A DNA stretch of 64,000 nucleotides from Desulfobacteraceae bacterium. Lineage in GTDB: Bacteria > Desulfobacterota > Desulfobacteria > Desulfobacterales > SURF-7. The notes beneath the pieces were generated by a model. That model was not told the DNA's origin. It saw nothing but the letters and a program-made list of their open reading frames with translations, and searched no databases. Location: the NCBI GenBank assembly GCA_003599865.1, contig QZKS01000012.1, forward strand, positions 5,875 to 69,874, in the 5' to 3' direction. The translations under genes were made by a program, and so were the position numbers. This document shows positions 1 through 64,000 of this stretch, piece after piece; the first letter of the stretch is position 1; every line of letters starts with the position of its first letter.

Positions 1-1046
1 CAGACGCAGAATGATGAAATGCTTGGCCGGAAGGCGGAGATCTTCTCCCGATAATCGAAACCGTCCGCATCTTTAGACAAGAGTTTCCCGAATGTGTCCG
101 GGACACTGGCATTGCTGACAACAAACGATGCCGGAATTTTTTCCCCTCCTTTGGTTATCACGCCACTGATGGCCTCATTTTTCACCAGAATCTCTTCGAC
201 CGGCGTATTCAGTCTCACCAGTCCGCCATGTTCTTTGATGATGCCCACCAGGGCGTCGCTCAGACTTTGGGATTGTCCCCTGACATAGCTGGAGCCGTTT
301 TTCAGGTAATCCGCCACTGAATTGGCATAATAAAACCCGGACAGTTTTGACGGCGGAAGGCCGTAGTATCCCCACAGATAACCCAGATCATCTTTCAAAT
401 TCGGATTTTTCACATGGTCATCCAAAAGATCCTGAAGTGTTTTATTCCGCACACCCCACATCCCGGGATACTGAAAAGGAAAGGTGATCGTGGTGTATTG
501 ATTCTTGTTTTGAAACAGCCTGTATACTTCACCCTGAATCTCGAGAATCTCGGTAACAAAGCTATGGATGCCCTGTTTTTCCGAAGGATAAAATCCGGAA
601 AGCATTTCAATATAAGCCTCCGGGTTGCGATCCGGAAGCATCATGTCCCTGCCCTTTGAAATCCGCCGGTGCGATTTTTCAAGACGAACCAGTTCAATCT
701 TTTCCAGAAGTCCGAGTTCCTTGATGATGGCATGTGTCGCATTGCCGGAAGCGGCCATGGCATGAAGGGAAACCTCAAACGTGAAATCCGCTCGACGGAA
801 AGATGTCGCATACCCTCCAGGTTTGTGATGCTGTTCCAGAACCGTCACCGGAAATCCGGCTTTTGACAGATAGGCTGCACAAGTAAGCCCTCCCAGGCCT
901 GAACCGACAAGCACTACCGGATATTGGTCCTTGTCCTTAACGGATCCAGTCAAAGCCTTGAGACTGTTTATGTCAACAAGAGAAGCTGCGGCTGTCATTG
1001 CAGTAATTTTGATGAAGTCCCGCCTGCTGATATTGTCCCTTATCAT
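1..1046 (-). CDS. FAD-dependent oxidoreductase, phytoene desaturase (CrtI/CrtD)-like family, with twin-arginine signal; 3' end lies beyond the window
   Basis: Absent from the ORF track (no stop in window). Manual reverse translation from the ATG at 1046 gives MIRDNISRRDFIKITAMTAAASL (Tat-type SRRDFIK), then the dinucleotide-binding motif VVLVGSGLGGLTCAAYLSKAGFPVTVLEQHHKPGG. The frame stays open to position 1. Confidence 0.75.
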   Translation of the reverse strand, partial: MIRDNISRRDFIKITAMTAAASLVDINSLKALTGSVKDKDQYPVVLVGSGLGGLTCAAYLSKAGFPVTVLEQHHKPGGYATSFRRADFTFEVSLHAMAASGNATHAIIKELGLLEKIELVRLEKSHRRISKGRDMMLPDRNPEAYIEMLSGFYPSEKQGIHSFVTEILEIQGEVYRLFQNKNQYTTITFPFQYPGMWGVRNKTLQDLLDDHVKNPNLKDDLGYLWGYYGLPPSKLSGFYYANSVADYLKNGSSYVRGQSQSLSDALVGIIKEHGGLVRLNTPVEEILVKNEAISGVITKGGEKIPASFVVSNASVPDTFGKLLSKDADGFDYREKISAFRPSISSFCV

Positions 1047-1166
1047 TACATCCTCCCAAAAAACATTTACAGATACTCATTTATTGACACAGCATGCGTA
1101 TTCCTTTACCGTGGCATAGCATATAAACTGATTAAAATACAAATATCCAATTTGGAGTGATGATTC

Positions 1167-2471
1167 ATGTTTTCCAAAAAAAATCGAATATCATCCGGAG
1201 TCAGTCAGCTGGATCAGCTGCTGGGAGGCCTGTTCATCGGAGACAACGTAATCTGGTATGATAATGCCGGCAGCCTGGCATCTCCCTTCTGCATGAACTT
1301 TATTCAGACCTCTCAAGCGCAAAACAAACCGTTCATCTATGTCAGTTTTGACCGTTCCCCGAAAAACCTTCTGGAAAAGCTGGGGCCTTTGGCGGAGAGC
1401 CAACATTTAACGATCCTGGATTGTTTTACTCACGGCAAAGGAGACGGGTCGGAGGTATTCAGCAAATTCTATGAAAAAGACGGTGCCCAATGGCCCTACC
1501 AGATCATCAAGGTCAATGAACCCTGGAAGCCGGAAAAAGTCATTGAGTCCGTATATGGTCTTCATAAAACCATGAAAGGCGACGTCCGTTTTATATTTGA
1601 AAGTCTCACCGGAATGCAGGACTTATGGAAGGGGGAAGAACATATCCTTACGTTCTACTCCCATTCCTGCCCCAGATTGTATGAACTGGATACAATCGCC
1701 TACTGGATCATTGAAAAGGGTGCCCATTCCGACCGACTGAAAGCCCATATTAACCAGATTGCCCAGGTTGCCATTGATCTTTCCATCAAAAGGGGCAAAT
1801 CAGCCCTGACCATCCTGAAAGCGGAAAAACGAAAGCCCGATACCCTCAATAAGGCGACAGAATTCTGGAATGACGGCATGACGATCCATTTTGACTCTGA
1901 CCGGCGCAGGACACCCGGAAGGATCAATCTTGGGCTTCGGATTAAAGAGCTGCGGTCCAAACAGGGCCTTTCTCAAAAAGAACTGGCGAATCTGGTAGGC
2001 GTAACCCCCAGCACCATTTCACAGGTGGAAAGCAATTCCATCTATCCTTCCCTGCAAGCGCTTTATAAAATGGCGGAAACCCTTTCTGTTGATGTCAGCT
2101 CTTTTTTTCAAAAGAAAACCGATCTGAAAAATCAGATTGTCTTTTCTTCCAAAGAAGGGCTGAAGACCGCTTTTCCGGATCTGCCCAAGGGGACAATTAC
2201 AGGAAAAATGTTGACTCCGATTGATTTCGACTCAAAAGCAGAAGCATATATTATTGAAATCGCTCCCCGGAAAATCCTGCCTTCCCATTTTTTTATCCAT
2301 AAGGGCAATGAGGTTGGGTATGTTTTATCCGGCAAGTTGCAGACGCAAATCAACAATGCGGTCCACACCGCAAATGAAGGAGACATCATCTACTTAGCTT
2401 CAGAGATGCCCAGCCAATGGAAGAATACAGGAACAAAAACAGCAAAACTGCTATGGATAAAGATCAAATAA
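1167..2471 (+). CDS. Transcriptional regulator: Walker-A-less KaiC/RecA-like N-domain + XRE-type HTH + C-terminal cupin
   Basis: 434-aa ORF. The N-terminus (SGVSQLDQLLGGLFIGDNVIWYD...FIYVSF...IFESLTG) has a RecA/KaiC-like layout but no GxxGxGK[ST]. The middle LGLRIKELRSKQGLSQKELANLVGVTPSTISQVE is a Cro/C1 HTH. The C-terminus GYVLSGKL...EGDIIYL...WKNTG is cupin-like. Confidence 0.7.
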   Translation: MFSKKNRISSGVSQLDQLLGGLFIGDNVIWYDNAGSLASPFCMNFIQTSQAQNKPFIYVSFDRSPKNLLEKLGPLAESQHLTILDCFTHGKGDGSEVFSKFYEKDGAQWPYQIIKVNEPWKPEKVIESVYGLHKTMKGDVRFIFESLTGMQDLWKGEEHILTFYSHSCPRLYELDTIAYWIIEKGAHSDRLKAHINQIAQVAIDLSIKRGKSALTILKAEKRKPDTLNKATEFWNDGMTIHFDSDRRRTPGRINLGLRIKELRSKQGLSQKELANLVGVTPSTISQVESNSIYPSLQALYKMAETLSVDVSSFFQKKTDLKNQIVFSSKEGLKTAFPDLPKGTITGKMLTPIDFDSKAEAYIIEIAPRKILPSHFFIHKGNEVGYVLSGKLQTQINNAVHTANEGDIIYLASEMPSQWKNTGTKTAKLLWIKIK

Positions 2472-2515
2472 GAAAGGCTTTCCGGAAAATCTCCGGAAAG
2501 CCTTTCTTCATTTTC
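2472..2515. terminator. Hairpin terminator between convergent genes
   Basis: Perfect 14-bp stem GAAAGGCTTTCCGG / CCGGAAAGCCTTTC with a 7-nt loop, followed by TTCATTTTC. It lies between the stops at 2471 (+) and 2527 (-). Confidence 0.6.
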
Positions 2516-2526
2516 ATATCCAAGCC

Positions 2527-4185
2527 CTAAGAATTCAAAATCTTGCGGGCACTTTCATCATTCACATCCGACACATGCGGAATACCTGTCTCTCTTGCCG
2601 TCTCCCGGTTTCCGGAAAAAATGTCCTGACGTGTAATCTGGTTCACGGAAAATTTTCTGGCACCGGCCAGAAGCTGCTGCAGGCCGCATGCCAGCTTGTC
2701 TGCCATTGTCCAGAATGCGATGGCGCCGTATGGGATATTTTTCATTTCGTCCTTTCCCACTTTCTTCTCGACGTCAAAATAAGACGCAAATATTTCTTTG
2801 GCTGTACTTCCAACACTTTGGACGGATTTTGGCAGCTCATTCCAGTTGCCATTAACTTCTGCTTTTCTGTCAGGATGAATTGCACCTTCAATGTTCGATC
2901 CGACGAAACCCGGAATCATGATCGCACGGCCCATGCAGATCAGTTTTGTGAACGGCGCGCCCAGAGCCAATGCTTTAAAAATATGATCTTCCAGAGCAAA
3001 CCCCCCGGCAAAAGACATATCCACTACGCGCTGTCCCTTTGCTGAAAGAATACCGGCATATTCATAGGCCTTTGAATGCAGATTAATGGAAGGCACACCC
3101 CAGCTCTGCATCATGTTCCATGGACTCATTCCCGTGCCGCCACCGGAACCGTCGATGGTCAGAAGATCCATTTTTGCATCTGTTGCAAATTTAATGGCCA
3201 TAGCCAGTTCTTCCATACCATAGGATCCTGTTTTTAGCGTAATTCTTGAGAATCCAAGGCCACGAAGATAGGTCACACTGCTCATAAAATCTTCCCGAAC
3301 CTGTGCGACCGTATCCAGGTTTGTTCCGCCGAGGCGGCTGTGCCGTGCAAAGGACTTGATCGAACCGTTTTTAAACGCTTCCTGAACTTCCGGAATCCTG
3401 GGATCAGGATCGACCACATAGCCGCGGTCTTTCAGAAATAAAGCATAATCAAGGCTGGTGACCTGAATTTCGCCCCCGATATCCTTGGCGCCCTGGCCCC
3501 ATTTCAGTTCAATGATCACCTTGTCTCCATATTTATCGGCAACAAATTCCGCGACTCCATTACGGGTATCCTCGACATTGAGCTGAACAATGATCGCGCC
3601 ATATCCGTCAAAATATCGAAGATAACCATTGATCCGCCTCTCCAGCTCGGGAGATTTTTTGATCTTTCCCTTTTTCTCCTTGCCGTCGGCAATCTCTGAT
3701 TCCCTGTCAACCCCGACAACATTCTCGCCGATGACCACCGGAATGCCGCATAAGGCCCCGCCGATGGCAAAGGAATCCCAATATTTTTGTGCAATAAAGG
3801 TTGATCCGAGGGCACCGGTCATCAGCGGAATGCGTACCTTTGTTTTTACCGTATTGCCAAATTCGGTGGCCAAATTGACGTTTGGGAAAATACAGTCATC
3901 CGGATCATTACTCATATCATGATGCAGACCGTGTGCGCCATATGCATATCCCTGAATACGAAGAGAATTATAGGAAACACCCACATGTGTTGTATTATTG
4001 GCACCGGCTGTTACCAGACCAAAACTTCTCGGATACAGAAGTTTTCGGCCAACCAGACTGGAAAGCCATGTTTCACACTTGCCCTGGCAATCTGCCCGGC
4101 ATAATGTACAAAGCCCTGATTCTGCTACATTAGCCCGATTTGTGGTACCGAGTACATCATTGTTCTTTGAAAATCTCATTTTCAT
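2527..4185 (-). CDS. Glutamate synthase-family FMN-binding protein (GltB domain-2-like, archaeal-type split GOGAT subunit)
   Basis: 552-aa ORF with an N-terminal Cys cluster CTLCRADCQGKCE, TIM-barrel FMN-domain motifs LMTGALGS and LTIDGSGGGTGMSPW, and an AAGGAGA RBS upstream of the ATG at 4185. Confidence 0.8.
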   Translation of the reverse strand: MKMRFSKNNDVLGTTNRANVAESGLCTLCRADCQGKCETWLSSLVGRKLLYPRSFGLVTAGANNTTHVGVSYNSLRIQGYAYGAHGLHHDMSNDPDDCIFPNVNLATEFGNTVKTKVRIPLMTGALGSTFIAQKYWDSFAIGGALCGIPVVIGENVVGVDRESEIADGKEKKGKIKKSPELERRINGYLRYFDGYGAIIVQLNVEDTRNGVAEFVADKYGDKVIIELKWGQGAKDIGGEIQVTSLDYALFLKDRGYVVDPDPRIPEVQEAFKNGSIKSFARHSRLGGTNLDTVAQVREDFMSSVTYLRGLGFSRITLKTGSYGMEELAMAIKFATDAKMDLLTIDGSGGGTGMSPWNMMQSWGVPSINLHSKAYEYAGILSAKGQRVVDMSFAGGFALEDHIFKALALGAPFTKLICMGRAIMIPGFVGSNIEGAIHPDRKAEVNGNWNELPKSVQSVGSTAKEIFASYFDVEKKVGKDEMKNIPYGAIAFWTMADKLACGLQQLLAGARKFSVNQITRQDIFSGNRETARETGIPHVSDVNDESARKILNS

Positions 4186-4250
4186 TCTCCTTGTCTTAAG
4201 TAATGATCCTCACCGGGGGTCAAAATGCCCCCAAATCTCCAAAAGCCCTG

Positions 4251-4291
4251 AACGCAAAAAGGCGCCTGTTCTTTCAGAACCAGACGCCTTT
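4251..4291 (-). terminator. Intrinsic terminator/attenuator in the leader of the GltB-like gene
   Basis: The minus strand reads AAAGGCGTCTGGTTC-TGAAA-GAACAGGCGCCTTTTTGCGTT, an imperfect ~13-bp stem plus a U-run. It lies ~200 nt downstream of the ANTAR gene stop and ~70 nt upstream of the 4185 start. Confidence 0.55.
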
Positions 4292-4365
4292 GTCTCTATC
4301 CTAAATTGTAAGCTCTTCGGCACGCCATTGTACCGTTTTTGAGCGGTGCTTATAAAAGCGGATTA

Positions 4366-4394
4366 AAATTATCTATACTGATAATAAATGTCAA
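4366..4394 (-). promoter_or_regulatory. Candidate sigma-70 promoter for the GltB-like gene
   Basis: The minus strand has TTGACA (4394-4389), then either GATAAT after a 15-nt spacer or TAATTT after a 17-nt spacer. The -10 element is weak. Confidence 0.3.
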
Positions 4395-4491
4395 GAAAGA
4401 AATGATAAAAAATTAAGTTTAGATAAATTCAGACCCAAAAATCAAACGGTCGGAAGGTACAGCAGATCCAAACAGAAAAGCCGATAACGGA

Positions 4492-5217
4492 TTATCCGTG
4501 AAACATCTCGTCGGAGAGCAGGATGGCTTCCGCCACACTTCTGATGGACTTGCGGGAGTCCATGCTGCGTTTTCGAATCCAGTGGAAGGCCTCATCAATT
4601 TTCATTCCACGGCGCTTTATCAAAATTTCCTTGGCGCGCTCAATGATCTTGCGCGTTTCCAGCTCTTCCTGAATCACTCTGGTTTTTACCATTAATTCCG
4701 TATTTAGGATGGCAACAGCCGCCTGGTTTGCAACTGCTGTCAGAAGATTGACCTCTGTTTCGGAAAATTCATAAGGGCTTGATGTAAAACAATTCAGCAC
4801 GCCAATCACTTTTTCATCTTTGAGTTTAAGGGGGACCCCGACCATGGATGCAAGACCCAGTTTTTTGGCCATTTCTTTTTCCTTAAACCGCTTATTTTTC
4901 AAAACATCCTTAATAACAAGAGGCTGTTTTCGCGTCACTACATCTCCCACTACCCCTTCATTCGTATCCAGAGAGCGATCTTTCACATACTCTGGAGCAA
5001 TCGCCTGTGTGGCTTTCAGACGAATTTTTGGCGGATTCTCATCTTCATCAATCAGCCATAGCGAACAGATCGTAACTCCCATGGCCTGGGCAGTAACCAT
5101 CACAACAAGCTTCAGGAGATCCTCCAGGTAAAGCTCCGAAGTAATGGCCTTGCTGATGTCGGTCAGAGCCTTGATATACTCATCATATGTTTTTGCATCC
5201 AGACGATCCATAAACAA
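4492..5217 (-). CDS. GAF + ANTAR domain RNA-binding antitermination regulator
   Basis: 241 aa. The N-terminal GAF-like region reads LEDLLKLVVMVTAQAMGVTICSLWLID. The C-terminal ANTAR signature reads IERAKEILIKRRGMKIDEAFHWIRKRSMDSRKSIRSVAEAIL. Confidence 0.85.
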   Translation of the reverse strand: MFMDRLDAKTYDEYIKALTDISKAITSELYLEDLLKLVVMVTAQAMGVTICSLWLIDEDENPPKIRLKATQAIAPEYVKDRSLDTNEGVVGDVVTRKQPLVIKDVLKNKRFKEKEMAKKLGLASMVGVPLKLKDEKVIGVLNCFTSSPYEFSETEVNLLTAVANQAAVAILNTELMVKTRVIQEELETRKIIERAKEILIKRRGMKIDEAFHWIRKRSMDSRKSIRSVAEAILLSDEMFHG

Positions 5218-5416
5218 ACCATGTAATTAAAATAACGATGTTATCATAGGAAACTGTTTTTTTGATAAAAGCTCGGATATTCCATTCAATCTTTTTTTCA
5301 TACCATATCATATAAAAAACGTTTCAGGGTGTTCTTTATAAAAATATTCACTCTTTTTCAATAGTTGACATGCCGGTTTCCAAAAAAGAACGGGAATCCA
5401 TGTCGCTTCTTTAACC

Positions 5417-5446
5417 TTGACATTAATTTATACTTAAAAATATAAT
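5417..5446 (+). promoter_or_regulatory. Sigma-70-type promoter upstream of the amidotransferase gene
   Basis: Consensus TTGACA (5417-5422), an 18-nt spacer, then consensus TATAAT (5441-5446), ~64 nt upstream of the ATG at 5510. Confidence 0.55.
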
Positions 5447-5509
5447 GAACCATTATTTTAAATGAATTTTAATTTCCGACATCCATACATATTTAAGGAG
5501 AAATACAAT

Positions 5510-6637
5510 ATGTGCCGCTTGCTTGCAATAACCTCTGACGATTTTATCTCGCCGGTTGTTGGTATAGAAGGGCTCAACGCCATGCACGAGGGGTATGACG
5601 GATCAGGAGTCGGTCTTCTGTTGCGGGATTTGGGCGGACCATTTGAAAATATGAAAGATTCTCCGATTTTATCCGGCATTTTCAGTGAATCCGGCCTGAA
5701 AAAGCTGGATAACTATATGCTGGACCTGGGGTTTACGACAAAGTATAAAATCTCCTTTAAAATACCCAAAAATCGTCCTGCCGGAATCCCCCAAAGAGAT
5801 ATTTATCTTGTCCGCGCCTATGACTATCCCAATGAATGGGAAAAATTCAACCGGAATCAACTGTATGACCAGCTGATGAATATCCGGCTTCAATTGAAAA
5901 AAATGGGTGAAGCGGAAAAAGATATGATTGTCTTCTCTTTCTGGCCCGATACCATCATGATCAAGGAGATCGGTGATCCCCTTGATGTCGCCGAATATCT
6001 TGAGCTGGACCGGAAAGACCTGAAGGCGCGTGTCATTATGGTTCAAGGCCGGCAGAACACGAACTACAGCATCGATCTATACTCCTGTCATCCATTTTTT
6101 CTACAGGGTTTTTCAACCATGACCAATGGTGAAAACACCGCCTTTATTACCAACAAGGAATTTCTATCTTCAAGGGGCTTTGCGGGCTATAACGGATACA
6201 TGTCCGATTCGGAAATCTTTACTCACATTCTTCACTATTCAGTGGTGAAACTCGGATTGGATCTCGAGGCTTACAAGCATATCATCACCCCGCTGACGGA
6301 CAGCATGCTGGAAACTCATCCGGATGCTGCCTTTTTGCGGCACCTGAAATATTCCTGCCGCCAGATGATTATCGACGGTCCCAATTGCGTTGTGGGATGC
6401 CTTCCGGACAACACCCTTTTCATGGTCCAGGATCGAAAAAAACTCCGGCCGGGAATTATCGGAGGGGACCCGGGGATGTATGTCCTTTCTTCCGAAACCT
6501 GCGGTCTGGATGCGGTGCTTCCCAACCGTGATAAAAGCAAGGATTTTCAGCCCATGCACATGGATACGGCAATTGTAGCGCCGGATCGAAAAAACATCCG
6601 TGTGGTGAAACAGACAGACCCTTTTCTGAAAAATTAA
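5510..6637 (+). CDS. Class-II (Ntn) glutamine amidotransferase, glutamate synthase GltB domain-1-like
   Basis: The track ORF starts at 5462, but Ntn amidotransferases need Met-Cys at the N-terminus. MCRLLAITS begins at 5510 and is preceded by an AAGGAG RBS. Downstream SGVGLLLRD and MVQGRQNTN fit GATase_2. Confidence 0.8.
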   Translation: MCRLLAITSDDFISPVVGIEGLNAMHEGYDGSGVGLLLRDLGGPFENMKDSPILSGIFSESGLKKLDNYMLDLGFTTKYKISFKIPKNRPAGIPQRDIYLVRAYDYPNEWEKFNRNQLYDQLMNIRLQLKKMGEAEKDMIVFSFWPDTIMIKEIGDPLDVAEYLELDRKDLKARVIMVQGRQNTNYSIDLYSCHPFFLQGFSTMTNGENTAFITNKEFLSSRGFAGYNGYMSDSEIFTHILHYSVVKLGLDLEAYKHIITPLTDSMLETHPDAAFLRHLKYSCRQMIIDGPNCVVGCLPDNTLFMVQDRKKLRPGIIGGDPGMYVLSSETCGLDAVLPNRDKSKDFQPMHMDTAIVAPDRKNIRVVKQTDPFLKN

Positions 6638-6650
6638 AACAGTCTCCGCT

Positions 6651-7610
6651 TCACAGATCGTGCGCCTTTCCGATCAATTCGGAAATCATGCATTTTGCTC
6701 GGGAAAGATAGGCCTGCACTCCCTGATGAATCTCTCTGAATACATCCGGATTTACAAACCAGGACGTCCCGATTCCTACAGCTGTTGCACCAGCCAGAAT
6801 ATACTCAACCACATCCTGCCAGCGGGAAATTCCGCCGATGCCGATGATCGGCACCTCCCCGGAACGGCATTCCGGTATTCTGCGAAAACAATCGTAAACC
6901 ATGAACAGACCGACCGGCTTGATTGCCGGTCCGGAAAGGCCCCCGATAATATTGCCAAGAAGAGGCTTCCGGGTTTGTATATCAATCGCCATGCCCCGGA
7001 CCGTATTGATCATGGACAGCACATCTGTTCCGCCCTGAATGGCAGCCCTGGCCGGAATGGTGATGTCAGTGACATTCGGGGTGAGCTTGGTGATCACCAG
7101 CATCCGGGAATCGATTCGCCCTTTCACCGTTCCGACAATCCGTTCCACCAGTTCCGGATCGGTACCAAATGCAGTGCCTCCTTTTTTAATGTTGGGACAG
7201 GACACATTGATTTCAAGACCGGTGATGATCTGAGCGGAATCATGATCACTCAAATAAGCGGCAAGATCGCCGAACCCCTCAATCGAGTCTGCTGAAATAT
7301 TGACAAACACCGGAAGATCAAAATTCAATAAGCGATGAATCTCCTGTTGAATGAAATATTTTACACCCTCATTCTGCAATCCAATGGAGTTGAGGATACC
7401 GGTTCTGGTTTCTGCAATCCTGAATTCCCTATTTCCTTCTTTGGGCTCCAGGGTGACTCCCTTTGTCACAAAAGCCCCCAGGCTGCTTAAAATCCGGCCG
7501 CTTTTTTCCAGAATCTCGATTTCATTGGCATGCCCGGAAGTCCCGGATGCCGTCATCAAAGGAGATTTCATGGTGATATTTTTGATCCGTACCTGCATTG
7601 CATGTTTCAT
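6651..7610 (-). CDS. pyrD: Dihydroorotate dehydrogenase, class 1B catalytic subunit
   Basis: MKSPLMTASGTSG, NSIGLQNEGV, INVSCPNIKKGG and GIGGISRWQDVVEYILAGATAVGIGT are PyrD 1B hallmarks. Its start overlaps the pyrK stop by 4 nt. Confidence 0.9.
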   Translation of the reverse strand: MKHAMQVRIKNITMKSPLMTASGTSGHANEIEILEKSGRILSSLGAFVTKGVTLEPKEGNREFRIAETRTGILNSIGLQNEGVKYFIQQEIHRLLNFDLPVFVNISADSIEGFGDLAAYLSDHDSAQIITGLEINVSCPNIKKGGTAFGTDPELVERIVGTVKGRIDSRMLVITKLTPNVTDITIPARAAIQGGTDVLSMINTVRGMAIDIQTRKPLLGNIIGGLSGPAIKPVGLFMVYDCFRRIPECRSGEVPIIGIGGISRWQDVVEYILAGATAVGIGTSWFVNPDVFREIHQGVQAYLSRAKCMISELIGKAHDL

Positions 7611-10600
7611 AATTTTTCCCAGTCGATTTCATTTGCGTCAAAAACAGGTCCATCCACACAAACACGGGAGTACTGTTTTGCATGGTTTTTCTGCGTACGG
7701 CATACACAGGACATGCATACGCCGATTCCACATCCCATCCGTTTTTCCAGAAGCACTTTCATGGGAATTTCAAATTCGGAAGCGATTTTTTGAAGCGCTA
7801 TCAGCATGGGTTTGGGGCCGCATGCGACGATCAGAATTTTTTTCGCAGCTTTCTTTTTTTCCAGGCAGGATCGGTATTGTTCCGTGACCAGGCCGCAATG
7901 GTAATTTTCCTTTTTTATTTTCTCACTTAATTCTTCATTCTCCGTGTGTTCCCGGGACAGATAGAGTTCATCGGGTTCCAGGCCGATCCTGGCAAGCTCT
8001 TCAATATACACATAGGCCTTGCCGGATTCCTCTGAAAAACTTCTACCATACGGTGCTTCTGCAAGTGAAGCAATCCGGTCAATTCCAATAAACGCCTTCA
8101 CCTTAAAGGCATAGAATTTCAAGGCCTGACCAAAAAAGACCAGCGGCGCCATGCCGACTCCGCCGCCGACCAGATGCACCTCATCAATTCCCTGAGACCG
8201 CCACCCCGGAATATGGGTATATTTTCCCAACGGTCCCAGAACCCGGATCCGATCCCCTTTTTTTAACCCGGTCATTTCCCGGGTTCCGATCCCGCCTTCC
8301 ATCACCTTGTAAAAAATCTCAAATTTATGGGGAAAGACCGTATGGGTGATACCGGCCAGAACGGTGGGAAGGGATAATGTATCATGATAACCCCATTCAA
8401 AATACTGGTAATAGGCCCGCTGTACGCCAAAAGGCCTTTTTAAGTAGGATTTGGGGGACAGATCCGGCCCCTGCCTTTTCCCTGCTGCAAAAAGATTTTT
8501 ATATCGGATCTGATCCATTTTTTTCCGCAGCTCATCAGGCAGCGGGTCGACCATAATGAACTGACCGGGACCGATATTTTTCATATCCGAAGTCTGAAAG
8601 GCAAGCTTGTAGTGCATGGGGCTTTCTTCCGGCCCGACCGGCTTGTTTTGGATCACTTCCGCCTTGAAGTGCTTCACTGTTTGTTTTGGAACCAGGATCG
8701 GCTGATTGAAAAAGCGTTCCGCCGAAACCCCGAACCTGTCCGGTTTGATCCGGACGGCTTTTCGTACAAGATCCGGAAAGCAGATAAAAAATCCCCTGGG
8801 CCAGTTATCTGCCCATTCAACCTGCCGGCATGCATTCATTTCCAACCGGTCGGTAAAAACCAGATAGCAGATGCTCTCAAAAAGCGATTTATCCTGCCGA
8901 ACAATATTCCCTGCAACCTGTTTCCGTTGTTTCACTCTTTTGGAATCATAAAAACAAAAGAAAATTTTTTTCCCATCCTTGTTTTCGGCGACCATGTCGA
9001 CATCCGGAATTTCATTGTCAGCATTTTCCCATGTCTTTGAATCCGGATATCCCATGATTTCAGCCATGACCTCAGATTGACGCAATTGATCCTTTGCCGG
9101 GAGAACCATCCGGTAGTGATCTTCCGAAAGGATGATGGACAGCAACATCATACACAGAAGGTGATACGCCCTCTCATTTTCAATTGAATCGGAAACAATT
9201 GTTCTCCGTTCCTGCTTTGTGAGCCGGGAGTAGTGTTCTTTCAGGTTCTCCCGGATCATCGGCAGTATATCATCATGGATTTTCTCCGCACTCTTTCCGT
9301 TCTTCAGAAAAGCCGATGCTCGTATGTACAAAAAAAGCTCATGAATATCGCTGTCTGAGGGAGAAAAGGCCGCAACATTCTTCCTTTTGCGGTTGCGAAC
9401 GATAGCGTAGTATCGCTCGGAAAGACGTGAAAAAGCACCCGGAAGAGACCTGATCTCCTGCAATTGACATCCGATTCCCGATAGGGTTTCCTGTAAAATT
9501 TCGGTTGATTCAGGTGCCGAGGATCGATGGTAATAAATGATCCGGCTGGAAGAAGCCGTCTTCTGAATCACCCTTTCCAGTAATTCGGCAAATCGTTCCA
9601 TCTGTCCCTCGTTGTGCCATAAACCGCTTCCCCAGAGAAGATCTCGATCATACTTCATGGACAACCAGGAGGCCTGCAAACCGGACATGCATTGACGAAC
9701 ATCGGAACCATCACCCGGAGGGTCCATAAAAACATGGGTAATGTTTCGTTTCTGCGGAATGGATAATGACAGACAATCCGAATGGCTGATGTATAAATGG
9801 TCATCGGATTTTTCAAAATCATCCATGGAATCGGAAATCCGTAGAAAAGACAACCGGGAATTGATTTCTTTTTTACAGTTCAAAAAAAGATGGAACTGGT
9901 GTTCAAAGGCCGACCAGACGTTGACTTCCGTTGAAGGTGCGGACGCTTTCGGAATCCCCGGAGTCGAAAGGTTGGACAATACATTGACCGCGCTTCCGGA
10001 TATGCCTTTTGTCATGCATCGCAACAGGACGGCAACAAAAACCGCCTGGAATGCCTCGCGGTTTCTGCCTGCCGGAAGTGACTGGATCGCATGAAACAGA
10101 TCTGCCAGAGACGCCAGATTCCGACCGGTAAAGAGGTCTTTCATATAAAAGGCATCAATACTTCCGGTTCCCGGAATTTTTTTTGCCGGAAACCATTGTC
10201 CGGGCGCCGTATTGGACACCAGAACCTGTCGTTTTGCCTCTGAACCGGTTAATGGCGTTTTCCCTCTGAATCCGCAGACATTACAGGTAACAGTTACCGC
10301 ATCCGGATGTATTTCCCCTTTCGTTCCTTTCCATAGCAATTGCGCAAACGGAACTTGCCTGCGGCAGCCGGCGCACAAAATAGTGTATCGTCCCTGAATT
10401 TGATCCGCCACCGCCTCGGAAATGTTTTTCCAATCTTCCCGCAGGCTGAACAAACCCATTGGCTGAAGCAGAACCCGGGTCAGCAGAACAGCAACCGGGT
10501 CAAGATCACCGGCAACAGCACCGGCTCCCTTTTGCAGTGCGACAAGCAGCGGAGTTCCTGCACCGCAAAAAGGATCCAGTACAAGGTCGCCTTTTCTTAC

Positions 10601-10693
10601 ATCTGAAAAAAGTGCAGCCAGGACATCCGGCTGCATTTGATCCCCATATGGAAGGGAATAGGCTGTTTGATTCAATAAATTTATTTTCCCCAT
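7607..10693 (-). CDS. pyrK: PyrK-like electron-transfer subunit (C-terminal ~350 aa, about nt 7607-8680) fused to a ~670-aa N-terminal extension with Zn-ribbon adenine-methyltransferase-like motifs
   Basis: Uninterrupted 1,028-codon ORF. C-terminus: KRPFGVQRA, HLVGGGVGMAPL, ACGPKPM and the 2Fe-2S motif MGCGIGVCMSCVC...CVDGPVF. N-terminus: VLDPFCGAGT (nt 10553-10582) then GDLDPVAVLL, CxxC pairs CAGC and CNVC, and FMDPPG (DPPG at nt 9713-9724) where DPPY is expected. Confidence 0.8.
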   Translation of the reverse strand: MGKINLLNQTAYSLPYGDQMQPDVLAALFSDVRKGDLVLDPFCGAGTPLLVALQKGAGAVAGDLDPVAVLLTRVLLQPMGLFSLREDWKNISEAVADQIQGRYTILCAGCRRQVPFAQLLWKGTKGEIHPDAVTVTCNVCGFRGKTPLTGSEAKRQVLVSNTAPGQWFPAKKIPGTGSIDAFYMKDLFTGRNLASLADLFHAIQSLPAGRNREAFQAVFVAVLLRCMTKGISGSAVNVLSNLSTPGIPKASAPSTEVNVWSAFEHQFHLFLNCKKEINSRLSFLRISDSMDDFEKSDDHLYISHSDCLSLSIPQKRNITHVFMDPPGDGSDVRQCMSGLQASWLSMKYDRDLLWGSGLWHNEGQMERFAELLERVIQKTASSSRIIYYHRSSAPESTEILQETLSGIGCQLQEIRSLPGAFSRLSERYYAIVRNRKRKNVAAFSPSDSDIHELFLYIRASAFLKNGKSAEKIHDDILPMIRENLKEHYSRLTKQERRTIVSDSIENERAYHLLCMMLLSIILSEDHYRMVLPAKDQLRQSEVMAEIMGYPDSKTWENADNEIPDVDMVAENKDGKKIFFCFYDSKRVKQRKQVAGNIVRQDKSLFESICYLVFTDRLEMNACRQVEWADNWPRGFFICFPDLVRKAVRIKPDRFGVSAERFFNQPILVPKQTVKHFKAEVIQNKPVGPEESPMHYKLAFQTSDMKNIGPGQFIMVDPLPDELRKKMDQIRYKNLFAAGKRQGPDLSPKSYLKRPFGVQRAYYQYFEWGYHDTLSLPTVLAGITHTVFPHKFEIFYKVMEGGIGTREMTGLKKGDRIRVLGPLGKYTHIPGWRSQGIDEVHLVGGGVGMAPLVFFGQALKFYAFKVKAFIGIDRIASLAEAPYGRSFSEESGKAYVYIEELARIGLEPDELYLSREHTENEELSEKIKKENYHCGLVTEQYRSCLEKKKAAKKILIVACGPKPMLIALQKIASEFEIPMKVLLEKRMGCGIGVCMSCVCRTQKNHAKQYSRVCVDGPVFDANEIDWEKL

Positions 10694-10896
10694 GGGCTGC
10701 CCAATAAAAAATCGGTTTCCGCCTGATCATTCACGATAATACGGATGTACCATATTTGAATTCTGCACACCAGACGACACTCCTGTCATGTCTTTGTGGG
10801 AACGTATCATGAATCAATATTTCCAATAAATCAACCGTATGTTGGCGAAATTCCGATCATGCATTGATAATATGTTGAATCCCGGCAGCAACCTGC

Positions 10897-10947
10897 AAAA
10901 AAAACACCTTCCAGATTGCATCTGATAATAAGATGGTCCGGAAGGTG
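10897..10947 (-). terminator. Intrinsic terminator closing the small-ORF transcription unit
   Basis: The minus strand reads CACCTTCCGGA-(21-nt loop)-TCTGGAAGGTG followed by TTTTTTTT, an 11-bp stem including one G-U pair. Confidence 0.6.
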
Positions 10948-10996
10948 CGGGCATATTTGATAGGGGGAAACAAATTTTCCAATCCCTGGAAATGAT

Positions 10997-11089
10997 CTAC
11001 AGCTTACAGAATTCCCCGGCCGGAGCGTTATGGGAACATTTCGTCAGCAATATGCTCAATACAATCAATGCAATTGTTAATCCGATCAT
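10997..11089 (-). CDS. Candidate 30-aa hydrophobic small protein (MIGLTIALIVLSILLTKCSHNAPAGEFCKL)
   Basis: Below the ORF-track cutoff and found by manual translation. A strong RBS GAGAGGAGG lies 5-6 nt upstream of the ATG at 11089, and there is one predicted TM helix. No homolog recognised. Confidence 0.3.
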   Translation of the reverse strand: MIGLTIALIVLSILLTKCSHNAPAGEFCKL

Positions 11090-11115
11090 AACGACCTCCT
11101 CTCATGTATGGGTGT

Positions 11116-11145
11116 GGACGGCTCCGATCAGGAGCCGTCCTTTTT
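11116..11145 (+). terminator. Plus-strand intrinsic terminator with no plus-strand gene upstream (possible end of a cis-antisense sRNA)
   Basis: GGACGGCTCC-GATCA-GGAGCCGTCC followed by TTTTT. This is a perfect 10-bp GC-rich stem, and only the plus-strand orientation has the U-run. Confidence 0.6.
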
Positions 11146-11164
11146 GACGTATCGGGAGAGAGAG

Positions 11165-11311
11165 TTATCCTGCCACGTCGATACCAAGATCACAACCAAG
11201 GTTGGGATCCGGGCTGTCACACTCAAAATTGTTTGACCGTGTATCTACATGACCGTCCTCTCTCTCTTTTTCTCTTTCAATATAATCCTGAATATTATCT
11301 TTAGTAGCCAT
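11165..11311 (-). CDS. Candidate 48-aa acidic small protein (MATKDNIQDYIEREKEREDGHVDTRSNNFECDSPDPNLGCDLGIDVAG)
   Basis: Below the track cutoff and found by manual translation. An AGGAGG RBS lies 6 nt upstream of the ATG at 11311, and the stop is TAA at 11165-11167. No homolog recognised. Confidence 0.45.
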   Translation of the reverse strand: MATKDNIQDYIEREKEREDGHVDTRSNNFECDSPDPNLGCDLGIDVAG

Positions 11312-11565
11312 GATAAGCCTCCTTTTTTTGGATGTCAGATGTTTATCACATCTTCTTGACCCACAATATCGTCACTATTTTTCACCCTGCAACCCGAAAC
11401 AAACTGTAGGGCATTGGTAGCGCGAAGCTACCATCAAAAGTACAAATAATTGAAGTTATATGTTTTTTTCTATTATTGTTTTTAGAAAACAGCCGGGATC
11501 AGAAGCAGCTTGATTACAAATTTTTACAGAAGCTATTGATGGGTAACGCAGAAAATCTTTAGGAA

Positions 11566-11641
11566 TGGCGCGCCCGGTAGGATTCGAACCTACGATGTCC
11601 GGCTCCGGAGGCCGACGCCCTATCCCCTGGGCCACGGGCGC
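11566..11641 (-). tRNA. tRNA-Arg (anticodon CCG), CCA encoded
   Basis: The reverse complement GCGCCCGTGGCCCAGGGGATAGGGCGTCGGCCTCCGGAGCCGGACATCGTAGGTTCGAATCCTACCGGGCGCGCCA folds as a cloverleaf: 7-bp acceptor, anticodon loop CTCCGGA, T-loop GGTTCGAATCC. Confidence 0.9.
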
Positions 11642-11702
11642 ATTGTTAAAATTTGGTCACAAAATAGAATAACACTTCCGATAAGTCAAGCCGAAAGACC
11701 GT

Positions 11703-13004
11703 TTATACAATTCCTCGGGATTCAAAAAATGCTCTTGCCTCGCCAACCACATACAACGATCCGGAAATACAGATAACCTCATCCTTTGGTACGGTTTTCA
11801 ATGCATGCTGAACAGCCTCTCCCACATCATTTACGATCTGTACATCCGATATATATTTTTCCGCAACAGGCTTCATCATCAGCGGATCAAGAGCGCGATC
11901 GATCTTGGAACGGGTAAGGATCACCCGGGTGCAATGGGGAAGAAGATTTCCAAGCATGGCTTCATAGGACTTGTCACCCAGGATACCGGCAACCAGGGTG
12001 ATTTTCCGTTCCGACAATTCTTCTTCCATATATCTTGACAGATTCTCGACGGCAGACAGGTTATGAGCCCCGTCCAGAATCACCAGCGGAGAATCCATAA
12101 TTTTTTCCAGACGGCCCGGCCATTTTGTTGTCAGGAGGCCTTTTCGGATGGTATCCACTGGAATGGCAACGGAAGGGTGTTTTCCATACCCCATCTGCAG
12201 CACTTCACAAGCAGAAAGTGCAATCGCGGCATTTTCAATCTGGTGCCTGCCCTGAAGACTTGTCCGAAGATTCTCCCATGCCTCATAAATCCCATGATAT
12301 GTGAATCTGTTTCGTCCGGTTTCTTCTGCAGTAAAATCCATGCCCAGTCTGTAAATCGGCGCAGACCGTTCATCTGCCAGATTCTGCAACACCGCAAAAA
12401 CATTTTCCTGCGATACACCGGTAACCACCGGGGTCCCATTCTTGATGATGCCGCCTTTTTCTGCAGCGATCTTTTCCAGCGTGTCACCAAGATACATCTG
12501 ATGTTCCAGGGAGATATTGGAAATCACGGAAACGGCAGGCTTCAGCACATTGGTTGAATCCATTCGGCCGCCCATTCCGGTCTCGATAATTGCCCAGTCA
12601 ATATCTTTATGTCCAAAATGATAAAAAGCCATGGCCGTTGTGTACTCAAAAAAAGTCGGTTCACGGTCGCCATAACCGACTTTCTTTACCGCATTGTAAG
12701 CCTCCAGAACCTCCTGATCGGTAATTTCACGGTGATTGATTTTTATTCGCTCGTTGAATCGAACCAGGTGCGGGGAGGTATACAAACCAACATTATAACC
12801 CGCTTCTCTCAGTATTGTAGAAAGGTAAGATGCAATAGATCCTTTTCCGTTGGTTCCGGCGATATGGACGGAAGCAAACCGGTCCTGGGGATTCCCCAAC
12901 TCCCTGAGAATGGCTTCCGTGGTCTCAAGGCCAAGGATAATGCCAAACCGCCGTAATCCATACATCTCGGCAAGGCATTTCTGAAACTCCGTATTGTCAT
13001 TCAT
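11703..13004 (-). CDS. folC: Bifunctional folylpolyglutamate synthase / dihydrofolate synthase
   Basis: The P-loop HIAGTNGKGS, YTSPHLVRFNERI and the Mur-ligase layout identify it; 433 aa. Confidence 0.9.
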   Translation of the reverse strand: MNDNTEFQKCLAEMYGLRRFGIILGLETTEAILRELGNPQDRFASVHIAGTNGKGSIASYLSTILREAGYNVGLYTSPHLVRFNERIKINHREITDQEVLEAYNAVKKVGYGDREPTFFEYTTAMAFYHFGHKDIDWAIIETGMGGRMDSTNVLKPAVSVISNISLEHQMYLGDTLEKIAAEKGGIIKNGTPVVTGVSQENVFAVLQNLADERSAPIYRLGMDFTAEETGRNRFTYHGIYEAWENLRTSLQGRHQIENAAIALSACEVLQMGYGKHPSVAIPVDTIRKGLLTTKWPGRLEKIMDSPLVILDGAHNLSAVENLSRYMEEELSERKITLVAGILGDKSYEAMLGNLLPHCTRVILTRSKIDRALDPLMMKPVAEKYISDVQIVNDVGEAVQHALKTVPKDEVICISGSLYVVGEARAFFESRGIV

Positions 13005-13014
13005 AGCGCAATAG

Positions 13015-13056
13015 AAAAACCCGGCAGGGGAAAAATGCCCATTGCCGGGTTTGTTT
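13015..13056 (-). terminator. Hairpin terminator after rpsU
   Basis: ACCCGGCA...TGCCGGGT stem flanked by an A-run and a T-run (AAAAACCCGGCA...TGCCGGGTTTGTTT), between rpsU and folC. Confidence 0.45.
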
Positions 13057-13076
13057 AATGTTATAAAAACGGGCGG

Positions 13077-13289
13077 TTACTTAGCTTTTCGAAATCGGCT
13101 TCTGGAAGCGGCTATGCGTTGCCGTCTCAAGGCTTCTCTTGACTTGCGACGTCGATATTCACTCGGTTTTTCATAACTTTTTTTGAGCTTTAATCGTTTA
13201 AAAAGACCATCATTCTGAATCTTCTTTTTTAAAATCCGCATTGCTTTTTCCAAGTCGTTGTCAAGAACTTTGACTTCAATCTCCTTCAA
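13077..13289 (-). CDS. rpsU: 30S ribosomal protein S21
   Basis: 70-aa basic protein with LEKAMRILKKKIQNDGLFKRLKLKKSYEKPSEYRRRK, typical of S21. Confidence 0.9.
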   Translation of the reverse strand: MKEIEVKVLDNDLEKAMRILKKKIQNDGLFKRLKLKKSYEKPSEYRRRKSREALRRQRIAASRSRFRKAK

Positions 13290-13464
13290 ATTCCTCGCCC
13301 CTTTCTTCCATCAGTTCACTTGATGATGGTTATTTAAATCAAAATAGAACTCCATCTTTTACTGTAAAAAAAAAACCTTTGCAACAGAATTTTTTAAACA
13401 CCCGGCTCATCCGGAAATAACATGAATTAAAAATTTTCCGGAGGAACGGAACCGCCCGATGCAA

Positions 13465-14139
13465 TTACAATTTGGAAATCAGCTCGGCTGTAACATCTTT
13501 TACACTCGGTTTTCCGTCCAGTTCGATATACCTCATCTTACCCTCTTTCTCAGCAACCTTTTTGAAGTAGTAGGCAGAAGCCAGGGTCCCGGTTTTCGTA
13601 TCATAATAAATGGAATGGCGTTTGTTGATCGCATCCTCATCCTGGTCATCCGCTCTTGTAGAGAGACTACCGCCACAGACCCGGCACTTGTCTCCATTCG
13701 GTTTAATGGCATCAATAAAAATATTGTTTGGATGGTTATTGTCATTCACACAAAGGCGGCGTCCCATAATTCTGTTTTTGGCTATCTCTCTATCCAGAAT
13801 AATCTCCACAACGATATCCAGTCCTATGCCTGCCTTTTTCAGAGACTCATCCAACTTTTCCGCCTGGACCTTGTTCCGGGGAAATCCATCCAGCAGCCAT
13901 CCGTTTTTGCAGTCACTTTGTTTCAGTCGATCCAGAATCATGGGAATGGTGATTTCATCGGGAACCAGATCCCCCTTGTCAATATAGGCCTTTGCCTTTG
14001 CTCCCAATTCGGTTCCACCTTTGATATTTTCACGGAATATTGCACCGGACTCGATATGGGGAAGCTTGTATCTTTCCTTTACGATTGCCCCCTGGGTTCC
14101 CTTGCCACTGCCATTTGGTCCAAAAAATAGAATGTTCAT
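13465..14139 (-). CDS. adk: Adenylate kinase (long form with Cys-containing lid)
   Basis: The internal start MNILFFGPNGSGKGTQ at 14139 has an AAGGAGA RBS; the track ORF extends to 14283 with no support. LLDGFPRN and the lid CVNDNNH...CRVCGG are present. Confidence 0.9.
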   Translation of the reverse strand: MNILFFGPNGSGKGTQGAIVKERYKLPHIESGAIFRENIKGGTELGAKAKAYIDKGDLVPDEITIPMILDRLKQSDCKNGWLLDGFPRNKVQAEKLDESLKKAGIGLDIVVEIILDREIAKNRIMGRRLCVNDNNHPNNIFIDAIKPNGDKCRVCGGSLSTRADDQDEDAINKRHSIYYDTKTGTLASAYYFKKVAEKEGKMRYIELDGKPSVKDVTAELISKL

Positions 14140-14648
14140 ACAATCTCCTTTTGTTCGATTTATGGTAAATTTCACACAGCTATTTATAATCATTATTAAA
14201 ATATACAGGATGCGGGATTTCCACATTCTCATGGTTTTCATCGGTACATCGGGCTTAGTATTAAAATGGTTGTACTTTGTCAAGAGCCGGACGCAAAATG
14301 CAAAAAAGCCCTTGACACAAAATTATTCATGTTATAGCCTTTACATGTAAATTAAGATGCCTGCCATGCTCGGAGATAACAATTAACATTCTACAATCAT
14401 AAAATAAAATTCACAAAACACGCATACTTCTTCTAAAAATCTTGGATTCAGCCCATTGACCAATGGAAAACAAAAAAACCAATTTTGTCATTACAAATAA
14501 TGCTTGAAATTCATTTTTTTATCAGACGAAGAGGCATCATTGAGCAGAAGGTATCCATGCTTTTAACAATAGACTGAGTGTCTGGTCAAACCGGAAACAG
14601 AATACTTTATCATCAATATATTATAAAATTTTAACGGGGTAAGAATTA

Positions 14649-15896
14649 ATGAACATTGTCGAGTTAAAGGAAAAAAGCATCAGCGAACTCACCAAAATGG
14701 CCAAGGATTTCAAAATTGAAGGTGCGGCAGGCTTACGAAAGCAGGAGCTGATGTTTGCCCTTCTTCAGGCACAGATTGAAAAAAATGGCTTTATATATGG
14801 TGAAGGCACACTCGAAATCCTTCCGGATGGTTTTGGATTTCTGCGGGCTCCGGACTATAACTATCTGCCGGGTCCGGATGATATCTATGTTTCCCCTTCC
14901 CAGATCCGCCGTTTTAATCTTCGTACCGGCGATACGGTTTCCGGCCAGATCAGACAACCCAAAGAGACCGAACGGTATTTCGCACTCCTGAAGGTGGAAG
15001 CGATCAATTTTGAAGATCCTGAAATTGCAAGAGAAAAAATCCTCTTTGACAATTTAACACCCCTTTATCCGGAAACAAAAATGAACATTGAAACCGATTC
15101 CAACAACTTCTCAACCCGGATCATGGATCTGATGACCCCGATCGGTTTTGGTCAGCGCGGGCTGATCGTATCCCCGCCAAGATCCGGTAAAACCATGCTG
15201 CTGCAAGCCATTGCCAATGCCATTATTTCCAGCCATAAAGATGTTGTCCCTTTTGTCCTGCTGATCGACGAACGTCCTGAGGAAGTTACCGACATGGCAC
15301 GCACCGTTGACGCGGAAGTCATCAGCTCGACATTTGACGAACCGGCAGAGCGTCATGTGCAGGTCGCGGAAATGGTGATTGAAAAGGCCAAGCGCCTGGT
15401 CGAACACAAAAAAAATGTCGTTATTCTCCTGGACAGTATCACCAGGCTGGCCCGGGCCTATAACTCGGTTATGCCGCCCAGTGGAAAAATCCTGTCCGGC
15501 GGGGTGGATTCCAATGCACTTCACAGGCCGAAACGATTTTTTGGAGCTGCCCGAAACATTGAAGAAGGAGGAAGCCTGACCATCATTGCAACCGCTCTGA
15601 TTGATACCGGAAGCCGCATGGATGAAGTGATTTTTGAAGAATTCAAAGGCACCGGAAACATGGAGCTGGTACTGGATCGTAAGATTGCCGACAGGCGCCT
15701 GTACCCGGCCATTGATATTAAAAAATCCGGCACCCGAAAAGAAGAATTGCTGCTCAGCGAAGCGGTTCTGAACCGGGTCTGGATATTAAGAAAATTGCTT
15801 GCAACATTAAATCCTGTTGACAGTTTGGAATTTTTACTTGATAAAATGACCGGAACAAAGGATAATCAGCAATTTTTAGATGCTATGAATACATAA
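14649..15896 (+). CDS. rho: Transcription termination factor Rho
   Basis: The N-terminal [21 protein letters not shown]...[16 protein letters not shown] and Walker A PPRSGKT identify it; 415 aa. A ~500-nt AT-rich leader lies upstream. Confidence 0.95.
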
Positions 15897-15921
15897 TTTT
15901 ACGCAGGGGGTTGAAATTAAA

Positions 15922-16131
15922 ATGAAAAGTGACATCCATCCAAAATATGCAGAAACGGTCATTAAATGCGCCTGTGGGAACACAATAGAGGTCGGGTCCA
16001 CAAAAACAGATATCAGCGTGGAAATCTGCTCAAAATGCCATCCTTTTTTTACCGGAAAACAGAAACTGGTAGATACGGCCGGCAGGATTGAACGTTTCCG
16101 CAAAAAATATGCAAAATTCGATAAAAAATAG
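15922..16131 (+). CDS. rpmE: 50S ribosomal protein L31
   Basis: MKSDIHPKY...CACGN...[13 protein letters not shown] is a classic Zn-ribbon L31. Confidence 0.95.
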
Positions 16132-16169
16132 CCTGGAAAACAAGACAGGCAACATGATCAAAAAAACAG

Positions 16170-16197
16170 CCACCTGCGAACCAGGTGGTTTTGTTTT
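16170..16197 (+). terminator. Intrinsic terminator after rpmE
   Basis: CCACCTG-CGAAC-CAGGTGG followed by TTTTGTTTT. Confidence 0.7.
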
Positions 16198-16292
16198 GCG
16201 GCCTTACCCAGATCAATCGAAACCAGTAACACCTTGTGATATTGATTCATTTTTTAATGGGGATGTAACACCCACGTTACAGAGAAACCAAA

Positions 16293-17372
16293 ATGTTTGA
16301 TAAATTATTAGGGGTTGAAGAACGGTTTTCAAAGGTAGAGCAATTGCTGAGTGACCCGAAAATCCTTCAGGACAGGGCGGCCTACCAGAAGTACAGCCGG
16401 GAGCATGCGGAACTCAATGAAGTTGTGACCACATTCCGGGCATATAAAAAATTACTGGCCGATCTGGAAGACAGCATGGAACTTCTCCGGGACAGTGATC
16501 CGGAAATGAAGGCACTGGCCAAAGAAGAGGTTGAATCCCTAACTGACCGGAAAGAAAACCTTGAAAATGAATTAACGAAACTGCTGATACCCAAAGACCC
16601 CAATGATGGAAAAAATATCATTCTTGAAATCCGTGCCGGCACCGGAGGAGATGAGGCGGGTCTGTTCGCTGCCGATCTTTTCAGAATGTACAGTAGATAT
16701 GCTGAAAACCGGGGATGGAAAGTTGAAATCATGAATCAGAGCATCTCCGGCGCAGGTGGTTTTAAAGAAATCATTGCCATGATTCACGGCAATGGCGCTT
16801 ATAGTGTATTCAAATATGAAAGCGGCACACACCGGGTCCAACGGGTTCCGGTTACAGAAGCCCAGGGCAGGATTCATACCTCGGCAGTCACGGTCGCTGT
16901 CCTACCCGAAGTGGAAGAGGTTGAACTCACCATCGACCCCAATGAAATCAAGTACGATGTTTTCCGGTCGTCCGGCCCCGGCGGACAAAGCGTCAATACC
17001 ACGGATTCGGCGGTACGGCTTACCCATCTGCCCACAGGGCTTGTTGTGACCTGCCAGGATGAAAAATCCCAGCACAAAAACAAAGTAAAAGCCATGAAAG
17101 TTCTTCGCGCCCGTCTTCTGGACAGGATGATCCAGGATCAGCATGATGAACGGTCTGAAGAGAGAAAAAGCCAGGTCGGTACCGGAGATCGAAGCGGAAG
17201 GATCCGGACCTACAATTTCCCCCAGGGACGTGTGACAGATCACCGGATTGGTCTGACGCTTTACAAACTGGAACATATTTTACAGGGGAACATTATGGAG
17301 CTGGTGGAAGGCCTAGCAACATACTATCAGGCCCAGGCCATGCAGAATGAAGATTCAATCGATGACCATTGA
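16293..17372 (+). CDS. prfA: Peptide chain release factor 1
   Basis: GGQ motif [11 protein letters not shown] and the RF1-type tripeptide region QRVPVTE are present; 359 aa. Confidence 0.95.
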
Positions 17373-18240
17373 ACCGGAGTGGACCATCATCAAGCTGCTG
17401 AAGTGGACCGAATCCTACCTTGATTCCCATGATATCGACAGCCCGCGAATGACAGCGGAAATTCTTCTGGCATTCACGCTTCAGACAAAACGGATCAATC
17501 TTTATCTTCAGCACGATAAACCCCTTTCCCATGACGAACTGACCCGATTCAAGATGCTGATCAAAAGGCGGATCAGCCGTGAGCCGGTAGCGTATATCAC
17601 CGGCTCAAAAGGGTTCTGGACCTTTGATTTGGAAGTGACGAGGGATGTCCTGATTCCACGGCCCGATACGGAATGTATGGTTGAGACCGCTCTTGCCTTT
17701 CTGCCGGACCGGAAAACCGATCCGCCAAAACGAATCCTTGATCTTGGTACCGGGTCCGGTGCCATTATCATCTCCCTGGCATCCGAACGACCTTCCCATG
17801 AGTACGTTGCAACAGATCGATCCCCGGCAGCAGCGATCCTGGCAGCAAAAAACGCAGTAAAAAACGGATTGGGAGAAAAAATCTTTTTTTTCTGCAGCGA
17901 CTGGTTTCAAGGGATCCATCCACAACAAACATTTGACATCATTGTCTCCAACCCTCCCTACATTCCCACGGAAACCATCGCAAGCCTCGCTCCGGAAATC
18001 AACCGGTTTGAACCTCGCATGGCCCTTGATGGAGGTTATGACGGACTTTCAGACATCCGGAAAATCATTCATGCTGCTCCCGACCATATGAAACCTGAGG
18101 GCTACCTGCTTCTTGAAATCGGCTTTGATCAAATGAAGCCGGTTTCTGAAATTGCAGGGGATTCCGGCTTTTATACCGATATCGAATTCATTCAGGATGA
18201 TGCCGGCCATCATCGCGTCGTAAGGCTGAAAAAAAGCTAA
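17347..18240 (+). CDS. prmC: Release-factor glutamine N5-methyltransferase
   Basis: [10 protein letters not shown] and NPPYIP motifs. It overlaps the prfA end; the true start may be the ATG at 17362. Confidence 0.9.
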
Positions 18241-18406
18241 AAAATCATTGCACATCCTCTTATTATTTGATACTCATGTCAGGTTTACGGATCAACACAC
18301 GTCTTTTGATCTGTTCCCCGGTGCTTTTCATTCAAAACCGGAATAAAAGTCGGGAACGGAGATGACAGAGACGGAGGAAACAACCAACATCTGAAAGGAA
18401 AAAACA

Positions 18407-19285
18407 ATGGCCTACCTAACCATGAAAGAACTGCTCGAAGCAGGTGTTCACTTCGGTCATCAGACCAAACGATGGAACCCCAAAATGAAACCATATATTT
18501 TCGGGGCACGAAACGGCATCTACATTATCGATCTTCAAAAGACTGTTCGCATGTTCAAGGGAATCTATGATTTTGTCGTAGAGACCACTGCAAAAGGAAA
18601 AACGATTCTTTTTGTGGGAACCAAAAAACAGGCACGCGAATCCATTTACGAAGAAGCAAATCGATGTGAAATGTTTTATGTTCATAATCGTTGGCTTGGA
18701 GGAATGCTCACCAATTTCCAGACCATCAAAAAAAGTATCGATCGTCTGAACTATCTGAATGATCTTGAAAATGACGGCTCTATCAACATGTTCCCCAAAA
18801 AGGAACGGCTGAAACTCGGAAAGGAAAGAACAAAACTTGACAGCAGCCTTGGCGGAATCCGAAACATGCGCGGAGTTCCCGGAGCTATTTTTATTATTGA
18901 CCCCAAAAATGAAGCCATTGCCGTCCGTGAAGGACGCAGACTGGGTATTCCGATCATTGCCATTGCCGATACGAATTGCGATCCCGATGATGTTGACTAT
19001 CTCATTCCCGGCAATGATGATGCCATCCGGGCGATCCGCCTGATCACATCACGAATTGCCGACGCCTGTATTGAGGGAAGTCAGCGGTATGAAGAAAAGC
19101 AGCTCGCCAACGCAGACAAAAAAGAAATCGCTGCCCCCAAGGCTTCATCCGCGGGTTTGCAGCCGGGTGAACGAAAAATTATTTCAGACGGATCAACCGG
19201 TCCGGTAGTCGAAATCATCAGAAAATCAACAGCAGATGATGCAGCAACCGATACCTATGGTGACGCAGAATCGGCTGATGTATAG
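18407..19285 (+). CDS. rpsB: 30S ribosomal protein S2
   Basis: [19 protein letters not shown] and WLGGMLTN motifs identify it. Confidence 0.95.
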
Positions 19286-19305
19286 AGAATAACAGGAGAT
19301 CAGAC

Positions 19306-19902
19306 ATGTCTACAATCAGTGCAAAAATGGTAAAAGAGCTTCGGGATAAGACCGGAGCCGGAATGATGGACTGCAAGGAAGCGCTTACCGAATGTAACGG
19401 AGATATTGAAAAAGCGGTAGACTTTCTCAGGAAAAAAGGCATGGCAACTGCATTGAAAAGAGCCGGCCGCGGAACATCGGAAGGAACCATTCAGTCCTAT
19501 ATCCACATGGGCGGAAAAATCGGTGTGATTGTCGAAGTAAACTGCGAATCTGATTTTGTGGCAAAAAATGAAGATTTTATAGAGTTCACCAAAAACATTG
19601 CCATGCATATTGCCGCCACAAATCCGGCCGGAATTTCACCGGAGGATGTGCCCCGGGAAGTGATTGATCGTGAAAAGGCAGTGTACCGGGACCAGGCCTT
19701 AGAGATGGGAAAACCGGAAAATATGGTCGATAAGATCGTAGACGGCAAACTGAACAAGTTCTACAAAGAAGCGTGCCTGATGAATCAGGCTTATGTACGC
19801 AATCCGGACATCACCATTTCAGACCTGCTGAACGAAGTGATTGCCAAAATCGGTGAAAACATTAAAATCGCTCGTTTTTCTCGATTCCAGATCGGAGGAT
19901 AG
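19306..19902 (+). CDS. tsf: Elongation factor Ts (short form)
   Basis: [20 protein letters not shown] and the [14 protein letters not shown] motif identify it. Confidence 0.95.
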
Positions 19903-19910
19903 GAGGCTTT

Positions 19911-20627
19911 TTGGCGCACCCGAATTACAAACGGATTCTGCTGAAGCTCAGCGGTGAAGCCCTGATGGGAGATCAGGGCTTTGGTATCAGCCCGGACATG
20001 ATCAAATTTGTTGCCGACGAGATTCGGTCTGTATATGATCTTGGTGTTCAGGTTGCCCTTGTTGTAGGCGGCGGCAATATATTCAGAGGCATTGCCGCAA
20101 GTTCCTATGGCATGGACAGAACGGCAGCAGACCACATGGGGATGCTGGCTACGGTGATCAACAGCATTGCGCTGCAGGATGCCCTTGAAAAAAAAGGAAT
20201 CCAGACCCGTGTCCAGTCGGCTATTTCCATGCATGAGGTTGCCGAACCCTATATTCTTCGCAGGGCTCTCCGGCACCTTGACAAAGGACGTGTTGTGATC
20301 TTTGGAGCCGGAACCGGGAATCCGTATTTTACGACAGACACGGCTGCTGTTCTCAGAGCCCAGGAAATTCATGCTGAAATCATTCTAAAAGCAACCAAGG
20401 TAGATGGGGTATATGATTCCGATCCGGTCCAAAACCCGAATGCCAGGTTTATCCGCGAAACAACCTATATGAATGTCCTGGAAAAACAGTTACACATAAT
20501 GGATATGACGGCTATCTCCCTTGCCATGGATAACAAACTCCCTCTTTCCATTTTTAAACTCACGGAAAAAGGCAACATGCGCCGGGTTGTATGCGGTGAA
20601 AATATCGGGACCAGAATTACCGGATAG
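19911..20627 (+). CDS. pyrH: UMP kinase
   Basis: [12 protein letters not shown] and [10 protein letters not shown] motifs. TTG start preceded by GGAGGATAGGAGG. Confidence 0.95.
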
Positions 20628-20697
20628 TGGAGAACAATCAGGAGTAGACTCAGCTTATCTGAAAACAAAACCAACAGCAATCGGATGGTGAACCGCT

Positions 20698-21255
20698 ATG
20701 ATTGATTCAATTTATGAAGAGACCAGAGACAAAATGGGAAAGGCCCTTTCCTCCCTGGAAAGCGAACTGAAAAAAGTCAGGACCGGTCGCGCCTCCCTGA
20801 ATATTTTTGATGGTATCCGCGTTGATTATTACGGCACACTGACCCCTTTGAACCAGATGGCCTCACTTGCTGTTCCGGAAAGCCGCCTGATTACAATACA
20901 GCCATGGGATGCGACTGTTCTCAAGGATATTGAAAAGGCCCTTTTGAAATCCAATCTGGGCTTGACCCCCTCCAACGACGGCAAGATCATTCGAATTGCC
21001 ATCCCTCCCCTGACGGAAGAACGCCGTAAAGAGATTGTCAAACAGGTTCATAAAATGTGTGAAGACCGGAAGGTGGTAGTTCGGAATATCCGGCGCGATT
21101 CCAATGAAATGGCAAAAGAGCTGAAAAAAGACGGTGAAATCTCCGAAGATGACAGCTTCAGGGCCCAGGAGCAGATCCAGAAAATAACTGATGAATTCAT
21201 CAAGCTGGTTGATGAGGCCTACAACAAAAAAGAGAAAGAGATCCTTGAATTCTGA
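20698..21255 (+). CDS. frr: Ribosome recycling factor
   Basis: LKKVRTGRASLNIFDGIRVDYYG and IPPLTEERRKE motifs identify it. Confidence 0.95.
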   Translation: MIDSIYEETRDKMGKALSSLESELKKVRTGRASLNIFDGIRVDYYGTLTPLNQMASLAVPESRLITIQPWDATVLKDIEKALLKSNLGLTPSNDGKIIRIAIPPLTEERRKEIVKQVHKMCEDRKVVVRNIRRDSNEMAKELKKDGEISEDDSFRAQEQIQKITDEFIKLVDEAYNKKEKEILEF

Positions 21256-21994
21256 TCAAACGGTTCACGGGGCTTGTGATCTTGATCCTGCAGGACTTCC
21301 GGTTCATGTTGCCATTATTATGGATGGCAATGGGAGATGGGCGAAAAAAAGGCTGCTCAATCGGGTGAAAGGCCATGAGCAGGGATCGGAAACCGTTCGG
21401 ACCATCGTCAGAACAAGCCGTGAGATTGGCATACGGTACCTGACCCTGTATGCATTTTCCACGGAAAACTGGGAACGACCCAAATCGGAAGTTTCCGCAC
21501 TGATGACCCTGCTCAACCGCTTTCTGATCAATGAGCGCAAGGAAATGCAGGATAACGATATCCGGCTGTTTGCCATTGGACAGCTGGATCGCCTGCCTGA
21601 GCCGGTTATCACAACACTGAAAGAAACCATGAAGCTGACCCGGGACAACAAGGGGATGCAGCTTACACTGTCCCTGAGTTATGGCAGCCGGTCGGAAATT
21701 GTGGATATGGTCCGTGCCATTGCCCGGGAAGCATGCCAGGGAAAAATATCGACCGAACTCATCAACGAAAATCTTGTTTCCAGCCATCTGAACACCTGCA
21801 ACATGCCCGACCCGGACCTTCTGATCCGCACCAGCGGAGAGATGCGGATCAGCAATTTTCTTCTCTGGCAGATAGCCTATTCCGAAATTTTTATTACCAA
21901 AACACTCTGGCCGGATTTCAGCAAGGAAGAGTATCTTCAGATTTTAAAAGAATACCAGAGCCGGGATCGCCGGTTCGGTAAGATAAAAACCTGA
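21245..21994 (+). CDS. uppS: Undecaprenyl diphosphate synthase (cis-prenyltransferase)
   Basis: HVAIIMDGNGRWA, YLTLYAFSTENW and RTSGEMRISNFLLWQ motifs. No in-frame start follows the frr stop, so the TTG at 21245 (11-nt overlap, GAAAGAG upstream) is preferred over the track start at 21191. The start remains uncertain. Confidence 0.9.
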   Translation: MNSDQTVHGACDLDPAGLPVHVAIIMDGNGRWAKKRLLNRVKGHEQGSETVRTIVRTSREIGIRYLTLYAFSTENWERPKSEVSALMTLLNRFLINERKEMQDNDIRLFAIGQLDRLPEPVITTLKETMKLTRDNKGMQLTLSLSYGSRSEIVDMVRAIAREACQGKISTELINENLVSSHLNTCNMPDPDLLIRTSGEMRISNFLLWQIAYSEIFITKTLWPDFSKEEYLQILKEYQSRDRRFGKIKT

Positions 21995-22053
21995 ATGTCG
22001 ATGATTCACATTAGCCAATTTTTCTCATACACCCCAAAACCGGCAGTTACCTT

Positions 22054-22863
22054 ATGCATTTAAAAAGATGGATTACAGGACTTGTTGCATTGCCTTTCCT
22101 GGCTGGTATCATTTATCTGGGCGGCCTTTTGTTTACGGTTTTTATCGGGATTGTATCCATTGTCGCATTATGGGAATATTATCGAATCGTTTTCAATCCG
22201 GATCAAAAATCCCTGATTACACCCATCACCATCACCGGCTTTACAACCGCGCCATTGATGATCTTTGCCGCTCATGCCGACCGGTTTCATGTAATCCTGG
22301 GGTTGATCACGATCAACCTGATGATTACCGCTTTTGCAGCAATCGTCCTGTTTAAAAACAACCCCTCCATCCTTCAGGATGTCTTCAAACAGGCTCTTGG
22401 AATTATTTATGCCCCTCTTCTGCTGACCAATATCATCCTGATCCGCAACAGCCAGGATGGCGTAACCTGGATATTCTTTCTGTTCTTTCTTGTTTTTGCC
22501 GCAGATATCGGGGCATTTTATGCCGGTTCTTTTTTCGGCAGACATAAACTCTGCCCTGCAGTGAGTCCGGGCAAAACCATCGAAGGTGCCATGGGCGGTA
22601 TTCTTCTCACCACCATTGTCGGCCTGGGGTTTCAACATTTTTTCCTGCCGGGGATATCCATCCTGATTTCATTGTGTCTCTGCATCTGTGTCGGGGTGAT
22701 CGGCCCCATTGGTGATCTTTTTGAATCGATTCTGAAACGCGTCGGAAACATTAAAGATTCCGGATCCATTCTTCCGGGGCATGGCGGAATACTGGATCGT
22801 ATTGATGCCATTTTATTTGTGCTGCCGGTTCTCTACTTTTTCAAGGAGCATCTTGTTTCCTAA
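22054..22863 (+). CDS. cdsA: Phosphatidate cytidylyltransferase
   Basis: Polytopic membrane protein with the CdsA signature SILKRVGNIKDSGSILPGHGGILDRID. Confidence 0.9.
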   Translation: MHLKRWITGLVALPFLAGIIYLGGLLFTVFIGIVSIVALWEYYRIVFNPDQKSLITPITITGFTTAPLMIFAAHADRFHVILGLITINLMITAFAAIVLFKNNPSILQDVFKQALGIIYAPLLLTNIILIRNSQDGVTWIFFLFFLVFAADIGAFYAGSFFGRHKLCPAVSPGKTIEGAMGGILLTTIVGLGFQHFFLPGISILISLCLCICVGVIGPIGDLFESILKRVGNIKDSGSILPGHGGILDRIDAILFVLPVLYFFKEHLVS

Positions 22864-24056
22864 TGGATCGGTCCTTTCCCATCAAACATATTTCCATTTT
22901 GGGCTCAACCGGTTCCATTGGCAGGAATGTACTGGAAATTGCCGCCATGTTTCCGGAACGATTTGTGATTGAAGCCCTTGCGGCAAAAAACAATATTGAT
23001 ATTCTGGCCGGACAGATCCGGCAGTTTCGTCCCAAACTGGTTTCGCTGTTTGATGAATCCTCCGCCGACCGCTTACAAAAACAATTACCCAAAGACATTT
23101 CCGTTCAAATCCTGTTTGGCGATGAGGGCTATAAGGCGGTTGCCACCCACCACGCAGTCGATATCGTTGTATCTTCAATGGTCGGTGCTGCCGGGCTTTT
23201 CCCCACGCTGGCTGCCATACGGTCCGGCAAGGATATCGCTCTGGCCAACAAGGAGACCCTTGTCATGGCCGGAGAAATCGTCATGCAGGAGGCCCGGAAA
23301 CACAACGTCAGGATCCTGCCCGTCGACAGTGAGCACAGTGCCGTTTTTCAGTGCATTGCCGGACAGAGGCCATCCGAAATTGCCAAAATTCTGCTGACGG
23401 CCTCCGGCGGTCCGTTTCTCAATCGGCCCGGACATACGTTTGATACCATCCGGCTTGCCGATGCCCTGAATCATCCCAACTGGGATATGGGAAAAAAAAT
23501 CACCATTGATTCCGCCACACTGATGAACAAGGGCCTTGAGGTCATTGAGGCCAAACACCTTTTTGCGATATCCGAAGACCGGATTGAGGTGGTGGTTCAT
23601 CCCCAGAGCATCATTCATTCCATGGTTTCCTTCCATGACGGGTCCGTACTCGCACAGCTTGGTATTCCGGATATGAAAGGGGCTATTGCCTATGCCCTGT
23701 CCTGGCCGGAAAGGCTTGCCCTCAAGCAGCCGGTTCCGGATTTTGCGGCGATCGGAAGCCTTCATTTTCAACGGCCTGATCTGGAAAAATTCCCCTGCCT
23801 TGCTTATGCATATGAGGCCTGCAGAAAGGGAGGAACCCTTCCGGCAGTTCTCAATGCCGCCAATGAAATAGCGGTGCAGGCGTTTCTGGACAGCAGGCTG
23901 CCGTTCATACGAATCCCGGATGTGATCCGCCGGACCATGGACAGCCATCAGATTGACAAACAGCCAAAACTGTCGGATATTAAAAATGCAGATCAATGGG
24001 CCAGGCTTCAAGCCGGTGAGTTCATCAACCGCATCGAATCATCAGGAAAATCCTGA
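22863..24056 (+). CDS. dxr: 1-deoxy-D-xylulose 5-phosphate reductoisomerase
   Basis: ILGSTGSIG, LANKETLV, PVDSEHSA and NAANE motifs. TAATG overlap with cdsA. Confidence 0.95.
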   Translation: MDRSFPIKHISILGSTGSIGRNVLEIAAMFPERFVIEALAAKNNIDILAGQIRQFRPKLVSLFDESSADRLQKQLPKDISVQILFGDEGYKAVATHHAVDIVVSSMVGAAGLFPTLAAIRSGKDIALANKETLVMAGEIVMQEARKHNVRILPVDSEHSAVFQCIAGQRPSEIAKILLTASGGPFLNRPGHTFDTIRLADALNHPNWDMGKKITIDSATLMNKGLEVIEAKHLFAISEDRIEVVVHPQSIIHSMVSFHDGSVLAQLGIPDMKGAIAYALSWPERLALKQPVPDFAAIGSLHFQRPDLEKFPCLAYAYEACRKGGTLPAVLNAANEIAVQAFLDSRLPFIRIPDVIRRTMDSHQIDKQPKLSDIKNADQWARLQAGEFINRIESSGKS

Positions 24057-24074
24057 ACAGGAACGGTTTTCAAT

Positions 24075-25169
24075 ATGAGTTATTTTTTTTCATTTATTAT
24101 TGTTTTGGGGGTGTTGATTTTTGTCCATGAACTGGGGCATTTTCTGGTCGCACGGTTCTTCGGCGTTGGTGTCGAGAAATTTTCCCTTGGTTTTGGTCCG
24201 AAAATTTTCGGCAAAAAAATCGGCATCACCGATTACCGGATATCGGCCATCCCTCTTGGCGGATATGTCAAAATGATCGGCGAGGAACCGGATGCCGAGC
24301 TTGACCCCAAAGACATCCCCCTTTCTTTTACGCATAAACATGTCCTGAAACGAATCTGCATTGTCGCAGCAGGCCCCTTGTTTAATTTTCTGCTGGCCAT
24401 CGTTATCTTCTTCGGCTTTTTCCAGATCTACGGTACCCATACCCTAAAGCCCATAGTGGGTAAGGTTCAGGAGGAATCCCCTGCGGAAAAAAGCGGGCTT
24501 CAACAAGGGGATCTGATCTTTGCCATCAACAATGAAAATGTCTCCACCTGGGAGGAAATGGCGGAACGGATCGGGCAGAGCAATGGGGGAATCCTGGCGA
24601 TTTCCATCAAACGCGGTGATGAGATCCGGACCTTTACGGTTGAACCGGTTTTAAAAGCGGATAAAAATCTGTTCGGAGAAGAAATCGAACGGTATATCGT
24701 CGGAATCACCGCGTCCGGTGAGGTGTTTTCCAGAAAACTGAATCCGATCCAGGCTTTTTCAGAAAGCCTTTCCCATACCTACAAAGTCACAGTCCTCATG
24801 TTCGTCGGAATCGGCAAGCTGATTCAGGGTTCGATTTCCGCAGACAACCTCGGCGGACCGATCATGATCGCACAGATGGCCGGTGACCAGGCAAAGGAAG
24901 GTTTTGAGAATCTTTTATATTTTATCGCCTTTATCAGTATCAATCTGGCCATTCTCAATTTTCTGCCGATCCCGGTACTGGATGGCGGACATCTTCTGTT
25001 TTTCTTCATTGAAGCGGTCCGGGGACGTCCGGTCAGCATCCGGGTCCGGGAGATTGCGCAGCAGGGCGGAATGTTTGTGTTGCTTTTGCTCATGATATTT
25101 GTTTTCTATAATGACGTGATGCGATACAACGTAATGAATTACATCGGTAATGCGTTGAACTTCTTTTAA
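24075..25169 (+). CDS. rseP: RIP site-2 metalloprotease RseP
   Basis: HELGHF zinc motif, a central PDZ-like segment, and the C-terminal NLAILNFLPIPVLDGG motif. Confidence 0.9.
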   Translation: MSYFFSFIIVLGVLIFVHELGHFLVARFFGVGVEKFSLGFGPKIFGKKIGITDYRISAIPLGGYVKMIGEEPDAELDPKDIPLSFTHKHVLKRICIVAAGPLFNFLLAIVIFFGFFQIYGTHTLKPIVGKVQEESPAEKSGLQQGDLIFAINNENVSTWEEMAERIGQSNGGILAISIKRGDEIRTFTVEPVLKADKNLFGEEIERYIVGITASGEVFSRKLNPIQAFSESLSHTYKVTVLMFVGIGKLIQGSISADNLGGPIMIAQMAGDQAKEGFENLLYFIAFISINLAILNFLPIPVLDGGHLLFFFIEAVRGRPVSIRVREIAQQGGMFVLLLLMIFVFYNDVMRYNVMNYIGNALNFF

Positions 25170-28100
25170 TGGAACGAGTCAAACCTATGCCAAACCAACT
25201 TGAAATCACACTGAAGCCGGATCTGGCGGATGCGGAAGGTCAAAAGATCTGTCAAAAGGCAAGAGACTATTTTGGTTTTGAACTGACATCGGTTCGAACC
25301 GTCCATGTCATTACCATCGATGCGCAACTGACCCCGGATCAGCTCGCAGCCGTTCAATCGGAAATATTCACCAACCCGGTCAGCCAGATATCTTCCTATT
25401 CCCCGCTTTCCATTGATTTCGACTGGACCATCTGGGTCGGCTTCCGGCCGGGTGTCCGGGATAACCCCGGAAGCACGGCTGTCGAAGCCATGGAAGACCA
25501 GCTCCGGGTCAAACTCGGACCGGATGAGGCGGTGTATACCTCCAGACGGTATTGTATCCAGGCGCCCCATCTCACCTATGAAGATGTGGATAAAATTGCC
25601 GGTGAGCTTCTGGCAAACGATATCATCCAGCAGTGGCGGATTATCGCAAAAAAGGACTGGGACCCGGCCATCGGAACCGGAATCATCATTCCCAGGGTTC
25701 AGCTGGAGCATGTTCCCACCGTCACCACCATTCCCATTGACAGTGACCGGACCCTTCAACGGATCAGCGTGGAACGGAATCTTGCCCTGAATCCCAATGA
25801 TATTCCCACCATCCGATCCTATTTTCTGAATCCGGAAGTCCGTTCACAGCGGGCCGAGGTCGGACTTTCCGACCCCACCGATATCGAACTGGAATACATC
25901 TCCCAGGCCAGAAGCGATCATTGCAACCATAATACCTTCAGGGGGTGCTTCCATTATACGGATATGGAGACCGGGAAAAAAGAAGTGGTCGACAATCTCT
26001 TCAAGACCTGTATTGAGGCCCCTACTCTTTCGTTGAAAGAGAAAAAACCATGGGTGGTTTCCGTATTGTGGGACAACGCCGGTGCCGGACAATTTGATTC
26101 CGATCATTATTATGTCATTACCGGGGAAACCCACAACTCTCCATCCAACATGGAAGCCTATGGCGGCGCCATTACCGGCATTGTCGGCGTTTACCGCGAT
26201 CCCCTGGGGACCGGAAAGGGTTCCCGGCTCATCATGGGAAGCTACGGATATTGTGTGGGACACCGGGATTATCACGGAGAATTGAAACCGCGCCTTCACC
26301 CGAGGCGGCTTCTGGACGGCGTCATCGAAGGGGTAAAGGACGGGGGCAACAAAAGCGGCATTCCCACAACCTTCGGCCAGGTGCTGTTCCATGACGGCTA
26401 TATGGGCAAATGCCTGGTCTTTGTCACGGCCCTGGGGATCATGCCTGCAACGGTAAAAGGCAAGCCGGCGGAACAGAAAACAACCTCTCCGGGTGAACTG
26501 ATCGTCATGTGCGGAGGCCGGGTCGGAAAAGACGGTATTCATGGCGTGACCGCATCATCGGAAACCTTTTCCGCAAACACACCGGCCGGTCATGTTCAGA
26601 TCGGCGACCCGTATACCCAGAAAAAAATGCATGATTTCCTTCTGGAAGCACGGGATGAAGGCCTGATTCCCTTTATTACCGATAACGGCGGCGGGGGGTT
26701 GTCTTCTTCTGTCGGAGAATCCGCAGAGGGCGCCGGAGGTTGCCGTGTGCAACTGGAGAAGGTTCCCCTGAAATATGAAGGTCTGGACCAATGGGAAATC
26801 TGGATTTCCGAATCCCAGGAAAGAATGACCGTTGCCGTCAAACCGGAACATCTGGACCGTTTCATGGCCCTGTCCCGGAAACATGCGGTGGAAAGTACCG
26901 TGATCGGCAACTATACGGATTCCGGCAGACTTCATATCACCTACAATGACAAAACCTGTGCCTGCATCGACCTGAATCTCATGTCCTCGGGATTCCCTCA
27001 ATGGCAGTTTGAAGCCCAATGGTTTTCACCAAAAGCCCGCGGCCTTGCAGAACCCGTGATCGGAGAACCCCGGGATTACAATTCTCTTCTTGCAGATATC
27101 CTGGAAAGGCCCAATATCTGCTCCAAGGAGTGGATCACCAGACAGTATGATCACGAGGTGCAGGGCAGCAGCGTCGTCAAACCGCTGGTGGGCGCGGAAA
27201 GAGATATGAACAGCGATGCCTCCGTGATCCGGCCGGTTCTCCATTCGGAAAAAGGCCTTGCTTTTGCCCAGAGCCTCCTGCCGTCCTACTCCGCCATAGA
27301 CGCATACCATATGACCGGCTGCACCATCGATGAAGCGGTCAGAAGGCTCATAGCCGTGGGCGCCGACCCGGAGCAGATCGGCGGCGTGGACAATTTCTGC
27401 TGGCCGGATATCCAGTATCACCCGAACAAAAACCCGGACGGAAAATTCAAGGCAGCCCAGCTTGTCCGTTCCTGCAAGGCGCTGAAAGAGACCTGTCTTG
27501 CCTATGGCATTCCGCTGCTGTCCGGAAAAGACAGCATGTATGTGGACGGTCATCTGACCGGCCCGTATGGCGAAACCCGAAAGGTATCCGCACTTCCCAC
27601 CATGCAGTTTTCCGCCACCAGCATCGTGACGGATATCCAGAACTGCGTGACCATGGATGTCAAAATTCCGGGTGACCTGATTTACATCCTGGGAATCACA
27701 AAAGATGAACTGGGCGCATCGGAATACTATGAACATTTTGGGTATGTGGGCTCCCATGTCCCGAATATCTTTCCGGAACGGTTTTTTCCCGTATACATAG
27801 CCCTGAACCGGGGGATAACCCGGAACATCATTGCATCGGCTCACGGAATCTACCGGGGAGGTCTTGCGGTGCACCTTGCCATGAAAGCCATGGGCGGAAA
27901 TCTCGGGATGGAAATCAACCTGTCCAAGGTCCTGTCGGAAGGTGTGGACCGGAACGACACCCTTTTGTTCTCCGAATCCGCCGGACGACTGATCGTAACC
28001 ATTGATCCGAAAAATCGGCAGGCCTTTGAGAAACTGTTTCAGGATCTGCCCGCTGCTATGATCGGAACGGTTACCGATACCGGAAAACTTGTCATCAACG

Positions 28101-28183
28101 GAATCAACAGCCAAAAAATCATATCCTTATCTGTTCAGGATCTGAAAGCCGCCTGGAAACGCCCGTTTGGAGATCTGATATGA
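25169..28183 (+). CDS. purL: Phosphoribosylformylglycinamidine synthase, PurL with fused N-terminal PurS-like segment
   Basis: 1,004 aa. The N-terminal ~85 aa (LEITLKPDLADAEGQ...SEIFTNPV) is PurS-like, followed by AIR-synthase-like repeats (SDHCNHNTF, ETHNSPS, DNGGGGLSS). Confidence 0.9.
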   Translation: MERVKPMPNQLEITLKPDLADAEGQKICQKARDYFGFELTSVRTVHVITIDAQLTPDQLAAVQSEIFTNPVSQISSYSPLSIDFDWTIWVGFRPGVRDNPGSTAVEAMEDQLRVKLGPDEAVYTSRRYCIQAPHLTYEDVDKIAGELLANDIIQQWRIIAKKDWDPAIGTGIIIPRVQLEHVPTVTTIPIDSDRTLQRISVERNLALNPNDIPTIRSYFLNPEVRSQRAEVGLSDPTDIELEYISQARSDHCNHNTFRGCFHYTDMETGKKEVVDNLFKTCIEAPTLSLKEKKPWVVSVLWDNAGAGQFDSDHYYVITGETHNSPSNMEAYGGAITGIVGVYRDPLGTGKGSRLIMGSYGYCVGHRDYHGELKPRLHPRRLLDGVIEGVKDGGNKSGIPTTFGQVLFHDGYMGKCLVFVTALGIMPATVKGKPAEQKTTSPGELIVMCGGRVGKDGIHGVTASSETFSANTPAGHVQIGDPYTQKKMHDFLLEARDEGLIPFITDNGGGGLSSSVGESAEGAGGCRVQLEKVPLKYEGLDQWEIWISESQERMTVAVKPEHLDRFMALSRKHAVESTVIGNYTDSGRLHITYNDKTCACIDLNLMSSGFPQWQFEAQWFSPKARGLAEPVIGEPRDYNSLLADILERPNICSKEWITRQYDHEVQGSSVVKPLVGAERDMNSDASVIRPVLHSEKGLAFAQSLLPSYSAIDAYHMTGCTIDEAVRRLIAVGADPEQIGGVDNFCWPDIQYHPNKNPDGKFKAAQLVRSCKALKETCLAYGIPLLSGKDSMYVDGHLTGPYGETRKVSALPTMQFSATSIVTDIQNCVTMDVKIPGDLIYILGITKDELGASEYYEHFGYVGSHVPNIFPERFFPVYIALNRGITRNIIASAHGIYRGGLAVHLAMKAMGGNLGMEINLSKVLSEGVDRNDTLLFSESAGRLIVTIDPKNRQAFEKLFQDLPAAMIGTVTDTGKLVINGINSQKIISLSVQDLKAAWKRPFGDLI

Positions 28184-28995
28184 AAACCAATGTCAATGTT
28201 CTGGTTCTGACCGGATATGGACTCAATTGCGACAATGAAACCGCCCATACCTTCAACCTTGCCGGTGGAACGCCGGCCCGCATTCACATTAACGCCCTGA
28301 TTGACGGAAGCGTTTCTCTGGATGCATTTCAGATCCTGGTATTCGGCGGCGGGTTCAGCTGGGGGGACGACCATGGCGCCGGTGTGGTTCAGGCGGTTCG
28401 GATGAAAACCAATATCGGTGAAAAAATGATTGAATTTATCCAACGGGGAAACCTTGTCATTGGAATCTGCAACGGATTTCAGACCCTTGTCAATCTGGGC
28501 CTGCTGCCGGGGTTTGACCTCGACTATACCACCCGGAATGTTGCCCTGACCTATAATGACTGCGGTAATTTCAGGGATCAGTGGGTCAATCTGAAAGTGA
28601 ATACCGCGTCTCCCTGTATCTTCACAAAAGACATCGATTCCATTGAACTTCCGGTTCGGCATGGAGAAGGAAAATTTTTTGCCGATCAAAAGGTCATCCA
28701 CCGTTTACAGCAGAATAACCAGATTGTATTGCAGTATGCAACCCGTGGCAACCGTCCTGCCGAACAGGCATTTCCGGACAATCCCAATGGATCCGTGCTG
28801 GATATTGCCGGGATATGTGATCCAACCGGACGGGTTTTCGGCCTGATGCCCCATCCGGAGGCCTATCACCACCCCACAAATCATCCGGACTGGGCACGCC
28901 GGAAAGAGGTTGCCAAGCGGAATCAGGAATCCCGGCCTCCGAAAATCAAAACAGGCTTGGCCTTGTTTCAAAATGCCGTAAATTATTTTTCGTGA
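28180..28995 (+). CDS. purQ: Phosphoribosylformylglycinamidine synthase glutaminase subunit
   Basis: GFSWGDD, the nucleophile elbow GICNGFQ, and MPHPE. Overlaps the purL stop. Confidence 0.9.
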   Translation: MKTNVNVLVLTGYGLNCDNETAHTFNLAGGTPARIHINALIDGSVSLDAFQILVFGGGFSWGDDHGAGVVQAVRMKTNIGEKMIEFIQRGNLVIGICNGFQTLVNLGLLPGFDLDYTTRNVALTYNDCGNFRDQWVNLKVNTASPCIFTKDIDSIELPVRHGEGKFFADQKVIHRLQQNNQIVLQYATRGNRPAEQAFPDNPNGSVLDIAGICDPTGRVFGLMPHPEAYHHPTNHPDWARRKEVAKRNQESRPPKIKTGLALFQNAVNYFS

Positions 28996-29057
28996 CAGGA
29001 GTGTGATCCGGCTCTGTGAAAAAAATGAAAGCAATGGGAAAATGGTGACCGCCCGGA

Positions 29058-30902
29058 ATGACTGATTCTTCTATAAAAAACCACGGCCATACCATCAACC
29101 TGCAAGTCAAGGTGATGCTTCTTTTCCTGACCATTTCACTCCTTCCCCTGTCCATTGTCGGCGTCTTTTCCATTAAAACAACCGAAAAACTGATTGTTGA
29201 CATGGTGATGCGCCAGCTTGAAAACGTTGCGGTTGACAAGTCGTCCATTCTGGAAAGATGGCTCAGCGAACGCAAGGCGGATATGCTGGTCATGACCGGA
29301 ACGCCGATTCTCCAGTCCATGATTCCCGAAAGCATCAGCCCCTATCTTCATCTGATCCAGAAAAAGTACGAAGTCTATAAAAAACATACCCTGATTTCAC
29401 CCTCTGAAAATCTTGCCGTAACCTTCCAGGGCGGGATGCTGCAATACGAAAACAAAGACCGGAGCCCCTATCAACTGAAAGACCGGCTGTTTTTATCCGA
29501 CATCATGCTTTCTTCCGAAGAAAAAGAGTCCACATTCGACATCGCCGCCCCGATCCTTCGCGACAACGGCGATATTGCCGGCACCCTATACGGAACCGTG
29601 GGAACCCGGCAGATCATCTTTTTTATCCTGAATGTGGCGCTTGGCAAAACCGGTGAATGCTATCTGGTGGACCGGAACGGAACCTTTCTGGCTCACAAGG
29701 AGCCCTGGCGTATTCTGAAAGAAACCATTTCCCTGCAGAACATCATCAGCAACCGCGACCCCCGAAAGACCTATCGGGATTATCGCGGTATTGAGGTTTT
29801 TGGAACATCCCTGCAGGTCGGCGGTACAGACTGGCACGTGGTCGTAGAGCAGGACCGCGATGAGGTTTTTGAGAGCATCAGTATATTGAAAAGAAACCTG
29901 TATGCAACGATTCTGCTTTGCATCGGCAGTGCCCTGATGCTGACCTGGGTCATCTCCTTTCATATCATCCGGCCCATCCGGACCCTGAACCGTTCCGCAG
30001 ATCTCCTGGCCGGCGGGGAGTTTGAAAAAGGGATTGTCCGGCTCAACCGGCGTGATGAAATCGGAATGCTGTATCAGGCATTTGAAAATATGGCCCGGAA
30101 ACTCCAGGAGCGTCAGAACCATCTGGAAAAAAAGGTGGATTTAAAGGATGCCGAGCTGAAAGAAACCGACATCGTGCTCAAACAGATCAAGCTCATTGCC
30201 GAGCGTGCTGAAAAATTTGCCGCCATTGGACGTCTCAGCGCTGCCGTGGCCCATGAAATACGGACGCCGCTCACTTCCCTGAAACTGTTTCTGGAGTCTA
30301 TCCAGTCTGAAATTGAAATATCACCGGAATATGAAGAAGACTATGACATCGCCATGCAGCAGGTCAACCGCATTGAGGCGACCATCAACCGTTTCCTGGA
30401 TTTCTCCCGGCCAAAAGAACCGGTTTTTTCCGATATCGATATTTCCTCGCTGATCGAAACCGTGATCCATATCATCAAACCGATGGTCAGCAAACAGGAG
30501 TGTTCTCTGCAGGTCCATATCGAAAACCACCTGCCGTCCATATGGGGAGATAAAATACTGCTGGAGGAAACGCTGATCAATCTGTTCGTGAATTCCCTGG
30601 AAGCCATGCCCCATCAGGGAAGCCTCTTTATTGAAGCGAAACAGGAGATGCTGCCATTGAACGGCGAATCCAGGCCATGCATCCGTGTAGATATTCAGGA
30701 TACCGGCACGGGTATTTCCGAAGACCGGATTGTCCATATTTTTGATCCGTTTTTTACAACCAAATCTTCCGGGACCGGCCTGGGACTGCCCCTGGTACTC
30801 AACGCCATCCGAAACCATGGCGGCGACATCCAGGTGAAAAGCCACACGGATAAGGGAACGGTATTCTCCCTTTTCCTGCCGGTAAAAAAAGCTTCTTCAT
30901 GA
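29058..30902 (+). CDS. Sensor histidine kinase (Cache-like periplasmic domain, HAMP, HisKA, HATPase)
   Basis: Two TM segments flank a ~260-aa extracytoplasmic domain. HAMP IRPIRTLNRSADLLAGGEF, H-box AAVAHEIRTPLTSL, and G-boxes DTGTGI / GTGLGL are present. Confidence 0.85.
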   Translation: MTDSSIKNHGHTINLQVKVMLLFLTISLLPLSIVGVFSIKTTEKLIVDMVMRQLENVAVDKSSILERWLSERKADMLVMTGTPILQSMIPESISPYLHLIQKKYEVYKKHTLISPSENLAVTFQGGMLQYENKDRSPYQLKDRLFLSDIMLSSEEKESTFDIAAPILRDNGDIAGTLYGTVGTRQIIFFILNVALGKTGECYLVDRNGTFLAHKEPWRILKETISLQNIISNRDPRKTYRDYRGIEVFGTSLQVGGTDWHVVVEQDRDEVFESISILKRNLYATILLCIGSALMLTWVISFHIIRPIRTLNRSADLLAGGEFEKGIVRLNRRDEIGMLYQAFENMARKLQERQNHLEKKVDLKDAELKETDIVLKQIKLIAERAEKFAAIGRLSAAVAHEIRTPLTSLKLFLESIQSEIEISPEYEEDYDIAMQQVNRIEATINRFLDFSRPKEPVFSDIDISSLIETVIHIIKPMVSKQECSLQVHIENHLPSIWGDKILLEETLINLFVNSLEAMPHQGSLFIEAKQEMLPLNGESRPCIRVDIQDTGTGISEDRIVHIFDPFFTTKSSGTGLGLPLVLNAIRNHGGDIQVKSHTDKGTVFSLFLPVKKASS

Positions 30903-30911
30903 GTGAGGCCA

Positions 30912-32360
30912 ATGGAAAAAATATTTCTGATTGACGACGATGAGGGACTCATCCATTTTCTGAGCCGTTTTTTTGAACGCAAAGGCTATGAGGTCACAAC
31001 CTGCCTCAGTGGTCCGGAAGCCGTCAGGATCATTCAGCATGAATCCTTTGACCTGATTCTACTGGATTATAAAATGCCGGAATCAAACGGAATCGACATA
31101 TTAACCAGAATCAGGGCCGCCCAGGTAAAAACACCGGTCATCCTGATGACCGCCTATGGAAGCACGGATATTGCCATTGAGGCCATGAAGCGCGGGGCTT
31201 ATGATTACCTGGTCAAGCCGTTTGAAAGAAAAGAGTTAAGCCGCATCGTCTCCGAAGCCCTTCAGGTCAACCGGCAGATGAAGGAAATCGTCCGCCTGCC
31301 GGATGCAGAACCGGACGGCCGTCCCCTCCCCATTTCCGGCGAACTCCAGATCATCGGCAACAGCAAAAAGATGCAGGAAGTATACAAACTGATCGGTCAG
31401 GTCGCCGAATCGGACGTATCGGTCATGATCACCGGTGAAAGCGGAACCGGAAAGGAACTGGTGGCACGCGCCATCTATCACCACAGCACCCGAAAAGACA
31501 AGCCGTTTATCGCCATCAACTGCGCGGCCATCCCGGAGAATCTGTTTGAAAGCGAGCTGTTCGGTTATGAGCGCGGTGCTTTTTCCGGAGCGGAACGGAC
31601 CCACATCGGCAAAATCGAACGATGCAACGGCGGGACCTGTTTTCTGGATGAAATCGCCGATATGTCGCTGAGTACCCAGGCCAAACTGCTGCGGGTGCTG
31701 CAGGAAGGAGAATTCGAGCGTCTGGGAGGATCTCAGACCATAAAAGTCCATGTCCGCATAATCGCCGCATCCAATAAGGACATGGAAATGGAAGTGCGGC
31801 AGGGACGATTCCGGGCCGACCTGTTCTGGCGGCTGAAAATCATCACCATTCATCTTCCGCCCCTGCGGGAAAGAACCGAAGACATTCTCCTGCTGGCGGA
31901 TTATTTTCTATCCCGCTTCAGCCGGGAATATGCCAAATCCGTGCGTTACCTTTCCGAAGCTGCACGGAAAAAGCTGAAAACCTGCCCATGGCCGGGGAAT
32001 GTCCGCGAACTGGAAAACTGCATCCGCCGGGCCATCCTGATCACCACGGGGGATTTCCTCTCGGAAGACCATTTTATCTTCTCCGCCCAGGAAGAGGGAA
32101 AGCCATTGTCCCGACTCAGCCGGGAACAATTAATGGATCGTCTGAGGATCAAACTGGAGGCCATCATTCCGGAAGTTCTGCACCTTTCGGAAGACGGCAT
32201 TCACGCCAACATCATGGAAATGGTGGAGGAGACGCTCATCCGGATGGCCCTGAAAGAATGCGGCGGCAATCAGGTACATGCAGCGAAACTGCTGGGCATC
32301 AGCCGCAATACACTGCGCCACCGCCTGAAAAAAATGGAAGAAAAATCCCTGCTTTCCTGA
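30912..32360 (+). CDS. Sigma-54-dependent response regulator (NtrC family)
   Basis: Receiver domain ([19 protein letters not shown]). AAA+ domain with GESGTGKE and the GAFSGA variant of the GAFTGA sigma-54 contact loop. C-terminal Fis-type [21 protein letters not shown]. The ATG at 30912 is preferred over the GTG at 30903. Confidence 0.9.
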
Positions 32361-32507
32361 ATGAAAGCGATCTTCTGCTTCTATTTCACCACTGCTGTTC
32401 AATTTTTGAGCAGCAACTTCTTCACGATGTTCTACCGTCCTCTCTGAAAAACATCTTACTATCCGGAATTACATAGTTTTACCATATCGTCCCCGGATTC
32501 GTTCTTT

Positions 32508-32523
32508 GGGCATGCACCTTGCT
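32508..32523 (+). promoter_or_regulatory. Sigma-54 (-24/-12) promoter upstream of the hypothetical gene and gdhA
   Basis: GGGCATGCACCTTGCT: GG at 32509-32510 and GC at 32521-32522 with canonical spacing (GGCAtG-N4-TTGCT). Confidence 0.55.
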
Positions 32524-32643
32524 ATACCCCTGTGAATGGCTTTACCATGAATGGTCCGGCCATTCCATGTTCCGGTTTGCCGTCATGAAACTTTGATCAT
32601 ATGGACGCAAACCGGTTTAACCGCAAAGGAAAGGACAGCAGCG

Positions 32644-34591
<1,948 letters not shown>

Positions 34592-34608
34592 AGCATTACA
34601 AAAACAGC

Positions 34609-34640
34609 GTGTTACCTGTCGGTCTTACGACAGGTAACAC
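34609..34640. terminator. Hairpin between convergent gdhA and the PEP-binding-domain gene
   Basis: Perfect 13-bp stem GTGTTACCTGTCG / CGACAGGTAACAC with a 6-nt loop. A U-run (GCTGTTTTTG) follows only in the minus-strand sense. The right arm overlaps the last codons of the minus-strand gene. Confidence 0.5.
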
Positions 34641-37225
34641 ATCATGTTCTGGGTCGTGATATCCGAGTATATGATCAGGCCCATATCCCGCACATCGCTC
34701 ACCTTCACTGCCGGGCTGAAACGCTCATCTCCCGGGCACAGGCTTTCAAGCCTGTTCGGAAGCGCAAGAAGCCAATCCCGGTTAAACACGACTTCCTGCT
34801 TTTCCGGATACACCGCCAGATAAAAAATCCGTGTCTCCACCAGGTCCTGAAAAAAATGCGTTCCAAAGGATAAATCCGGAATCAGGCTCCCGTCCTGGTA
34901 ACTGATTTCCGCCATTGCCGTAATATGGTTGATTTCGGAAAAGGTGACCGGAACGCCCATGGCCGGTGAATGTGTCCCCCATCTTCCCGGACCGAGAAGG
35001 AATGTCGGCGATTTGACCCGATCCGCCACCTGTCTGTTCAATTTCCCGATCAGACGCGCCACACTGTATTTATCCGAAAGGGAAAGGCCGGCATATGCCT
35101 GCGGATCAACGTAGATAATGCAGGCAATGGGCTGGGAGATGTTTCCTCCCATGAAATTTCCCTCGGTCCGGATGATGATTTTTTCCGGGTCGATCCGGGC
35201 AGGCATTTCCACCCGAACGCCCTCACCAAAGGTTTGAAACGGGCGGCATTGCAGCAGATTGATCTGGATGTCATCCGTCTGACTGAAATTGACCGTGAAT
35301 TCGATATCAACCGGATACTGATAGCCGTTTTCAAGCGTCTGAAGCATTCCGGCCATTGTCCGAACAAAATCGGTATCCGTCAAAAACGGATCAAAAGTCA
35401 GAATCCGCACATCCTGTCCGGTCTTTCCGGCAGCCAGGAGGTTTTCAACCGCTTCCGTATCGCGGATCGACAGAGTATCCAGTCTGGTATCGAGGTTTTT
35501 CTGAGCCAGTTCCCGGACAGGCAGTGTCTGAAGCTGATTTTCCTCCAGATTCAATATATCGGCAAAATTCTGTGAGAACTTGCGGATGTCCTTCATCTCC
35601 GATAAGGGACGCACCAATGGCTCATCAATCGCGACAATCCGTGGATAATCCGTATCCACCCGGTTCACGGCACGGGTTCCCAGCCCGAAAACCAGCCGCA
35701 GCATGCCGGCTTTCGGATTCATATCCTTTTTCCAGACAAAGGGGTTCCGGGACAGACCGACTCCGGCGATCTCCGGGAAAAAATACTGTTCCCGGTAAGC
35801 ACCGGATACTCTCTGCACCAGGAGGGCCATCTGTTCATTCTGTTGATCCAGCCCGCGCTGCAACCGATACGCAAGCGCATCTTCATTCATGGTGCCGGCA
35901 AATATCCGCTTGACCGCTTTTTCAAAATATTCATACCGCTGTTCAGGAGTACCCTGGTTGACACAAAAAAAACTTTCATATTTTCCGGAAAATGCACTGC
36001 CGAACGCATCCTCCAGCAAGCTGCTAGAACGGACGATAATGGGCGACTGGCCAAAGTACTCCAGCATGCGTTTAAACTGTTCCTTGATCTCTTCCGGGAA
36101 GATTCCTGTAAGCATGCTGTTTCTCAACTCCGCCGCCTTTTCAAAATAGCCCTCCCGGGTCTTCTGGGCCATGAAAAGCTTCCACCATCCATTTTGAACA
36201 ATATAGGAATAAAAGACATCCGAACCGATATAAAAGGAATCATGATGCTCCAGGATACTGCTCCACGGAAAGGTGGTATCCTGTATCAGAATCTTGCGGG
36301 CCAGAAGCATTCCCAATGCCTTCCCGCCGATAAAGCCGGTACCGATCAACCGCTCCTTGATCCATACAAGATCTTCCAGGGAAAAATATTTCCGGATCAG
36401 GGAAAGAACCCGTTGACTTCGGCTCAGCAAAAGGCGAGCGAGCTGCTCCACCATATCAAGCTTCTCCTGTGCGGATGCCTGCGAATTCATCAGTTTCTTG
36501 GCTTGAATAAAAAGCCGGTCCCAGTAGTCCAGGTGACGCTGGGCATCGGCTGTGTGATGGTGGCGGGAAAGATGGGAGAACAACTGGGTGGCCTCTACAC
36601 TGTTGATCACCGGGATCAGATCATTTTTTTTCCGCACATGAGGAAAAAACATGGTCGGGGAATAGCGGTGCTGGACCTTCAGCGGGTGAATGCAGATCTG
36701 TCTTCTGTAGTTATAGACATCGATCAATACCTGGGTGGTTTCCCGGATTCGGGCAATGGCCTTGAAAGAATGCATGTTCCGCTGAATGGCAAAATAGGCG
36801 ATGGTGTTGAGTTCAAAAAGATACGGACAGGTGATGTAAAAAAAATCACCGATCATCAGGTCCGTAGCCCACACATGCAGCAGGTCGGACAGGGAGTCAA
36901 AGATATAATGGGTGTCCTTCCCTTCTTTTGTGATGATGGTATGCACCTGCGACGAGAAGGATTCAAAACCCTGGTCGATATTCAAATCGTAGATCACGAT
37001 CTGATCACCGGCCTCAAGGAGTGGCCTGTGGCGGGCAAAACGCATATAGACCAGGCGTTCATTGTCGGAAACAGATCTTGCTGCAAAAAAAGAAACCAGA
37101 CGCTGGTAGTCATCCATACTGTCCACCTGCCAGACGACATTATCCCCCCTGCGCAGATGATCAATAATCATATCCAGGCTGTCCCAGCCCGTGCTTACAT
37201 GAGAAGTACCTGCCATGCTCACCAT
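34625..37225 (-). CDS. PEP/pyruvate-binding (PPDK_N / ATP-grasp) domain protein with Walker-A-less KaiC/RecA-like N-domain
   Basis: 866 aa. The N-terminal ~200 aa is a paralog of the N-domain of the 1167-2471 product (STGWDSLDMIIDHLRRGDNVVWQVD...LVYMRF...IFDSLSDL...LFELNTIAYF). The middle IGGKALGMLLA...SSLLEDAFGSAFSGKYESF...ALLVQRV matches the pyruvate-phosphate-dikinase N-terminal nucleotide-binding domain. Confidence 0.75.
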   Translation of the reverse strand: MVSMAGTSHVSTGWDSLDMIIDHLRRGDNVVWQVDSMDDYQRLVSFFAARSVSDNERLVYMRFARHRPLLEAGDQIVIYDLNIDQGFESFSSQVHTIITKEGKDTHYIFDSLSDLLHVWATDLMIGDFFYITCPYLFELNTIAYFAIQRNMHSFKAIARIRETTQVLIDVYNYRRQICIHPLKVQHRYSPTMFFPHVRKKNDLIPVINSVEATQLFSHLSRHHHTADAQRHLDYWDRLFIQAKKLMNSQASAQEKLDMVEQLARLLLSRSQRVLSLIRKYFSLEDLVWIKERLIGTGFIGGKALGMLLARKILIQDTTFPWSSILEHHDSFYIGSDVFYSYIVQNGWWKLFMAQKTREGYFEKAAELRNSMLTGIFPEEIKEQFKRMLEYFGQSPIIVRSSSLLEDAFGSAFSGKYESFFCVNQGTPEQRYEYFEKAVKRIFAGTMNEDALAYRLQRGLDQQNEQMALLVQRVSGAYREQYFFPEIAGVGLSRNPFVWKKDMNPKAGMLRLVFGLGTRAVNRVDTDYPRIVAIDEPLVRPLSEMKDIRKFSQNFADILNLEENQLQTLPVRELAQKNLDTRLDTLSIRDTEAVENLLAAGKTGQDVRILTFDPFLTDTDFVRTMAGMLQTLENGYQYPVDIEFTVNFSQTDDIQINLLQCRPFQTFGEGVRVEMPARIDPEKIIIRTEGNFMGGNISQPIACIIYVDPQAYAGLSLSDKYSVARLIGKLNRQVADRVKSPTFLLGPGRWGTHSPAMGVPVTFSEINHITAMAEISYQDGSLIPDLSFGTHFFQDLVETRIFYLAVYPEKQEVVFNRDWLLALPNRLESLCPGDERFSPAVKVSDVRDMGLIIYSDITTQNMMCYLS

Positions 37226-37334
37226 TCCGTATTGAAGAAAACAGTTATAATCAAAAGATCCGACAACAAGATGGTTTTCGATCTGCCTGCCGATGATACC
37301 AAATCAGGATGGAAACGCAATATCCATGATGAGG

Positions 37335-38162
37335 TCACGTAGGGGCTTTTCCCTTTTGGACCTTTCCGATCTTCCTATCCATCACAGCATCTACCAGGCG
37401 GGGAAAGAGTCGTTTGATGAGCCAGGTAAATTTTCCATCCAAACCGGGGATGATCATGAACCGGCTGCGTTCGATTCCGTTGACCAATGCCTTTGCAACT
37501 GCTTCCGGCTGCAATACCTTTGCATTGGCAGCGATCACTCTTGTCTCTTCCGGCTTGGTTCCTTCTTCGGCTGCAAGACCCGGCGTATCCGTGTCAGGCG
37601 GGCACAGGACCGATACCCGAATCTTATATGGCTTGACTTCGCTTCTCAGTGCCTCGGAAAAACCCATTACCGCAAACTTGGATGCGCAGTAGTCCGTATA
37701 ACCGAACACTCCCAGGAATCCGGCAATGGATGACACGTTTGCGATATGCCCTCCTTTTTGTTTCATATGGGGCAATAATGCGGAAACAGAATTCCATACA
37801 CCGTAAAAATTAATGCGCATGGTCTCATCCATCTGCTTACAAGGTATCTTGCCAAAATAATCCGGCCTGGCACGGCCGGCGGAATTAATCAGAAGATCCG
37901 GACATCCGAATTCAGCGACCGCTCTATTCATGACATGTTGAACCGCCCGGTGATCCGATACATCAAGCTGCATACAGCCGATCCGCTGCACTTCGGAAGC
38001 GGAATGGCTCCTGATTTCGGCAGTCGCCTGTTCAAGCTGATCCATGCCTCTGGCAAAAATCAGGATATCGGCTCCCTTTTCCGCAAGAAGATTCCCTGCA
38101 CAAAGGCCGATTCCGCTGGAGCCTCCCGTAATATAAACAATTTTTCCCTTCCCTATTTTCAT
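37335..38162 (-). CDS. SDR oxidoreductase, 3-dehydrosphinganine reductase (KDSR)-like
   Basis: ITGGSSGIG, YCASKFA and the distinctive VKPYKIRVSVLCPPDTDTPGLAAEEGTKPEETR block that I associate with KDSR/Tsc10-type reductases. The start MKIGKGK at 38162 has a GGGAGGAG RBS. Confidence 0.8.
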   Translation of the reverse strand: MKIGKGKIVYITGGSSGIGLCAGNLLAEKGADILIFARGMDQLEQATAEIRSHSASEVQRIGCMQLDVSDHRAVQHVMNRAVAEFGCPDLLINSAGRARPDYFGKIPCKQMDETMRINFYGVWNSVSALLPHMKQKGGHIANVSSIAGFLGVFGYTDYCASKFAVMGFSEALRSEVKPYKIRVSVLCPPDTDTPGLAAEEGTKPEETRVIAANAKVLQPEAVAKALVNGIERSRFMIIPGLDGKFTWLIKRLFPRLVDAVMDRKIGKVQKGKAPT

Positions 38163-38450
38163 GATGCCGATCTCCTCCCGGAGTTGATTCGAATAATCCG
38201 CACAAGATATTGTTTTAGATGATCCGAATCTATACACAGTGAAATGGACGAGTCAATTTTAAATTCACCGTTTGCTCAAGTATTAAATCTTTTTATAGCA
38301 CTATCAATCTTTTTAATATCTGCGCCTGATTTATCCGGCTTATTTTCATCCGGCACCGGCTATACCCGCCTTCTATTTATTATCGTTTATTATTGAATAT
38401 CAAATAGATATTGCCAGCGTCATTCAGGGTTCCGCAACATGCCTTGAATC

Positions 38451-38466
38451 TGGCACTGCCATTGCA
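38451..38466 (+). promoter_or_regulatory. Consensus sigma-54 promoter of the minor-pilin operon
   Basis: TGGCAC-TGCCA-TTGCA matches TGGCAC-N5-TTGCA exactly. It lies 91 nt upstream of the ATG at 38557. Confidence 0.8.
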
Positions 38467-38471
38467 ACTAC

Positions 38472-38497
38472 AACCGGAAAACCATAATTTTCCGGTT
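38472..38497 (+). promoter_or_regulatory. Perfect 10-bp inverted repeat at the predicted transcription start of the pilin operon
   Basis: AACCGGAAAA-CCATAA-TTTTCCGGTT immediately downstream of the -12 element. Could be a leader hairpin or an operator. Confidence 0.4.
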
Positions 38498-38556
38498 CAA
38501 CCATTCGATGATAAAAGTTTTATCTAACCGGGCCCAATGACGGGAGGCAAAAAATA

Positions 38557-39009
38557 ATGAAAGGCAATAAGGGTTTCACCATAGTGGAAATGCTCATCGT
38601 AATTGTCATCATGGCAATACTGGCTGCCGTTGCCGTACCCAACATCATCTCATGGCGCGCAAACGCAGCCCTGAGCGGTGATACCCGCACCCTGAAAGCG
38701 GATTTTGAGCTGGCAAGATCCAGGGCTATCAAGGACAACACCTCTGTGACAATCAGCTTTGATACGGGGAATAACAGCTATTCAATCAGAATCATGGGTA
38801 TCCCTCCTTTCCCAGCCCCCCTCCCCGACCCCATTTTAACCCGGAGTTTAGTCGGCACATCCATCACCACCAACCTTACAGGAGGTGCAATCACGACCAC
38901 ATTTGACTCCAGGGGGCGTGTCAACAACACTGGCGACATTACCTTATCCAACGGCAGCAAAAAAGCACAGGTCACCGTGAATATGATCGGCTCGGTTCGG
39001 GTCAATTAG
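38557..39009 (+). CDS. Type IV minor pilin / pseudopilin, FimT-GspH family
   Basis: Prepilin motif KG|FTIVEML with Glu+5 and a hydrophobic helix, then the GspH-like SGDTRTLKADFELARSRAI. Confidence 0.8.
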   Translation: MKGNKGFTIVEMLIVIVIMAILAAVAVPNIISWRANAALSGDTRTLKADFELARSRAIKDNTSVTISFDTGNNSYSIRIMGIPPFPAPLPDPILTRSLVGTSITTNLTGGAITTTFDSRGRVNNTGDITLSNGSKKAQVTVNMIGSVRVN

Positions 39010-39040
39010 TGGTCAAACCCCGGAACAAGGAAACAGCGTC

Positions 39041-39703
39041 ATGAAAAAATACAACTTAAACCAAAGACTTGATCAAACAGAACCGGCAGGATGTTCCCAT
39101 GGTTTTACACTGGTTGAACTCCTGATCACCATGGTCATTGCATCCTTTGTTCTTGCAGCGGCATTTGCCATATTTACCAATTATACCCGCTCAAACACCC
39201 TTCAGACAGTTGCTGCAAATGTTCAGCAGGATATCCGTGCCGGAATTTCCTTTATGGAACAGGATGTCCGGTCCGCAGGATTCAATCCTCGGGAATTATC
39301 CACCGGCGTCGGATTTACGGAAGCTAGGACCACAACCTTTACTTTCACATCGGACAACGATTTTAACGGTATCGTGGCGGCTGATGATCCGGGGACTGTT
39401 GAAGATGAAACCGATACCAGCCCGGAGGAACAAATAACCTATACCTATAATGCCGGACCCCGAACGCTTACCCGGCGGAACCTGGAAGGTACGGAGACCC
39501 TGCTGAGCAATATTTCCAGCCTTGTCTTTACCTACTTTGACACCGATAATGGTCCGATTGTTGGCAACCCGATACCGGCAGCCAGCCTGGACGATATCCG
39601 GTCGGTGAACATTTCGATCACCATGTCCGAGGCTGCCGGAAAATACGGTACGATCAGCCGGACCGTTCAGACAAGAATTTATTGCCGGAACATGAATCTT
39701 TAG
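39041..39703 (+). CDS. pilW: Type IV pilus minor pilin PilW-like
   Basis: Prepilin motif HG|FTLVELLITMVIASFVL, followed by the PilW-like DIRAGISFMEQDVRSAGFNP. Confidence 0.75.
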   Translation: MKKYNLNQRLDQTEPAGCSHGFTLVELLITMVIASFVLAAAFAIFTNYTRSNTLQTVAANVQQDIRAGISFMEQDVRSAGFNPRELSTGVGFTEARTTTFTFTSDNDFNGIVAADDPGTVEDETDTSPEEQITYTYNAGPRTLTRRNLEGTETLLSNISSLVFTYFDTDNGPIVGNPIPAASLDDIRSVNISITMSEAAGKYGTISRTVQTRIYCRNMNL

Positions 39704-39726
39704 GACATCAAAAGGAGCAGCAGATC

Positions 39727-40152
39727 ATGCATACGCAGCAACCATACCGGAACCCGGAAAAAAACAACCACGGGTATTCCATTATCGAGGCCATGATCGC
39801 CCTCGGCGTACTGTCTATCGGACTTCTTGCCATCATTTCCATGCAGATTTCCTCTACCGCCAACATCAGAAAATCCGGAGATTCAACAGAGGCAATCAGC
39901 CTGGGAACCGCAGAGCTGGAAAGGCTCATGGCCTTTTCCTATACGGATCTGAACAATCCGGCGGTTATTGCACCGTTAAGTCGACTTAAGCAGGGCTCGG
40001 GAGGTCGGTTCGACATTACCTGGTCCGTGACGGCAGCGACCCCAGCGCCCAATACCGTAACCATTACCGTGAATGTGAGCTGGGACCCTCAAACCGGAGG
40101 CGGGACACAGACCATGACATTGACTTCGGTAAAAGCCGATATGAATTTGTAA
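39727..40152 (+). CDS. pilV: Type IV pilus minor pilin PilV-like
   Basis: HG|YSIIEAMIALGVLSIGLLAIISMQ. The ATG at 39727 has an AAGGAG RBS; the track start 39682 overlaps pilW. Confidence 0.75.
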   Translation: MHTQQPYRNPEKNNHGYSIIEAMIALGVLSIGLLAIISMQISSTANIRKSGDSTEAISLGTAELERLMAFSYTDLNNPAVIAPLSRLKQGSGGRFDITWSVTAATPAPNTVTITVNVSWDPQTGGGTQTMTLTSVKADMNL

Positions 40153-40185
40153 CCCATAAACAGAAAGTACCTTGGTAAGGGGGAA

Positions 40186-40689
40186 ATGATGAAAAAAACC
40201 CTGCAACTACTCAACAATGAAGAAGGTTCCCTGATTGCAATCGTCCTGCTGCTGATGGCAGTACTCACTGTGATCGGAATCTCAGCCAGCAATACGGCCA
40301 TTACCGAATCCCAGATTGTCCGGAATGAAACCAGCTACAAAAGGAGCTTTTTCCGTGCGGAAGCTGCCGCCATTGAAGCGATTCAGCGTCTGCAAGATGA
40401 GATGAATCTGGATGTCTTTCCACCGACCTACCTGATGCCCATTGGTACGATTACCACGCCGAATCAACTTCTTGATAGAAATGATCCGGCTTGGGGCAGT
40501 GCCGTGTCGTCGGGCTTGGCCAATCCGACCACGGATGTGGAGTTTCTCGCGGTTTCCACAGGAATCCAAACCGGAAGTTCCATGGCCATGGGTGCCGCCC
40601 AGGTTCATTCCTATGTGGTATACGGAAGAGAACAGGATGCTCGCGGAGGCGATGTTATCGTGGGCATCGGCTATACCAAACCGTTTTAG
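40186..40689 (+). CDS. pilX: PilX-like minor pilin (PilX N-terminal domain)
   Basis: EEG|SLIAIVLLLMAVLTVIGISASNTAITESQIV has no Glu+5, as is typical of PilX. Confidence 0.7.
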   Translation: MMKKTLQLLNNEEGSLIAIVLLLMAVLTVIGISASNTAITESQIVRNETSYKRSFFRAEAAAIEAIQRLQDEMNLDVFPPTYLMPIGTITTPNQLLDRNDPAWGSAVSSGLANPTTDVEFLAVSTGIQTGSSMAMGAAQVHSYVVYGREQDARGGDVIVGIGYTKPF

Positions 40690-40734
40690 GTTTTTGCAAT
40701 ACGGATGACAACGGTCAATACCGGAGGTATGACA

Positions 40735-43700
40735 ATGAAACAAAAATATCTTATGACAATAATCGGCATTTTCCTTCTGGTGATCTTCACCTTTCCCCAA
40801 GATTCCCATGCGCGAAATGAGAGGGATGGCGTCACCTGTTCCACGGCCACCACGCTGAGTGCACCTGGTTCCACAACGGGTTATATCTCCACGCATGATA
40901 CCGATTACTTTGCCATCAATGTCACCACAAGCGGTGTCATGACGGTCTATACGACAGGCAGTACGGATACCTATGGCTATCTGCGAAATTCAAGCTGCAA
41001 CAAAATCGATGAAGATGATGATAACGGGCCTGACTACAATTTCAGCATTACTTATGCCGTCTCTACTCCCGGAACATATTATATCAATGTGGAAGGCTGG
41101 AACGCATCGACTACCGGAAACTATACATTGGTGGTGGAAATGATCGCGGATGATCACGGCAATAACTGTACGGATGCCACACCGGTTGGAACCTCATCCG
41201 TCACCGCCGGAAATATCGAAACCAACGGAGATAAGGATTATTTCAAAATCGTCGTTCCCAGTGAAGGCCAGCTTACGGTATATACTACCGGAGGCACCAA
41301 TACCTTCGGCCGGTACTACAATACCGCCTGCAACCAGCAGGGATCCGATAATGATTCCGGAGTCAGTACGAATTTTCGGATTCAGCGGGATGTTACTGCA
41401 GGAACCTACTATTACTCTGTGGAGGAAAACGGAAACAACAGCACCGGTGCTTATGATTTTAACGTTGAATTCATCAGCACCGTCACCTGGTCCATTACCG
41501 CCGGCGTGACCGGAGGAGTCGGGGGAACGATTTCACCGGCAGGAACCGTTACCGTTACCGACGGTTTTTCCCAATCCTATGCCATGACGCCCAGCCCCGG
41601 CAATACAATCAATGATGTCAAGGTGGACGGGGTTTCCGTGGGTGCGGTATCTTCCTATGCTTTTACAGCGGTATCGGCAGACCACTCCATTGAGGTCACC
41701 TTCCAGGTGCCGGCTCACCTGTGTACGGATGTCAGCGATATCCCCCTGGACACCCGATTCCGGGCAGCTCCGGCCAATATCATGTTTGTCCTGGATGACT
41801 CCGGCAGCATGGACTGGGAATTTATAACGACTGAAAATGACGGAATATTCTGGACCGGCAGCAGCAGCCACTACTACATCTTTGATAACCCGGGTGACAA
41901 TGTATACAGCGGCCAGACCCTGAGCCGCGGAACCGACCGGAAAACATGGAAAACCCAATGGGCCGGTTATAATAAACTGTACTATAATCCGCAGGTAGAC
42001 TATGTCTCCTGGCCTACCCTTCCCAATGCAGACCCGAATACACCCAGATCCCATCCCAGAATTGCGGGAAACACCCTGAGCCTGGAGGGCAGTTTTGACA
42101 CCATTGACACCGGTGCGGTCGTTATTGATGATAAAAACGCATCCCAGTTCAGCAAAACACCCAATGACGAACCCATTATTATTGATAATGAGGATGCGGC
42201 ATTCTCCATTGTCCAGGAACCGGCATCCGGCGCCTTGAGAACCGGAGAATACTCTGCCCAGGCTTGGCAGGGTACATATCGATACACCAATATCAATGGC
42301 CAGTATACCGTAACCTGGACGCCGAATCTGACGGCCGGAAATTATGATGTCTATGCCAGATGGCAGGATGATGTTAACAACTCGGCAGCCGTAACCTACA
42401 CGGTCGACCAGGGTGCTTCCATAACAACCAGCTATACGACCGACCAGAGCACCAACGGAGGCAACTGGGTTAAGATCGCTTCGAATATTGCCATTGCAGC
42501 AGGCTCCGGAACCGTGACCCTGAGTCATAACCGGACCAGCAGCAGCGACCGAGCTGTTGCCGATGCCGTTCAATTTATACCCACCGGTGACCATTGGGAA
42601 ACGGCAACTAGTTCAAGTGCCTATGATGATGATTATTACTGGACGCCCTTGGATACGGACGGCACCTACCCGACCTATGCATCAGCCTGGGTGCCCAACC
42701 TTGCCGGCAACTATAACATCTATGCCAGATGGGTGTCCGGAGCGGACCGTTCCAATGCAGTTAGTTATGTAGTCAAACATACAGGTGGATTCTCACCGTA
42801 TATTGTTAATCAGACAATAAACGGCGGAACCTGGCAGCAGCTTGGAGCCGGAACATTTACCCTGGATGCCGCCTCCTTTATCTACCTCTCCCACACCCAG
42901 AGTGCGACAGACAATACCGTTGCCGTTGCCGATGCCATCCGCCTGGTGCCGGCAGCCACATCGACCATCAACATTAAAAATGCCCATTACTATGTCTGGT
43001 CTGCATCCGAAAACAAACCGTATCTGGTGATACTGGACGGCAGCACCAGCTCCATCCTTTACTATGCGGTCAATGAACTGGCAACCGGAACAGCCGGTGT
43101 CGTGGAGCCGGGGGAACTCAACCTTGTAGCCGGCGCTCCACCGGATGATGTAAAAACCGATAGAACTTATGTGGAGGAACGGCAGAATTTTGCCAACTGG
43201 TATTCCTTTTACCGGAAACGGGAGCTGACAGCCACCGCTGCGATTTCCAGAACCATTTCCCAGATGCAGGGTGTGTATGTCGGAATCAATACCATCAACC
43301 ATAATATCCGGCAGCCTGTACTCGGTGTCAAGGCAGGAGGTGTTGATGAGACATCCATCCTCCTGAACCTGCTGTACAACCTGAATATCAGCGCACAAGG
43401 GACTCCGCTTAGGACAGGACTCCGGGATGTGGGCCGGTATTATGACCAGGATGACAATATCAAACTGAACGGCACTGCCGGCAATGATTCGCCCTTTGCA
43501 TCCGCTGCCAACGGCGGTGCCTGTCAGCAGGCGTTTGCCATTGCCATGACAGACGGATACTATAATGGCTCCGATCCTGGCGTAGGAAACCAGGATGCTG
43601 CGGACAGTGCGACACCAACCTATGCAGGGGTGCCCTATGCGGACGGATATTCCAATACCCTTGCAGACGTTGCCATGAAATTTTACAAGGAAGACCTTTC

Positions 43701-46410
43701 CAATACTCTGGACAACCTGATCCAGGGCAATGATATGGACCAGGCCACACACCAGCACATGGTCACCTATGGCGTGTCTTTCGGCGTCAGGGGAAATCTG
43801 GTTTCCCGATCGGAAAATCCGGCAAGCTTTGATTATGACTATGACAACCCGCTGGACCCGGCCAACCCGGTTTATCCCACATGGCCCAATCCAACCAGCG
43901 GTGACCAGGAAAAGATTGACGATCTGATGCATGCCGCACTCAACGGCCGCGGCTTGTTCCTGAGTGCATCCAATCCGGATGAATTGATTGAATCCCTGTT
44001 GACCATCCTGGAAGACGTTGAATCCAGAATCGGGTCCGCCTCTTCGGTTTCCGTGAATGGAGACGAGCTTTATGAAGAGGTCAACACCAGCCTCCGGATT
44101 TTCCAGTCCAGCTATGACAGTGAAAACTGGTCCGGCAATGTTCAATCCTTTGGGATCAATACATTGACCGCCGAGGTGGAAACCGACACCCCATTCTGGC
44201 AGGCCCGTGATGAAATGCAGAGTCAGGACTGGGATTCAGGACGGATCATCGCAACCTACAACGGAACTTCCGGAATTCCGTTCCGGTATGCCAACCTTTC
44301 CGTGCCAATGCAAACCATGCTGAACGCCAATGCCGTAACTGCCCAGAAAATACTCAACTATATCCGGGGCAATCATTCCGATGAAGTTGAACAGTTAGGA
44401 ACATTCCGGGACCGCATATACAAATTGGGTGACATTGTTCATTCGTCGCCTTCCTACAAACATGGAGTCCTGTATGTAGGCGGAAACGATGGAATGCTGC
44501 ACGCCCTTTATGCGGAAGATGATACCGCCAACGCCATTGACGGCGGGAAGGAATATTTTGCCTATGTTCCCAACCTGGTGTTTGAAAACCTGTATAAACT
44601 GACAGACAACAACTATACCCACGAGTATTATGTGGATCTCACGCCCAAGGTATCGGATGTGGATTTTCTGGCCGGCGCAACCCGGATTACCACCCTTCTG
44701 GTGGGAGGCCTTGGCGGAGGCGGCAAGGGATATTATGCCCTGAATGTATCCGGACCGGATCCTGACAACCCGTATCAGCCGCCTGTCATCACGGATGAAA
44801 CCACACTGGCCGGAAAAGTCATGTGGGAATATCCGGATGCCGGAACAGCAACCGTTACCAAAACCATCACCAATGCATCCAATGAAAGCCCCATCGTGAT
44901 TACGGCCTTATCCCATGGTTTCTCAACCGGAGATATCGTTGAAATCACCGGTGTGGTCGGAAACACGGCAGCCAACGGCACATGGAACATTACCGTCGTA
45001 GATGCCGCGACATTCAGCCTGAACAGCTCCACCGGAAATGGCGCCTATACATCCGGCGGAACGGCAACCTACTCGGAAAGCGATTATCTGGGATACAGTT
45101 ACAGCACGCCCAATATCCTGAAATCCAACGATAACGGGAGCTGGATTGTTCTTTTCGGAAACGGGTACAACAGCCCCAACGGCCATGCGGTTCTGTTTAT
45201 TCTGGATCCTGCCGACGGTTCCCTGATCCGGAAAATCGATACCGGAGCGGCCAATGCAGGTTCACCCAAGTGTAACGGCCTTTCCTCACCGGTGGCCATT
45301 GATATCAACAATGATCAAAGGGTCGATTATGTGTATGCCGGAGACTTGCAGGGAAACCTATGGAAATTTGATCTGACCAGCTCCAATCCTTCGGAGTGGG
45401 AATCCGCATACAAGGACACGTCAGGAACCCCCAAACCGCTGTTTCAAGCCATCGGTCCGGACGGCGTGACGGTTCAATCCATTACCACCAGACCGGATGT
45501 CATGAGCATGAACAAGGTCAACCGTGACGGCTACCTGATCCTGTTCGCCACCGGCAGATACCTTGGTGAAAGCGATACCACCAACACCAGCACCCAGACC
45601 ATTTATGGAATCTGGGATTACGGCGATGACTGGGATGACCAGGAATATCTCGGTTCCTTTACCCGGGGTGCCACACCGCTGAGCAACCAGCCATCGACTG
45701 TAAGCCTTCTGGAACAGACGGAAATCATCAATGTGGATACTTATTCCGTCGGTTCCGTCACGCAATATGAAGTCGATTACACGACAGCCGTGGACACGGT
45801 GGATGATGCGGCAGGGGCTCTCAACAATATCGACATGTCCGGGGATCCCATTACGGCAGATGACTACAAGCCCAATCCGACCGTACACGCCGGATGGTAT
45901 TTTGATCTGCCCATCTCCGGAGAGCGCGTCGTCACCGAACCCCTGATCCGCGGCGGAAATGCCATTGTCATCTCCTATATACCGGAAAACTCCCCATGCA
46001 GCTCCAGCGGTGAATCGGTTATTAACGAGATCGATGCCGCCTCCGGTGCAAGATTGAACGAAACCCCATGGGACATCAATGAAAACGGTACGTTCGATGC
46101 ACCTGAGTTCGATGCCGACGGAAACCTGGTCAGCGAAGGAGATTACCTTATTTATAATTCAACCGCTCCGGATTCGACAACAGCCAAAGGAACGGTCGGG
46201 ACTTATGACGGTACGGATGTCTATATTGTCGCTCCTTCCAGAATCAAAAAAACAGGAAGGCTGATGTCCCCGGCCATCGCGAGCCTGCCGGATGGAGAAT
46301 TAAAAATCATGAGTTCCTCGACTGCCAATGTCGCTAACAAAAATATCGAGACCGTGAGAGAACAGGGGCCGACCTTCGGCATCCGGTACTGGTTTGAACA
46401 GCAACAATAA
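40735..46410 (+). CDS. pilY1: Giant PilY1-like pilus tip adhesin (~1,890 aa): two PPC-like domains, B-repeat, split vWA with inserted tandem carbohydrate-binding-like domains, C-terminal PilY1 beta-propeller
   Basis: Signal peptide MKQKYLMTIIGIFLLVIFTFPQDSHA (ATG at 40735, 7 nt after GGAGG). MIDAS DDSGSMD at nt 41794-41814, AIAMTDG, the PilY1 hallmark KLGDIVHSSPSYKHGVLYVGGNDGMLHAL (nt 44422-44508), and the Ca-site-like DINNDQRVDYVYAGDLQGNLWKFDL. Confidence 0.85.
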   Translation: MKQKYLMTIIGIFLLVIFTFPQDSHARNERDGVTCSTATTLSAPGSTTGYISTHDTDYFAINVTTSGVMTVYTTGSTDTYGYLRNSSCNKIDEDDDNGPDYNFSITYAVSTPGTYYINVEGWNASTTGNYTLVVEMIADDHGNNCTDATPVGTSSVTAGNIETNGDKDYFKIVVPSEGQLTVYTTGGTNTFGRYYNTACNQQGSDNDSGVSTNFRIQRDVTAGTYYYSVEENGNNSTGAYDFNVEFISTVTWSITAGVTGGVGGTISPAGTVTVTDGFSQSYAMTPSPGNTINDVKVDGVSVGAVSSYAFTAVSADHSIEVTFQVPAHLCTDVSDIPLDTRFRAAPANIMFVLDDSGSMDWEFITTENDGIFWTGSSSHYYIFDNPGDNVYSGQTLSRGTDRKTWKTQWAGYNKLYYNPQVDYVSWPTLPNADPNTPRSHPRIAGNTLSLEGSFDTIDTGAVVIDDKNASQFSKTPNDEPIIIDNEDAAFSIVQEPASGALRTGEYSAQAWQGTYRYTNINGQYTVTWTPNLTAGNYDVYARWQDDVNNSAAVTYTVDQGASITTSYTTDQSTNGGNWVKIASNIAIAAGSGTVTLSHNRTSSSDRAVADAVQFIPTGDHWETATSSSAYDDDYYWTPLDTDGTYPTYASAWVPNLAGNYNIYARWVSGADRSNAVSYVVKHTGGFSPYIVNQTINGGTWQQLGAGTFTLDAASFIYLSHTQSATDNTVAVADAIRLVPAATSTINIKNAHYYVWSASENKPYLVILDGSTSSILYYAVNELATGTAGVVEPGELNLVAGAPPDDVKTDRTYVEERQNFANWYSFYRKRELTATAAISRTISQMQGVYVGINTINHNIRQPVLGVKAGGVDETSILLNLLYNLNISAQGTPLRTGLRDVGRYYDQDDNIKLNGTAGNDSPFASAANGGACQQAFAIAMTDGYYNGSDPGVGNQDAADSATPTYAGVPYADGYSNTLADVAMKFYKEDLSNTLDNLIQGNDMDQATHQHMVTYGVSFGVRGNLVSRSENPASFDYDYDNPLDPANPVYPTWPNPTSGDQEKIDDLMHAALNGRGLFLSASNPDELIESLLTILEDVESRIGSASSVSVNGDELYEEVNTSLRIFQSSYDSENWSGNVQSFGINTLTAEVETDTPFWQARDEMQSQDWDSGRIIATYNGTSGIPFRYANLSVPMQTMLNANAVTAQKILNYIRGNHSDEVEQLGTFRDRIYKLGDIVHSSPSYKHGVLYVGGNDGMLHALYAEDDTANAIDGGKEYFAYVPNLVFENLYKLTDNNYTHEYYVDLTPKVSDVDFLAGATRITTLLVGGLGGGGKGYYALNVSGPDPDNPYQPPVITDETTLAGKVMWEYPDAGTATVTKTITNASNESPIVITALSHGFSTGDIVEITGVVGNTAANGTWNITVVDAATFSLNSSTGNGAYTSGGTATYSESDYLGYSYSTPNILKSNDNGSWIVLFGNGYNSPNGHAVLFILDPADGSLIRKIDTGAANAGSPKCNGLSSPVAIDINNDQRVDYVYAGDLQGNLWKFDLTSSNPSEWESAYKDTSGTPKPLFQAIGPDGVTVQSITTRPDVMSMNKVNRDGYLILFATGRYLGESDTTNTSTQTIYGIWDYGDDWDDQEYLGSFTRGATPLSNQPSTVSLLEQTEIINVDTYSVGSVTQYEVDYTTAVDTVDDAAGALNNIDMSGDPITADDYKPNPTVHAGWYFDLPISGERVVTEPLIRGGNAIVISYIPENSPCSSSGESVINEIDAASGARLNETPWDINENGTFDAPEFDADGNLVSEGDYLIYNSTAPDSTTAKGTVGTYDGTDVYIVAPSRIKKTGRLMSPAIASLPDGELKIMSSSTANVANKNIETVREQGPTFGIRYWFEQQQ

Positions 46411-46426
46411 AGATGATGATCCGGTG

Positions 46427-46472
46427 GGCTTCCCGGCCGGCATAATCTGCCGGGAAGCCTTCCGATTCTTTT
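46427..46472 (+). terminator. Hairpin after pilY1
   Basis: Perfect 11-bp stem GGCTTCCCGGC / GCCGGGAAGCC with an 11-nt loop, followed by the T-rich TTCCGATTCTTTT. Confidence 0.5.
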
Positions 46473-46488
46473 GAACAAGGAGGTTTAT

Positions 46489-46845
46489 ATGATAAAACAG
46501 CAGCGGATTACCAAAATTTTTTCCATGATCATGATCCTTTTCTGTGTATTCCTGGCCATGGCCGGAACCGGTCATACACGAGGAAAAAAAGGAGAATGGA
46601 AACTGCCGCAGCACTATCCGGACGGATTTGACGGATATGGCTGTCTGATGCGTATTGATGCGACAAAGGCCGTCATCGATGATTCGGAAAAAAAACTTTC
46701 CCCGGAATTGACTTTTCACACACCGGATGGAAACGACATGCCCCTTGAGCATATCGCACCCAACAGTCTTGTGGGGTATATGGTAAACAAATCCAATCAG
46801 ATCATTTCCATCTGGCTGGTCAGTGAAACATGCGGCAATCCGTAA
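46489..46845 (+). CDS. Small secreted protein of unknown function (118 aa)
   Basis: AAGGAGG RBS. The signal peptide MIKQQRITKIFSMIMILFCVFLAMAG has no prepilin G|F..E motif. No family recognised. Confidence 0.5.
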   Translation: MIKQQRITKIFSMIMILFCVFLAMAGTGHTRGKKGEWKLPQHYPDGFDGYGCLMRIDATKAVIDDSEKKLSPELTFHTPDGNDMPLEHIAPNSLVGYMVNKSNQIISIWLVSETCGNP

Positions 46846-46905
46846 CCTGCGCCGGGTTATGGGCTTCGCGTCATATTCCTTCCCCTTGCGAACCCAGAGA
46901 ATACA

Positions 46906-46947
46906 TGTCAATATGATATGACGAGAAACAGTCATATCATATTGACA
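46906..46947. repeat. Perfect 17-bp inverted repeat with 8-nt spacer
   Basis: TGTCAATATGATATGAC-GAGAAACA-GTCATATCATATTGACA in the intergenic region. No U-run on either strand. Confidence 0.9.
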
Positions 46948-47111
46948 ATAAAGGGATAATATTTCATGTCTATCCCAGTGGGACGCATGTCCTGTTGCGC
47001 GATACGAATTTTCTATTTTTCAAGGCACTTAATCTTCCCCTGCCGGACCCATCGAAAACTAACATTTTGTTTTTTTTGATCAATTTTATTTTTTATCCTT
47101 TTCCAATACAT

Positions 47112-47127
47112 TGGCCTGATTCTTGTA
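47112..47127 (+). promoter_or_regulatory. Weak candidate sigma-54 promoter
   Basis: TGGCCT-GATTC-TTGTA has the correct GG-to-12 spacing but GT instead of the conserved GC at -12. It lies 67 nt upstream of the ATG at 47194. Confidence 0.25.
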
Positions 47128-47193
47128 TTACTCTAAATCAGCTTTAACCAGATACCGCGCATACCTGAATGATATTCCAAAAGGAAAAAACAC

Positions 47194-47589
47194 ATGTTAG
47201 TCAACCCAAGCATATTACTATATTCACATCCGATTGAAAATACAGGAGCATATCTGCAATCACTGGTAGAGACAATCGTCCTTCGGGAAAATATCATCAT
47301 TGCCCGTCATATGGACCAGCTGGTCAAAATCCTTCGTCAACCCCTGAACGGTGTTGTTGCCGCCATTATCTTTGCGAACAATGAAGAGGAACTGCATGAG
47401 CTGATTGCCCTTCAGGATCAGCTTCAGCGAATCCCCTTTATCCTCATTCTGCCGGATCAGGAAAAGGAATTTGTCACCAAGGCCCATTCACTGAGACCCC
47501 GTTACCTTGCCTATGCAGACAGCGATCTGTCCGATGTGAGAGATGTATTTAAACGAATCGTAGGGAAAGCCAACAGCGTCTGGCATTAA
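47194..47589 (+). CDS. Hypothetical protein, receiver-like alpha/beta pattern without acidic phospho-acceptor pocket
   Basis: 131 aa. Alternating hydrophobic strands (ILLYSH, VAAIIFAN, FILILP) resemble a CheY fold, but the DD and D positions are not conserved. AAAGGAAAAAA lies upstream. Confidence 0.45.
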   Translation: MLVNPSILLYSHPIENTGAYLQSLVETIVLRENIIIARHMDQLVKILRQPLNGVVAAIIFANNEEELHELIALQDQLQRIPFILILPDQEKEFVTKAHSLRPRYLAYADSDLSDVRDVFKRIVGKANSVWH

Positions 47590-47659
47590 ACCATCCGGCC
47601 AGGGCAAAGGAACCTGTCATACCCCATGGAATCCAAACGCGAACATAAAGGAAACACAA

Positions 47660-47908
47660 ATGGAAAAACAAGCATTGCTTAAATACCTTGAAGAGGGGTT
47701 GCGGCACATACTATGTATGAACATTGATCCTGACACCCAGGAATCGATCAATGCCGCCATTGCCATGTTTATTATCGAAGATGCCAGCAAATATTCGGAA
47801 CAGGAGTTGATTACCAATTTCAGCACCATGGAAAAAGGCCTCACACTGTTCATCGAATACCTGGAAGCAAGCCTGGTTCCCGATATGGCCGCCTACACCA
47901 TCCATTAG
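47660..47908 (+). CDS. Hypothetical small protein (82 aa)
   Basis: Open frame with AAAGGAAACA upstream. No motif recognised. Confidence 0.35.
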   Translation: MEKQALLKYLEEGLRHILCMNIDPDTQESINAAIAMFIIEDASKYSEQELITNFSTMEKGLTLFIEYLEASLVPDMAAYTIH

Positions 47909-47924
47909 GGCCATACGATCCATT

Positions 47925-49496
47925 TCACATTCTGACATCCACCTTTCCATTCAAGTATTTTTTTACATCCCCGACCGGGACCTCTCTTCGATGAAAAATC
48001 CCTGCTGCAAGCGCTGATTCCGCTTTGGTTTGAGAAAATACTTCATAAAAATGTTCCACACAACCGGCTCCGCTGGACGCGATTACCGGTATGGTTACGG
48101 CATTTCTGACCAGATTGATCAATTCGATATCAAACCCTGCGTTGGTTCCGTCCCGGTCAATACAATTCAGCAGGATCTCCCCGGCTCCCAGTTCTTCACA
48201 CACCCTGGCAAGTGTTGAGGCATCCAGGTCACGGCCTTCCCTTCCCCCTTTGATGGTGCATTGATACCAGCAATACTGTTCACCGCCGGGACCGGGGAAC
48301 CGGGTTTCAATGACCGGATGTGCGACTTCTTCCGGGGAGTTGACATATACCCGCCGGGGATCAATGGAAATGACAACCGCCTGGTTTCCATAAACCCTCG
48401 CGATCTCCTCAATGGCGCTTTTTCCGGTTTTCCTTCCGGTCTTCAGGTACTCTTCCACAACCAGTACCGCATCGCTGCCGATGGATACCTTATCGGCTCC
48501 GGAACGAAAGTATTCGGAGGCCACCTCCAGCGCGGAATAGTTCCTGCCGTCCGCATCCGTATAATCCCGGATTCCGCCTCCGATGGTCAGGGGCACAAAC
48601 ACATTTTTCGATGTCTCCTGAAGCACCTCCAGCATGGGCATGTCTTCCAAAGGAAAATCCCGGAATCCGGTGATATTCAAAAAAGTGATCTCATCCGCCC
48701 CTTCCTCATAATACCGGCGGGCCAGTTCGACCGGTTTGCCCAGATTCCGGACATCCCCTTTCTCCCGCACATCATACTGATCTCCCTTGGTCACCACCAG
48801 GTCTCCCTGATCATTGGACCGGACATCCAGACAGGCGATAATCCTTTTGGAAAGAGTTGTTTTCCGGGTGACCACTTTGGGAAGAGAAGCCTTGAGGTTC
48901 CGGTCCAGAAAATTTTTTAAAATGGAAAGCCCGGTCTGCCCGCTTTTCTCCGGATGAAACTGGGTGGCAATAATATTTCCTTTCCGGACGGCACTCACGA
49001 ACTCATATCCATAATCGGTTGTCGTCAGCACAACTTCATTGTTTTCCGGTACAACGTGATAGGAATGCACAAAATAAAACCGCTCATCTCCCGTGAGGTC
49101 ATGAAAAATCCGCGACGGCTGTTTGATATTGATGCCGTTCCACCCGATATGGGGCACGGAAAGGTCTACATCAAAACGCTTTACGACGCCCGGTATCACA
49201 CCCAGCCCCCGGATGCCGGGAGCCTCCTGGCTGGAATCAAATAAAGCCTGTAATCCCAGACAGATCCCCAAAAACGGCCGGTTTTCCGCCAGATAATCGG
49301 TGAGCGGCTGCACATATTGTTTTTCATTCAAAATCCGCATCATACTGTGGAAATTCCCAACCCCCGGAAACACCAGTTTTTCAGCGGATCGGATATCCTC
49401 TGCACCGGAAACCGGTTTCACGGTTTCCCCCAGGCGCTCGATGGCATTGACGACACTTCGAACATTCCCGGCTCCGTAATCCAATAAGGTGATCAT
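47925..49496 (-). CDS. Fused imidazole glycerol phosphate synthase (HisH glutaminase N-terminal + HisF cyclase C-terminal, eukaryotic HIS7-type architecture)
   Basis: 523 aa. N-terminal HisH: [30 protein letters not shown] linker follows, then HisF: RIIACLDVR...[67 protein letters not shown]. Confidence 0.9.
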
Positions 49497-49729
49497 CTGT
49501 AATACCTGTTGTTTTTTAAAATTATCTGCACTATATTAACGCACAGCGTTCATACCCCTGTTGTTCATCCTGAAAAGAAAATAACGTATATGCCTTTTTT
49601 GCACAACTGAAAACAAAAAATCACAGCGATTCTTATTTTGTCGATCCCCTTGTAATCCTGTCTTTCATGGTTACATTGGCGATTGCTTTTTTATCGTAAC
49701 TTTGAACCGTATTATGCACAGGAAAAAAA

Positions 49730-51535
49730 ATGAGTAAAATTGAAAACCCGAATCGCAGGAATATTGCCATCATCGCCCATGTTGATCATGGGAAAACCAC
49801 CCTTGTCGACGCCATGTTCAAACAGAGCGGCCTTTTCCGGGCCAATCAGGATGTAAGTGAACGAATCATGGACAGCATGGATCTGGAGCGTGAAAGAGGC
49901 ATCACCATTGCCGCCAAAAACTGCTCCATTGTCTGGAAAAATGTCCGGATCAATATCATTGATACGCCCGGTCATGCCGACTTTGGCGGAGAGGTGGAAC
50001 GGGCGCTTTCCATGGCCGATGGTGCGATTCTCCTGGTGGATGCATCAGAGGGACCTCTGCCCCAGACAAGATTTGTCCTGAAAAAAACCCTGGAGGCCGG
50101 GCTCAAGGTCATTGTCGTCATCAATAAAATCGACCGGAAAGATGCCAGGGTTGCAGAGGTTCTGGATGAAATCTACGACCTGTTCATCGACCTTGCGGCA
50201 ACGGATCAGCAGCTTGATTTCACCTACCTGTATGCTGTCGGCCGCGACGGCATTGTCAAAAAACAGTTGTCCGACAATACCGACAACCTTCATACGCTCT
50301 TTGATACCATTATCAAGGAAATTCCCCCCCCGGCCTTTGACCCTGACGAACCGTTTCAGATGCTGGTTTCCGACCTTGGCTATTCCGATTATCTCGGCAG
50401 GCTGGCGATCGGAAAAATCATCAACGGTTCTGTAAAATCAAAAGAGAACCTGATCTGCATCAATAGCCAACAGGAACATATCCCGTTGCGGGTGACCAAA
50501 CTGCAGACCTATCAGGGAATGGCCTTTCAACCGGTTGAATCCGCAGAACCGGGAGATATCATTGTCCTTTCCGGAATTGAAGATGTCAAGATCGGGGATA
50601 CCATCTGTACCAGCAGCCAACCCAAAGCCTTGAAACGGATCAATGTGGACGAACCCACCATTTCCATGAAATTTACCATCAACGATGGTCCGTTCAGCGG
50701 AATGGAAGGCAAATATGTCCAATCCGCCAAAATCCGGGAACGGCTTTATAAGGAAACACTGATGAATGTGGCGATCCAGGTGGAAGATCTGGAACAACGG
50801 GACAGTTTTCTGGTCAAAGGAAGAGGTGAATTCCAGCTTGCCATCCTCATCGAAACCATGAGGCGGGAAGGGTTTGAGTTCTGCGTGGGACGTCCGGAAG
50901 TCATTTACAAATACAAAGACGGCCAGAAACTGGAGCCCATCGAACAGTTTTTTGTGGACTGTGGAGAAAGCTATCTGGGGATTGTTACCGAAAAGCTGTC
51001 CATCCGTAAAGGCAAGATGACCAACCTGGTGAACAATGGCACCGGCCGGGTCAGAATGGAGTTTTCCGTTCCATCCCGGTCCCTGATCGGATATCGGGAT
51101 GAATTCCTCACCGATACCAAGGGTACCGGCATCATGAATTCCAGTTTCGCAGGATATGATAGTTACAGGGGTGACTTCCCCACACGTTTCACCGGCTCCA
51201 TTGTCGCAGATAGAAAAGGGGATGCCGTCGCATATGCCCTGTTCAATTTAGAGCCCAGGGGTAACCTGTTTGTCACTCCCGGCACACCCTGTTATGAAGG
51301 AATGATTGTCGGAGAGCACAACCGGGAAACCGATATCAATGTCAATCATGCCAAAACAAAAAAGCTGACCAACATGCGCGCATCAGGCAAGGACGACGCC
51401 GTGATCCTGTCTCCGATCAAGCCCATGACCATTGAAAGGGCCCTGAACTTTATCCGGGATGACGAGGTTGTGGAAATCACACCCAAATCCATCCGGCTTC
51501 GGAAAACGATTCTCTCCGCGCAGAAAAGGAAATAA
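49730..51535 (+). CDS. typA: Translational GTPase TypA/BipA
   Basis: IRNIAIIAHVDHGKTTLVD, DTPGHADFGGEVER and NKIDR motifs; 601 aa. Confidence 0.95.
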   Translation: MSKIENPNRRNIAIIAHVDHGKTTLVDAMFKQSGLFRANQDVSERIMDSMDLERERGITIAAKNCSIVWKNVRINIIDTPGHADFGGEVERALSMADGAILLVDASEGPLPQTRFVLKKTLEAGLKVIVVINKIDRKDARVAEVLDEIYDLFIDLAATDQQLDFTYLYAVGRDGIVKKQLSDNTDNLHTLFDTIIKEIPPPAFDPDEPFQMLVSDLGYSDYLGRLAIGKIINGSVKSKENLICINSQQEHIPLRVTKLQTYQGMAFQPVESAEPGDIIVLSGIEDVKIGDTICTSSQPKALKRINVDEPTISMKFTINDGPFSGMEGKYVQSAKIRERLYKETLMNVAIQVEDLEQRDSFLVKGRGEFQLAILIETMRREGFEFCVGRPEVIYKYKDGQKLEPIEQFFVDCGESYLGIVTEKLSIRKGKMTNLVNNGTGRVRMEFSVPSRSLIGYRDEFLTDTKGTGIMNSSFAGYDSYRGDFPTRFTGSIVADRKGDAVAYALFNLEPRGNLFVTPGTPCYEGMIVGEHNRETDINVNHAKTKKLTNMRASGKDDAVILSPIKPMTIERALNFIRDDEVVEITPKSIRLRKTILSAQKRK

Positions 51536-51541
51536 AGGATT

Positions 51542-52456
51542 TTATCCCGGACTTTCTCCGGCCATCCATCGGAGAATCTTCCGGGCAAATTCCTTTCCGC
51601 AGTCTTCCTGCAGAAAATGGCCGCCGCCCTTGATGGTGGTATGGGGCTGACCGCTTGCGCCGGCCACCTTCTTTTGAAATACCTGCTCTCCTCCGCGGGT
51701 AATCGGATCGCCGTCACTGAACATGGTGATAAAGGGTTTGTCAAATAACCCCAGAACCTTCCATGCCTCCTGGTTTGCCGATGCCGAAGGGTCATCCGGA
51801 TCAATGGTGACAAGGGAGGGAAAGATACGCGCCGCCTCCTTATAGGAATCGTCCGGGAAAGGCGCGTTATAGGCTGCCATCACTTCTGCGGAAAGCGGCT
51901 TCCGGCATCCCATGGCAACAATGGTTCCGGCGTCAAAATCAGGTACTTCCACGGAGAATTTCCGCCATTCCAGAAACGCATCGGGAATCCGGGTCTCTCC
52001 GGTAGGCAACCCGGTGTTCGCGGCCACAACCCGTGCGAACCGGTCCGGGTCACCCGCAACCAGCCGCAGACCGATCAGACCGCCCCAGTCCTGGCAGACC
52101 AGGGTAATCCTCTCCAGTCCCATTTGATCCAGCCAGGCCTTCATCCAGTCCACATGCCGCTGATAGGTATACTCTTTTCGATCCGTGAGCTTGTCCGAAC
52201 GCCCGAATCCGATCAGGTCCGGTGCAACGGCCCGATACCCGGCATCGACAAAAACAGGAATCATTTTCCGGTACAGATAGGACCAGCTTGGTTCACCATG
52301 CATCATCAGCACGGGTTCTCCGTCCTTCGGGCCCTCATCCACATAATGGATACGCAGTTTTCCGACTTCCCCGTCCGGTATGATCCTGTAATTCGGCTGA
52401 AAAGGGTAATCCGGGAGATTCCGGAAACGCTCATCCGGCGTTCTGATCATTTTCAT
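51542..52456 (-). CDS. Haloalkane dehalogenase-family alpha/beta hydrolase
   Basis: RTPDERFRNLPDYPFQPNY...IHYVDEGP...MHGEPSWSYLYRKMIP and the nucleophile elbow VCQDWGG are typical of HLD-I enzymes. Confidence 0.8.
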   Translation of the reverse strand: MKMIRTPDERFRNLPDYPFQPNYRIIPDGEVGKLRIHYVDEGPKDGEPVLMMHGEPSWSYLYRKMIPVFVDAGYRAVAPDLIGFGRSDKLTDRKEYTYQRHVDWMKAWLDQMGLERITLVCQDWGGLIGLRLVAGDPDRFARVVAANTGLPTGETRIPDAFLEWRKFSVEVPDFDAGTIVAMGCRKPLSAEVMAAYNAPFPDDSYKEAARIFPSLVTIDPDDPSASANQEAWKVLGLFDKPFITMFSDGDPITRGGEQVFQKKVAGASGQPHTTIKGGGHFLQEDCGKEFARKILRWMAGESPG

Positions 52457-52511
52457 GGGACACCTTTCTGAAATATCTGATTTGATTGTAAACGGATCTG
52501 TTTATGAATTA

Positions 52512-52904
52512 TCAAAACTTCCGATTCTGACGGAATTGAAAATAATCCTTATCCTGGTAGAGGATATGTTCGGTCAGCCAGTCATACACGAATTTTTTAA
52601 AAACCCATATGGCTTCCCTGCTGTCAAACGGCTGATTGCTCACATCATTCAGCCTTGTGATGAGCTCATTATGCAGCCGGATGTGATCCTTGCGTTTCGG
52701 ATAGCCGGTTTCCTGCATCATTTTTTCTTCTTCCTTAAAATGCTCGCGGGTATATCGGTAGAGTTCCATGACAATCTTCCGGACCTGCTTTTCCGTAAGA
52801 TCTTCTTTCAGGGCATTTGCACGCTCAAACATCCCCTGATGCTGACTGTCCAGAAGCGCATGGCCGACGGAATAGGATTTGTCCCAGACAAACTGGATGG
52901 GCAT
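52512..52904 (-). CDS. Hemerythrin-like metal-binding protein (bacteriohemerythrin)
   Basis: WDKSYSVGHALLDSQHQGMF, HFKEEEKMM, HIRLHNELI and DWLTEHILYQDKDY contain the His/Glu/Asp diiron ligand pattern. Confidence 0.85.
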   Translation of the reverse strand: MPIQFVWDKSYSVGHALLDSQHQGMFERANALKEDLTEKQVRKIVMELYRYTREHFKEEEKMMQETGYPKRKDHIRLHNELITRLNDVSNQPFDSREAIWVFKKFVYDWLTEHILYQDKDYFQFRQNRKF

Positions 52905-53111
52905 ATGAATTCTCCTTTTGTAAACACCAAAACCGGAAATGGAAGATATTGTAATGCGGACTTCCCGTCACAACTTCGGTTTGGGGAACCCGTAAAACCA
53001 GGAAGAGTTAAATCAATACCATAAATTCAGACATGATGCGATAAAAATCTGCTCGGCAATATAATGATTTTACGTTGAAGATGATATGCGCTGTTCATGA
53101 AAGGGTATGAT

Positions 53112-53156
53112 CGAGGCCTCCATATCTCATTTCCGGGATATAGAAAGGAGGCCTCG
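53112..53156. repeat. Inverted repeat CGAGGCCTCC...GGAGGCCTCG followed by an A-run, just 3' of the NHL gene
   Basis: 10-bp arms at 53112-53121 and 53147-53156 with an inner ATATC/GATAT pairing, then AAAAA at 53157-53161. On the minus-strand transcript the U-run precedes the hairpin. Confidence 0.85.
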
Positions 53157-53166
53157 AAAAACTTCA

Positions 53167-54672
53167 CTATTTGAACTTCTGAACCCTGTTGTTGCCGGAA
53201 TCCAGTATGAATACGCCGTTTGTGCCGATTGCTATCCTGGTCGGCTCCATGAATTCACCGTTTCCGGAACCGGTTGTTCCCCACTCATACAAGTACTCAC
53301 CATCCGTATTGAAAACCTGGATTCGGTTGTTCTCATTGCCATCGGTTGCAAACAGCAGGTTGCTTCCGCCGATATGGACATCATGACTGCCCCGGGAAAA
53401 CTCACCCATATCATTTCCGCCGGAAACCGTTCCGATCTCCATCAGAAAATTCCCGTCCGGGTCGTATTTCCGGATTCCATCAGTAGTGGTCACATAGACG
53501 CCTCCCTGGCTGTCCACATCCAGACCGGTAATAATGGCATTCCCCCCGGGGATAATTTCACCGATAAACACCCAGTCGGTAGTGAATTTGAATATTTTGG
53601 AACCAAACACAATCCCGCCGTCAAACCAGATATTGAAGCTTGACACATAGACGACTCCTGAATCATCCACGGCAACATCCTGCACGGAACTGAGCGACTC
53701 ATACCCATTTCCGTATCGCGGCAGCTCCGATATCAGAACACCGTCGGCATTGTATTTTTTGATACTGCTGGTGCCGGAATCCGCAATATAAATAAAATTG
53801 TCCGGATCAACGGCAATCCCCTGCGGATTACTGAAATCAAACCATTCCGCCTGAAGATTTCCATTTTCATCATATTTTTTAACACTGTTGTCGGAAGGAG
53901 AGGAAACATATACGTGATTTCCGGCATCAACGGCAAGGCCTTTGGCACCATTGCCGAAACCGCCCCATTCCAGCTGATAGGCGGGAATGCCGGAAGAAGG
54001 TTCTTCCGTTTCCGGCTTTGAGGACGCATACAGCTCAAAAAGGTCCCATTTCTGGTTGGAAGCGGTTACATGGCTGAATTGCAAACCCGGCTTCCATTCC
54101 ACAACATGATCAAATTCACAATTGTTATCCGTATCGAGCGAAACCACACCGGTACTGCTGTTGTATTCTATGGTCAGGGTATGCCTCCCTCCGGCAAAAT
54201 GCAGAGGGATGGTACCGCCTTCGATTTCAGGCCAGGCGGTTGCTGCAAACAGCTTGCTGGTAATGTATCTTTTCCGTTTTTGTATTTTGACTTTTTGATA
54301 GGAAAAAACGAGTTCTTCACCGGTAGTAAATTGAATCGTAAACTCCGGAGATCGCCATTTCCATGCCCGGAAACGAAGATTAATCCGGAAATCCGCCAGA
54401 TTCCGATCAAGATAGTCTATAGAAGTTATGGTATTATGCCCGAATTGAATCCACCCCTTTCCTTTTATCCGGACCGGCCGTTTTTCCGTGAACCAGTATT
54501 CTCGATTGAAACTGGAAAAATCATCACTGTATATGAGTGGCAATTGTGTGTTGCAACCGACTTCAGGAACGACATCTTTGGGTCCACAGGATCCTGAATT
54601 CCCGGAATACACGGATTTGGCTGATACCATAACCAAAATTGCCGCGATAAAAAAGTTTACAATACCTTTCAT
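53167..54672 (-). CDS. Secreted NHL-repeat beta-propeller protein with N-terminal jelly-roll-like domain
   Basis: Signal peptide MKGIVNFFIAAILVMVSAKSVYSG. The C-terminal half has repeated NHL-type units (GIAVD..N.IYIADSG...I.KY, GEFMEPTRIAIGTNGVFILDSGNNRVQKF). Confidence 0.75.
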   Translation of the reverse strand: MKGIVNFFIAAILVMVSAKSVYSGNSGSCGPKDVVPEVGCNTQLPLIYSDDFSSFNREYWFTEKRPVRIKGKGWIQFGHNTITSIDYLDRNLADFRINLRFRAWKWRSPEFTIQFTTGEELVFSYQKVKIQKRKRYITSKLFAATAWPEIEGGTIPLHFAGGRHTLTIEYNSSTGVVSLDTDNNCEFDHVVEWKPGLQFSHVTASNQKWDLFELYASSKPETEEPSSGIPAYQLEWGGFGNGAKGLAVDAGNHVYVSSPSDNSVKKYDENGNLQAEWFDFSNPQGIAVDPDNFIYIADSGTSSIKKYNADGVLISELPRYGNGYESLSSVQDVAVDDSGVVYVSSFNIWFDGGIVFGSKIFKFTTDWVFIGEIIPGGNAIITGLDVDSQGGVYVTTTDGIRKYDPDGNFLMEIGTVSGGNDMGEFSRGSHDVHIGGSNLLFATDGNENNRIQVFNTDGEYLYEWGTTGSGNGEFMEPTRIAIGTNGVFILDSGNNRVQKFK

Positions 54673-54886
54673 AAAGATACCCTCCTTTTTGGGTTGACAC
54701 TTGCACTTCTCTGATCGCGGTCAAAAAAAGGAGCAAAAAACATTCCAGGGCAGCCATATTGATCTTATTCTTGTTTTATTGCAGATTGTTAGATAGAAAA
54801 GAAGGAGTCATTGAAAACAGCAGAAGTAATCCTTTTGTATAAACAGGTGTGTCTTTTTTCATTCACATCCTGTTCTGATAAGAATG

Positions 54887-54936
54887 CGAAGCCTCATCAA
54901 CCGGATGATACGGAAGATGAGGCTTCGAAAAAAAAA
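54887..54936. repeat. Inverted repeat CGAAGCCTCATC...GATGAGGCTTCG followed by A9, just 3' of the acyl-CoA synthetase gene
   Basis: 12-bp perfect arms at 54887-54898 and 54916-54927, then nine A at 54928-54936. It has the same core (CGARGCCTC / GAGGCYTCG + A-run) and the same position relative to a minus-strand stop codon as the 53112 repeat. Confidence 0.85.
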
Positions 54937-54964
54937 CACCATGGTACGATAAGGAGGCGGCCCG

Positions 54965-56794
54965 CTAAAACCGATACTTCCCGGCGACAATATCCTGATA
55001 CAACGACTTGTTCAGGGGGATGTATTCCTTTTTTCCCGGGAGCATGGCAAAAAGAGGTTCGGGAATCACACCGGGATCAAAGCCTTCATTATGCAGCACC
55101 ACCTTCTTGACTTTAAAGGTCGGCGTTGTCTCGATCTCTTTTTTAAACCGTATAAATTTGGGAATGGCATAAGGAGGAAGAACCCTGTGCAGGGTTTCCG
55201 CCAGTTCCTTGAGATCAAACGAGTCTTCAGGGACGGAAGGAATGATGGCTGCCATTCCGGCCCGGCCGTCCGTACCCGGAATCCGCACTCCATAGACGGC
55301 AGCCTGCTCGACATGTTCCATGGTATTGATGGTCTCCTCCACTTCCGTTGTGGAAACATTCTCTCCTTTCCATCGAAAGGTATCTCCCAGTCGATCACTG
55401 AACTGGATATGCCGGTATCCCAGGTCCCGAACAAAATCCCCGGTATTCAGCCAGATATCTCCTTGTTTGAATACATCCCTCCAGATTTTCTGCTCCGATG
55501 CCTTGGGGTCCGTATACCCGTGAAAAGGAGTCTTGTCCGATATCTCCCCCAGCAGGATGCCGGACTCCCCTTTCTTGACCCGCGGCATATAACCGTTTGC
55601 ATCCAATATCGGTTTTTCATTTTCAATATCATAGCGAACAATGGCAAAAGGCGTCAGACACATGCCGACGGTATTGTCGATATTAAACAGATTGACAAAT
55701 GCAAAACCAAATTCGGTGGCACCATAGAGTTCGGAAATCTGCCGGATGGCAAAACGGGATTTGAATTCGCTCCAGATATCCGGGCGGAGCCCGTTACCGA
55801 TGCATTTTTTCATGGGATTGCGGCCATCAGACAGGCTTTCCGGCTGGTTCAGCAGATACCGGCACAACTCCCCGATATACACAAACGCCGTGGCATTGAA
55901 TTTCTCAGCATCTTTCCAGAACTCGCCGGCAGAAAATTTTCTGCGGATGGCAAACGCCGAACCCATGGAGGACGCAACCGTCCAGCCGACGCAAAAACCA
56001 GTGGTATGAAAAAGAGGAAGCGGGCAGTACAGCACATCATCGGTCTTCATGTTCATCAATAGTCTTCCGAGACCGAACATGGCCGAAACCCAGCGCCGGT
56101 TTCCCATGATCGCGGCTTTGGGCATTCCGGTTGTTCCGGAGGTGAAGATATAGCAAATGGGATCTTTGGCCTGTATGGTTCCTGTGGTTTTGGGATTGTC
56201 GGCCGGCATGCGGGCGGCAGCAAGAGGCAGGTCAATGTATCCTTTTGGCGCAGGGTTTTTGCCGCCATCCGGAACGAAATAAAAGGTTTCCTCACCGCTC
56301 AATTTCAGATCCGGCCGGACGGTTTCAAAGGCATCGACGAGTTCTTCGCCGATGATAAACCGCAATCCCTTTGTCAGGCTGATGCTGTGCAGCAGGACCT
56401 GATTCCGCTGATTGGTATTGATCAAGGAGGCGATGGCGCCGATTTTGGCAAGGGCTCCTGCCACCATTAAAAATTCAGGCCGGTTTTCCAGCATCACCAC
56501 TACCGGTTCGCCTTTTTTCACGCCCTCCGACAACAGATAATGGCAATAACGGTTGACAGCCTCGTTGTATTCCCGGTGTGTGAGGCGTTCATTTTCACAG
56601 AGAATGGCCGGCCTGTCCGGATACAGTCGCGCGTTTTCCTCGATCTTCCATCCCAGGGATAAATAATCATCGTCCTTGACATGGAGTGCTGATTTTATCG
56701 CGTTGACCACTGACGGCAACCGTACCAGTTTGGAAACAATCCCCGGAACCAGACTGCCGAACGTAACAAGATCCTTATGATTCAATGCTGCCAT
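54965..56794 (-). CDS. Long/very-long-chain acyl-CoA synthetase, FATP (SLC27)-like
   Basis: AMP-binding motif YIFTSGTTGMPKAA and later GDTFRWKGENVSTTEVE, which is characteristic of fatty-acid-transport-protein-type synthetases; 609 aa. Confidence 0.85.
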   Translation of the reverse strand: MAALNHKDLVTFGSLVPGIVSKLVRLPSVVNAIKSALHVKDDDYLSLGWKIEENARLYPDRPAILCENERLTHREYNEAVNRYCHYLLSEGVKKGEPVVVMLENRPEFLMVAGALAKIGAIASLINTNQRNQVLLHSISLTKGLRFIIGEELVDAFETVRPDLKLSGEETFYFVPDGGKNPAPKGYIDLPLAAARMPADNPKTTGTIQAKDPICYIFTSGTTGMPKAAIMGNRRWVSAMFGLGRLLMNMKTDDVLYCPLPLFHTTGFCVGWTVASSMGSAFAIRRKFSAGEFWKDAEKFNATAFVYIGELCRYLLNQPESLSDGRNPMKKCIGNGLRPDIWSEFKSRFAIRQISELYGATEFGFAFVNLFNIDNTVGMCLTPFAIVRYDIENEKPILDANGYMPRVKKGESGILLGEISDKTPFHGYTDPKASEQKIWRDVFKQGDIWLNTGDFVRDLGYRHIQFSDRLGDTFRWKGENVSTTEVEETINTMEHVEQAAVYGVRIPGTDGRAGMAAIIPSVPEDSFDLKELAETLHRVLPPYAIPKFIRFKKEIETTPTFKVKKVVLHNEGFDPGVIPEPLFAMLPGKKEYIPLNKSLYQDIVAGKYRF

Positions 56795-56810
56795 TCATCC
56801 TCCCCTTCTG

Positions 56811-57992
56811 TTAGATAATCAGTTTGGAAATCACTTCTCTCATGATCTCCGATGTTCCTCCGCCAATGGACAAAATCCGGTTATCCCGGTACAGTCTCTC
56901 CACTACATATTCCCTCGTAAATCCGTACCCGCCGAAAAGCTGAACCGCATCAAAGGTCACCTTGTCGCTCACGTTGGTAGCAAAATTCTTGGCCATGGAT
57001 ACTTCCTTGACCTGATCCACACCGGCATTCATCTTTGCCGCTACCCGGTAGGTGAACTCCGTGCTTGCTTCAACCAGGGTCGCCATTTCGGCAAGCTTGT
57101 GCCTTGTTACCTGGAATCCCGTGAGTTTTTTCCCAAACGCCTCTCTCTGCTTTGCATACTTCAAGGCTTCTTCAAAGGCAATACGGGCGGTCATATTGGC
57201 CATGATGCAGATCGCCAGCCGTTCGCTCTGGAAATTCTCCATGATCATATAAAAGCCCTGGTTTTCCTGCCCGATCAGATTTTTTTTGGGAACCCGGCAA
57301 TTGTCGAAAAAAATTTCCGCCGTATCCGAACACCACCATCCGGTTTTATGGAGCTTTTTACCAACGGCATATCCGGGCGTATTGGACTCAATCACCAGAA
57401 AACTGATGCCGCCATATCCTTCCCCGCCGGTGCGGACCGCCGCAGTCAACTGATCTGCTCTTACGCCGCTGGTGATAAAGGTTTTGCTGCCGTTTACGAT
57501 AAAATCATCTCCATCCCGAACCGCGGTTGTTTTGATATTGGCCACATCGGAACCGCCGCCCGGTTCGGTAATGCCCAGCGCCGCTATCCGTTCACCTGCC
57601 AGAACCGGCTTGACAAACCGGTCATGCTGCTCCGGTGTCCCATGCCGCACAAGAGGAGGGAGGGCAATATCCAGAGAACCGATCCCGGCAACCAGTCCGG
57701 CAGATCCGGACCGCATCATTTCTTCGGTATAGGCAATCTTCAAAAAAAGATCTCCGGGCGTCCCGCCAAGCGCTTCCGGATATCCGATTCCGAGAAATCC
57801 CAGGTCGGCCATCTTGCGGTAAAGCCCTCTTGGAAACTCTTCCGCCTCCTCCCACTCATTGATATTGGGAAGGATTTCCTTTTTCACAAACTCCCGAACC
57901 GCCTTCCGGAGCAACTGATGCTCTTTTCCGAAATACTCCTGTAACGAACCGCTATCTGCTTTTGCTATGCTCACAAGTTTTCCTCCAATCAT
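56811..57992 (-). CDS. Acyl-CoA dehydrogenase
   Basis: ALGITEPGGGSDV, FITSG and QLFGGYGFTREYVVERLYRDNRILSIGGGTSEI are ACAD signatures. Confidence 0.9.
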   Translation of the reverse strand: MIGGKLVSIAKADSGSLQEYFGKEHQLLRKAVREFVKKEILPNINEWEEAEEFPRGLYRKMADLGFLGIGYPEALGGTPGDLFLKIAYTEEMMRSGSAGLVAGIGSLDIALPPLVRHGTPEQHDRFVKPVLAGERIAALGITEPGGGSDVANIKTTAVRDGDDFIVNGSKTFITSGVRADQLTAAVRTGGEGYGGISFLVIESNTPGYAVGKKLHKTGWWCSDTAEIFFDNCRVPKKNLIGQENQGFYMIMENFQSERLAICIMANMTARIAFEEALKYAKQREAFGKKLTGFQVTRHKLAEMATLVEASTEFTYRVAAKMNAGVDQVKEVSMAKNFATNVSDKVTFDAVQLFGGYGFTREYVVERLYRDNRILSIGGGTSEIMREVISKLII

Positions 57993-58028
57993 TCATTCCG
58001 TAAACAAAATGCAAACTCTTTACCGTCA

Positions 58029-58796
58029 TTATTTTTTCTTCAGCCATTGTTTAAACTTGAATGTCTCAAATATGATGATGATCTTGAAAAGGAAGGGCAG
58101 ATATCCGTTGATGATGTTCAAGCTAAGGAACAGCTTGGACGGGAATATGGAATTTTTGCCTTTGATCAGACCCTTTACAATTGTTCCTGCAACTTTATCC
58201 GGAGTCTGGGAAGGCCAGGGTATCGGTGTTTTTTCACCGGCCTGCTCAAAAAATTTGGTCCGGGTGGCAATGGGGTAGATCATCTGAATTTTCTGCCCCC
58301 TTGAAAGCTCACAGCGATACCCGGTTGCAAATCCGTGAAGTGCCGCCTTGGTGGATGCATACAGGGTATATCCCGGATAAGAAAGAAAACTCATGGCACT
58401 TGCCGTAATGGCCACCTGAAACGGCTTTTTTCCGTGGAGTGCTTTCATTTTTTCAGCGACATAAATCGCTGAAAAAACATTGGTCTGATATATTTTCTCG
58501 ATCTCTTTCCAATTGGGCCCGGCAATCTCTCCATAGTAGGCAAACCCGGCATTGCAGACAAAAAGATCTATCGTATTCCATTTCTCCAGTGCAAACTTGA
58601 ACAAGGCATCAATGTTTTCCGGCTTGGAAATATCGCATGGATATTTGGTCACATGATCATGATGGAAATCGATTTTTTCTATTGATCTGGCAACCGCGAT
58701 AATGTTGCAGTTGTGCAGTAACAGTTCTTTGACAAGGTCCAGGCCGATGCCTGATGATGCGCCGGTAACAATAATGTTTTTCTGGTTCAGATCCAT
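58029..58796 (-). CDS. SDR oxidoreductase with hydrophobic C-terminal tail
   Basis: VTGASSGIG, NAG and YASTKAA catalytic motifs. The C-terminus LFLSLNIINGYLPFLFKIIIIFETF looks like a membrane anchor. Confidence 0.85.
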   Translation of the reverse strand: MDLNQKNIIVTGASSGIGLDLVKELLLHNCNIIAVARSIEKIDFHHDHVTKYPCDISKPENIDALFKFALEKWNTIDLFVCNAGFAYYGEIAGPNWKEIEKIYQTNVFSAIYVAEKMKALHGKKPFQVAITASAMSFLSYPGYTLYASTKAALHGFATGYRCELSRGQKIQMIYPIATRTKFFEQAGEKTPIPWPSQTPDKVAGTIVKGLIKGKNSIFPSKLFLSLNIINGYLPFLFKIIIIFETFKFKQWLKKK

Positions 58797-58835
58797 GCTT
58801 TGCTCCCTTCCTCTTTTATCGCTTGATTGTTGCGT

Positions 58836-60452
58836 TCATGACTGCCTTGTTTCCTTTAAGACGTATTTCTTCATACCAGGGATATGGATTTCATTCCAGA
58901 AGTGATTCCAGTTCAGTTTTGACGTATCAAAATCAAAGGACACCTGATCGGCTGGGGAAAGTTTTTTAAATAATTCCATTGAGTTGTCAGTGCAGAATAC
59001 CCAGCTGTTCATGGTGTATGCGGAGTACAGGTCGGAAAAACGGCATACCCGTTCCGCTCTTTTTCTGCTTTTGGTCACCCATCCCATCATATTCCGATAG
59101 GATTTCACGCTTTTTGCAAACTGACACTTCATCAGTGCCTTCTCTGCGAAACATAAGGGATACAGGTACTGCCATTGTATCTTCTGATTAAAGGCTTCCG
59201 GACTCTTATAGAATTTAATCGGGCGGACTTGAACAGGCTTCCCGCGATCCGATTTCATGGGATCTTTGTCAAAATAGGAGCGCCATATCCTGCTGATTTC
59301 CGACAGGGTTATCGGATTGGTCTGGCTGGTTCCGATCTGATACACATAGGGTTTGGATGCATCTGTCAGCACCGCGCACGCGGTAACGATCAGGCTGACC
59401 ACATAATCCACCGGAACTGTATCGATCAGGGATTTTTCCGAACCGGGAAACGCCTTGATCAGTCCCTTTCCCATGCCTACAATCAGCGGTTCCACCAGAT
59501 GGAATCCTTCCAGCCAGCCGGGCGACGGGTCTTTTACCGCACTGGTGATTCCCGGAGGCCGGACAATGGCCAGGGGAACATTTCCCTGATGTTTGACCAG
59601 GAGCATTTCTCCCATGGCCTTGCTCAGGCAGTAGGAATCGGTCCACCCATGAAGGTTTGCCCGCTGTATCCCGTAGTCCGACATTTGGGAATGAATATGT
59701 TTTTTTCGAAGGACCTCAATCTGCTCCTCCAGCGAATGGCAGATATCATCACGGCAGCCGAGCTGAAATTTCGCCTCTTTTTTGAATTGCTGCTGCATGG
59801 CCGCACCATAGGTTTCCTTCTCCACTGTTTTTGCATAGGAAAAGGCAGCATTAATTTCATCTTCCAGGGAAAACGGTATCTTTTGTCCAAGTTCATTGGC
59901 AATGCTCTGATTCGGATCAAAAGGACGTTCCATGACCTTACCGGAGCGTTTGCCGTTCACATATGCGGATGATATATAGACAAACCGCGGATGAGGAGTA
60001 ACCTCCTTTCCGAATTCCAGCAGACGCTTTGTAGCCAGAGAGTTCACCCGTATGGAATAATCCAGCCGTTCATCCCATGAAACCTGTGCCGCCACATGAA
60101 TAATGGCATCCAGTCCTCCAAAAACCGCCTGCCTTTCCGTTTCCGGTATCCCGAGGTCATCCTGAAAAAGATCACATGGAACCGCATCAATCTTTTTCTG
60201 CATGAAAGACAAGAAATCCTTTTCCCGTTTCCGCAGCCGGTCAAAAATTCCGGATGGGAGGATATCCTTTTCAAACCGGGACAAGGCTCCTTCCCGGGTA
60301 AATCCCTTGTCTTTGGAAGGCCGCACCAGCAGGATAATCTTTTCCAGATCCGGAGACTCCCATAAGAGCTTTTCCAGCACAACCTTGCCCAGAAAGCCGG
60401 TGGTTCCGGTCAGTAAGACTCTCTTGCCTTTGTAATATTCCTGGATGTTCAT
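58836..60452 (-). CDS. Fatty acyl-CoA reductase (FAR; NAD_binding_4 + C-terminal sterile-type domain), eukaryote-like
   Basis: MNIQEYYKGKRVLLTGTTGFLGKVVLEKLL closely parallels the animal and plant FAR N-terminus. YISSAYV and the YCLSK catalytic YxxxK are present. The ATG at 60452 has a GAAAGGAAAG RBS; the track start at 60509 has no support. Confidence 0.85.
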   Translation of the reverse strand: MNIQEYYKGKRVLLTGTTGFLGKVVLEKLLWESPDLEKIILLVRPSKDKGFTREGALSRFEKDILPSGIFDRLRKREKDFLSFMQKKIDAVPCDLFQDDLGIPETERQAVFGGLDAIIHVAAQVSWDERLDYSIRVNSLATKRLLEFGKEVTPHPRFVYISSAYVNGKRSGKVMERPFDPNQSIANELGQKIPFSLEDEINAAFSYAKTVEKETYGAAMQQQFKKEAKFQLGCRDDICHSLEEQIEVLRKKHIHSQMSDYGIQRANLHGWTDSYCLSKAMGEMLLVKHQGNVPLAIVRPPGITSAVKDPSPGWLEGFHLVEPLIVGMGKGLIKAFPGSEKSLIDTVPVDYVVSLIVTACAVLTDASKPYVYQIGTSQTNPITLSEISRIWRSYFDKDPMKSDRGKPVQVRPIKFYKSPEAFNQKIQWQYLYPLCFAEKALMKCQFAKSVKSYRNMMGWVTKSRKRAERVCRFSDLYSAYTMNSWVFCTDNSMELFKKLSPADQVSFDFDTSKLNWNHFWNEIHIPGMKKYVLKETRQS

Positions 60453-60683
60453 AGTCTTTCCTTTCAAAATCTTGCAATCATTCCAGTATGGCATCCTGTA
60501 AACGGGCATGCCGTATTGTAAAAGCCGTCAATAGAATTTGCGGCCCTGAAATTCAAACCAGCCAACAGTCCATGATCATGCCGGCATTAGCATATCAAGA
60601 AGCGTACCAGGGGATAAATAATTATATATTTATTATTTTCAATAGGTTAAAAACGCTTGCCTTCTCCGGAAAAATCGAATAGA

Positions 60684-60717
60684 TTTCAATTGTGAAACGA
60701 GTATTTCAATTATGAAA
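60684..60717. promoter_or_regulatory. Two tandem 14-bp palindromes (candidate activator binding sites) in the divergent intergenic region
   Basis: TTTCAATTGTGAAA (60684-60697) and TTTCAATTATGAAA (60704-60717). Each is TTTCA-N4-TGAAA, with centres 20 bp apart. Confidence 0.5.
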
Positions 60718-60816
60718 CTATTTTTTGTTTGCAATTGGCAGAAAAATCAAAATCCGGCAAACGGACAAACCAGCTCATGCACAAATAGAACTACAGAAGA
60801 ATAGAGGAAAAGAAGC

Positions 60817-62442
60817 ATGCTTGCCAAAGATTTACGGATCAATGAACTGATTCAGAGAGACCCCAAGACCGGCTTCCCGCAATACGGGGGGCAGAGGCTG
60901 CTGATTACCGGCGTGGCAACCCTGAAACGGTTTTATGAAGACCTTTACAATATGATCGGACCGGAAAGATCCAGAATCATCTTTACGCGGATGGGTTATG
61001 ACAACGGACTGGCCGGAGGGCTGGCGCTCAAGAATATGTATGAATTCGAGACCTCCGTGCAACTGATCAAAGCGCTTCCGATTGTGACCCCCATGGTGGG
61101 TATGGCAAGAGAAGTGAACAGCCGGTTTGAATATGATCCGGAAAAAAATATTTTTAACTATACCGGCGAATGGACACAATCCTTTGAATCCCTGATCTGG
61201 AACCTGCATCAAAAAGGCCCGAGCCGGACACCTCTCTGCCACATGCTGTGCGGCCTGGCCGCAGGCTATTTCAGCGCCGTGATCGGGCGGGACGTGCTGG
61301 TCAAGGAATTGTCGTGCCGGGCTCAGGGAAACGAATTCTGCCGGTTTGAGGCCCGCCCCATCGAAGAATGGGATGAGGAAAAGGACTTTTTCCATGAGAT
61401 CATCCGGACCGATTCCCTGGATGAGGAGCTGGAATTCCTGAGAAGCGAACTGAACCGGTCCCAGCAGTTCCTGCAAAAGCAGCAGCAGGAAATTCAGCGG
61501 TTAAAACAGCAGACATGCCGGCCGGAAACCATCGAGCACGGCATCATCTACCGCAGCCCCGACATGGCAAAACTGATCGAACTGGCGGAAATCGCCGCCC
61601 CCAATGACTCCACCATTCTGATCCAGGGAGAGAGCGGGACCGGAAAAGAACTGATTGCACGATATATCCATGAATGTTCCAAGCGGTCCGACGCACCGTT
61701 TCTGGCCATCAACTGCGCGGCCATCCCGGCCACACTCATCGAATCCGAACTGTTCGGGCATGAAAAAGGCGCCTTTACCGGAGCGGAAAAAAGCAAGCCC
61801 GGCCTTTTTATCCAGGCCTGCAGCGGCACCATCTTCCTGGATGAAATCGGAGAACTGCCGTTTGAAGTACAGGCCAAGCTCCTGCGCGTTCTCCAGCAGA
61901 AAGAGGTCATGCCCCTGGGGAGTGTTCAGAAGCAATCCGTGACCGCCAGGACGATTGCGGCAACCAATCAGGATCTTCAGCAGATGGTGGCGGACGGAAC
62001 ATTCCGGAAAGACCTGTTCTACCGGGTATCGGTTTTCCCTCTTTTTATCACGCCTCTCCGGCAGCGGCGGGAGGATATCCTGGTTCTGGCGCGTCACTTC
62101 CTGTCCCGCCTCAATGAAGATCACCCCGGTTTCACACCCGAAGCCGTGAGACGGATGCAGCGCTACAACTGGCCGGGAAACATCCGGGAGCTGGAAAACT
62201 GCGTGGAATACGCTTTTATTCTGTCCAGAGACACCCCGATACAGATAGAACATCTTCCGGTTTCCATCAACTTGGAAACAGACGATTCCTTCACAGGAAT
62301 GATCAGTGATTTCCCGACACCCAAGGAGCTGATCCGACGATATGCCAAACAGGTTGTCAGCCATACGGAAGGAAATAAAACCAGGGCTGCCGAAATGATG
62401 GGGATCAGCATCCCGACCCTTTGGCGGTATCTAAAGCCGTAA
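60817..62442 (+). CDS. Sigma-54-dependent transcriptional activator with XylR-N/V4R-type ligand-sensing N-domain
   Basis: The N-terminal ~190 aa ends in the Cys-containing V4R-like CHMLCGLAAGYFSAVIG...CRAQGNEFCRFEA. AAA+ domain with GESGTGKE and GAFTGA. C-terminal HTH AAEMMGISIPTLWRYLK. Confidence 0.85.
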   Translation: MLAKDLRINELIQRDPKTGFPQYGGQRLLITGVATLKRFYEDLYNMIGPERSRIIFTRMGYDNGLAGGLALKNMYEFETSVQLIKALPIVTPMVGMAREVNSRFEYDPEKNIFNYTGEWTQSFESLIWNLHQKGPSRTPLCHMLCGLAAGYFSAVIGRDVLVKELSCRAQGNEFCRFEARPIEEWDEEKDFFHEIIRTDSLDEELEFLRSELNRSQQFLQKQQQEIQRLKQQTCRPETIEHGIIYRSPDMAKLIELAEIAAPNDSTILIQGESGTGKELIARYIHECSKRSDAPFLAINCAAIPATLIESELFGHEKGAFTGAEKSKPGLFIQACSGTIFLDEIGELPFEVQAKLLRVLQQKEVMPLGSVQKQSVTARTIAATNQDLQQMVADGTFRKDLFYRVSVFPLFITPLRQRREDILVLARHFLSRLNEDHPGFTPEAVRRMQRYNWPGNIRELENCVEYAFILSRDTPIQIEHLPVSINLETDDSFTGMISDFPTPKELIRRYAKQVVSHTEGNKTRAAEMMGISIPTLWRYLKP

Positions 62443-62471
62443 GCGGGAACGGTTGGCCGGTTGAAAAGTCC

Positions 62472-62500
62472 TTGACACCCTTGGGGTTCGAAAATATAGT
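62472..62500 (+). promoter_or_regulatory. Sigma-70-type promoter of the RecQ-like gene
   Basis: TTGACA (62472-62477), a 17-nt spacer, then TATAGT (62495-62500). It lies 43 nt upstream of the ATG at 62543. Confidence 0.55.
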
Positions 62501-62542
62501 CGGCGCATCAATGGAATAGCATTTGATCCGGACAATGCAAAA

Positions 62543-64000
62543 ATGACCTTTTCCGATATTATCGCCCGAACACTGCTGCTGGATCTGGAAACAACGCGGA
62601 CCGGAAGAATCCGTCACATCGGAGCTGTTTTCGGTAATCACGTATTTGAAAAAACCGAAAAAGCCGGTTCAAAGGCGGTGCTGGACCAGCTCGGCTTCCT
62701 TGCCCGGGATGCCGACTTTATTCTGGGTCACAATCTGCTGGGCCATGATTTCCCGATTCTGAAAGCATCATCACCGGATCTTCCGCTTCTCAACAAGCCC
62801 GTAATCGATACGCTTTATCTTTCACCGCTTGCCTTTCCTCAAAACCCTTACCACCGACTGGTCAAGAATTACAAACTGGTCCGTTCCTCCGTCAACAACC
62901 CGGTTGAAGATGCCAGGCTGGCGGCTTCTGTTTTTGCCGACCAGTGGGATAGTTTTACGGCCTTGGCAGGCGAAAAACCGGCGCTCATCGATTTTAACCG
63001 TTTCTGTTTTCATGAAAGCATGTTCAACAACTTTTCCGGAACAGGGCTTGCAACGGTTTTTTCCATGATTACCCCGGAAGTGATCCAATCGCCGGAACAG
63101 GCATGGCAATGTTTCACAAATCACTCCACAGGAATCGTATGCAGCAATGCCGCCCGGGAAACAATACCCCGGCTGTTATCCAATCCGGAAAAACGTCCGG
63201 CAGCCGCATACAGCCTGGCATGGCTTCAGGTTGCCGGAGGCAATTCCGTCCTTCCGCCCTGGGTCCGCCATCGATTTCCGGAAATACCAGGCATCATCAA
63301 AGCATTGCGGGAAAGCCCATGCGGCAGCCCAGACTGCGATTACTGTTCGGAAAACCATGACCCGGAAAAACAACTGGCCCGTTTTTTCGGTTATCCCTCA
63401 TTTCGGGAAAAGCCGCTCAGCCGGAAGGGGCAAAGCCTGCAGAAAGCCATTGTTCAGGATTGCATGGGAGACAAACCGGTTCTGGGGATTCTGCCCACCG
63501 GCGGCGGAAAATCCCTTTGCTACCAGCTTCCGGCACTAGTTCGATACTGGCGTCGCGGAACCCTGACAGTGGTGATCTCCCCTCTCCAGGCCCTGATGAA
63601 AGACCAGGTGGATAACCTCGTCAAAAAGACCGGAACCCTTTTTGCCGAATCCATCTCCGGACTCCAGACATCACCCGAACGCGGAGAAGTGTTTGAACGG
63701 ATCAGGCTGGGTGATACGGCCATTTTATATATATCTCCGGAACAGCTCCGCAGCACCGGCGTCCGAAATATTCTGCGTCAGCGCGAAATCGGATGCTGGG
63801 TGTTTGATGAAGCACACTGCCTGTCCAAATGGGGTCATGATTTCAGACCGGACTATCTGTATGCCGCCCGCTTCATCCGGGAGTTCGCCAATGAGCAGAA
63901 TCAACCCCTGCCGCCGGTATGCTGCTTTACGGCCACTGCCAAAACAAGCGTCATTGAGGAAATTGAAGCCCATTTTCGGGAAGAACTCGACCAGGAGTTG
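62543..64000 (+). CDS. RecQ-family DNA helicase with N-terminal DEDD (DnaQ-like) 3'-5' exonuclease domain; 3' end lies beyond the window
   Basis: Absent from the ORF track (no stop in window); 486 codons are open to the window edge. Exonuclease motifs LLLDLETT, ILGHNLLGHDF and NPVEDARLAA. Helicase motifs ILPTGGGKSLCYQLPAL (I), VISPLQALMKDQ (Ia), DEAHCLSKWGHDFRPDY (II, DEAH) and FTATA (III). Confidence 0.85.
   Translation, partial: MTFSDIIARTLLLDLETTRTGRIRHIGAVFGNHVFEKTEKAGSKAVLDQLGFLARDADFILGHNLLGHDFPILKASSPDLPLLNKPVIDTLYLSPLAFPQNPYHRLVKNYKLVRSSVNNPVEDARLAASVFADQWDSFTALAGEKPALIDFNRFCFHESMFNNFSGTGLATVFSMITPEVIQSPEQAWQCFTNHSTGIVCSNAARETIPRLLSNPEKRPAAAYSLAWLQVAGGNSVLPPWVRHRFPEIPGIIKALRESPCGSPDCDYCSENHDPEKQLARFFGYPSFREKPLSRKGQSLQKAIVQDCMGDKPVLGILPTGGGKSLCYQLPALVRYWRRGTLTVVISPLQALMKDQVDNLVKKTGTLFAESISGLQTSPERGEVFERIRLGDTAILYISPEQLRSTGVRNILRQREIGCWVFDEAHCLSKWGHDFRPDYLYAARFIREFANEQNQPLPPVCCFTATAKTSVIEEIEAHFREELDQEL

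Follow-up and report, generated by a model that had tools for sequence, protein, structure and literature searches.

The window, that is, the whole 64,000-nt stretch of DNA analysed here, carries an ATG-initiated, uninterrupted open reading frame of 1,028 codons that encodes a methyltransferase (MTase)-like region, a middle domain and, at its C-terminal end, a complete PyrK module. The frame ends in ...GAA AAA TTA TGA, and its TGA stop is shared with the pyrD ATG at 7610, producing an ATGA overlap. The first-pass annotation had described this layout correctly, and every motif that it quoted is present (VLDPFCGAGT, GDLDPVAVLL, CAGC, CNVC, FMDPPG, RPFGV, GGVGMAP and CGIGVCMSC).

A PyrK fusion gene upstream of pyrD

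6651..7610, minus strand: pyrD, catalytic subunit of class 1B dihydroorotate dehydrogenase (DHODH), in ATGA overlap with the fusion stop (PF01180, NCBIfam)
7607..10693, minus strand: whole fusion ORF, 1,028 aa (five assemblies of the clade keep the frame, as do about 30 distant clusters)
7610..8680, minus strand: residues 672-1028, PyrK module, with FNR-like FAD/NAD domains, a C-terminal 2Fe-2S domain and three family-specific insertions
8426..8437, minus strand: residues 753-756, RPFG (RPFGV, 753-757), FAD-binding motif, R, P and F invariant (alignment)
8144..8167, minus strand: residues 843-850, GGGVGMAP, nucleotide-binding motif (alignment)
7658..7732, minus strand: residues 988-1012, four 2Fe-2S Cys ligands, C988, C993, C996 and C1012, all invariant (CGIGVCMSC is 988-996)

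The PyrK module evolves with an omega of 0.08-0.15, and the fusion scored 61 bits against Pfam DHODB_Fe-S_bind (PF10418, cut-off 23.9). Because of its insertions, the module fell far under the NCBIfam PyrK equivalog cut-off (103 bits, cut-off 314). The best solved match of residues 680-1028 was Lactococcus lactis PyrK (PDB 1EP1/1EP2/1EP3 chain B; E 3e-14 for 1EP1_B), in which an FNR-like FAD/NAD module is likewise followed by a Cx4Cx2C...C 2Fe-2S domain and which is likewise partnered with an adjacently encoded class 1B PyrD. The window protein differs from it in about 670 extra N-terminal residues, in the three insertions, of about 22, 25 and 40 aa, and in having RPFG where L. lactis PyrK has RPIS. 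General properties of dihydroorotate dehydrogenase B PyrK are given in PMC8097209. PyrD matched PF01180 (E 6e-66), passed the NCBIfam equivalog NF005574 with 341 bits (cut-off 269) and also showed a faint Dus-like similarity. A second in-frame pyrD ATG lies at 7598, and gene callers took that one in relatives.

We surveyed whether the fusion is conserved and adjacent to pyrD elsewhere, as the first-pass annotation had proposed. The same ORF with pyrD was found in the same-clade loci L001, L002, L003 and L083 and in the distant members L004, L005 and L084-L089; the three-part architecture recurs in about 30 protein clusters that are more distant, and pyrD lay directly downstream of pyrK at every related locus examined. 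The reading frame, including both junctions, is kept in proteins from different samples, which over the N-terminal 666 aa are 93% (P0001), 79% (P0002), 47% (P0003/P0004) and 46% (L003 ORF) identical to the window protein. The dS to L001/L003 exceeds 1.2, yet neither stops nor frameshifts occur across 690 N-terminal codons. Since the ORF and pyrD recur in five independent same-clade assemblies, the fusion did not arise in assembly: that a frameshift or chimera joined a methyltransferase gene to pyrK, an explanation in whose favour we found no point, is refuted with near certainty by identical architecture and kept junctions in independent assemblies of different samples and in the 30 or so distant clusters. 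The conserved frame, the PF10418 score and the methyltransferase profile matches described below all support the first proposal that a methyltransferase-like region is genuinely fused to a complete PyrK. We found no published description of it in the literature.

The methyltransferase-like region and its motifs

9386..10693, minus strand: residues 1-436, predicted circularly permuted PF01555-related amino-methyltransferase domain, catalytically degenerate by its motifs in the window clade (profile searches, PF01555, PDB profiles)
10628..10660, minus strand: residues 12-22, YSLPYGDQMQP, decayed counterpart of family RSHxYWGRKP, 'HPTxKP'-like and preceding motif I (motif table, alignment)
10553..10582, minus strand: residues 38-47, VLDPFCGAGT, motif I, the SAM-binding glycine loop, intact (D40, P41 and F42 conserved at 90% or more across the family)
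10481..10510, minus strand: residues 62-71, GDLDPVAVLL, motif II region with conserved acidic D63, intact (motif table, alignment)
10274..10375, minus strand: residues 107-140, Zn-ribbon insertion, CAGC (107-110)...CNVC (137-140) (18-sequence alignment)
9713..9730, minus strand: residues 322-327, FMDPPG, motif IV without its aromatic residue, family consensus FLDPPY (motif table)

In profile searches this region matched stand-alone DPPY/DPPH MTases (E 1e-84 to 1e-37) and, in permuted order, the PDB profiles of M.MboIIA, CcrM and M.RsrI. PF01555 was matched by 13 of 18 family members; the window copy itself reached 17.8 bits, under the Pfam cut-off of 26.7. These profiles identify the region as a permuted PF01555 relative. 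The first-pass assignment to COG1743-like/DUF1156 methylases is not supported, as none of the 18 members matched Pfam DUF1156 and the window protein scored 16.6 bits against the NCBIfam DUF1156 model (NF042963), whose cut-off is 1000. With the beta-class N6-adenine/N4-cytosine MTases (PF01555; M.MboIIA 1G60, CcrM 6PBD, M.RsrI 1EG2) the family shares a motif X-like 'H...KP' followed by DPFxGxG, and a DPPY motif IV, but its order is circularly permuted, with X and I first and IV following after about 280 residues, it carries an inserted Zn ribbon, and the window copy lacks the aromatic residue. The anti-phage associated DUF1156/COG1743 Zn-ribbon methylases also have motif I before IV and show weak local similarity near motif I (E 1.6e-3); unlike them, the fusion does not sit in a defence island.

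Of the four Zn-ribbon cysteines in the 18-sequence alignment, three (C107, C110 and C140) are invariant and the fourth, C137, reaches at least 90% conservation; the D-P-P of motif IV is invariant, and FTGRNL is retained in the window protein alongside motif I, D63 and the Zn-ribbon cysteines. Most MTase-bearing relatives keep HxYWGRKP, DPFCGGG, SSRGW and DPPY, as in P0008, P0009, P0010 and the L005 ORF of a Desulfobulbia MAG, which have the same three parts, Zn ribbon and pyrD linkage, whereas HxYWGRKP, SSRGW and the DPPY Tyr have disappeared from the window clade. In the intact fusions, conservation of the MTase domain comes close to that of PyrK: the MTase/PyrK identity ratio was 0.90 over 120 intact-intact pairs against 0.65-0.68 for pairs with a degenerate member. 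In the sister lineage (P0006) the glycine loop is lost instead (DPFCREA). Judged by its motifs, the window MTase is most likely catalytically dead, because the residues needed for holding a target base and methylating it are gone. The degenerate motif noted at first thus still reads best as non-catalytic, but it is not a property of the fusion: the decay is restricted to the window clade and a few others, and most members have an intact DPPY with the three co-conserved motifs.

Against L083 and L002, omega was 0.45-0.47 for the MTase region, 0.08-0.14 for PyrK and 0.06-0.11 for PyrD; against L001/L003, neighbouring genes are 85-93% identical and the N-terminal region 37-53%. At about 0.45, omega is well under 1, which shows that the MTase relic is not drifting freely, and it stays below 1 across the whole N-terminal region. 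Residues 21-104, the SAM-binding half, showed an omega of 0.10-0.28 overall; in the deepest comparison they were 73% identical at an omega of 0.10-0.13, with PyrK at 76% and 0.13. Residues 301-436, the motif-IV half, were 39-42% identical at an omega of 0.36-0.56, and their evolutionary rate is three to four times that in intact members. The SAM-binding half is as constrained as PyrK within the clade, and this strong purifying selection suggests that some non-catalytic role is kept. Of the 'ligand- or nucleic-acid-binding' domain first envisaged, the survival of a ligand-binding part gains some support.

The middle domain and the long PyrK family

9125..9355, minus strand: residues 447-523, five-helix bundle, fastest-evolving part (AF2 model)
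8744..9115, minus strand: residues 527-650, alpha/beta domain whose fold weakly matches PD-(D/E)xK nucleases, conserved R623 and WPRGFF (AF2, Foldseek)

The helical bundle is 19-24% identical to L001/L003, with a 28-aa indel. The AF2 model of the alpha/beta domain has a pLDDT of 81, and Foldseek ranked nucleases first against the middle-domain model, with a best E of 6e-3 and TM 0.2-0.3 and no match reaching E ≤1e-3. The likeness to PD-(D/E)xK nucleases (EcoO109I 1WTD, NucS 2VLD, Can2 8Q44, PspGI 3BM3) lies in the strand order of the alpha/beta core, but their conserved acidic and Lys catalytic residues are lacking: we found no catalytic D...(D/E)xK in this domain, where only F579, R623 and F635 are invariant. 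As modelled, it weakly resembles an inactive nuclease.

The roughly 240 aa that the first-pass annotation did not recognise are in fact a widespread N-terminal domain (residues ~447-650), present with PyrK but without MTase in 104 of the 120 closest PyrK-domain relatives. Most PyrK-module relatives have this form and are 515-620 aa long. They constitute a large undescribed family, here called 'long PyrK', in which a PyrK module with three conserved insertions is preceded by the helical bundle and the putatively inactive nuclease-like domain. Examples such as P0264, P0220 and P0165 share the window protein's module and insertions (38-65% identity, full coverage), its middle domain and a pyrD directly downstream; they differ in lacking the methyltransferase domain, and many also lack the first middle-domain helices. 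NCBI calls long PyrK proteins 'hypothetical protein' where they are named, and JGI names other members 'dihydroorotate dehydrogenase electron transfer subunit'.

On a neighbour-joining tree of 140 leaves without support values, the 31 MTase-bearing leaves fell into 23 separate clades, and MTase and PyrK identities co-varied (Mantel r = 0.71, reached in none of 5000 permutations). This rough tree suggests that the MTase was ancestral in the family and was lost many times, the number of losses being uncertain because gene calling or frameshifts account for some of the short forms. No MTase remnant was found upstream of the long pyrK in L092/L093. Apparent repeated loss in relatives that keep pyrK-pyrD argues that DHODH functions without need of the MTase.

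The closest non-fused homologues are stand-alone Zn-ribbon MTases of 490-580 aa (P0005, P0017, P0024; Bathyarchaeia and other loci L007-L017), which match residues 16-450 with E down to 1e-84 and have the same motif order, but which carry DPPH(S/G)D or DPPYGG and no PyrK. Downstream of P0017 and of P0024 comes a conserved protein whose IDFF...PFDLK motif is of nuclease type, and the two genes look like a type II restriction-modification pair; the putative restriction endonuclease has no homology to the fusion's middle domain. The neighbours of the fusion in the window are housekeeping genes (folC, adk, rho, tRNA-Arg), with no defence island around it.

Function of the fusion protein

We infer that the window protein is probably a working DHODH-B electron-transfer subunit with a catalytically dead MTase relic. 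As the PyrK subunit of class 1B dihydroorotate dehydrogenase, it would bind FAD and 2Fe-2S through its C-terminal 357 residues and, with the translationally coupled PyrD, would hand electrons from dihydroorotate on to NAD+ as part of de novo pyrimidine synthesis.

A less likely reading, already raised in the first-pass annotation, is that the dead MTase has been exapted as a regulator that tunes DHODH-B activity or localisation, with SAM, SAH, an adenine nucleotide or nucleic acid as its ligand. The retention of motif I, D63, FTGRNL and the Zn-ribbon cysteines, the PyrK-like constraint on the SAM-binding half and an omega below 1 throughout would fit such a sensor. That constraint could, however, simply reflect folding or solubility of a domain translated before PyrK; the sister lineage lacks the glycine loop, DHODH generally appears to manage after the MTase is dropped, and ligand binding, allostery and the coupling of electron flow to SAM or DNA status suggested at first would be speculative. 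It is improbable that the protein is still a bifunctional enzyme, methylating DNA or another substrate with DPPG as a tolerated motif IV. Its SAM-binding motifs and D-P-P are intact, and the DPPH of stand-alone relatives, if these are active, indicates that non-Tyr variants of motif IV can exist, a point against the presumed loss of activity. Against this, HxYWGRKP, SSRGW and the motif IV aromatic, otherwise co-conserved, have gone together, the motif-IV half evolves fast, and in (D/N/S)PP(Y/F/W) amino-methyltransferases a Gly cannot supply the stacking or hydrogen-bonding side chain.

We give still less credence to the idea that only a shorter PyrK from an internal start functions and that the upstream 440-690 codons are an irrelevant, dying remnant. 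Relatives of 515-620 aa are viable, and a weak purine-rich stretch precedes M693; but the frame has stayed open through dS >1.2 in five sequences at an omega of 0.1-0.55, no internal Met is conserved where short forms start, M693 lies beyond the PyrK barrel's first conserved beta-strand (FKAEVxxNxPVG), and V673 has no Shine-Dalgarno before it. A nucleic-acid or nucleobase modification or reduction system, made of PyrK-like and PyrD-like proteins with an MTase, is scarcely credible: the sub-cut-off PyrK scores and the faint Dus-like similarity of PyrD are outweighed by a PyrD above the DHODH equivalog cut-off with an omega of 0.06-0.11, by housekeeping contexts and by a complete pyr operon that contains a related long pyrK (pyrR-pyrB-pyrC-pyrK-pyrD-carA-carB).

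At its very N-terminus, what appears to be the deepest form of the family bears a Zn-ribbon amino-methyltransferase related to type II DNA N6A/N4C methyltransferases. Forms with an intact MTase are probably bifunctional, and the window lineage would represent an intermediate state, its MTase translated and folded but no longer able to hold or methylate a base. The retained SAM-binding half may serve a non-catalytic role in fold stability, as an interface or in SAM/SAH binding; were it a sensor, pyrimidine synthesis would be linked to the methyl cycle or to DNA status.

The fusion gene and its link to pyrD

We found that the N-terminal extension and PyrK are encoded by a single ATG-initiated ORF of 1,028 codons, whose 3' end (GAA AAA TTA TGA) shares its ATGA with the first ATG of pyrD.

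7607..10693 (-): fusion gene; methyltransferase (MTase)-like domain (residues 1-436), middle domain (~447-650) and PyrK module (672-1028)
6651..7610 (-): pyrD, class 1B dihydroorotate dehydrogenase (DHODH) catalytic subunit; Pfam DHO_dh, E 6e-66; NCBIfam dihydroorotate dehydrogenase equivalog NF005574, 341 bits (cut-off 269)

This bears out the first-pass annotation, which had described one ORF ending in a complete PyrK and overlapping pyrD by ATGA: the reading frame, the 3' codons, the match to the 2Fe-2S profile PF10418 and the match to the solved PyrK 1EP1_B all agree with it, and every motif that it quoted was found in place. Two in-frame ATGs open pyrD (7598-7610 (-), MKHAMQV...); only at the first does pyrD overlap the stop codon of the fusion by ATGA, and the second is the start chosen by gene callers in two related loci, L002 and L083.

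A search with fusion residues 1-666 recovered the same N-terminus in four proteins, each from a different sample. P0001 (93% identity), P0002 (79%) and P0003 (47%) carry the fusion in full length, at 1011-1028 aa; P0004 (47% identity to the fusion N-terminus) is a partial copy that ends with its contig. A fifth copy, at 46% identity, lies in L003, a locus from a Desulfosudis oleivorans MAG; with the window copy, these make up the window clade. The clade copies align collinearly across both domain junctions, and pyrD is immediately downstream at each locus. Synonymous divergence between the window and the related loci L001 and L003 exceeds 1.2 substitutions per site, and no clade copy has a stop or frameshift in its 690 N-terminal codons. 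The split into two genes by a frameshift or stop, against which the first-pass annotation had weighed the fusion, was thus not seen, and an assembly or sequencing artefact is an unlikely source of an arrangement recovered from different samples. It is also unlikely that the product arises from an internal start only, as the frame upstream stays open throughout the clade. A promoter and terminator scan gave counts not clearly above those of shuffled controls, with no convincing internal promoter.

When a profile of the N-terminal region was searched exhaustively, 8,966 relatives came up at E<=1e-3, among which about 25 cluster representatives of 1,015-1,065 aa matched the whole profile and all ended in the PyrK cysteine motif. 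More distant fusions are 1,058-1,169 aa long, and pyrD is directly downstream in all of those looked up (L084/85, L086, L087, L088/89, L004 and L005). The other neighbours vary among these distant loci, so the conserved unit is the fusion gene plus pyrD. The adjacency first noted in the window was found in 15/15 related loci examined, and a genome scan of GTDB species representatives (alignment A5) contained at least three full-length fusions among the matches listed. The fusion gene encodes a conserved, translated three-part protein that is closely linked to a bona fide pyrD and whose redox module, described below, is intact and strongly constrained.

The setting of the fusion is housekeeping and not a defence island. 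Its neighbours are folC, adk, rho, tRNA-Arg, a GAF-ANTAR regulator and glutamate-synthase-like genes, with 85-93% identity between neighbour genes and their L001/L003 counterparts, which makes the source of the window a relative of Desulfosudis (Desulfosudaceae, Thermodesulfobacteriota). PADLOC gave only weak, motif-I-level MTase_II matches and no defence-system context. The 870-bp gap that separates the fusion start from tRNA-Arg(CCG) (10694-11565 (-)) contains two small ORFs, each with a strong Shine-Dalgarno sequence, and a hairpin; in Rfam, 4000-13500 matched only the tRNA, and no leader RNA was found ahead of the fusion.

11165-11311: small ORF of 48 aa, acidic; gene callers place a gene of equal length (48 aa) ahead of the fusion in L002 and L083
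10997-11089: small ORF of 30 aa, hydrophobic
11116-11140: GC-rich hairpin, no Rfam match

On the strand of pyrD and downstream of it, 2527-5217 encodes two proteins, the GAF-ANTAR regulator and a protein of 550 aa with a Glu_synthase domain. This synteny is shared by all Desulfosudis-like relatives, as in L001, L003, L083 and L088, and holds at the locus of the related fusion P0006 though the PyrK domain there is only 65% identical; it may be functional, as a link between nitrogen and pyrimidine metabolism. Beside pyrD, a 391-aa ORF (5462-6637 (+), start MCRLLAITS) is Ntn-amidotransferase-like, with no Pfam or NCBIfam match. L002 has this ORF, L001 and L003 lack it, and in L083 about 905 bp of it (5740-6644 especially) are missing between flanks that are 96% identical; this region is a recent presence/absence polymorphism. 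Elsewhere in the window, a 1,901-aa protein (40705-46410 (+)) combines PilY1 beta-propeller and Golvesin_C domains, and a 1,004-aa protein (25169-28183 (+)) carries PurL-type FGAM synthase domains (FGAR-AT linker, AIRS, AIRS_C) with a weak N-terminal PurS match.

The PyrK module, its long relatives and the middle domain

PyrK is usually regarded as a compact protein of ~260 aa. In the fusion, the 2Fe-2S domain scored 61.2 bits with PF10418 (cut-off 23.9), and its cysteines C988, C993, C996 and C1012 are invariant in 18/18 family members. The module aligned in two stretches to its best solved relative, L. lactis PyrK (1EP1_B), and has both the FNR-like FAD barrel and the nucleotide-binding domain; RPF and GGGVGMAP are invariant in the family alignment, and the Pfam FAD_binding_6 and NAD_binding_1 matches of the window copy are sub-threshold. 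NCBIfam PyrK equivalog cut-offs were not reached (best model NF000799, 103 bits against 314), which we attribute to divergence and to three family-specific insertions that set the module apart from L. lactis PyrK. By structural and contextual criteria the window protein should work like PyrK, though it falls below the curated equivalog score. As the FAD/2Fe-2S subunit, the module would relay electrons from the FMN of PyrD to NAD+ (PMC8097209 describes PyrK properties in general).

With residues 668-1028 as query, the best 120 relatives were 38-65% identical and mostly 515-620 aa long, and nearly all matched the query, with its insertions, over 96-100% of its length (69-87% for a few fragments). 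Three region HMMs showed that 104 of these 120 consist of the middle domain and PyrK and lack the MTase; we refer to them as long PyrK. Two of them, P0264 (607 aa, on a 6.2-Mb contig) and P0220 (521 aa), are followed by pyrD and have no MTase gene or remnant upstream. The long pyrK of P0192 lies within a pyrR-pyrB-pyrC-pyrK-pyrD-carA-carB operon, in a frameshift-ridden assembly.

L094 5552-7233: long pyrK in the pyr operon; middle domain split over three frames, with pyrC, carA and carB fragmented too

A long pyrK inside a pyr operon assigns the family to de novo pyrimidine synthesis, and a function other than DHODH is unlikely for the window protein despite its low equivalog score. Short forms of 410-470 aa are at least partly frameshift artefacts, and this class was given no weight. 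Where database names are given, long PyrK and fusion proteins appear as 'hypothetical protein' (NCBI) or simply PyrK (JGI).

The first-pass annotation had recognised nothing in the ~240 aa between the two flanking modules. Sequence methods applied to residues ~440-670 did find no recognised family, and the profile had no match among PDB sequences; the region is nonetheless widespread in PyrK relatives, as the 104 long PyrK proteins show, and a structural model suggests a fold for it. This distribution was visible only through the PyrK-domain search, as a word-indexed search with the middle-domain profile returned one fragment. A confident AlphaFold2 model built from 25 family sequences (pLDDT 81, pTM 0.77) comprises a five-helix bundle (447-523), an alpha/beta domain (527-650) and the first PyrK barrel strands. 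In Foldseek searches with this model the best E was 6e-3, with TM 0.2-0.3 and nothing at E<=1e-3, and nucleases topped both lists; the leading names were mostly proteins of the PD-(D/E)xK superfamily, whose core fold is alpha-beta-beta-beta-alpha-beta (EcoO109I, Can2, NucS/EndoMS, PspGI, EcoT38I, Card1, bunyaviral L, Rpb5 and models of phage 'restriction endonuclease' proteins). The conserved acidic residues and lysine of a catalytic D...(D/E)xK are absent from the second and third strands; F579, R623 and F635 alone are invariant. The model is only suggestive of an inactive nuclease-like fold.

Homology and decay of the MTase-like domain

Pfam N6_N4_Mtase (PF01555) was matched by 13/18 family members (E<=0.01, best 4.9e-10) and MethyltransfD12 by 11/18; the window copy scored 17.8 bits with PF01555, under the gathering score of 26.7. 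The family profile aligned in circularly permuted order to M.MboIIA, CcrM, M.RsrI and DpnA, such that the N-terminal 'KP + DPFCGxG' of the family corresponds to the C-termini of these enzymes and, in M.MboIIA only, the family DPPY aligns with the N-terminus. The family consensus reads RSHxYWGRKP, DPFCGGG, a CxxC...CxxC zinc ribbon, FTGRNL, SSRGW, EKNVWxxFE and FLDPPY. The MTase likeness proposed for the N-terminus is thereby upheld, but the kinship to COG1743/DUF1156 is not: the Pfam family DUF1156 (which we take to be PF06634) was matched by 0/18 members, and NF042963 reached 16.6 bits against a cut-off of 1000.

The nearest unfused relatives are MTases of 490-580 aa with DPPH or DPPYGG. In two stand-alone MTases, P0017 and P0024, a conserved protein of ~340-366 aa with a nuclease-type IDFF...PFDLK motif follows 4-5 bp on, and these look like type II restriction-modification pairs. 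The second protein, encoded directly after DPPH methyltransferases in L090 (7534-8634, 366 aa) and L091 (2094-3119, at least 342 aa, at a contig end), is 56% identical between the two loci and belongs to no Pfam family; its PD-(D/E)xK-type motif suggests that it is probably an undescribed restriction endonuclease. An hhalign comparison found the middle domain unrelated to this putative endonuclease, leaving a simple origin of the fusion from a fused M-R gene pair unsupported.

All four signature motifs are intact in most of the family. The window copy has the SAM-binding motif I (DPFCGAG, 40-46) and the acidic D63. It has lost the 'H...KP' motif that precedes motif I (SLPYGDQMQP against the family SHxYWGRKP) and the aromatic or imidazole residue of motif IV, (D/N/S)PP(Y/F/W/H). 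The same changes run through the window clade, in which SLPYGDQMQP-type sequence replaces SHxYWGRKP, LSNLS replaces SSRGW and DPPG replaces DPPY, and which retains DPFCG(A/S)G, D63, FTGRNL, EVNVW and the four zinc cysteines. The degenerate motif IV reported for the window is thus real in this clade but not general to the fusion, as 15/21 full-length members of the family alignment have DPPY. Other lineages depart differently: P0006 (L088/L089), called a sister of the window clade, has lost the glycine loop of motif I (DPFCREA), and P0034, P0013 and P0077 have DPPG, DPPC and DPPR. Motif decay arose independently in these four lineages.

Evolutionary rates fit this picture, and constraint is relaxed unevenly along the domain. 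The ratio of MTase to PyrK identity averages 0.90 among 16 intact members (120 pairs), and is 0.65-0.68 when a pair includes a degenerate member. When the window is compared with L083 and L002, Nei-Gojobori omega is highest in the MTase (0.45-0.47) and lower in the middle region (0.24-0.29), PyrK (0.08-0.14) and PyrD (0.06-0.11). Against L001/L003, residues 21-104 (motifs I-III) are 73% identical with omega 0.10-0.13, indistinguishable from PyrK (76%, 0.13), whereas over the motif-IV half (301-436) identity drops to 39-42% and omega reaches 0.36-0.56. This pattern suggests that the base-binding and catalytic part was freed from selection and the SAM-binding half is still constrained. The domain is probably catalytically dead throughout the window clade, and an MTase still active in the window protein is unlikely: motif I and D63 persist, but the catalytic motif is lost, and the window N-terminus should not be annotated as a methyltransferase.

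Direction of evolution and role of the fusion

A neighbour-joining tree was made of 140 complete PyrK domains, 31 of them from MTase-bearing proteins. These 31 leaves are scattered over 23 separate pure clades, and the Fitch method gave 21 changes; the count is rough, since the tree is without support values and part of the short forms are artefactual. The sister of the window clade in this tree comprises MTase-less forms of 515-525 aa, including a Desulfosarcina MAG protein. Among intact members, MTase and PyrK identities are correlated (Mantel r = 0.71; reached by 0/5000 permutations). That one and the same MTase was gained independently about 20 times, always at one position, is implausible, and the simplest reading of the sequences would be a single ancient fusion followed by many losses of the N-terminal MTase.

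Most likely, the window copy is an ordinary DHODH subunit with a relic attached. The MTase domain would stay open and folded because it is translated before an essential module, and its SAM-binding half would keep a non-catalytic role, perhaps as an interface, in solubility or in SAM/SAH binding. A more specific proposal, that the retained half is a SAM/SAH sensor of DHODH, is kept alive by the strong constraint on residues 21-104; we consider it unlikely, as relatives appear to have shed the MTase many times, which speaks against DHODH needing it. Still more doubtful is a history in which the family began as a bifunctional enzyme, a vertically inherited orphan-type amino-methyltransferase, acting on DNA or another substrate, joined to the NAD-linked DHODH, and the window lineage dropped the catalytic half and kept a SAM/SAH allosteric sensor of DHODH-B; if true, methylation would have been coupled to pyrimidine supply or redox state.

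A literature search for a PyrK-methyltransferase fusion or a long PyrK found nothing, and annotation pipelines under-call both halves, PyrK falling under equivalog cut-offs and the MTase under the Pfam cut-off. With the relic reading of the window copy, the family offers a decay series that runs from intact MTase, through dead MTase with a SAM-binding half, to complete loss, a natural series in which to study how a domain decays when an essential one lies behind it in frame. More broadly, these proteins make up a wide bacterial PyrK family with one or two additional domains of probable restriction-modification-type descent, and its intact members predict a methyltransferase joined to a core redox enzyme of nucleotide biosynthesis, an unexpected and testable link.

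Follow-up and report, generated by a model that had tools for sequence, protein, structure and literature searches.

A putative ligand-inducible operon for fatty-alcohol formation in a strictly anaerobic Desulfobacteraceae bacterium

In the window (the whole stretch of 64,000 nucleotides analysed, from contig QZKS01000012.1 of the Desulfobacteraceae bacterium assembly GCA_003599865.1) we found four tightly spaced minus-strand genes headed by an alcohol-forming fatty acyl-CoA reductase (FAR); they are transcribed divergently from a sigma-54 activator. We tentatively propose, at slightly less than an even chance, that these genes make up a dedicated operon, inducible by a ligand, which converts free long-chain fatty acids to fatty alcohols, most likely ending in wax esters. 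What is new here is a degenerate -24/-12 element with paired palindromes common to two genera, a distinct FAR clade, the co-distribution of FAR with a short-chain reductase (SDR), and a separable pair formed by an acyl-CoA dehydrogenase (ACAD) and an acyl-CoA synthetase (FACS).

Results

The features of the locus are the following:

54887..54927, minus strand: strong hairpin with a 12-bp stem, preceded by a U9 run, 3' of the FACS stop (-37 kcal/mol, z = -2.9)
54965..56794, minus strand: FACS, FadD6/FATP-type long-chain acyl-CoA synthetase (609 aa; NF006134 PRK08279)
56811..57992, minus strand: ACAD of the butyryl-CoA-DH-like type (393 aa; three ACAD Pfam domains)
58029..58796, minus strand: classical SDR (255 aa; adh_short 2.5e-30)
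58836..60452, minus strand: FAR (538 aa; PF07993 + PF03015)
60595..60609, minus strand: candidate sigma-54 promoter, TGGTAC-N5-TTGA, of the -24/-12 type with a degenerate -12
60684..60717, no strand: two TTTCA-N4-TGAAA palindromes, candidate activator binding sites (UAS), centres 20 bp apart
60817..62442, plus strand: divergent XylR/DmpR-family sigma-54 enhancer-binding activator (541 aa; XylR_N, V4R, Sigma54_activat, AAA_lid_14, HTH_8)

The identities assigned to the four minus-strand genes in the initial annotation were borne out by HMM scans, as was their tight spacing (gaps of 39, 36 and 16 nt along FAR-SDR-ACAD-FACS). In the FAR, both NAD_binding_4 (PF07993; 6e-61, 206 bits) and Sterile (PF03015; 5e-18, 65.6 bits) scored above their cut-offs, and the top match among solved structures was 7eoz, 'Fatty acyl-CoA reductase' (9e-74). 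The mechanical open reading frame begins at 60509; we placed the start downstream, at 60452, because of the homolog consensus, a ribosome-binding site (AAAGGAAAG) and a deletion in L001 that removes the additional segment. The nucleotide motif TGTTGFLG (GxxGxxG), SS161-162 and the residues Y274 and K278 (the Ser / YxxxK set) were invariant across 16 members of the FAR clade. An Arg follows beta-2 in both reductases (LLVRPSK in the FAR and AVARS in the SDR), so we read both as probable NADPH-type, reductive enzymes. From this Arg and the 7eoz match we infer that the FAR would carry out an NADPH-dependent four-electron reduction of acyl-CoA to alcohol.

In the tree, the FAR belongs to a distinct, deep bacterial clade, present in six of 301 Desulfobacterales genomes, all from the window's genus and Desulfatibacillum. 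The enzyme had been called eukaryote-like, and it does share its family with the eukaryotic FARs, but a recent transfer from eukaryotes is unsupported, given that the tree puts the FAR inside the bacterial assemblage and the plant FARs outside it.

The hydrophobic tail described for the SDR corresponds to a conserved hydrophobic/amphipathic segment at residues ~224-242, followed by a KKK end. Its orthologs have the same distribution as the FAR (6/301 Desulfobacterales genomes), and the two genes adjoin in L001-L003 and on the metagenome contigs L088, L101 and L103; contigs from the metagenome scan were mostly short. In Desulfatibacillum the SDR gene is unlinked to the operon, and neither a UAS nor a sigma-54 motif was found upstream of it. 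Related SDRs (45-55% identity) were found in Clostridia, and a search of the ESM Atlas with the SDR returned generic SDR clusters only. The SDR is a candidate fatty-aldehyde reductase or alkyl-DHAP reductase. We also asked whether FAR and SDR could be the NAD_binding_4 + adh_short fusion in split form; identity between the SDR and the fusion's SDR half is only 22%, which is generic similarity, and the resemblance was kept as an analogy only.

The FACS scored 747.5 bits on NF006134 PRK08279 (curated NCBIfam cut-off 625) and 567 bits on the FadD6 'exception' model, below its cut-off of 975; for the ACAD, no NCBIfam equivalog reached its cut-off. Orthologs of the ACAD (70-74% identity) are present in FAR-less relatives, where they adjoin a FACS ortholog within a beta-oxidation cluster, which in one of these relatives is of TetR/thiolase/SCP2/MaoC-ChsH2 composition. 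Regarding the suggestion that the four genes form one ether-lipid/wax module, the association of the FAR with a synthetase and with the SDR stood, but ACAD-FACS is a separable catabolic pair of the beta-oxidation type.

In three other genomes (L001-L003) the whole block, including a flanking RecQ-like gene, is syntenic, with 79-91% amino-acid identity. This synteny and the recurrence of the FAR-SDR adjacency on the three metagenome contigs indicate that the gene arrangement is more than chance. The divergent activator-FAR pair is common to the two genera (at 58% and 50% identity). Furthermore, an acyl-CoA synthetase follows the FAR in both, of the FadD6 type here and of the FAA1 type in Desulfatibacillum, whose operon has FAR and synthetase without ACAD or SDR; the different families represent two independent pairings, which argue for a coupling of synthetase to FAR. 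The FAR of the L004/L086 lineage has an HHxxxDG acyltransferase upstream (adjoining it in L004) and is paired with genes for a methyltransferase and a metallo-beta-lactamase-fold protein, together with FMN_red or LysE. The units kept across genera are thus activator + FAR + acyl-CoA synthetase, with differing synthetase families, and FAR with SDR. The first of these units supports the early proposal of acyl activation coupled to reduction to fatty alcohol.

The assignment of the divergent gene to the V4R/XylR-type sigma-54 activators was likewise confirmed, by the XylR_N, V4R, Sigma54_activat and HTH_8 domains, and the protein carries GAFTGA and Walker A motifs. Its sensor domain matches DmpR/CapR 6iy8 (4e-25) and MopR (5e-22) and keeps the Zn site (C141/E164/C167/C175). 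In the alignment to 5kbe, as read, Thr/Pro occupy the place of MopR His106, which we take to be the histidine anchoring the phenolic OH, and the pocket Trp is kept. Going by this residue, the activator probably lies outside the phenol-sensing subgroup (MopR/DmpR/PoxR). Its proposed effector is hydrophobic and probably not a phenol.

The palindrome TTTCA-N4-TGAAA has two matches in the window versus 0.28 expected. Its sites are paired nowhere else in the 5.0-Mb genome and are conserved in L001, L002, L005 and L006. The promoter element TGGTAC-N5-TTGAT stands at an equal relative position in L001 and L002, and that of the Desulfatibacillum loci L005 and L006 reads TGGCAC-N5-TTGG; overall, TGG(T/C)AC-N5-TTG, a predicted -24/-12 element, is shared by five loci from two genera and lies downstream of the palindromes. 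The hairpin 3' of FACS is the likely 3' end of the operon. No strong internal terminators were found in the operon, and Rfam gave no match in the 5' UTR or the operon.

Elsewhere in the genome, two lipid genes bear on the fate of the alcohols:

L016:9778-11463: the genome's single WS/DGAT (PF03007 + PF06974, 123 and 147 bits)
L050:9749-11638, contig C24: AGPS-like flavoenzyme, 629 aa

Both are unlinked to the operon. The WS/DGAT lies beside a phasin-like gene and near an alpha/beta-hydrolase gene, and the genome has a second FAR type (NAD_binding_4 + adh_short). The AGPS-like protein matches the AGPS structures 2uuu (3e-68) and 4bby (1e-56), compared with 1e-25 for D-lactate dehydrogenase, and it retains counterparts of the catalytic residues of AGPS (Arg419, Tyr578 and the SHHHGVG loop); beside its gene are those for an FGGY kinase, a FadR-type regulator and a G3P dehydrogenase of the GlpD-like type, whose product is DHAP. 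A PlsB/GNPAT-type (PlsB/GPAT) acyltransferase is encoded on contig C11. The genome search for AGPS-like oxidases and plsA/Ger homologs, suggested in the initial annotation, thus gave one AGPS-like protein and two PlsA/Ger-type ORFs. The absence of AGPS and GNPAT equivalents noted there holds for the window, where no GNPAT or AGPS gene clustered or fused with the FAR was found within the 64 kb, but not for the genome. As for a shared regulon, no TTTCA-N4-TGAAA site, with one mismatch allowed, was found close to the WS/DGAT gene, the AGPS-like gene, the second FAR or the Ger-type genes; one single-mismatch site upstream of the PlsB-type gene was judged to be chance.

AGPS-like genes are present in 122 of the 301 genomes (all six with the FAR and 116 others) and either FAR type in at most 10, so the AGPS-like enzyme is not generally FAR-dependent. 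WS/DGAT genes occur in 48 of the 301, only two of which also have the operon's FAR clade. None of the three complete (100%) Desulfatibacillum genomes has a PF03007 WS/DGAT, though FAR and SDR are present; in its place there is only a sub-threshold PapA/Condensation-like HHxxxDG acyltransferase. The host was also considered as a fumarate-adding alkane degrader, for which the two of its seven PFL-like enzymes that were examined gave no support: both are of the PFL2/dehydratase type, with matches to MasD of only 1e-28 to 1e-45.

Discussion

The proposed sequence of events, including the direction of flux and the final product, would be as follows. A hydrophobic effector, probably no phenol, would be bound by the XylR/DmpR-type activator, which on its twin TTTCA-N4-TGAAA sites would open the sigma-54 promoter ~140 nt upstream of the FAR. 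Acyl-CoA would come from the FadD6/FATP-type synthetase, and the NADPH-type FAR would reduce it to aldehyde and then to alcohol. The SDR, presumably membrane- or lipid-associated and co-evolving with the FAR, most likely completes or assists the step from aldehyde to alcohol, or else reduces a downstream keto-lipid. The ACAD, possibly recruited with FACS from a beta-oxidation cluster, may divert part of the acyl-CoA pool to oxidation. Wax esters would be the most likely fate of the alcohols in this organism, via the single WS/DGAT beside the phasin-like gene.

We favour this fatty-alcohol/wax reading because of the domain and family scores, the activator-FAR-synthetase unit shared across genera, the unique and conserved UAS and the co-distribution of FAR and SDR, as well as the NADPH-type Arg, the WS/DGAT with its phasin-like neighbour, the second FAR and the acyltransferase of L004/L086. 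Marinobacter, which forms wax esters, has the same toolkit of WS/DGAT and second FAR as this genome. The reading is weakened because the WS/DGAT is unlinked, has no UAS-like site, is absent from Desulfatibacillum and in most genomes that have one occurs without this FAR clade. In addition, we know of no role for an ACAD in alcohol or wax synthesis, and XylR-type activators usually govern catabolic operons, which speaks instead for a catabolic function. Since the genome encodes both wax-ester and ether-lipid enzymes, sequence alone cannot tell which product the alcohols feed; wax ester is at least as likely a sink as ether lipid.

An ether-lipid function, which we consider unlikely, would make the FAR the fatty-alcohol arm and the SDR the alkyl-DHAP-reductase arm of an oxygen-independent AGPS-type route: the PlsB/GNPAT-type enzyme would acylate DHAP, the AGPS-like enzyme would put the FAR-made alcohol in place of the acyl group, the SDR would reduce the alkyl-DHAP, and FACS would re-activate the released fatty acid. 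The pieces are in the genome, namely an AGPS-like protein closest to AGPS structures and with intact catalytic residues, a DHAP source, kinase and FadR-type regulator beside its gene, and a PlsB/GPAT-type acyltransferase. Among the sampled Desulfobacterales the SDR occurs in exactly those genomes that have the FAR, and such a FAR needs no helper for alcohol alone; moreover Desulfatibacillum, one of the two FAR-bearing genera, is rich in ether lipid. However, Ger alone suffices to make ethers from esters and two Ger/PlsA-type ORFs are present here, AGPS-like genes (122/301) far outnumber either FAR type (10 or fewer), the FAR and AGPS-like genes are unclustered and have no UAS in common, nothing here resembles the FAR-GNPAT fusion clustered with AGPS in Myxococcus, and the SDR has its clostridial relatives. 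Still more doubtful is the fuller version, in which the FAR-SDR pair would provide the widespread AGPS-like/GlpD/FGGY-kinase operon with fatty alcohol and with reduction of alkyl-DHAP, forming in strict anaerobes a second, eukaryote-type oxygen-independent ether route beside Ger that a hydrophobic effector would switch on via the V4R sigma-54 activator.

It is improbable, in our estimation, that the pathway stops at the alcohols or aldehydes or passes them on to some other, undescribed lipid (e.g. esters from PapA-like acyltransferases), or that the module acts as a buffer against toxic free fatty acids or aldehydes. The FAR without WS/DGAT in Desulfatibacillum, the PapA/Condensation-like HHxxxDG acyltransferases of that genus, the one adjoining the FAR in L004, and the varied companions of the FAR in L004/L086 would fit such a role, but nothing positive favours any particular product. 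The poorest prospect is a catabolic operon, whose inducer would be a long-chain alcohol or aldehyde or a compound derived from hydrocarbons, in which the SDR would oxidise the alcohol, a reversed FAR would act as a CoA-acylating aldehyde dehydrogenase sparing activation ATP, and ACAD and FACS would feed beta-oxidation. The ACAD-FACS orthologs within the beta-oxidation cluster of a FAR-less relative agree with it; some XylR/DmpR-family activators, e.g. BmoR, sense alcohols and aldehydes, and cultured members of Desulfatibacillum break down alkanes and alkenes. Against it stand the NADPH-type Arg signature of FAR and SDR and the retention of FAR and synthetase in the Desulfatibacillum operon, where ACAD and SDR are missing. 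A reversed FAR would also make a linked synthetase redundant, yet one accompanies the FAR in both genera, and to our knowledge no FAR of this NAD_binding_4 + Sterile family has been reported to run in reverse.

Within the literature searched, the fatty alcohols, wax esters and non-isoprenoid alkyl glycerol ethers of anoxic sediments are rarely traced to genes of anaerobes, and we found no report there of a sulfate reducer with FAR activity or wax esters. The locus is a compact candidate, with a single activator and promoter and a pair of co-evolving reductases, and the host's cultured relative Desulfatibacillum is the model for bacterial ether lipids. If wax esters are the product, strictly anaerobic sulfate reducers would join the organisms that store neutral lipids; if the AGPS-like enzyme is fed, there would be a second anaerobic ether-lipid route, bearing on other contributors to diether formation. 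The activator could become a biosensor scaffold for a lipid-like effector.

Comparison with known systems

As in the Marinobacter-type FAR and WS/DGAT system of wax-ester synthesis, the FAR at this locus is of the two-domain family, has its nucleotide-binding and S/Y/K motifs intact and falls in the bacterial assemblage of the tree, and the genome likewise has a WS/DGAT and an NAD_binding_4 + adh_short reductase. However, the operon FAR is only ~29% identical and belongs to its own deep clade, limited to two genera of anaerobic sulfate reducers; it is linked to SDR, ACAD and a FadD6-type synthetase, has its own V4R sigma-54 activator, and the WS/DGAT is not in all carriers.

In common with XylR, DmpR and MopR, the activator has the domain order, Zn-site residues, GAFTGA, divergent layout, tandem palindromic candidate UAS and candidate -24/-12 promoter. 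In contrast, its target is a lipid-reducing and not an aromatic-catabolic operon, the -12 element is TTGA or TTGG instead of TTGC, and the phenol-anchoring His is not conserved.

The FAR, AGPS-like protein, PlsB/GNPAT-family acyltransferase and candidate reductase of the eukaryotic and myxobacterial FAR-GNPAT-AGPS pathway are all in the genome. M. xanthus (MXAN_1676-1674) has a FAR-GNPAT fusion in a cluster with AGPS (PMC13012113). Here, in contrast to Myxococcus and most eukaryotes, the genes are dispersed and no acyltransferase is fused to the FAR; the neighbours of the AGPS-like gene are GlpD, FGGY kinase and FadR, this gene occurs much more widely than the FAR does, and the host, a strict anaerobe, carries Ger-type candidates as well.

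In Desulfatibacillum alkenivorans and Thermotoga, the reductase that turns esters into ethers is Ger, a modified PlsA (PMC13159169). Expressed alone in E. coli it yields mono-ethers and trace diethers from esters, and it explains experimentally the alkyl ether lipids of Desulfatibacillum with no need of a fatty alcohol (PMC13159169, PMC11150832), in an organism whose membranes are 70-90% ether lipid (PMC11181052); further enzymes are possibly involved in ether-lipid formation according to the authors (PMC11150832). Our locus resembles the Ger system in organisms and ecology, with two PlsA/Ger-type ORFs in the genome, and differs from it in that the chemistry and protein families are unrelated and those ORFs do not lie at the operon locus.

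Gene content of the FAR operon

The region comprises four open reading frames on the minus strand and a divergent one on the plus strand:

54965-60452 (-), the FAR-SDR-ACAD-FACS operon, with the following genes
FAR (-), fatty acyl-CoA reductase; Pfam NAD_binding_4 at 6e-61 and Sterile at 5e-18
SDR (-), classical short-chain dehydrogenase/reductase, 255 aa
ACAD (-), acyl-CoA dehydrogenase with all three domains; best matches butyryl-CoA-dehydrogenase-like
FACS (-), long-chain acyl-CoA synthetase resembling FadD6; NCBIfam PRK08279 at 747 bits against a curated cut-off of 625
60817-62442 (+), activator, 541 aa; XylR_N, V4R, Sigma54_activat, AAA lid and HTH_8

These Pfam and NCBIfam scans confirmed the FAR, SDR, ACAD, synthetase and V4R activator recognized in the initial annotation, and the tight spacing described there for the four genes was borne out, with gaps of 39, 36 and 16 nt. 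For ACAD, the NCBIfam search gave no equivalog at or over the cut-off. The FAR reading frame called mechanically begins at 60509. Since a downstream ATG at 60452 is preceded by a ribosome-binding site (AAAGGAAAG) and matches the start of all FAR homologs (consensus MxIxEYFxGKR), and since the extra stretch is deleted in one close relative, FAR is taken as a protein of 538 aa. A search for strong terminators inside the operon found none, and an Rfam search of the operon region gave no family match. Past the FACS stop, at 54887-54936 (-), there is a strong hairpin with a 12-bp stem whose U9 run lies upstream of it and not after it, an arrangement that is not a canonical intrinsic terminator.

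Two neighbors should also be mentioned. A RecQ-type helicase gene (62543-64000, +), with an N-terminal extension of ~270 aa, adjoins the activator gene, a position kept in the congener loci L001 and L002 (84-87% identity). On the other side, ~2.5 kb downstream of the operon and past an NHL-repeat gene, an alpha/beta hydrolase (51542-52456, -) scores 474.6 bits and so passes the cut-off (265) of PRK00870, a model for a haloalkane dehalogenase subfamily; haloalkane dehalogenases yield primary alcohols.

A predicted sigma-54 circuit for the operon

The activator contains Walker A and GAFTGA motifs, and its sensor domain matches the solved sensors of DmpR/CapR, MopR and PoxR (4e-25 to 1e-20) with the zinc ligands kept (C141, E164, C167 and C175). 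In the alignment as we read it, the phenol-anchoring histidine of MopR is not conserved. Within the divergent intergenic region (307 nt) there are two TTTCA-N4-TGAAA palindromes, spaced by 20 bp. The window has no match to this pattern besides these two, where 0.28 would be expected, and nowhere else in the 5.0-Mb genome do such palindromes form a pair. About 75 nt downstream of them, on the FAR side, lies CTGGTACGCTTCTTGATA, which in two congeners reads TGGTAC-N5-TTGAT, and two Desulfatibacillum genomes have TGGCAC-N5-TTGG at the equivalent position. Among the loci compared, a TTTCA-N4-TGAAA palindrome and a GGCAAG box always lie upstream of this -24/-12-like element. On the basis of this conservation and placement we regard CTGGTACGCTTCTTGATA as a real, although predicted, sigma-54 promoter with a degenerate -12. 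When the lipid loci of the genome were checked, no such palindrome was found near the other lipid genes; therefore, the activator looks dedicated to the FAR operon.

Origin and modular make-up of the operon

FAR has about 20 close relatives (44-97% identity), and all the named ones belong to Desulfobacterales; beyond them come plant FARs (~34%) and Marinobacter-type FARs (~29%). In a maximum-likelihood tree the FAR clade fell within a bacterial assemblage (SH-aLRT 91) with the plants outside, a placement that lends no support to a recent import from eukaryotes. FAR represents a deep bacterial lineage. In our sample of 301 genomes across the order, the clade was present in six, namely 3/3 of the window's genus and 3/3 of Desulfatibacillum.

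The congeners retain the entire block of activator and FAR-SDR-ACAD-FACS, and metagenome contigs retain the FAR-SDR pair. In the Desulfatibacillum locus, activator and FAR are retained, FAR is followed by a different acyl-CoA synthetase, of the FAA1 type, and SDR and ACAD are absent. A third FAR lineage (L004 and L086) has no activator; upstream of FAR it carries an HHxxxDG acyltransferase that aligns distantly to WS/DGAT along its full length, together with a metallo-beta-lactamase-fold protein, FMN_red or LysE, and a methyltransferase. Thus, what is kept across genera at one locus is the activator, FAR and some acyl-CoA synthetase, and what is kept genome-wide is that SDR travels with FAR: the distribution of both genes is exactly the same over the 301 genomes, with the Desulfatibacillum SDR (60-62% identical) unlinked to FAR. 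The cultivable Desulfatibacillum alkenivorans and D. aliphaticivorans have both the unit of activator, FAR and synthetase and the SDR. Clostridia and Syntrophomonadaceae, outside the order, also have related SDRs at 45-55% identity, and the hydrophobic C-terminal segment is found throughout this SDR family.

ACAD and FACS have orthologs at 70-74% identity in relatives without FAR. In one of them (G111, contig C67, locus L085) both lie side by side in a cluster with a TetR gene, four SCP-x-type thiolase-like genes, a MaoC/ChsH2-type hydratase and a 1005-aa AMP-ligase-SCP2-zinc-ribbon fusion, which we predict to be a beta-oxidation set. Since ACAD and FACS are paired in a FAR-less relative and SDR tracks FAR, gene content indicates that the operon joins two units, FAR-SDR and the catabolic ACAD-FACS. 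As a separate observation, L085 of this sulfate reducer resembles a system that degrades a bulky or sterol-like side chain by beta-oxidation.

Lipid genes elsewhere in the genome

The initial annotation had seen no AGPS or GNPAT equivalent; this holds for the window and not for the genome, where an AGPS-like candidate and a PlsB/GPAT-type acyltransferase (881 aa) were found. The genome search that it had proposed for AGPS-like oxidases and plsA/Ger genes recovered, besides the AGPS-like flavoprotein, two ORFs of ~1450 aa with DUF2229 and PlsA/Ger-type architecture (contigs C98 and C4, loci L048 and L049). The flavoprotein (629 aa) has AGPS as its best solved relatives (3e-68 and 1e-56, versus 1e-25 for D-lactate dehydrogenase), and it has residues equivalent to Arg419, Tyr578 and the SHHHGVG loop. 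Its gene is on contig C24, where it appears to form an operon (L050:6017-11638) with genes for a FadR-type regulator, a GlpD-like glycerol-3-phosphate dehydrogenase and an FGGY kinase. Orthologs are common (55-86% identity). This operon could make ether lipids or, in reverse, salvage or cleave alkylglycerols in the order kinase, dehydrogenase, alkyl/acyl exchange. All told, AGPS-like genes were present in 122/301 genomes, most of them without either FAR type.

The single WS/DGAT of the genome (561 aa; PF03007, PF06974 and a C-terminal DUF5763 match) is on contig C17 and divergent from a 222-aa phasin/apolipoprotein-like gene (together L016:8865-11463). Downstream are two proteins of ~690 aa with only weak Rossmann-type matches, and a 573-aa alpha/beta hydrolase lies ~5 kb downstream; taken together, these genes resemble a locus for neutral-lipid bodies and are a candidate for such a role in this anaerobe. 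WS/DGAT was found in 48/301 genomes but was missing from all three complete Desulfatibacillum genomes. In that genus, an SDR gene of G185 shares a few bases with the beginning of the next gene (both in L063:246-2478), which encodes a PapA/Condensation-like acyltransferase (472 aa, HHxxxDG superfamily, Pfam matches sub-threshold), a possible alcohol acyltransferase.

A second FAR type (674 aa; NAD_binding_4 fused to adh_short, PRK07201-like) is encoded on contig C27 (L017:9571-11595). Its gene adjoins that of a TRAP-type DctP solute-binding protein, and a gene for a 3-hydroxyacyl-CoA dehydrogenase is close by. This FAR type was present in only 10/301 genomes, almost all of them from the two families that also have the operon FAR. 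There are also seven PFL-like glycyl-radical enzyme genes, and the two examined are of the PFL2/glycerol-dehydratase type, not close to the alkylsuccinate synthase MasD. The genome contains candidate genes for both sinks of the alcohol, wax ester and ether lipid, and the co-occurrence of WS/DGAT or AGPS-like genes with FAR does not discriminate between them.

Function of the operon and fate of the alcohol

The operon is very probably a fatty-acid-to-fatty-alcohol module, in which the synthetase step would come first, followed by FAR, with SDR assisting. To our knowledge, every characterized member of the two-domain family of FAR (NAD_binding_4 plus Sterile) makes alcohols, which favors this reading, as do the recruitment of an acyl-CoA synthetase beside FAR twice, from different families, and an Arg signature in FAR and SDR that we read as NADPH-type. 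A catabolic operon with FAR running in reverse would fit the ACAD-FACS pair and the type of regulator, but neither these cofactor signatures nor the recurrent synthetase fit it, and we consider it very unlikely.

As to where the alcohol goes in this organism, wax esters are favored because of the WS/DGAT with its phasin-like neighbor, the double-FAR toolkit resembling that of Marinobacter, and the acyltransferase beside FAR in the third lineage. Taken jointly, a fatty-alcohol core with a wax-ester sink comes somewhat short of an even chance. The delivery of the alcohol to an AGPS-type ether-lipid route is more plausible than the window alone could tell, since SDR tracks FAR in the order sample and the AGPS-like enzyme appears to be competent for catalysis. 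However, AGPS-like genes are far more widely distributed than FAR, they show neither linkage nor shared regulation with the operon, and Ger exists as well; we consider this route unlikely. That the alcohol goes to some unknown product is quite unlikely.

Comparison with known systems

Membranes of D. alkenivorans are 70-90% ether lipid (PMC11181052). When expressed in E. coli, Ger of this species, a modified PlsA, turns sn-1 esters into ethers (PMC13159169); a more sensitive analysis also found traces of diethers, and its authors still expect further enzymes (PMC11150832). The two DUF2229 ORFs described here parallel Ger and Ger2 of D. alkenivorans. In Myxococcus, the AGPS route involves an AGPS-FARAT operon (PMC13012113, PMC9131029). 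Our literature search found no paper that connects sulfate reducers with a FAR or with wax esters. If a link to ether lipids were shown, the significance of the locus would be markedly greater.

The enzyme families are known, and pathways to alcohols and waxes that rely on a FAR have already been described in bacteria. What is new is a distinct FAR clade confined, within the 301 genomes, to two sulfate-reducing genera, both strictly anaerobic; a putative dedicated V4R sigma-54 activator with conserved predicted activator-binding sites and promoter; an SDR with the distribution of FAR inside the order; and the joining of FAR-SDR to a beta-oxidation gene pair.
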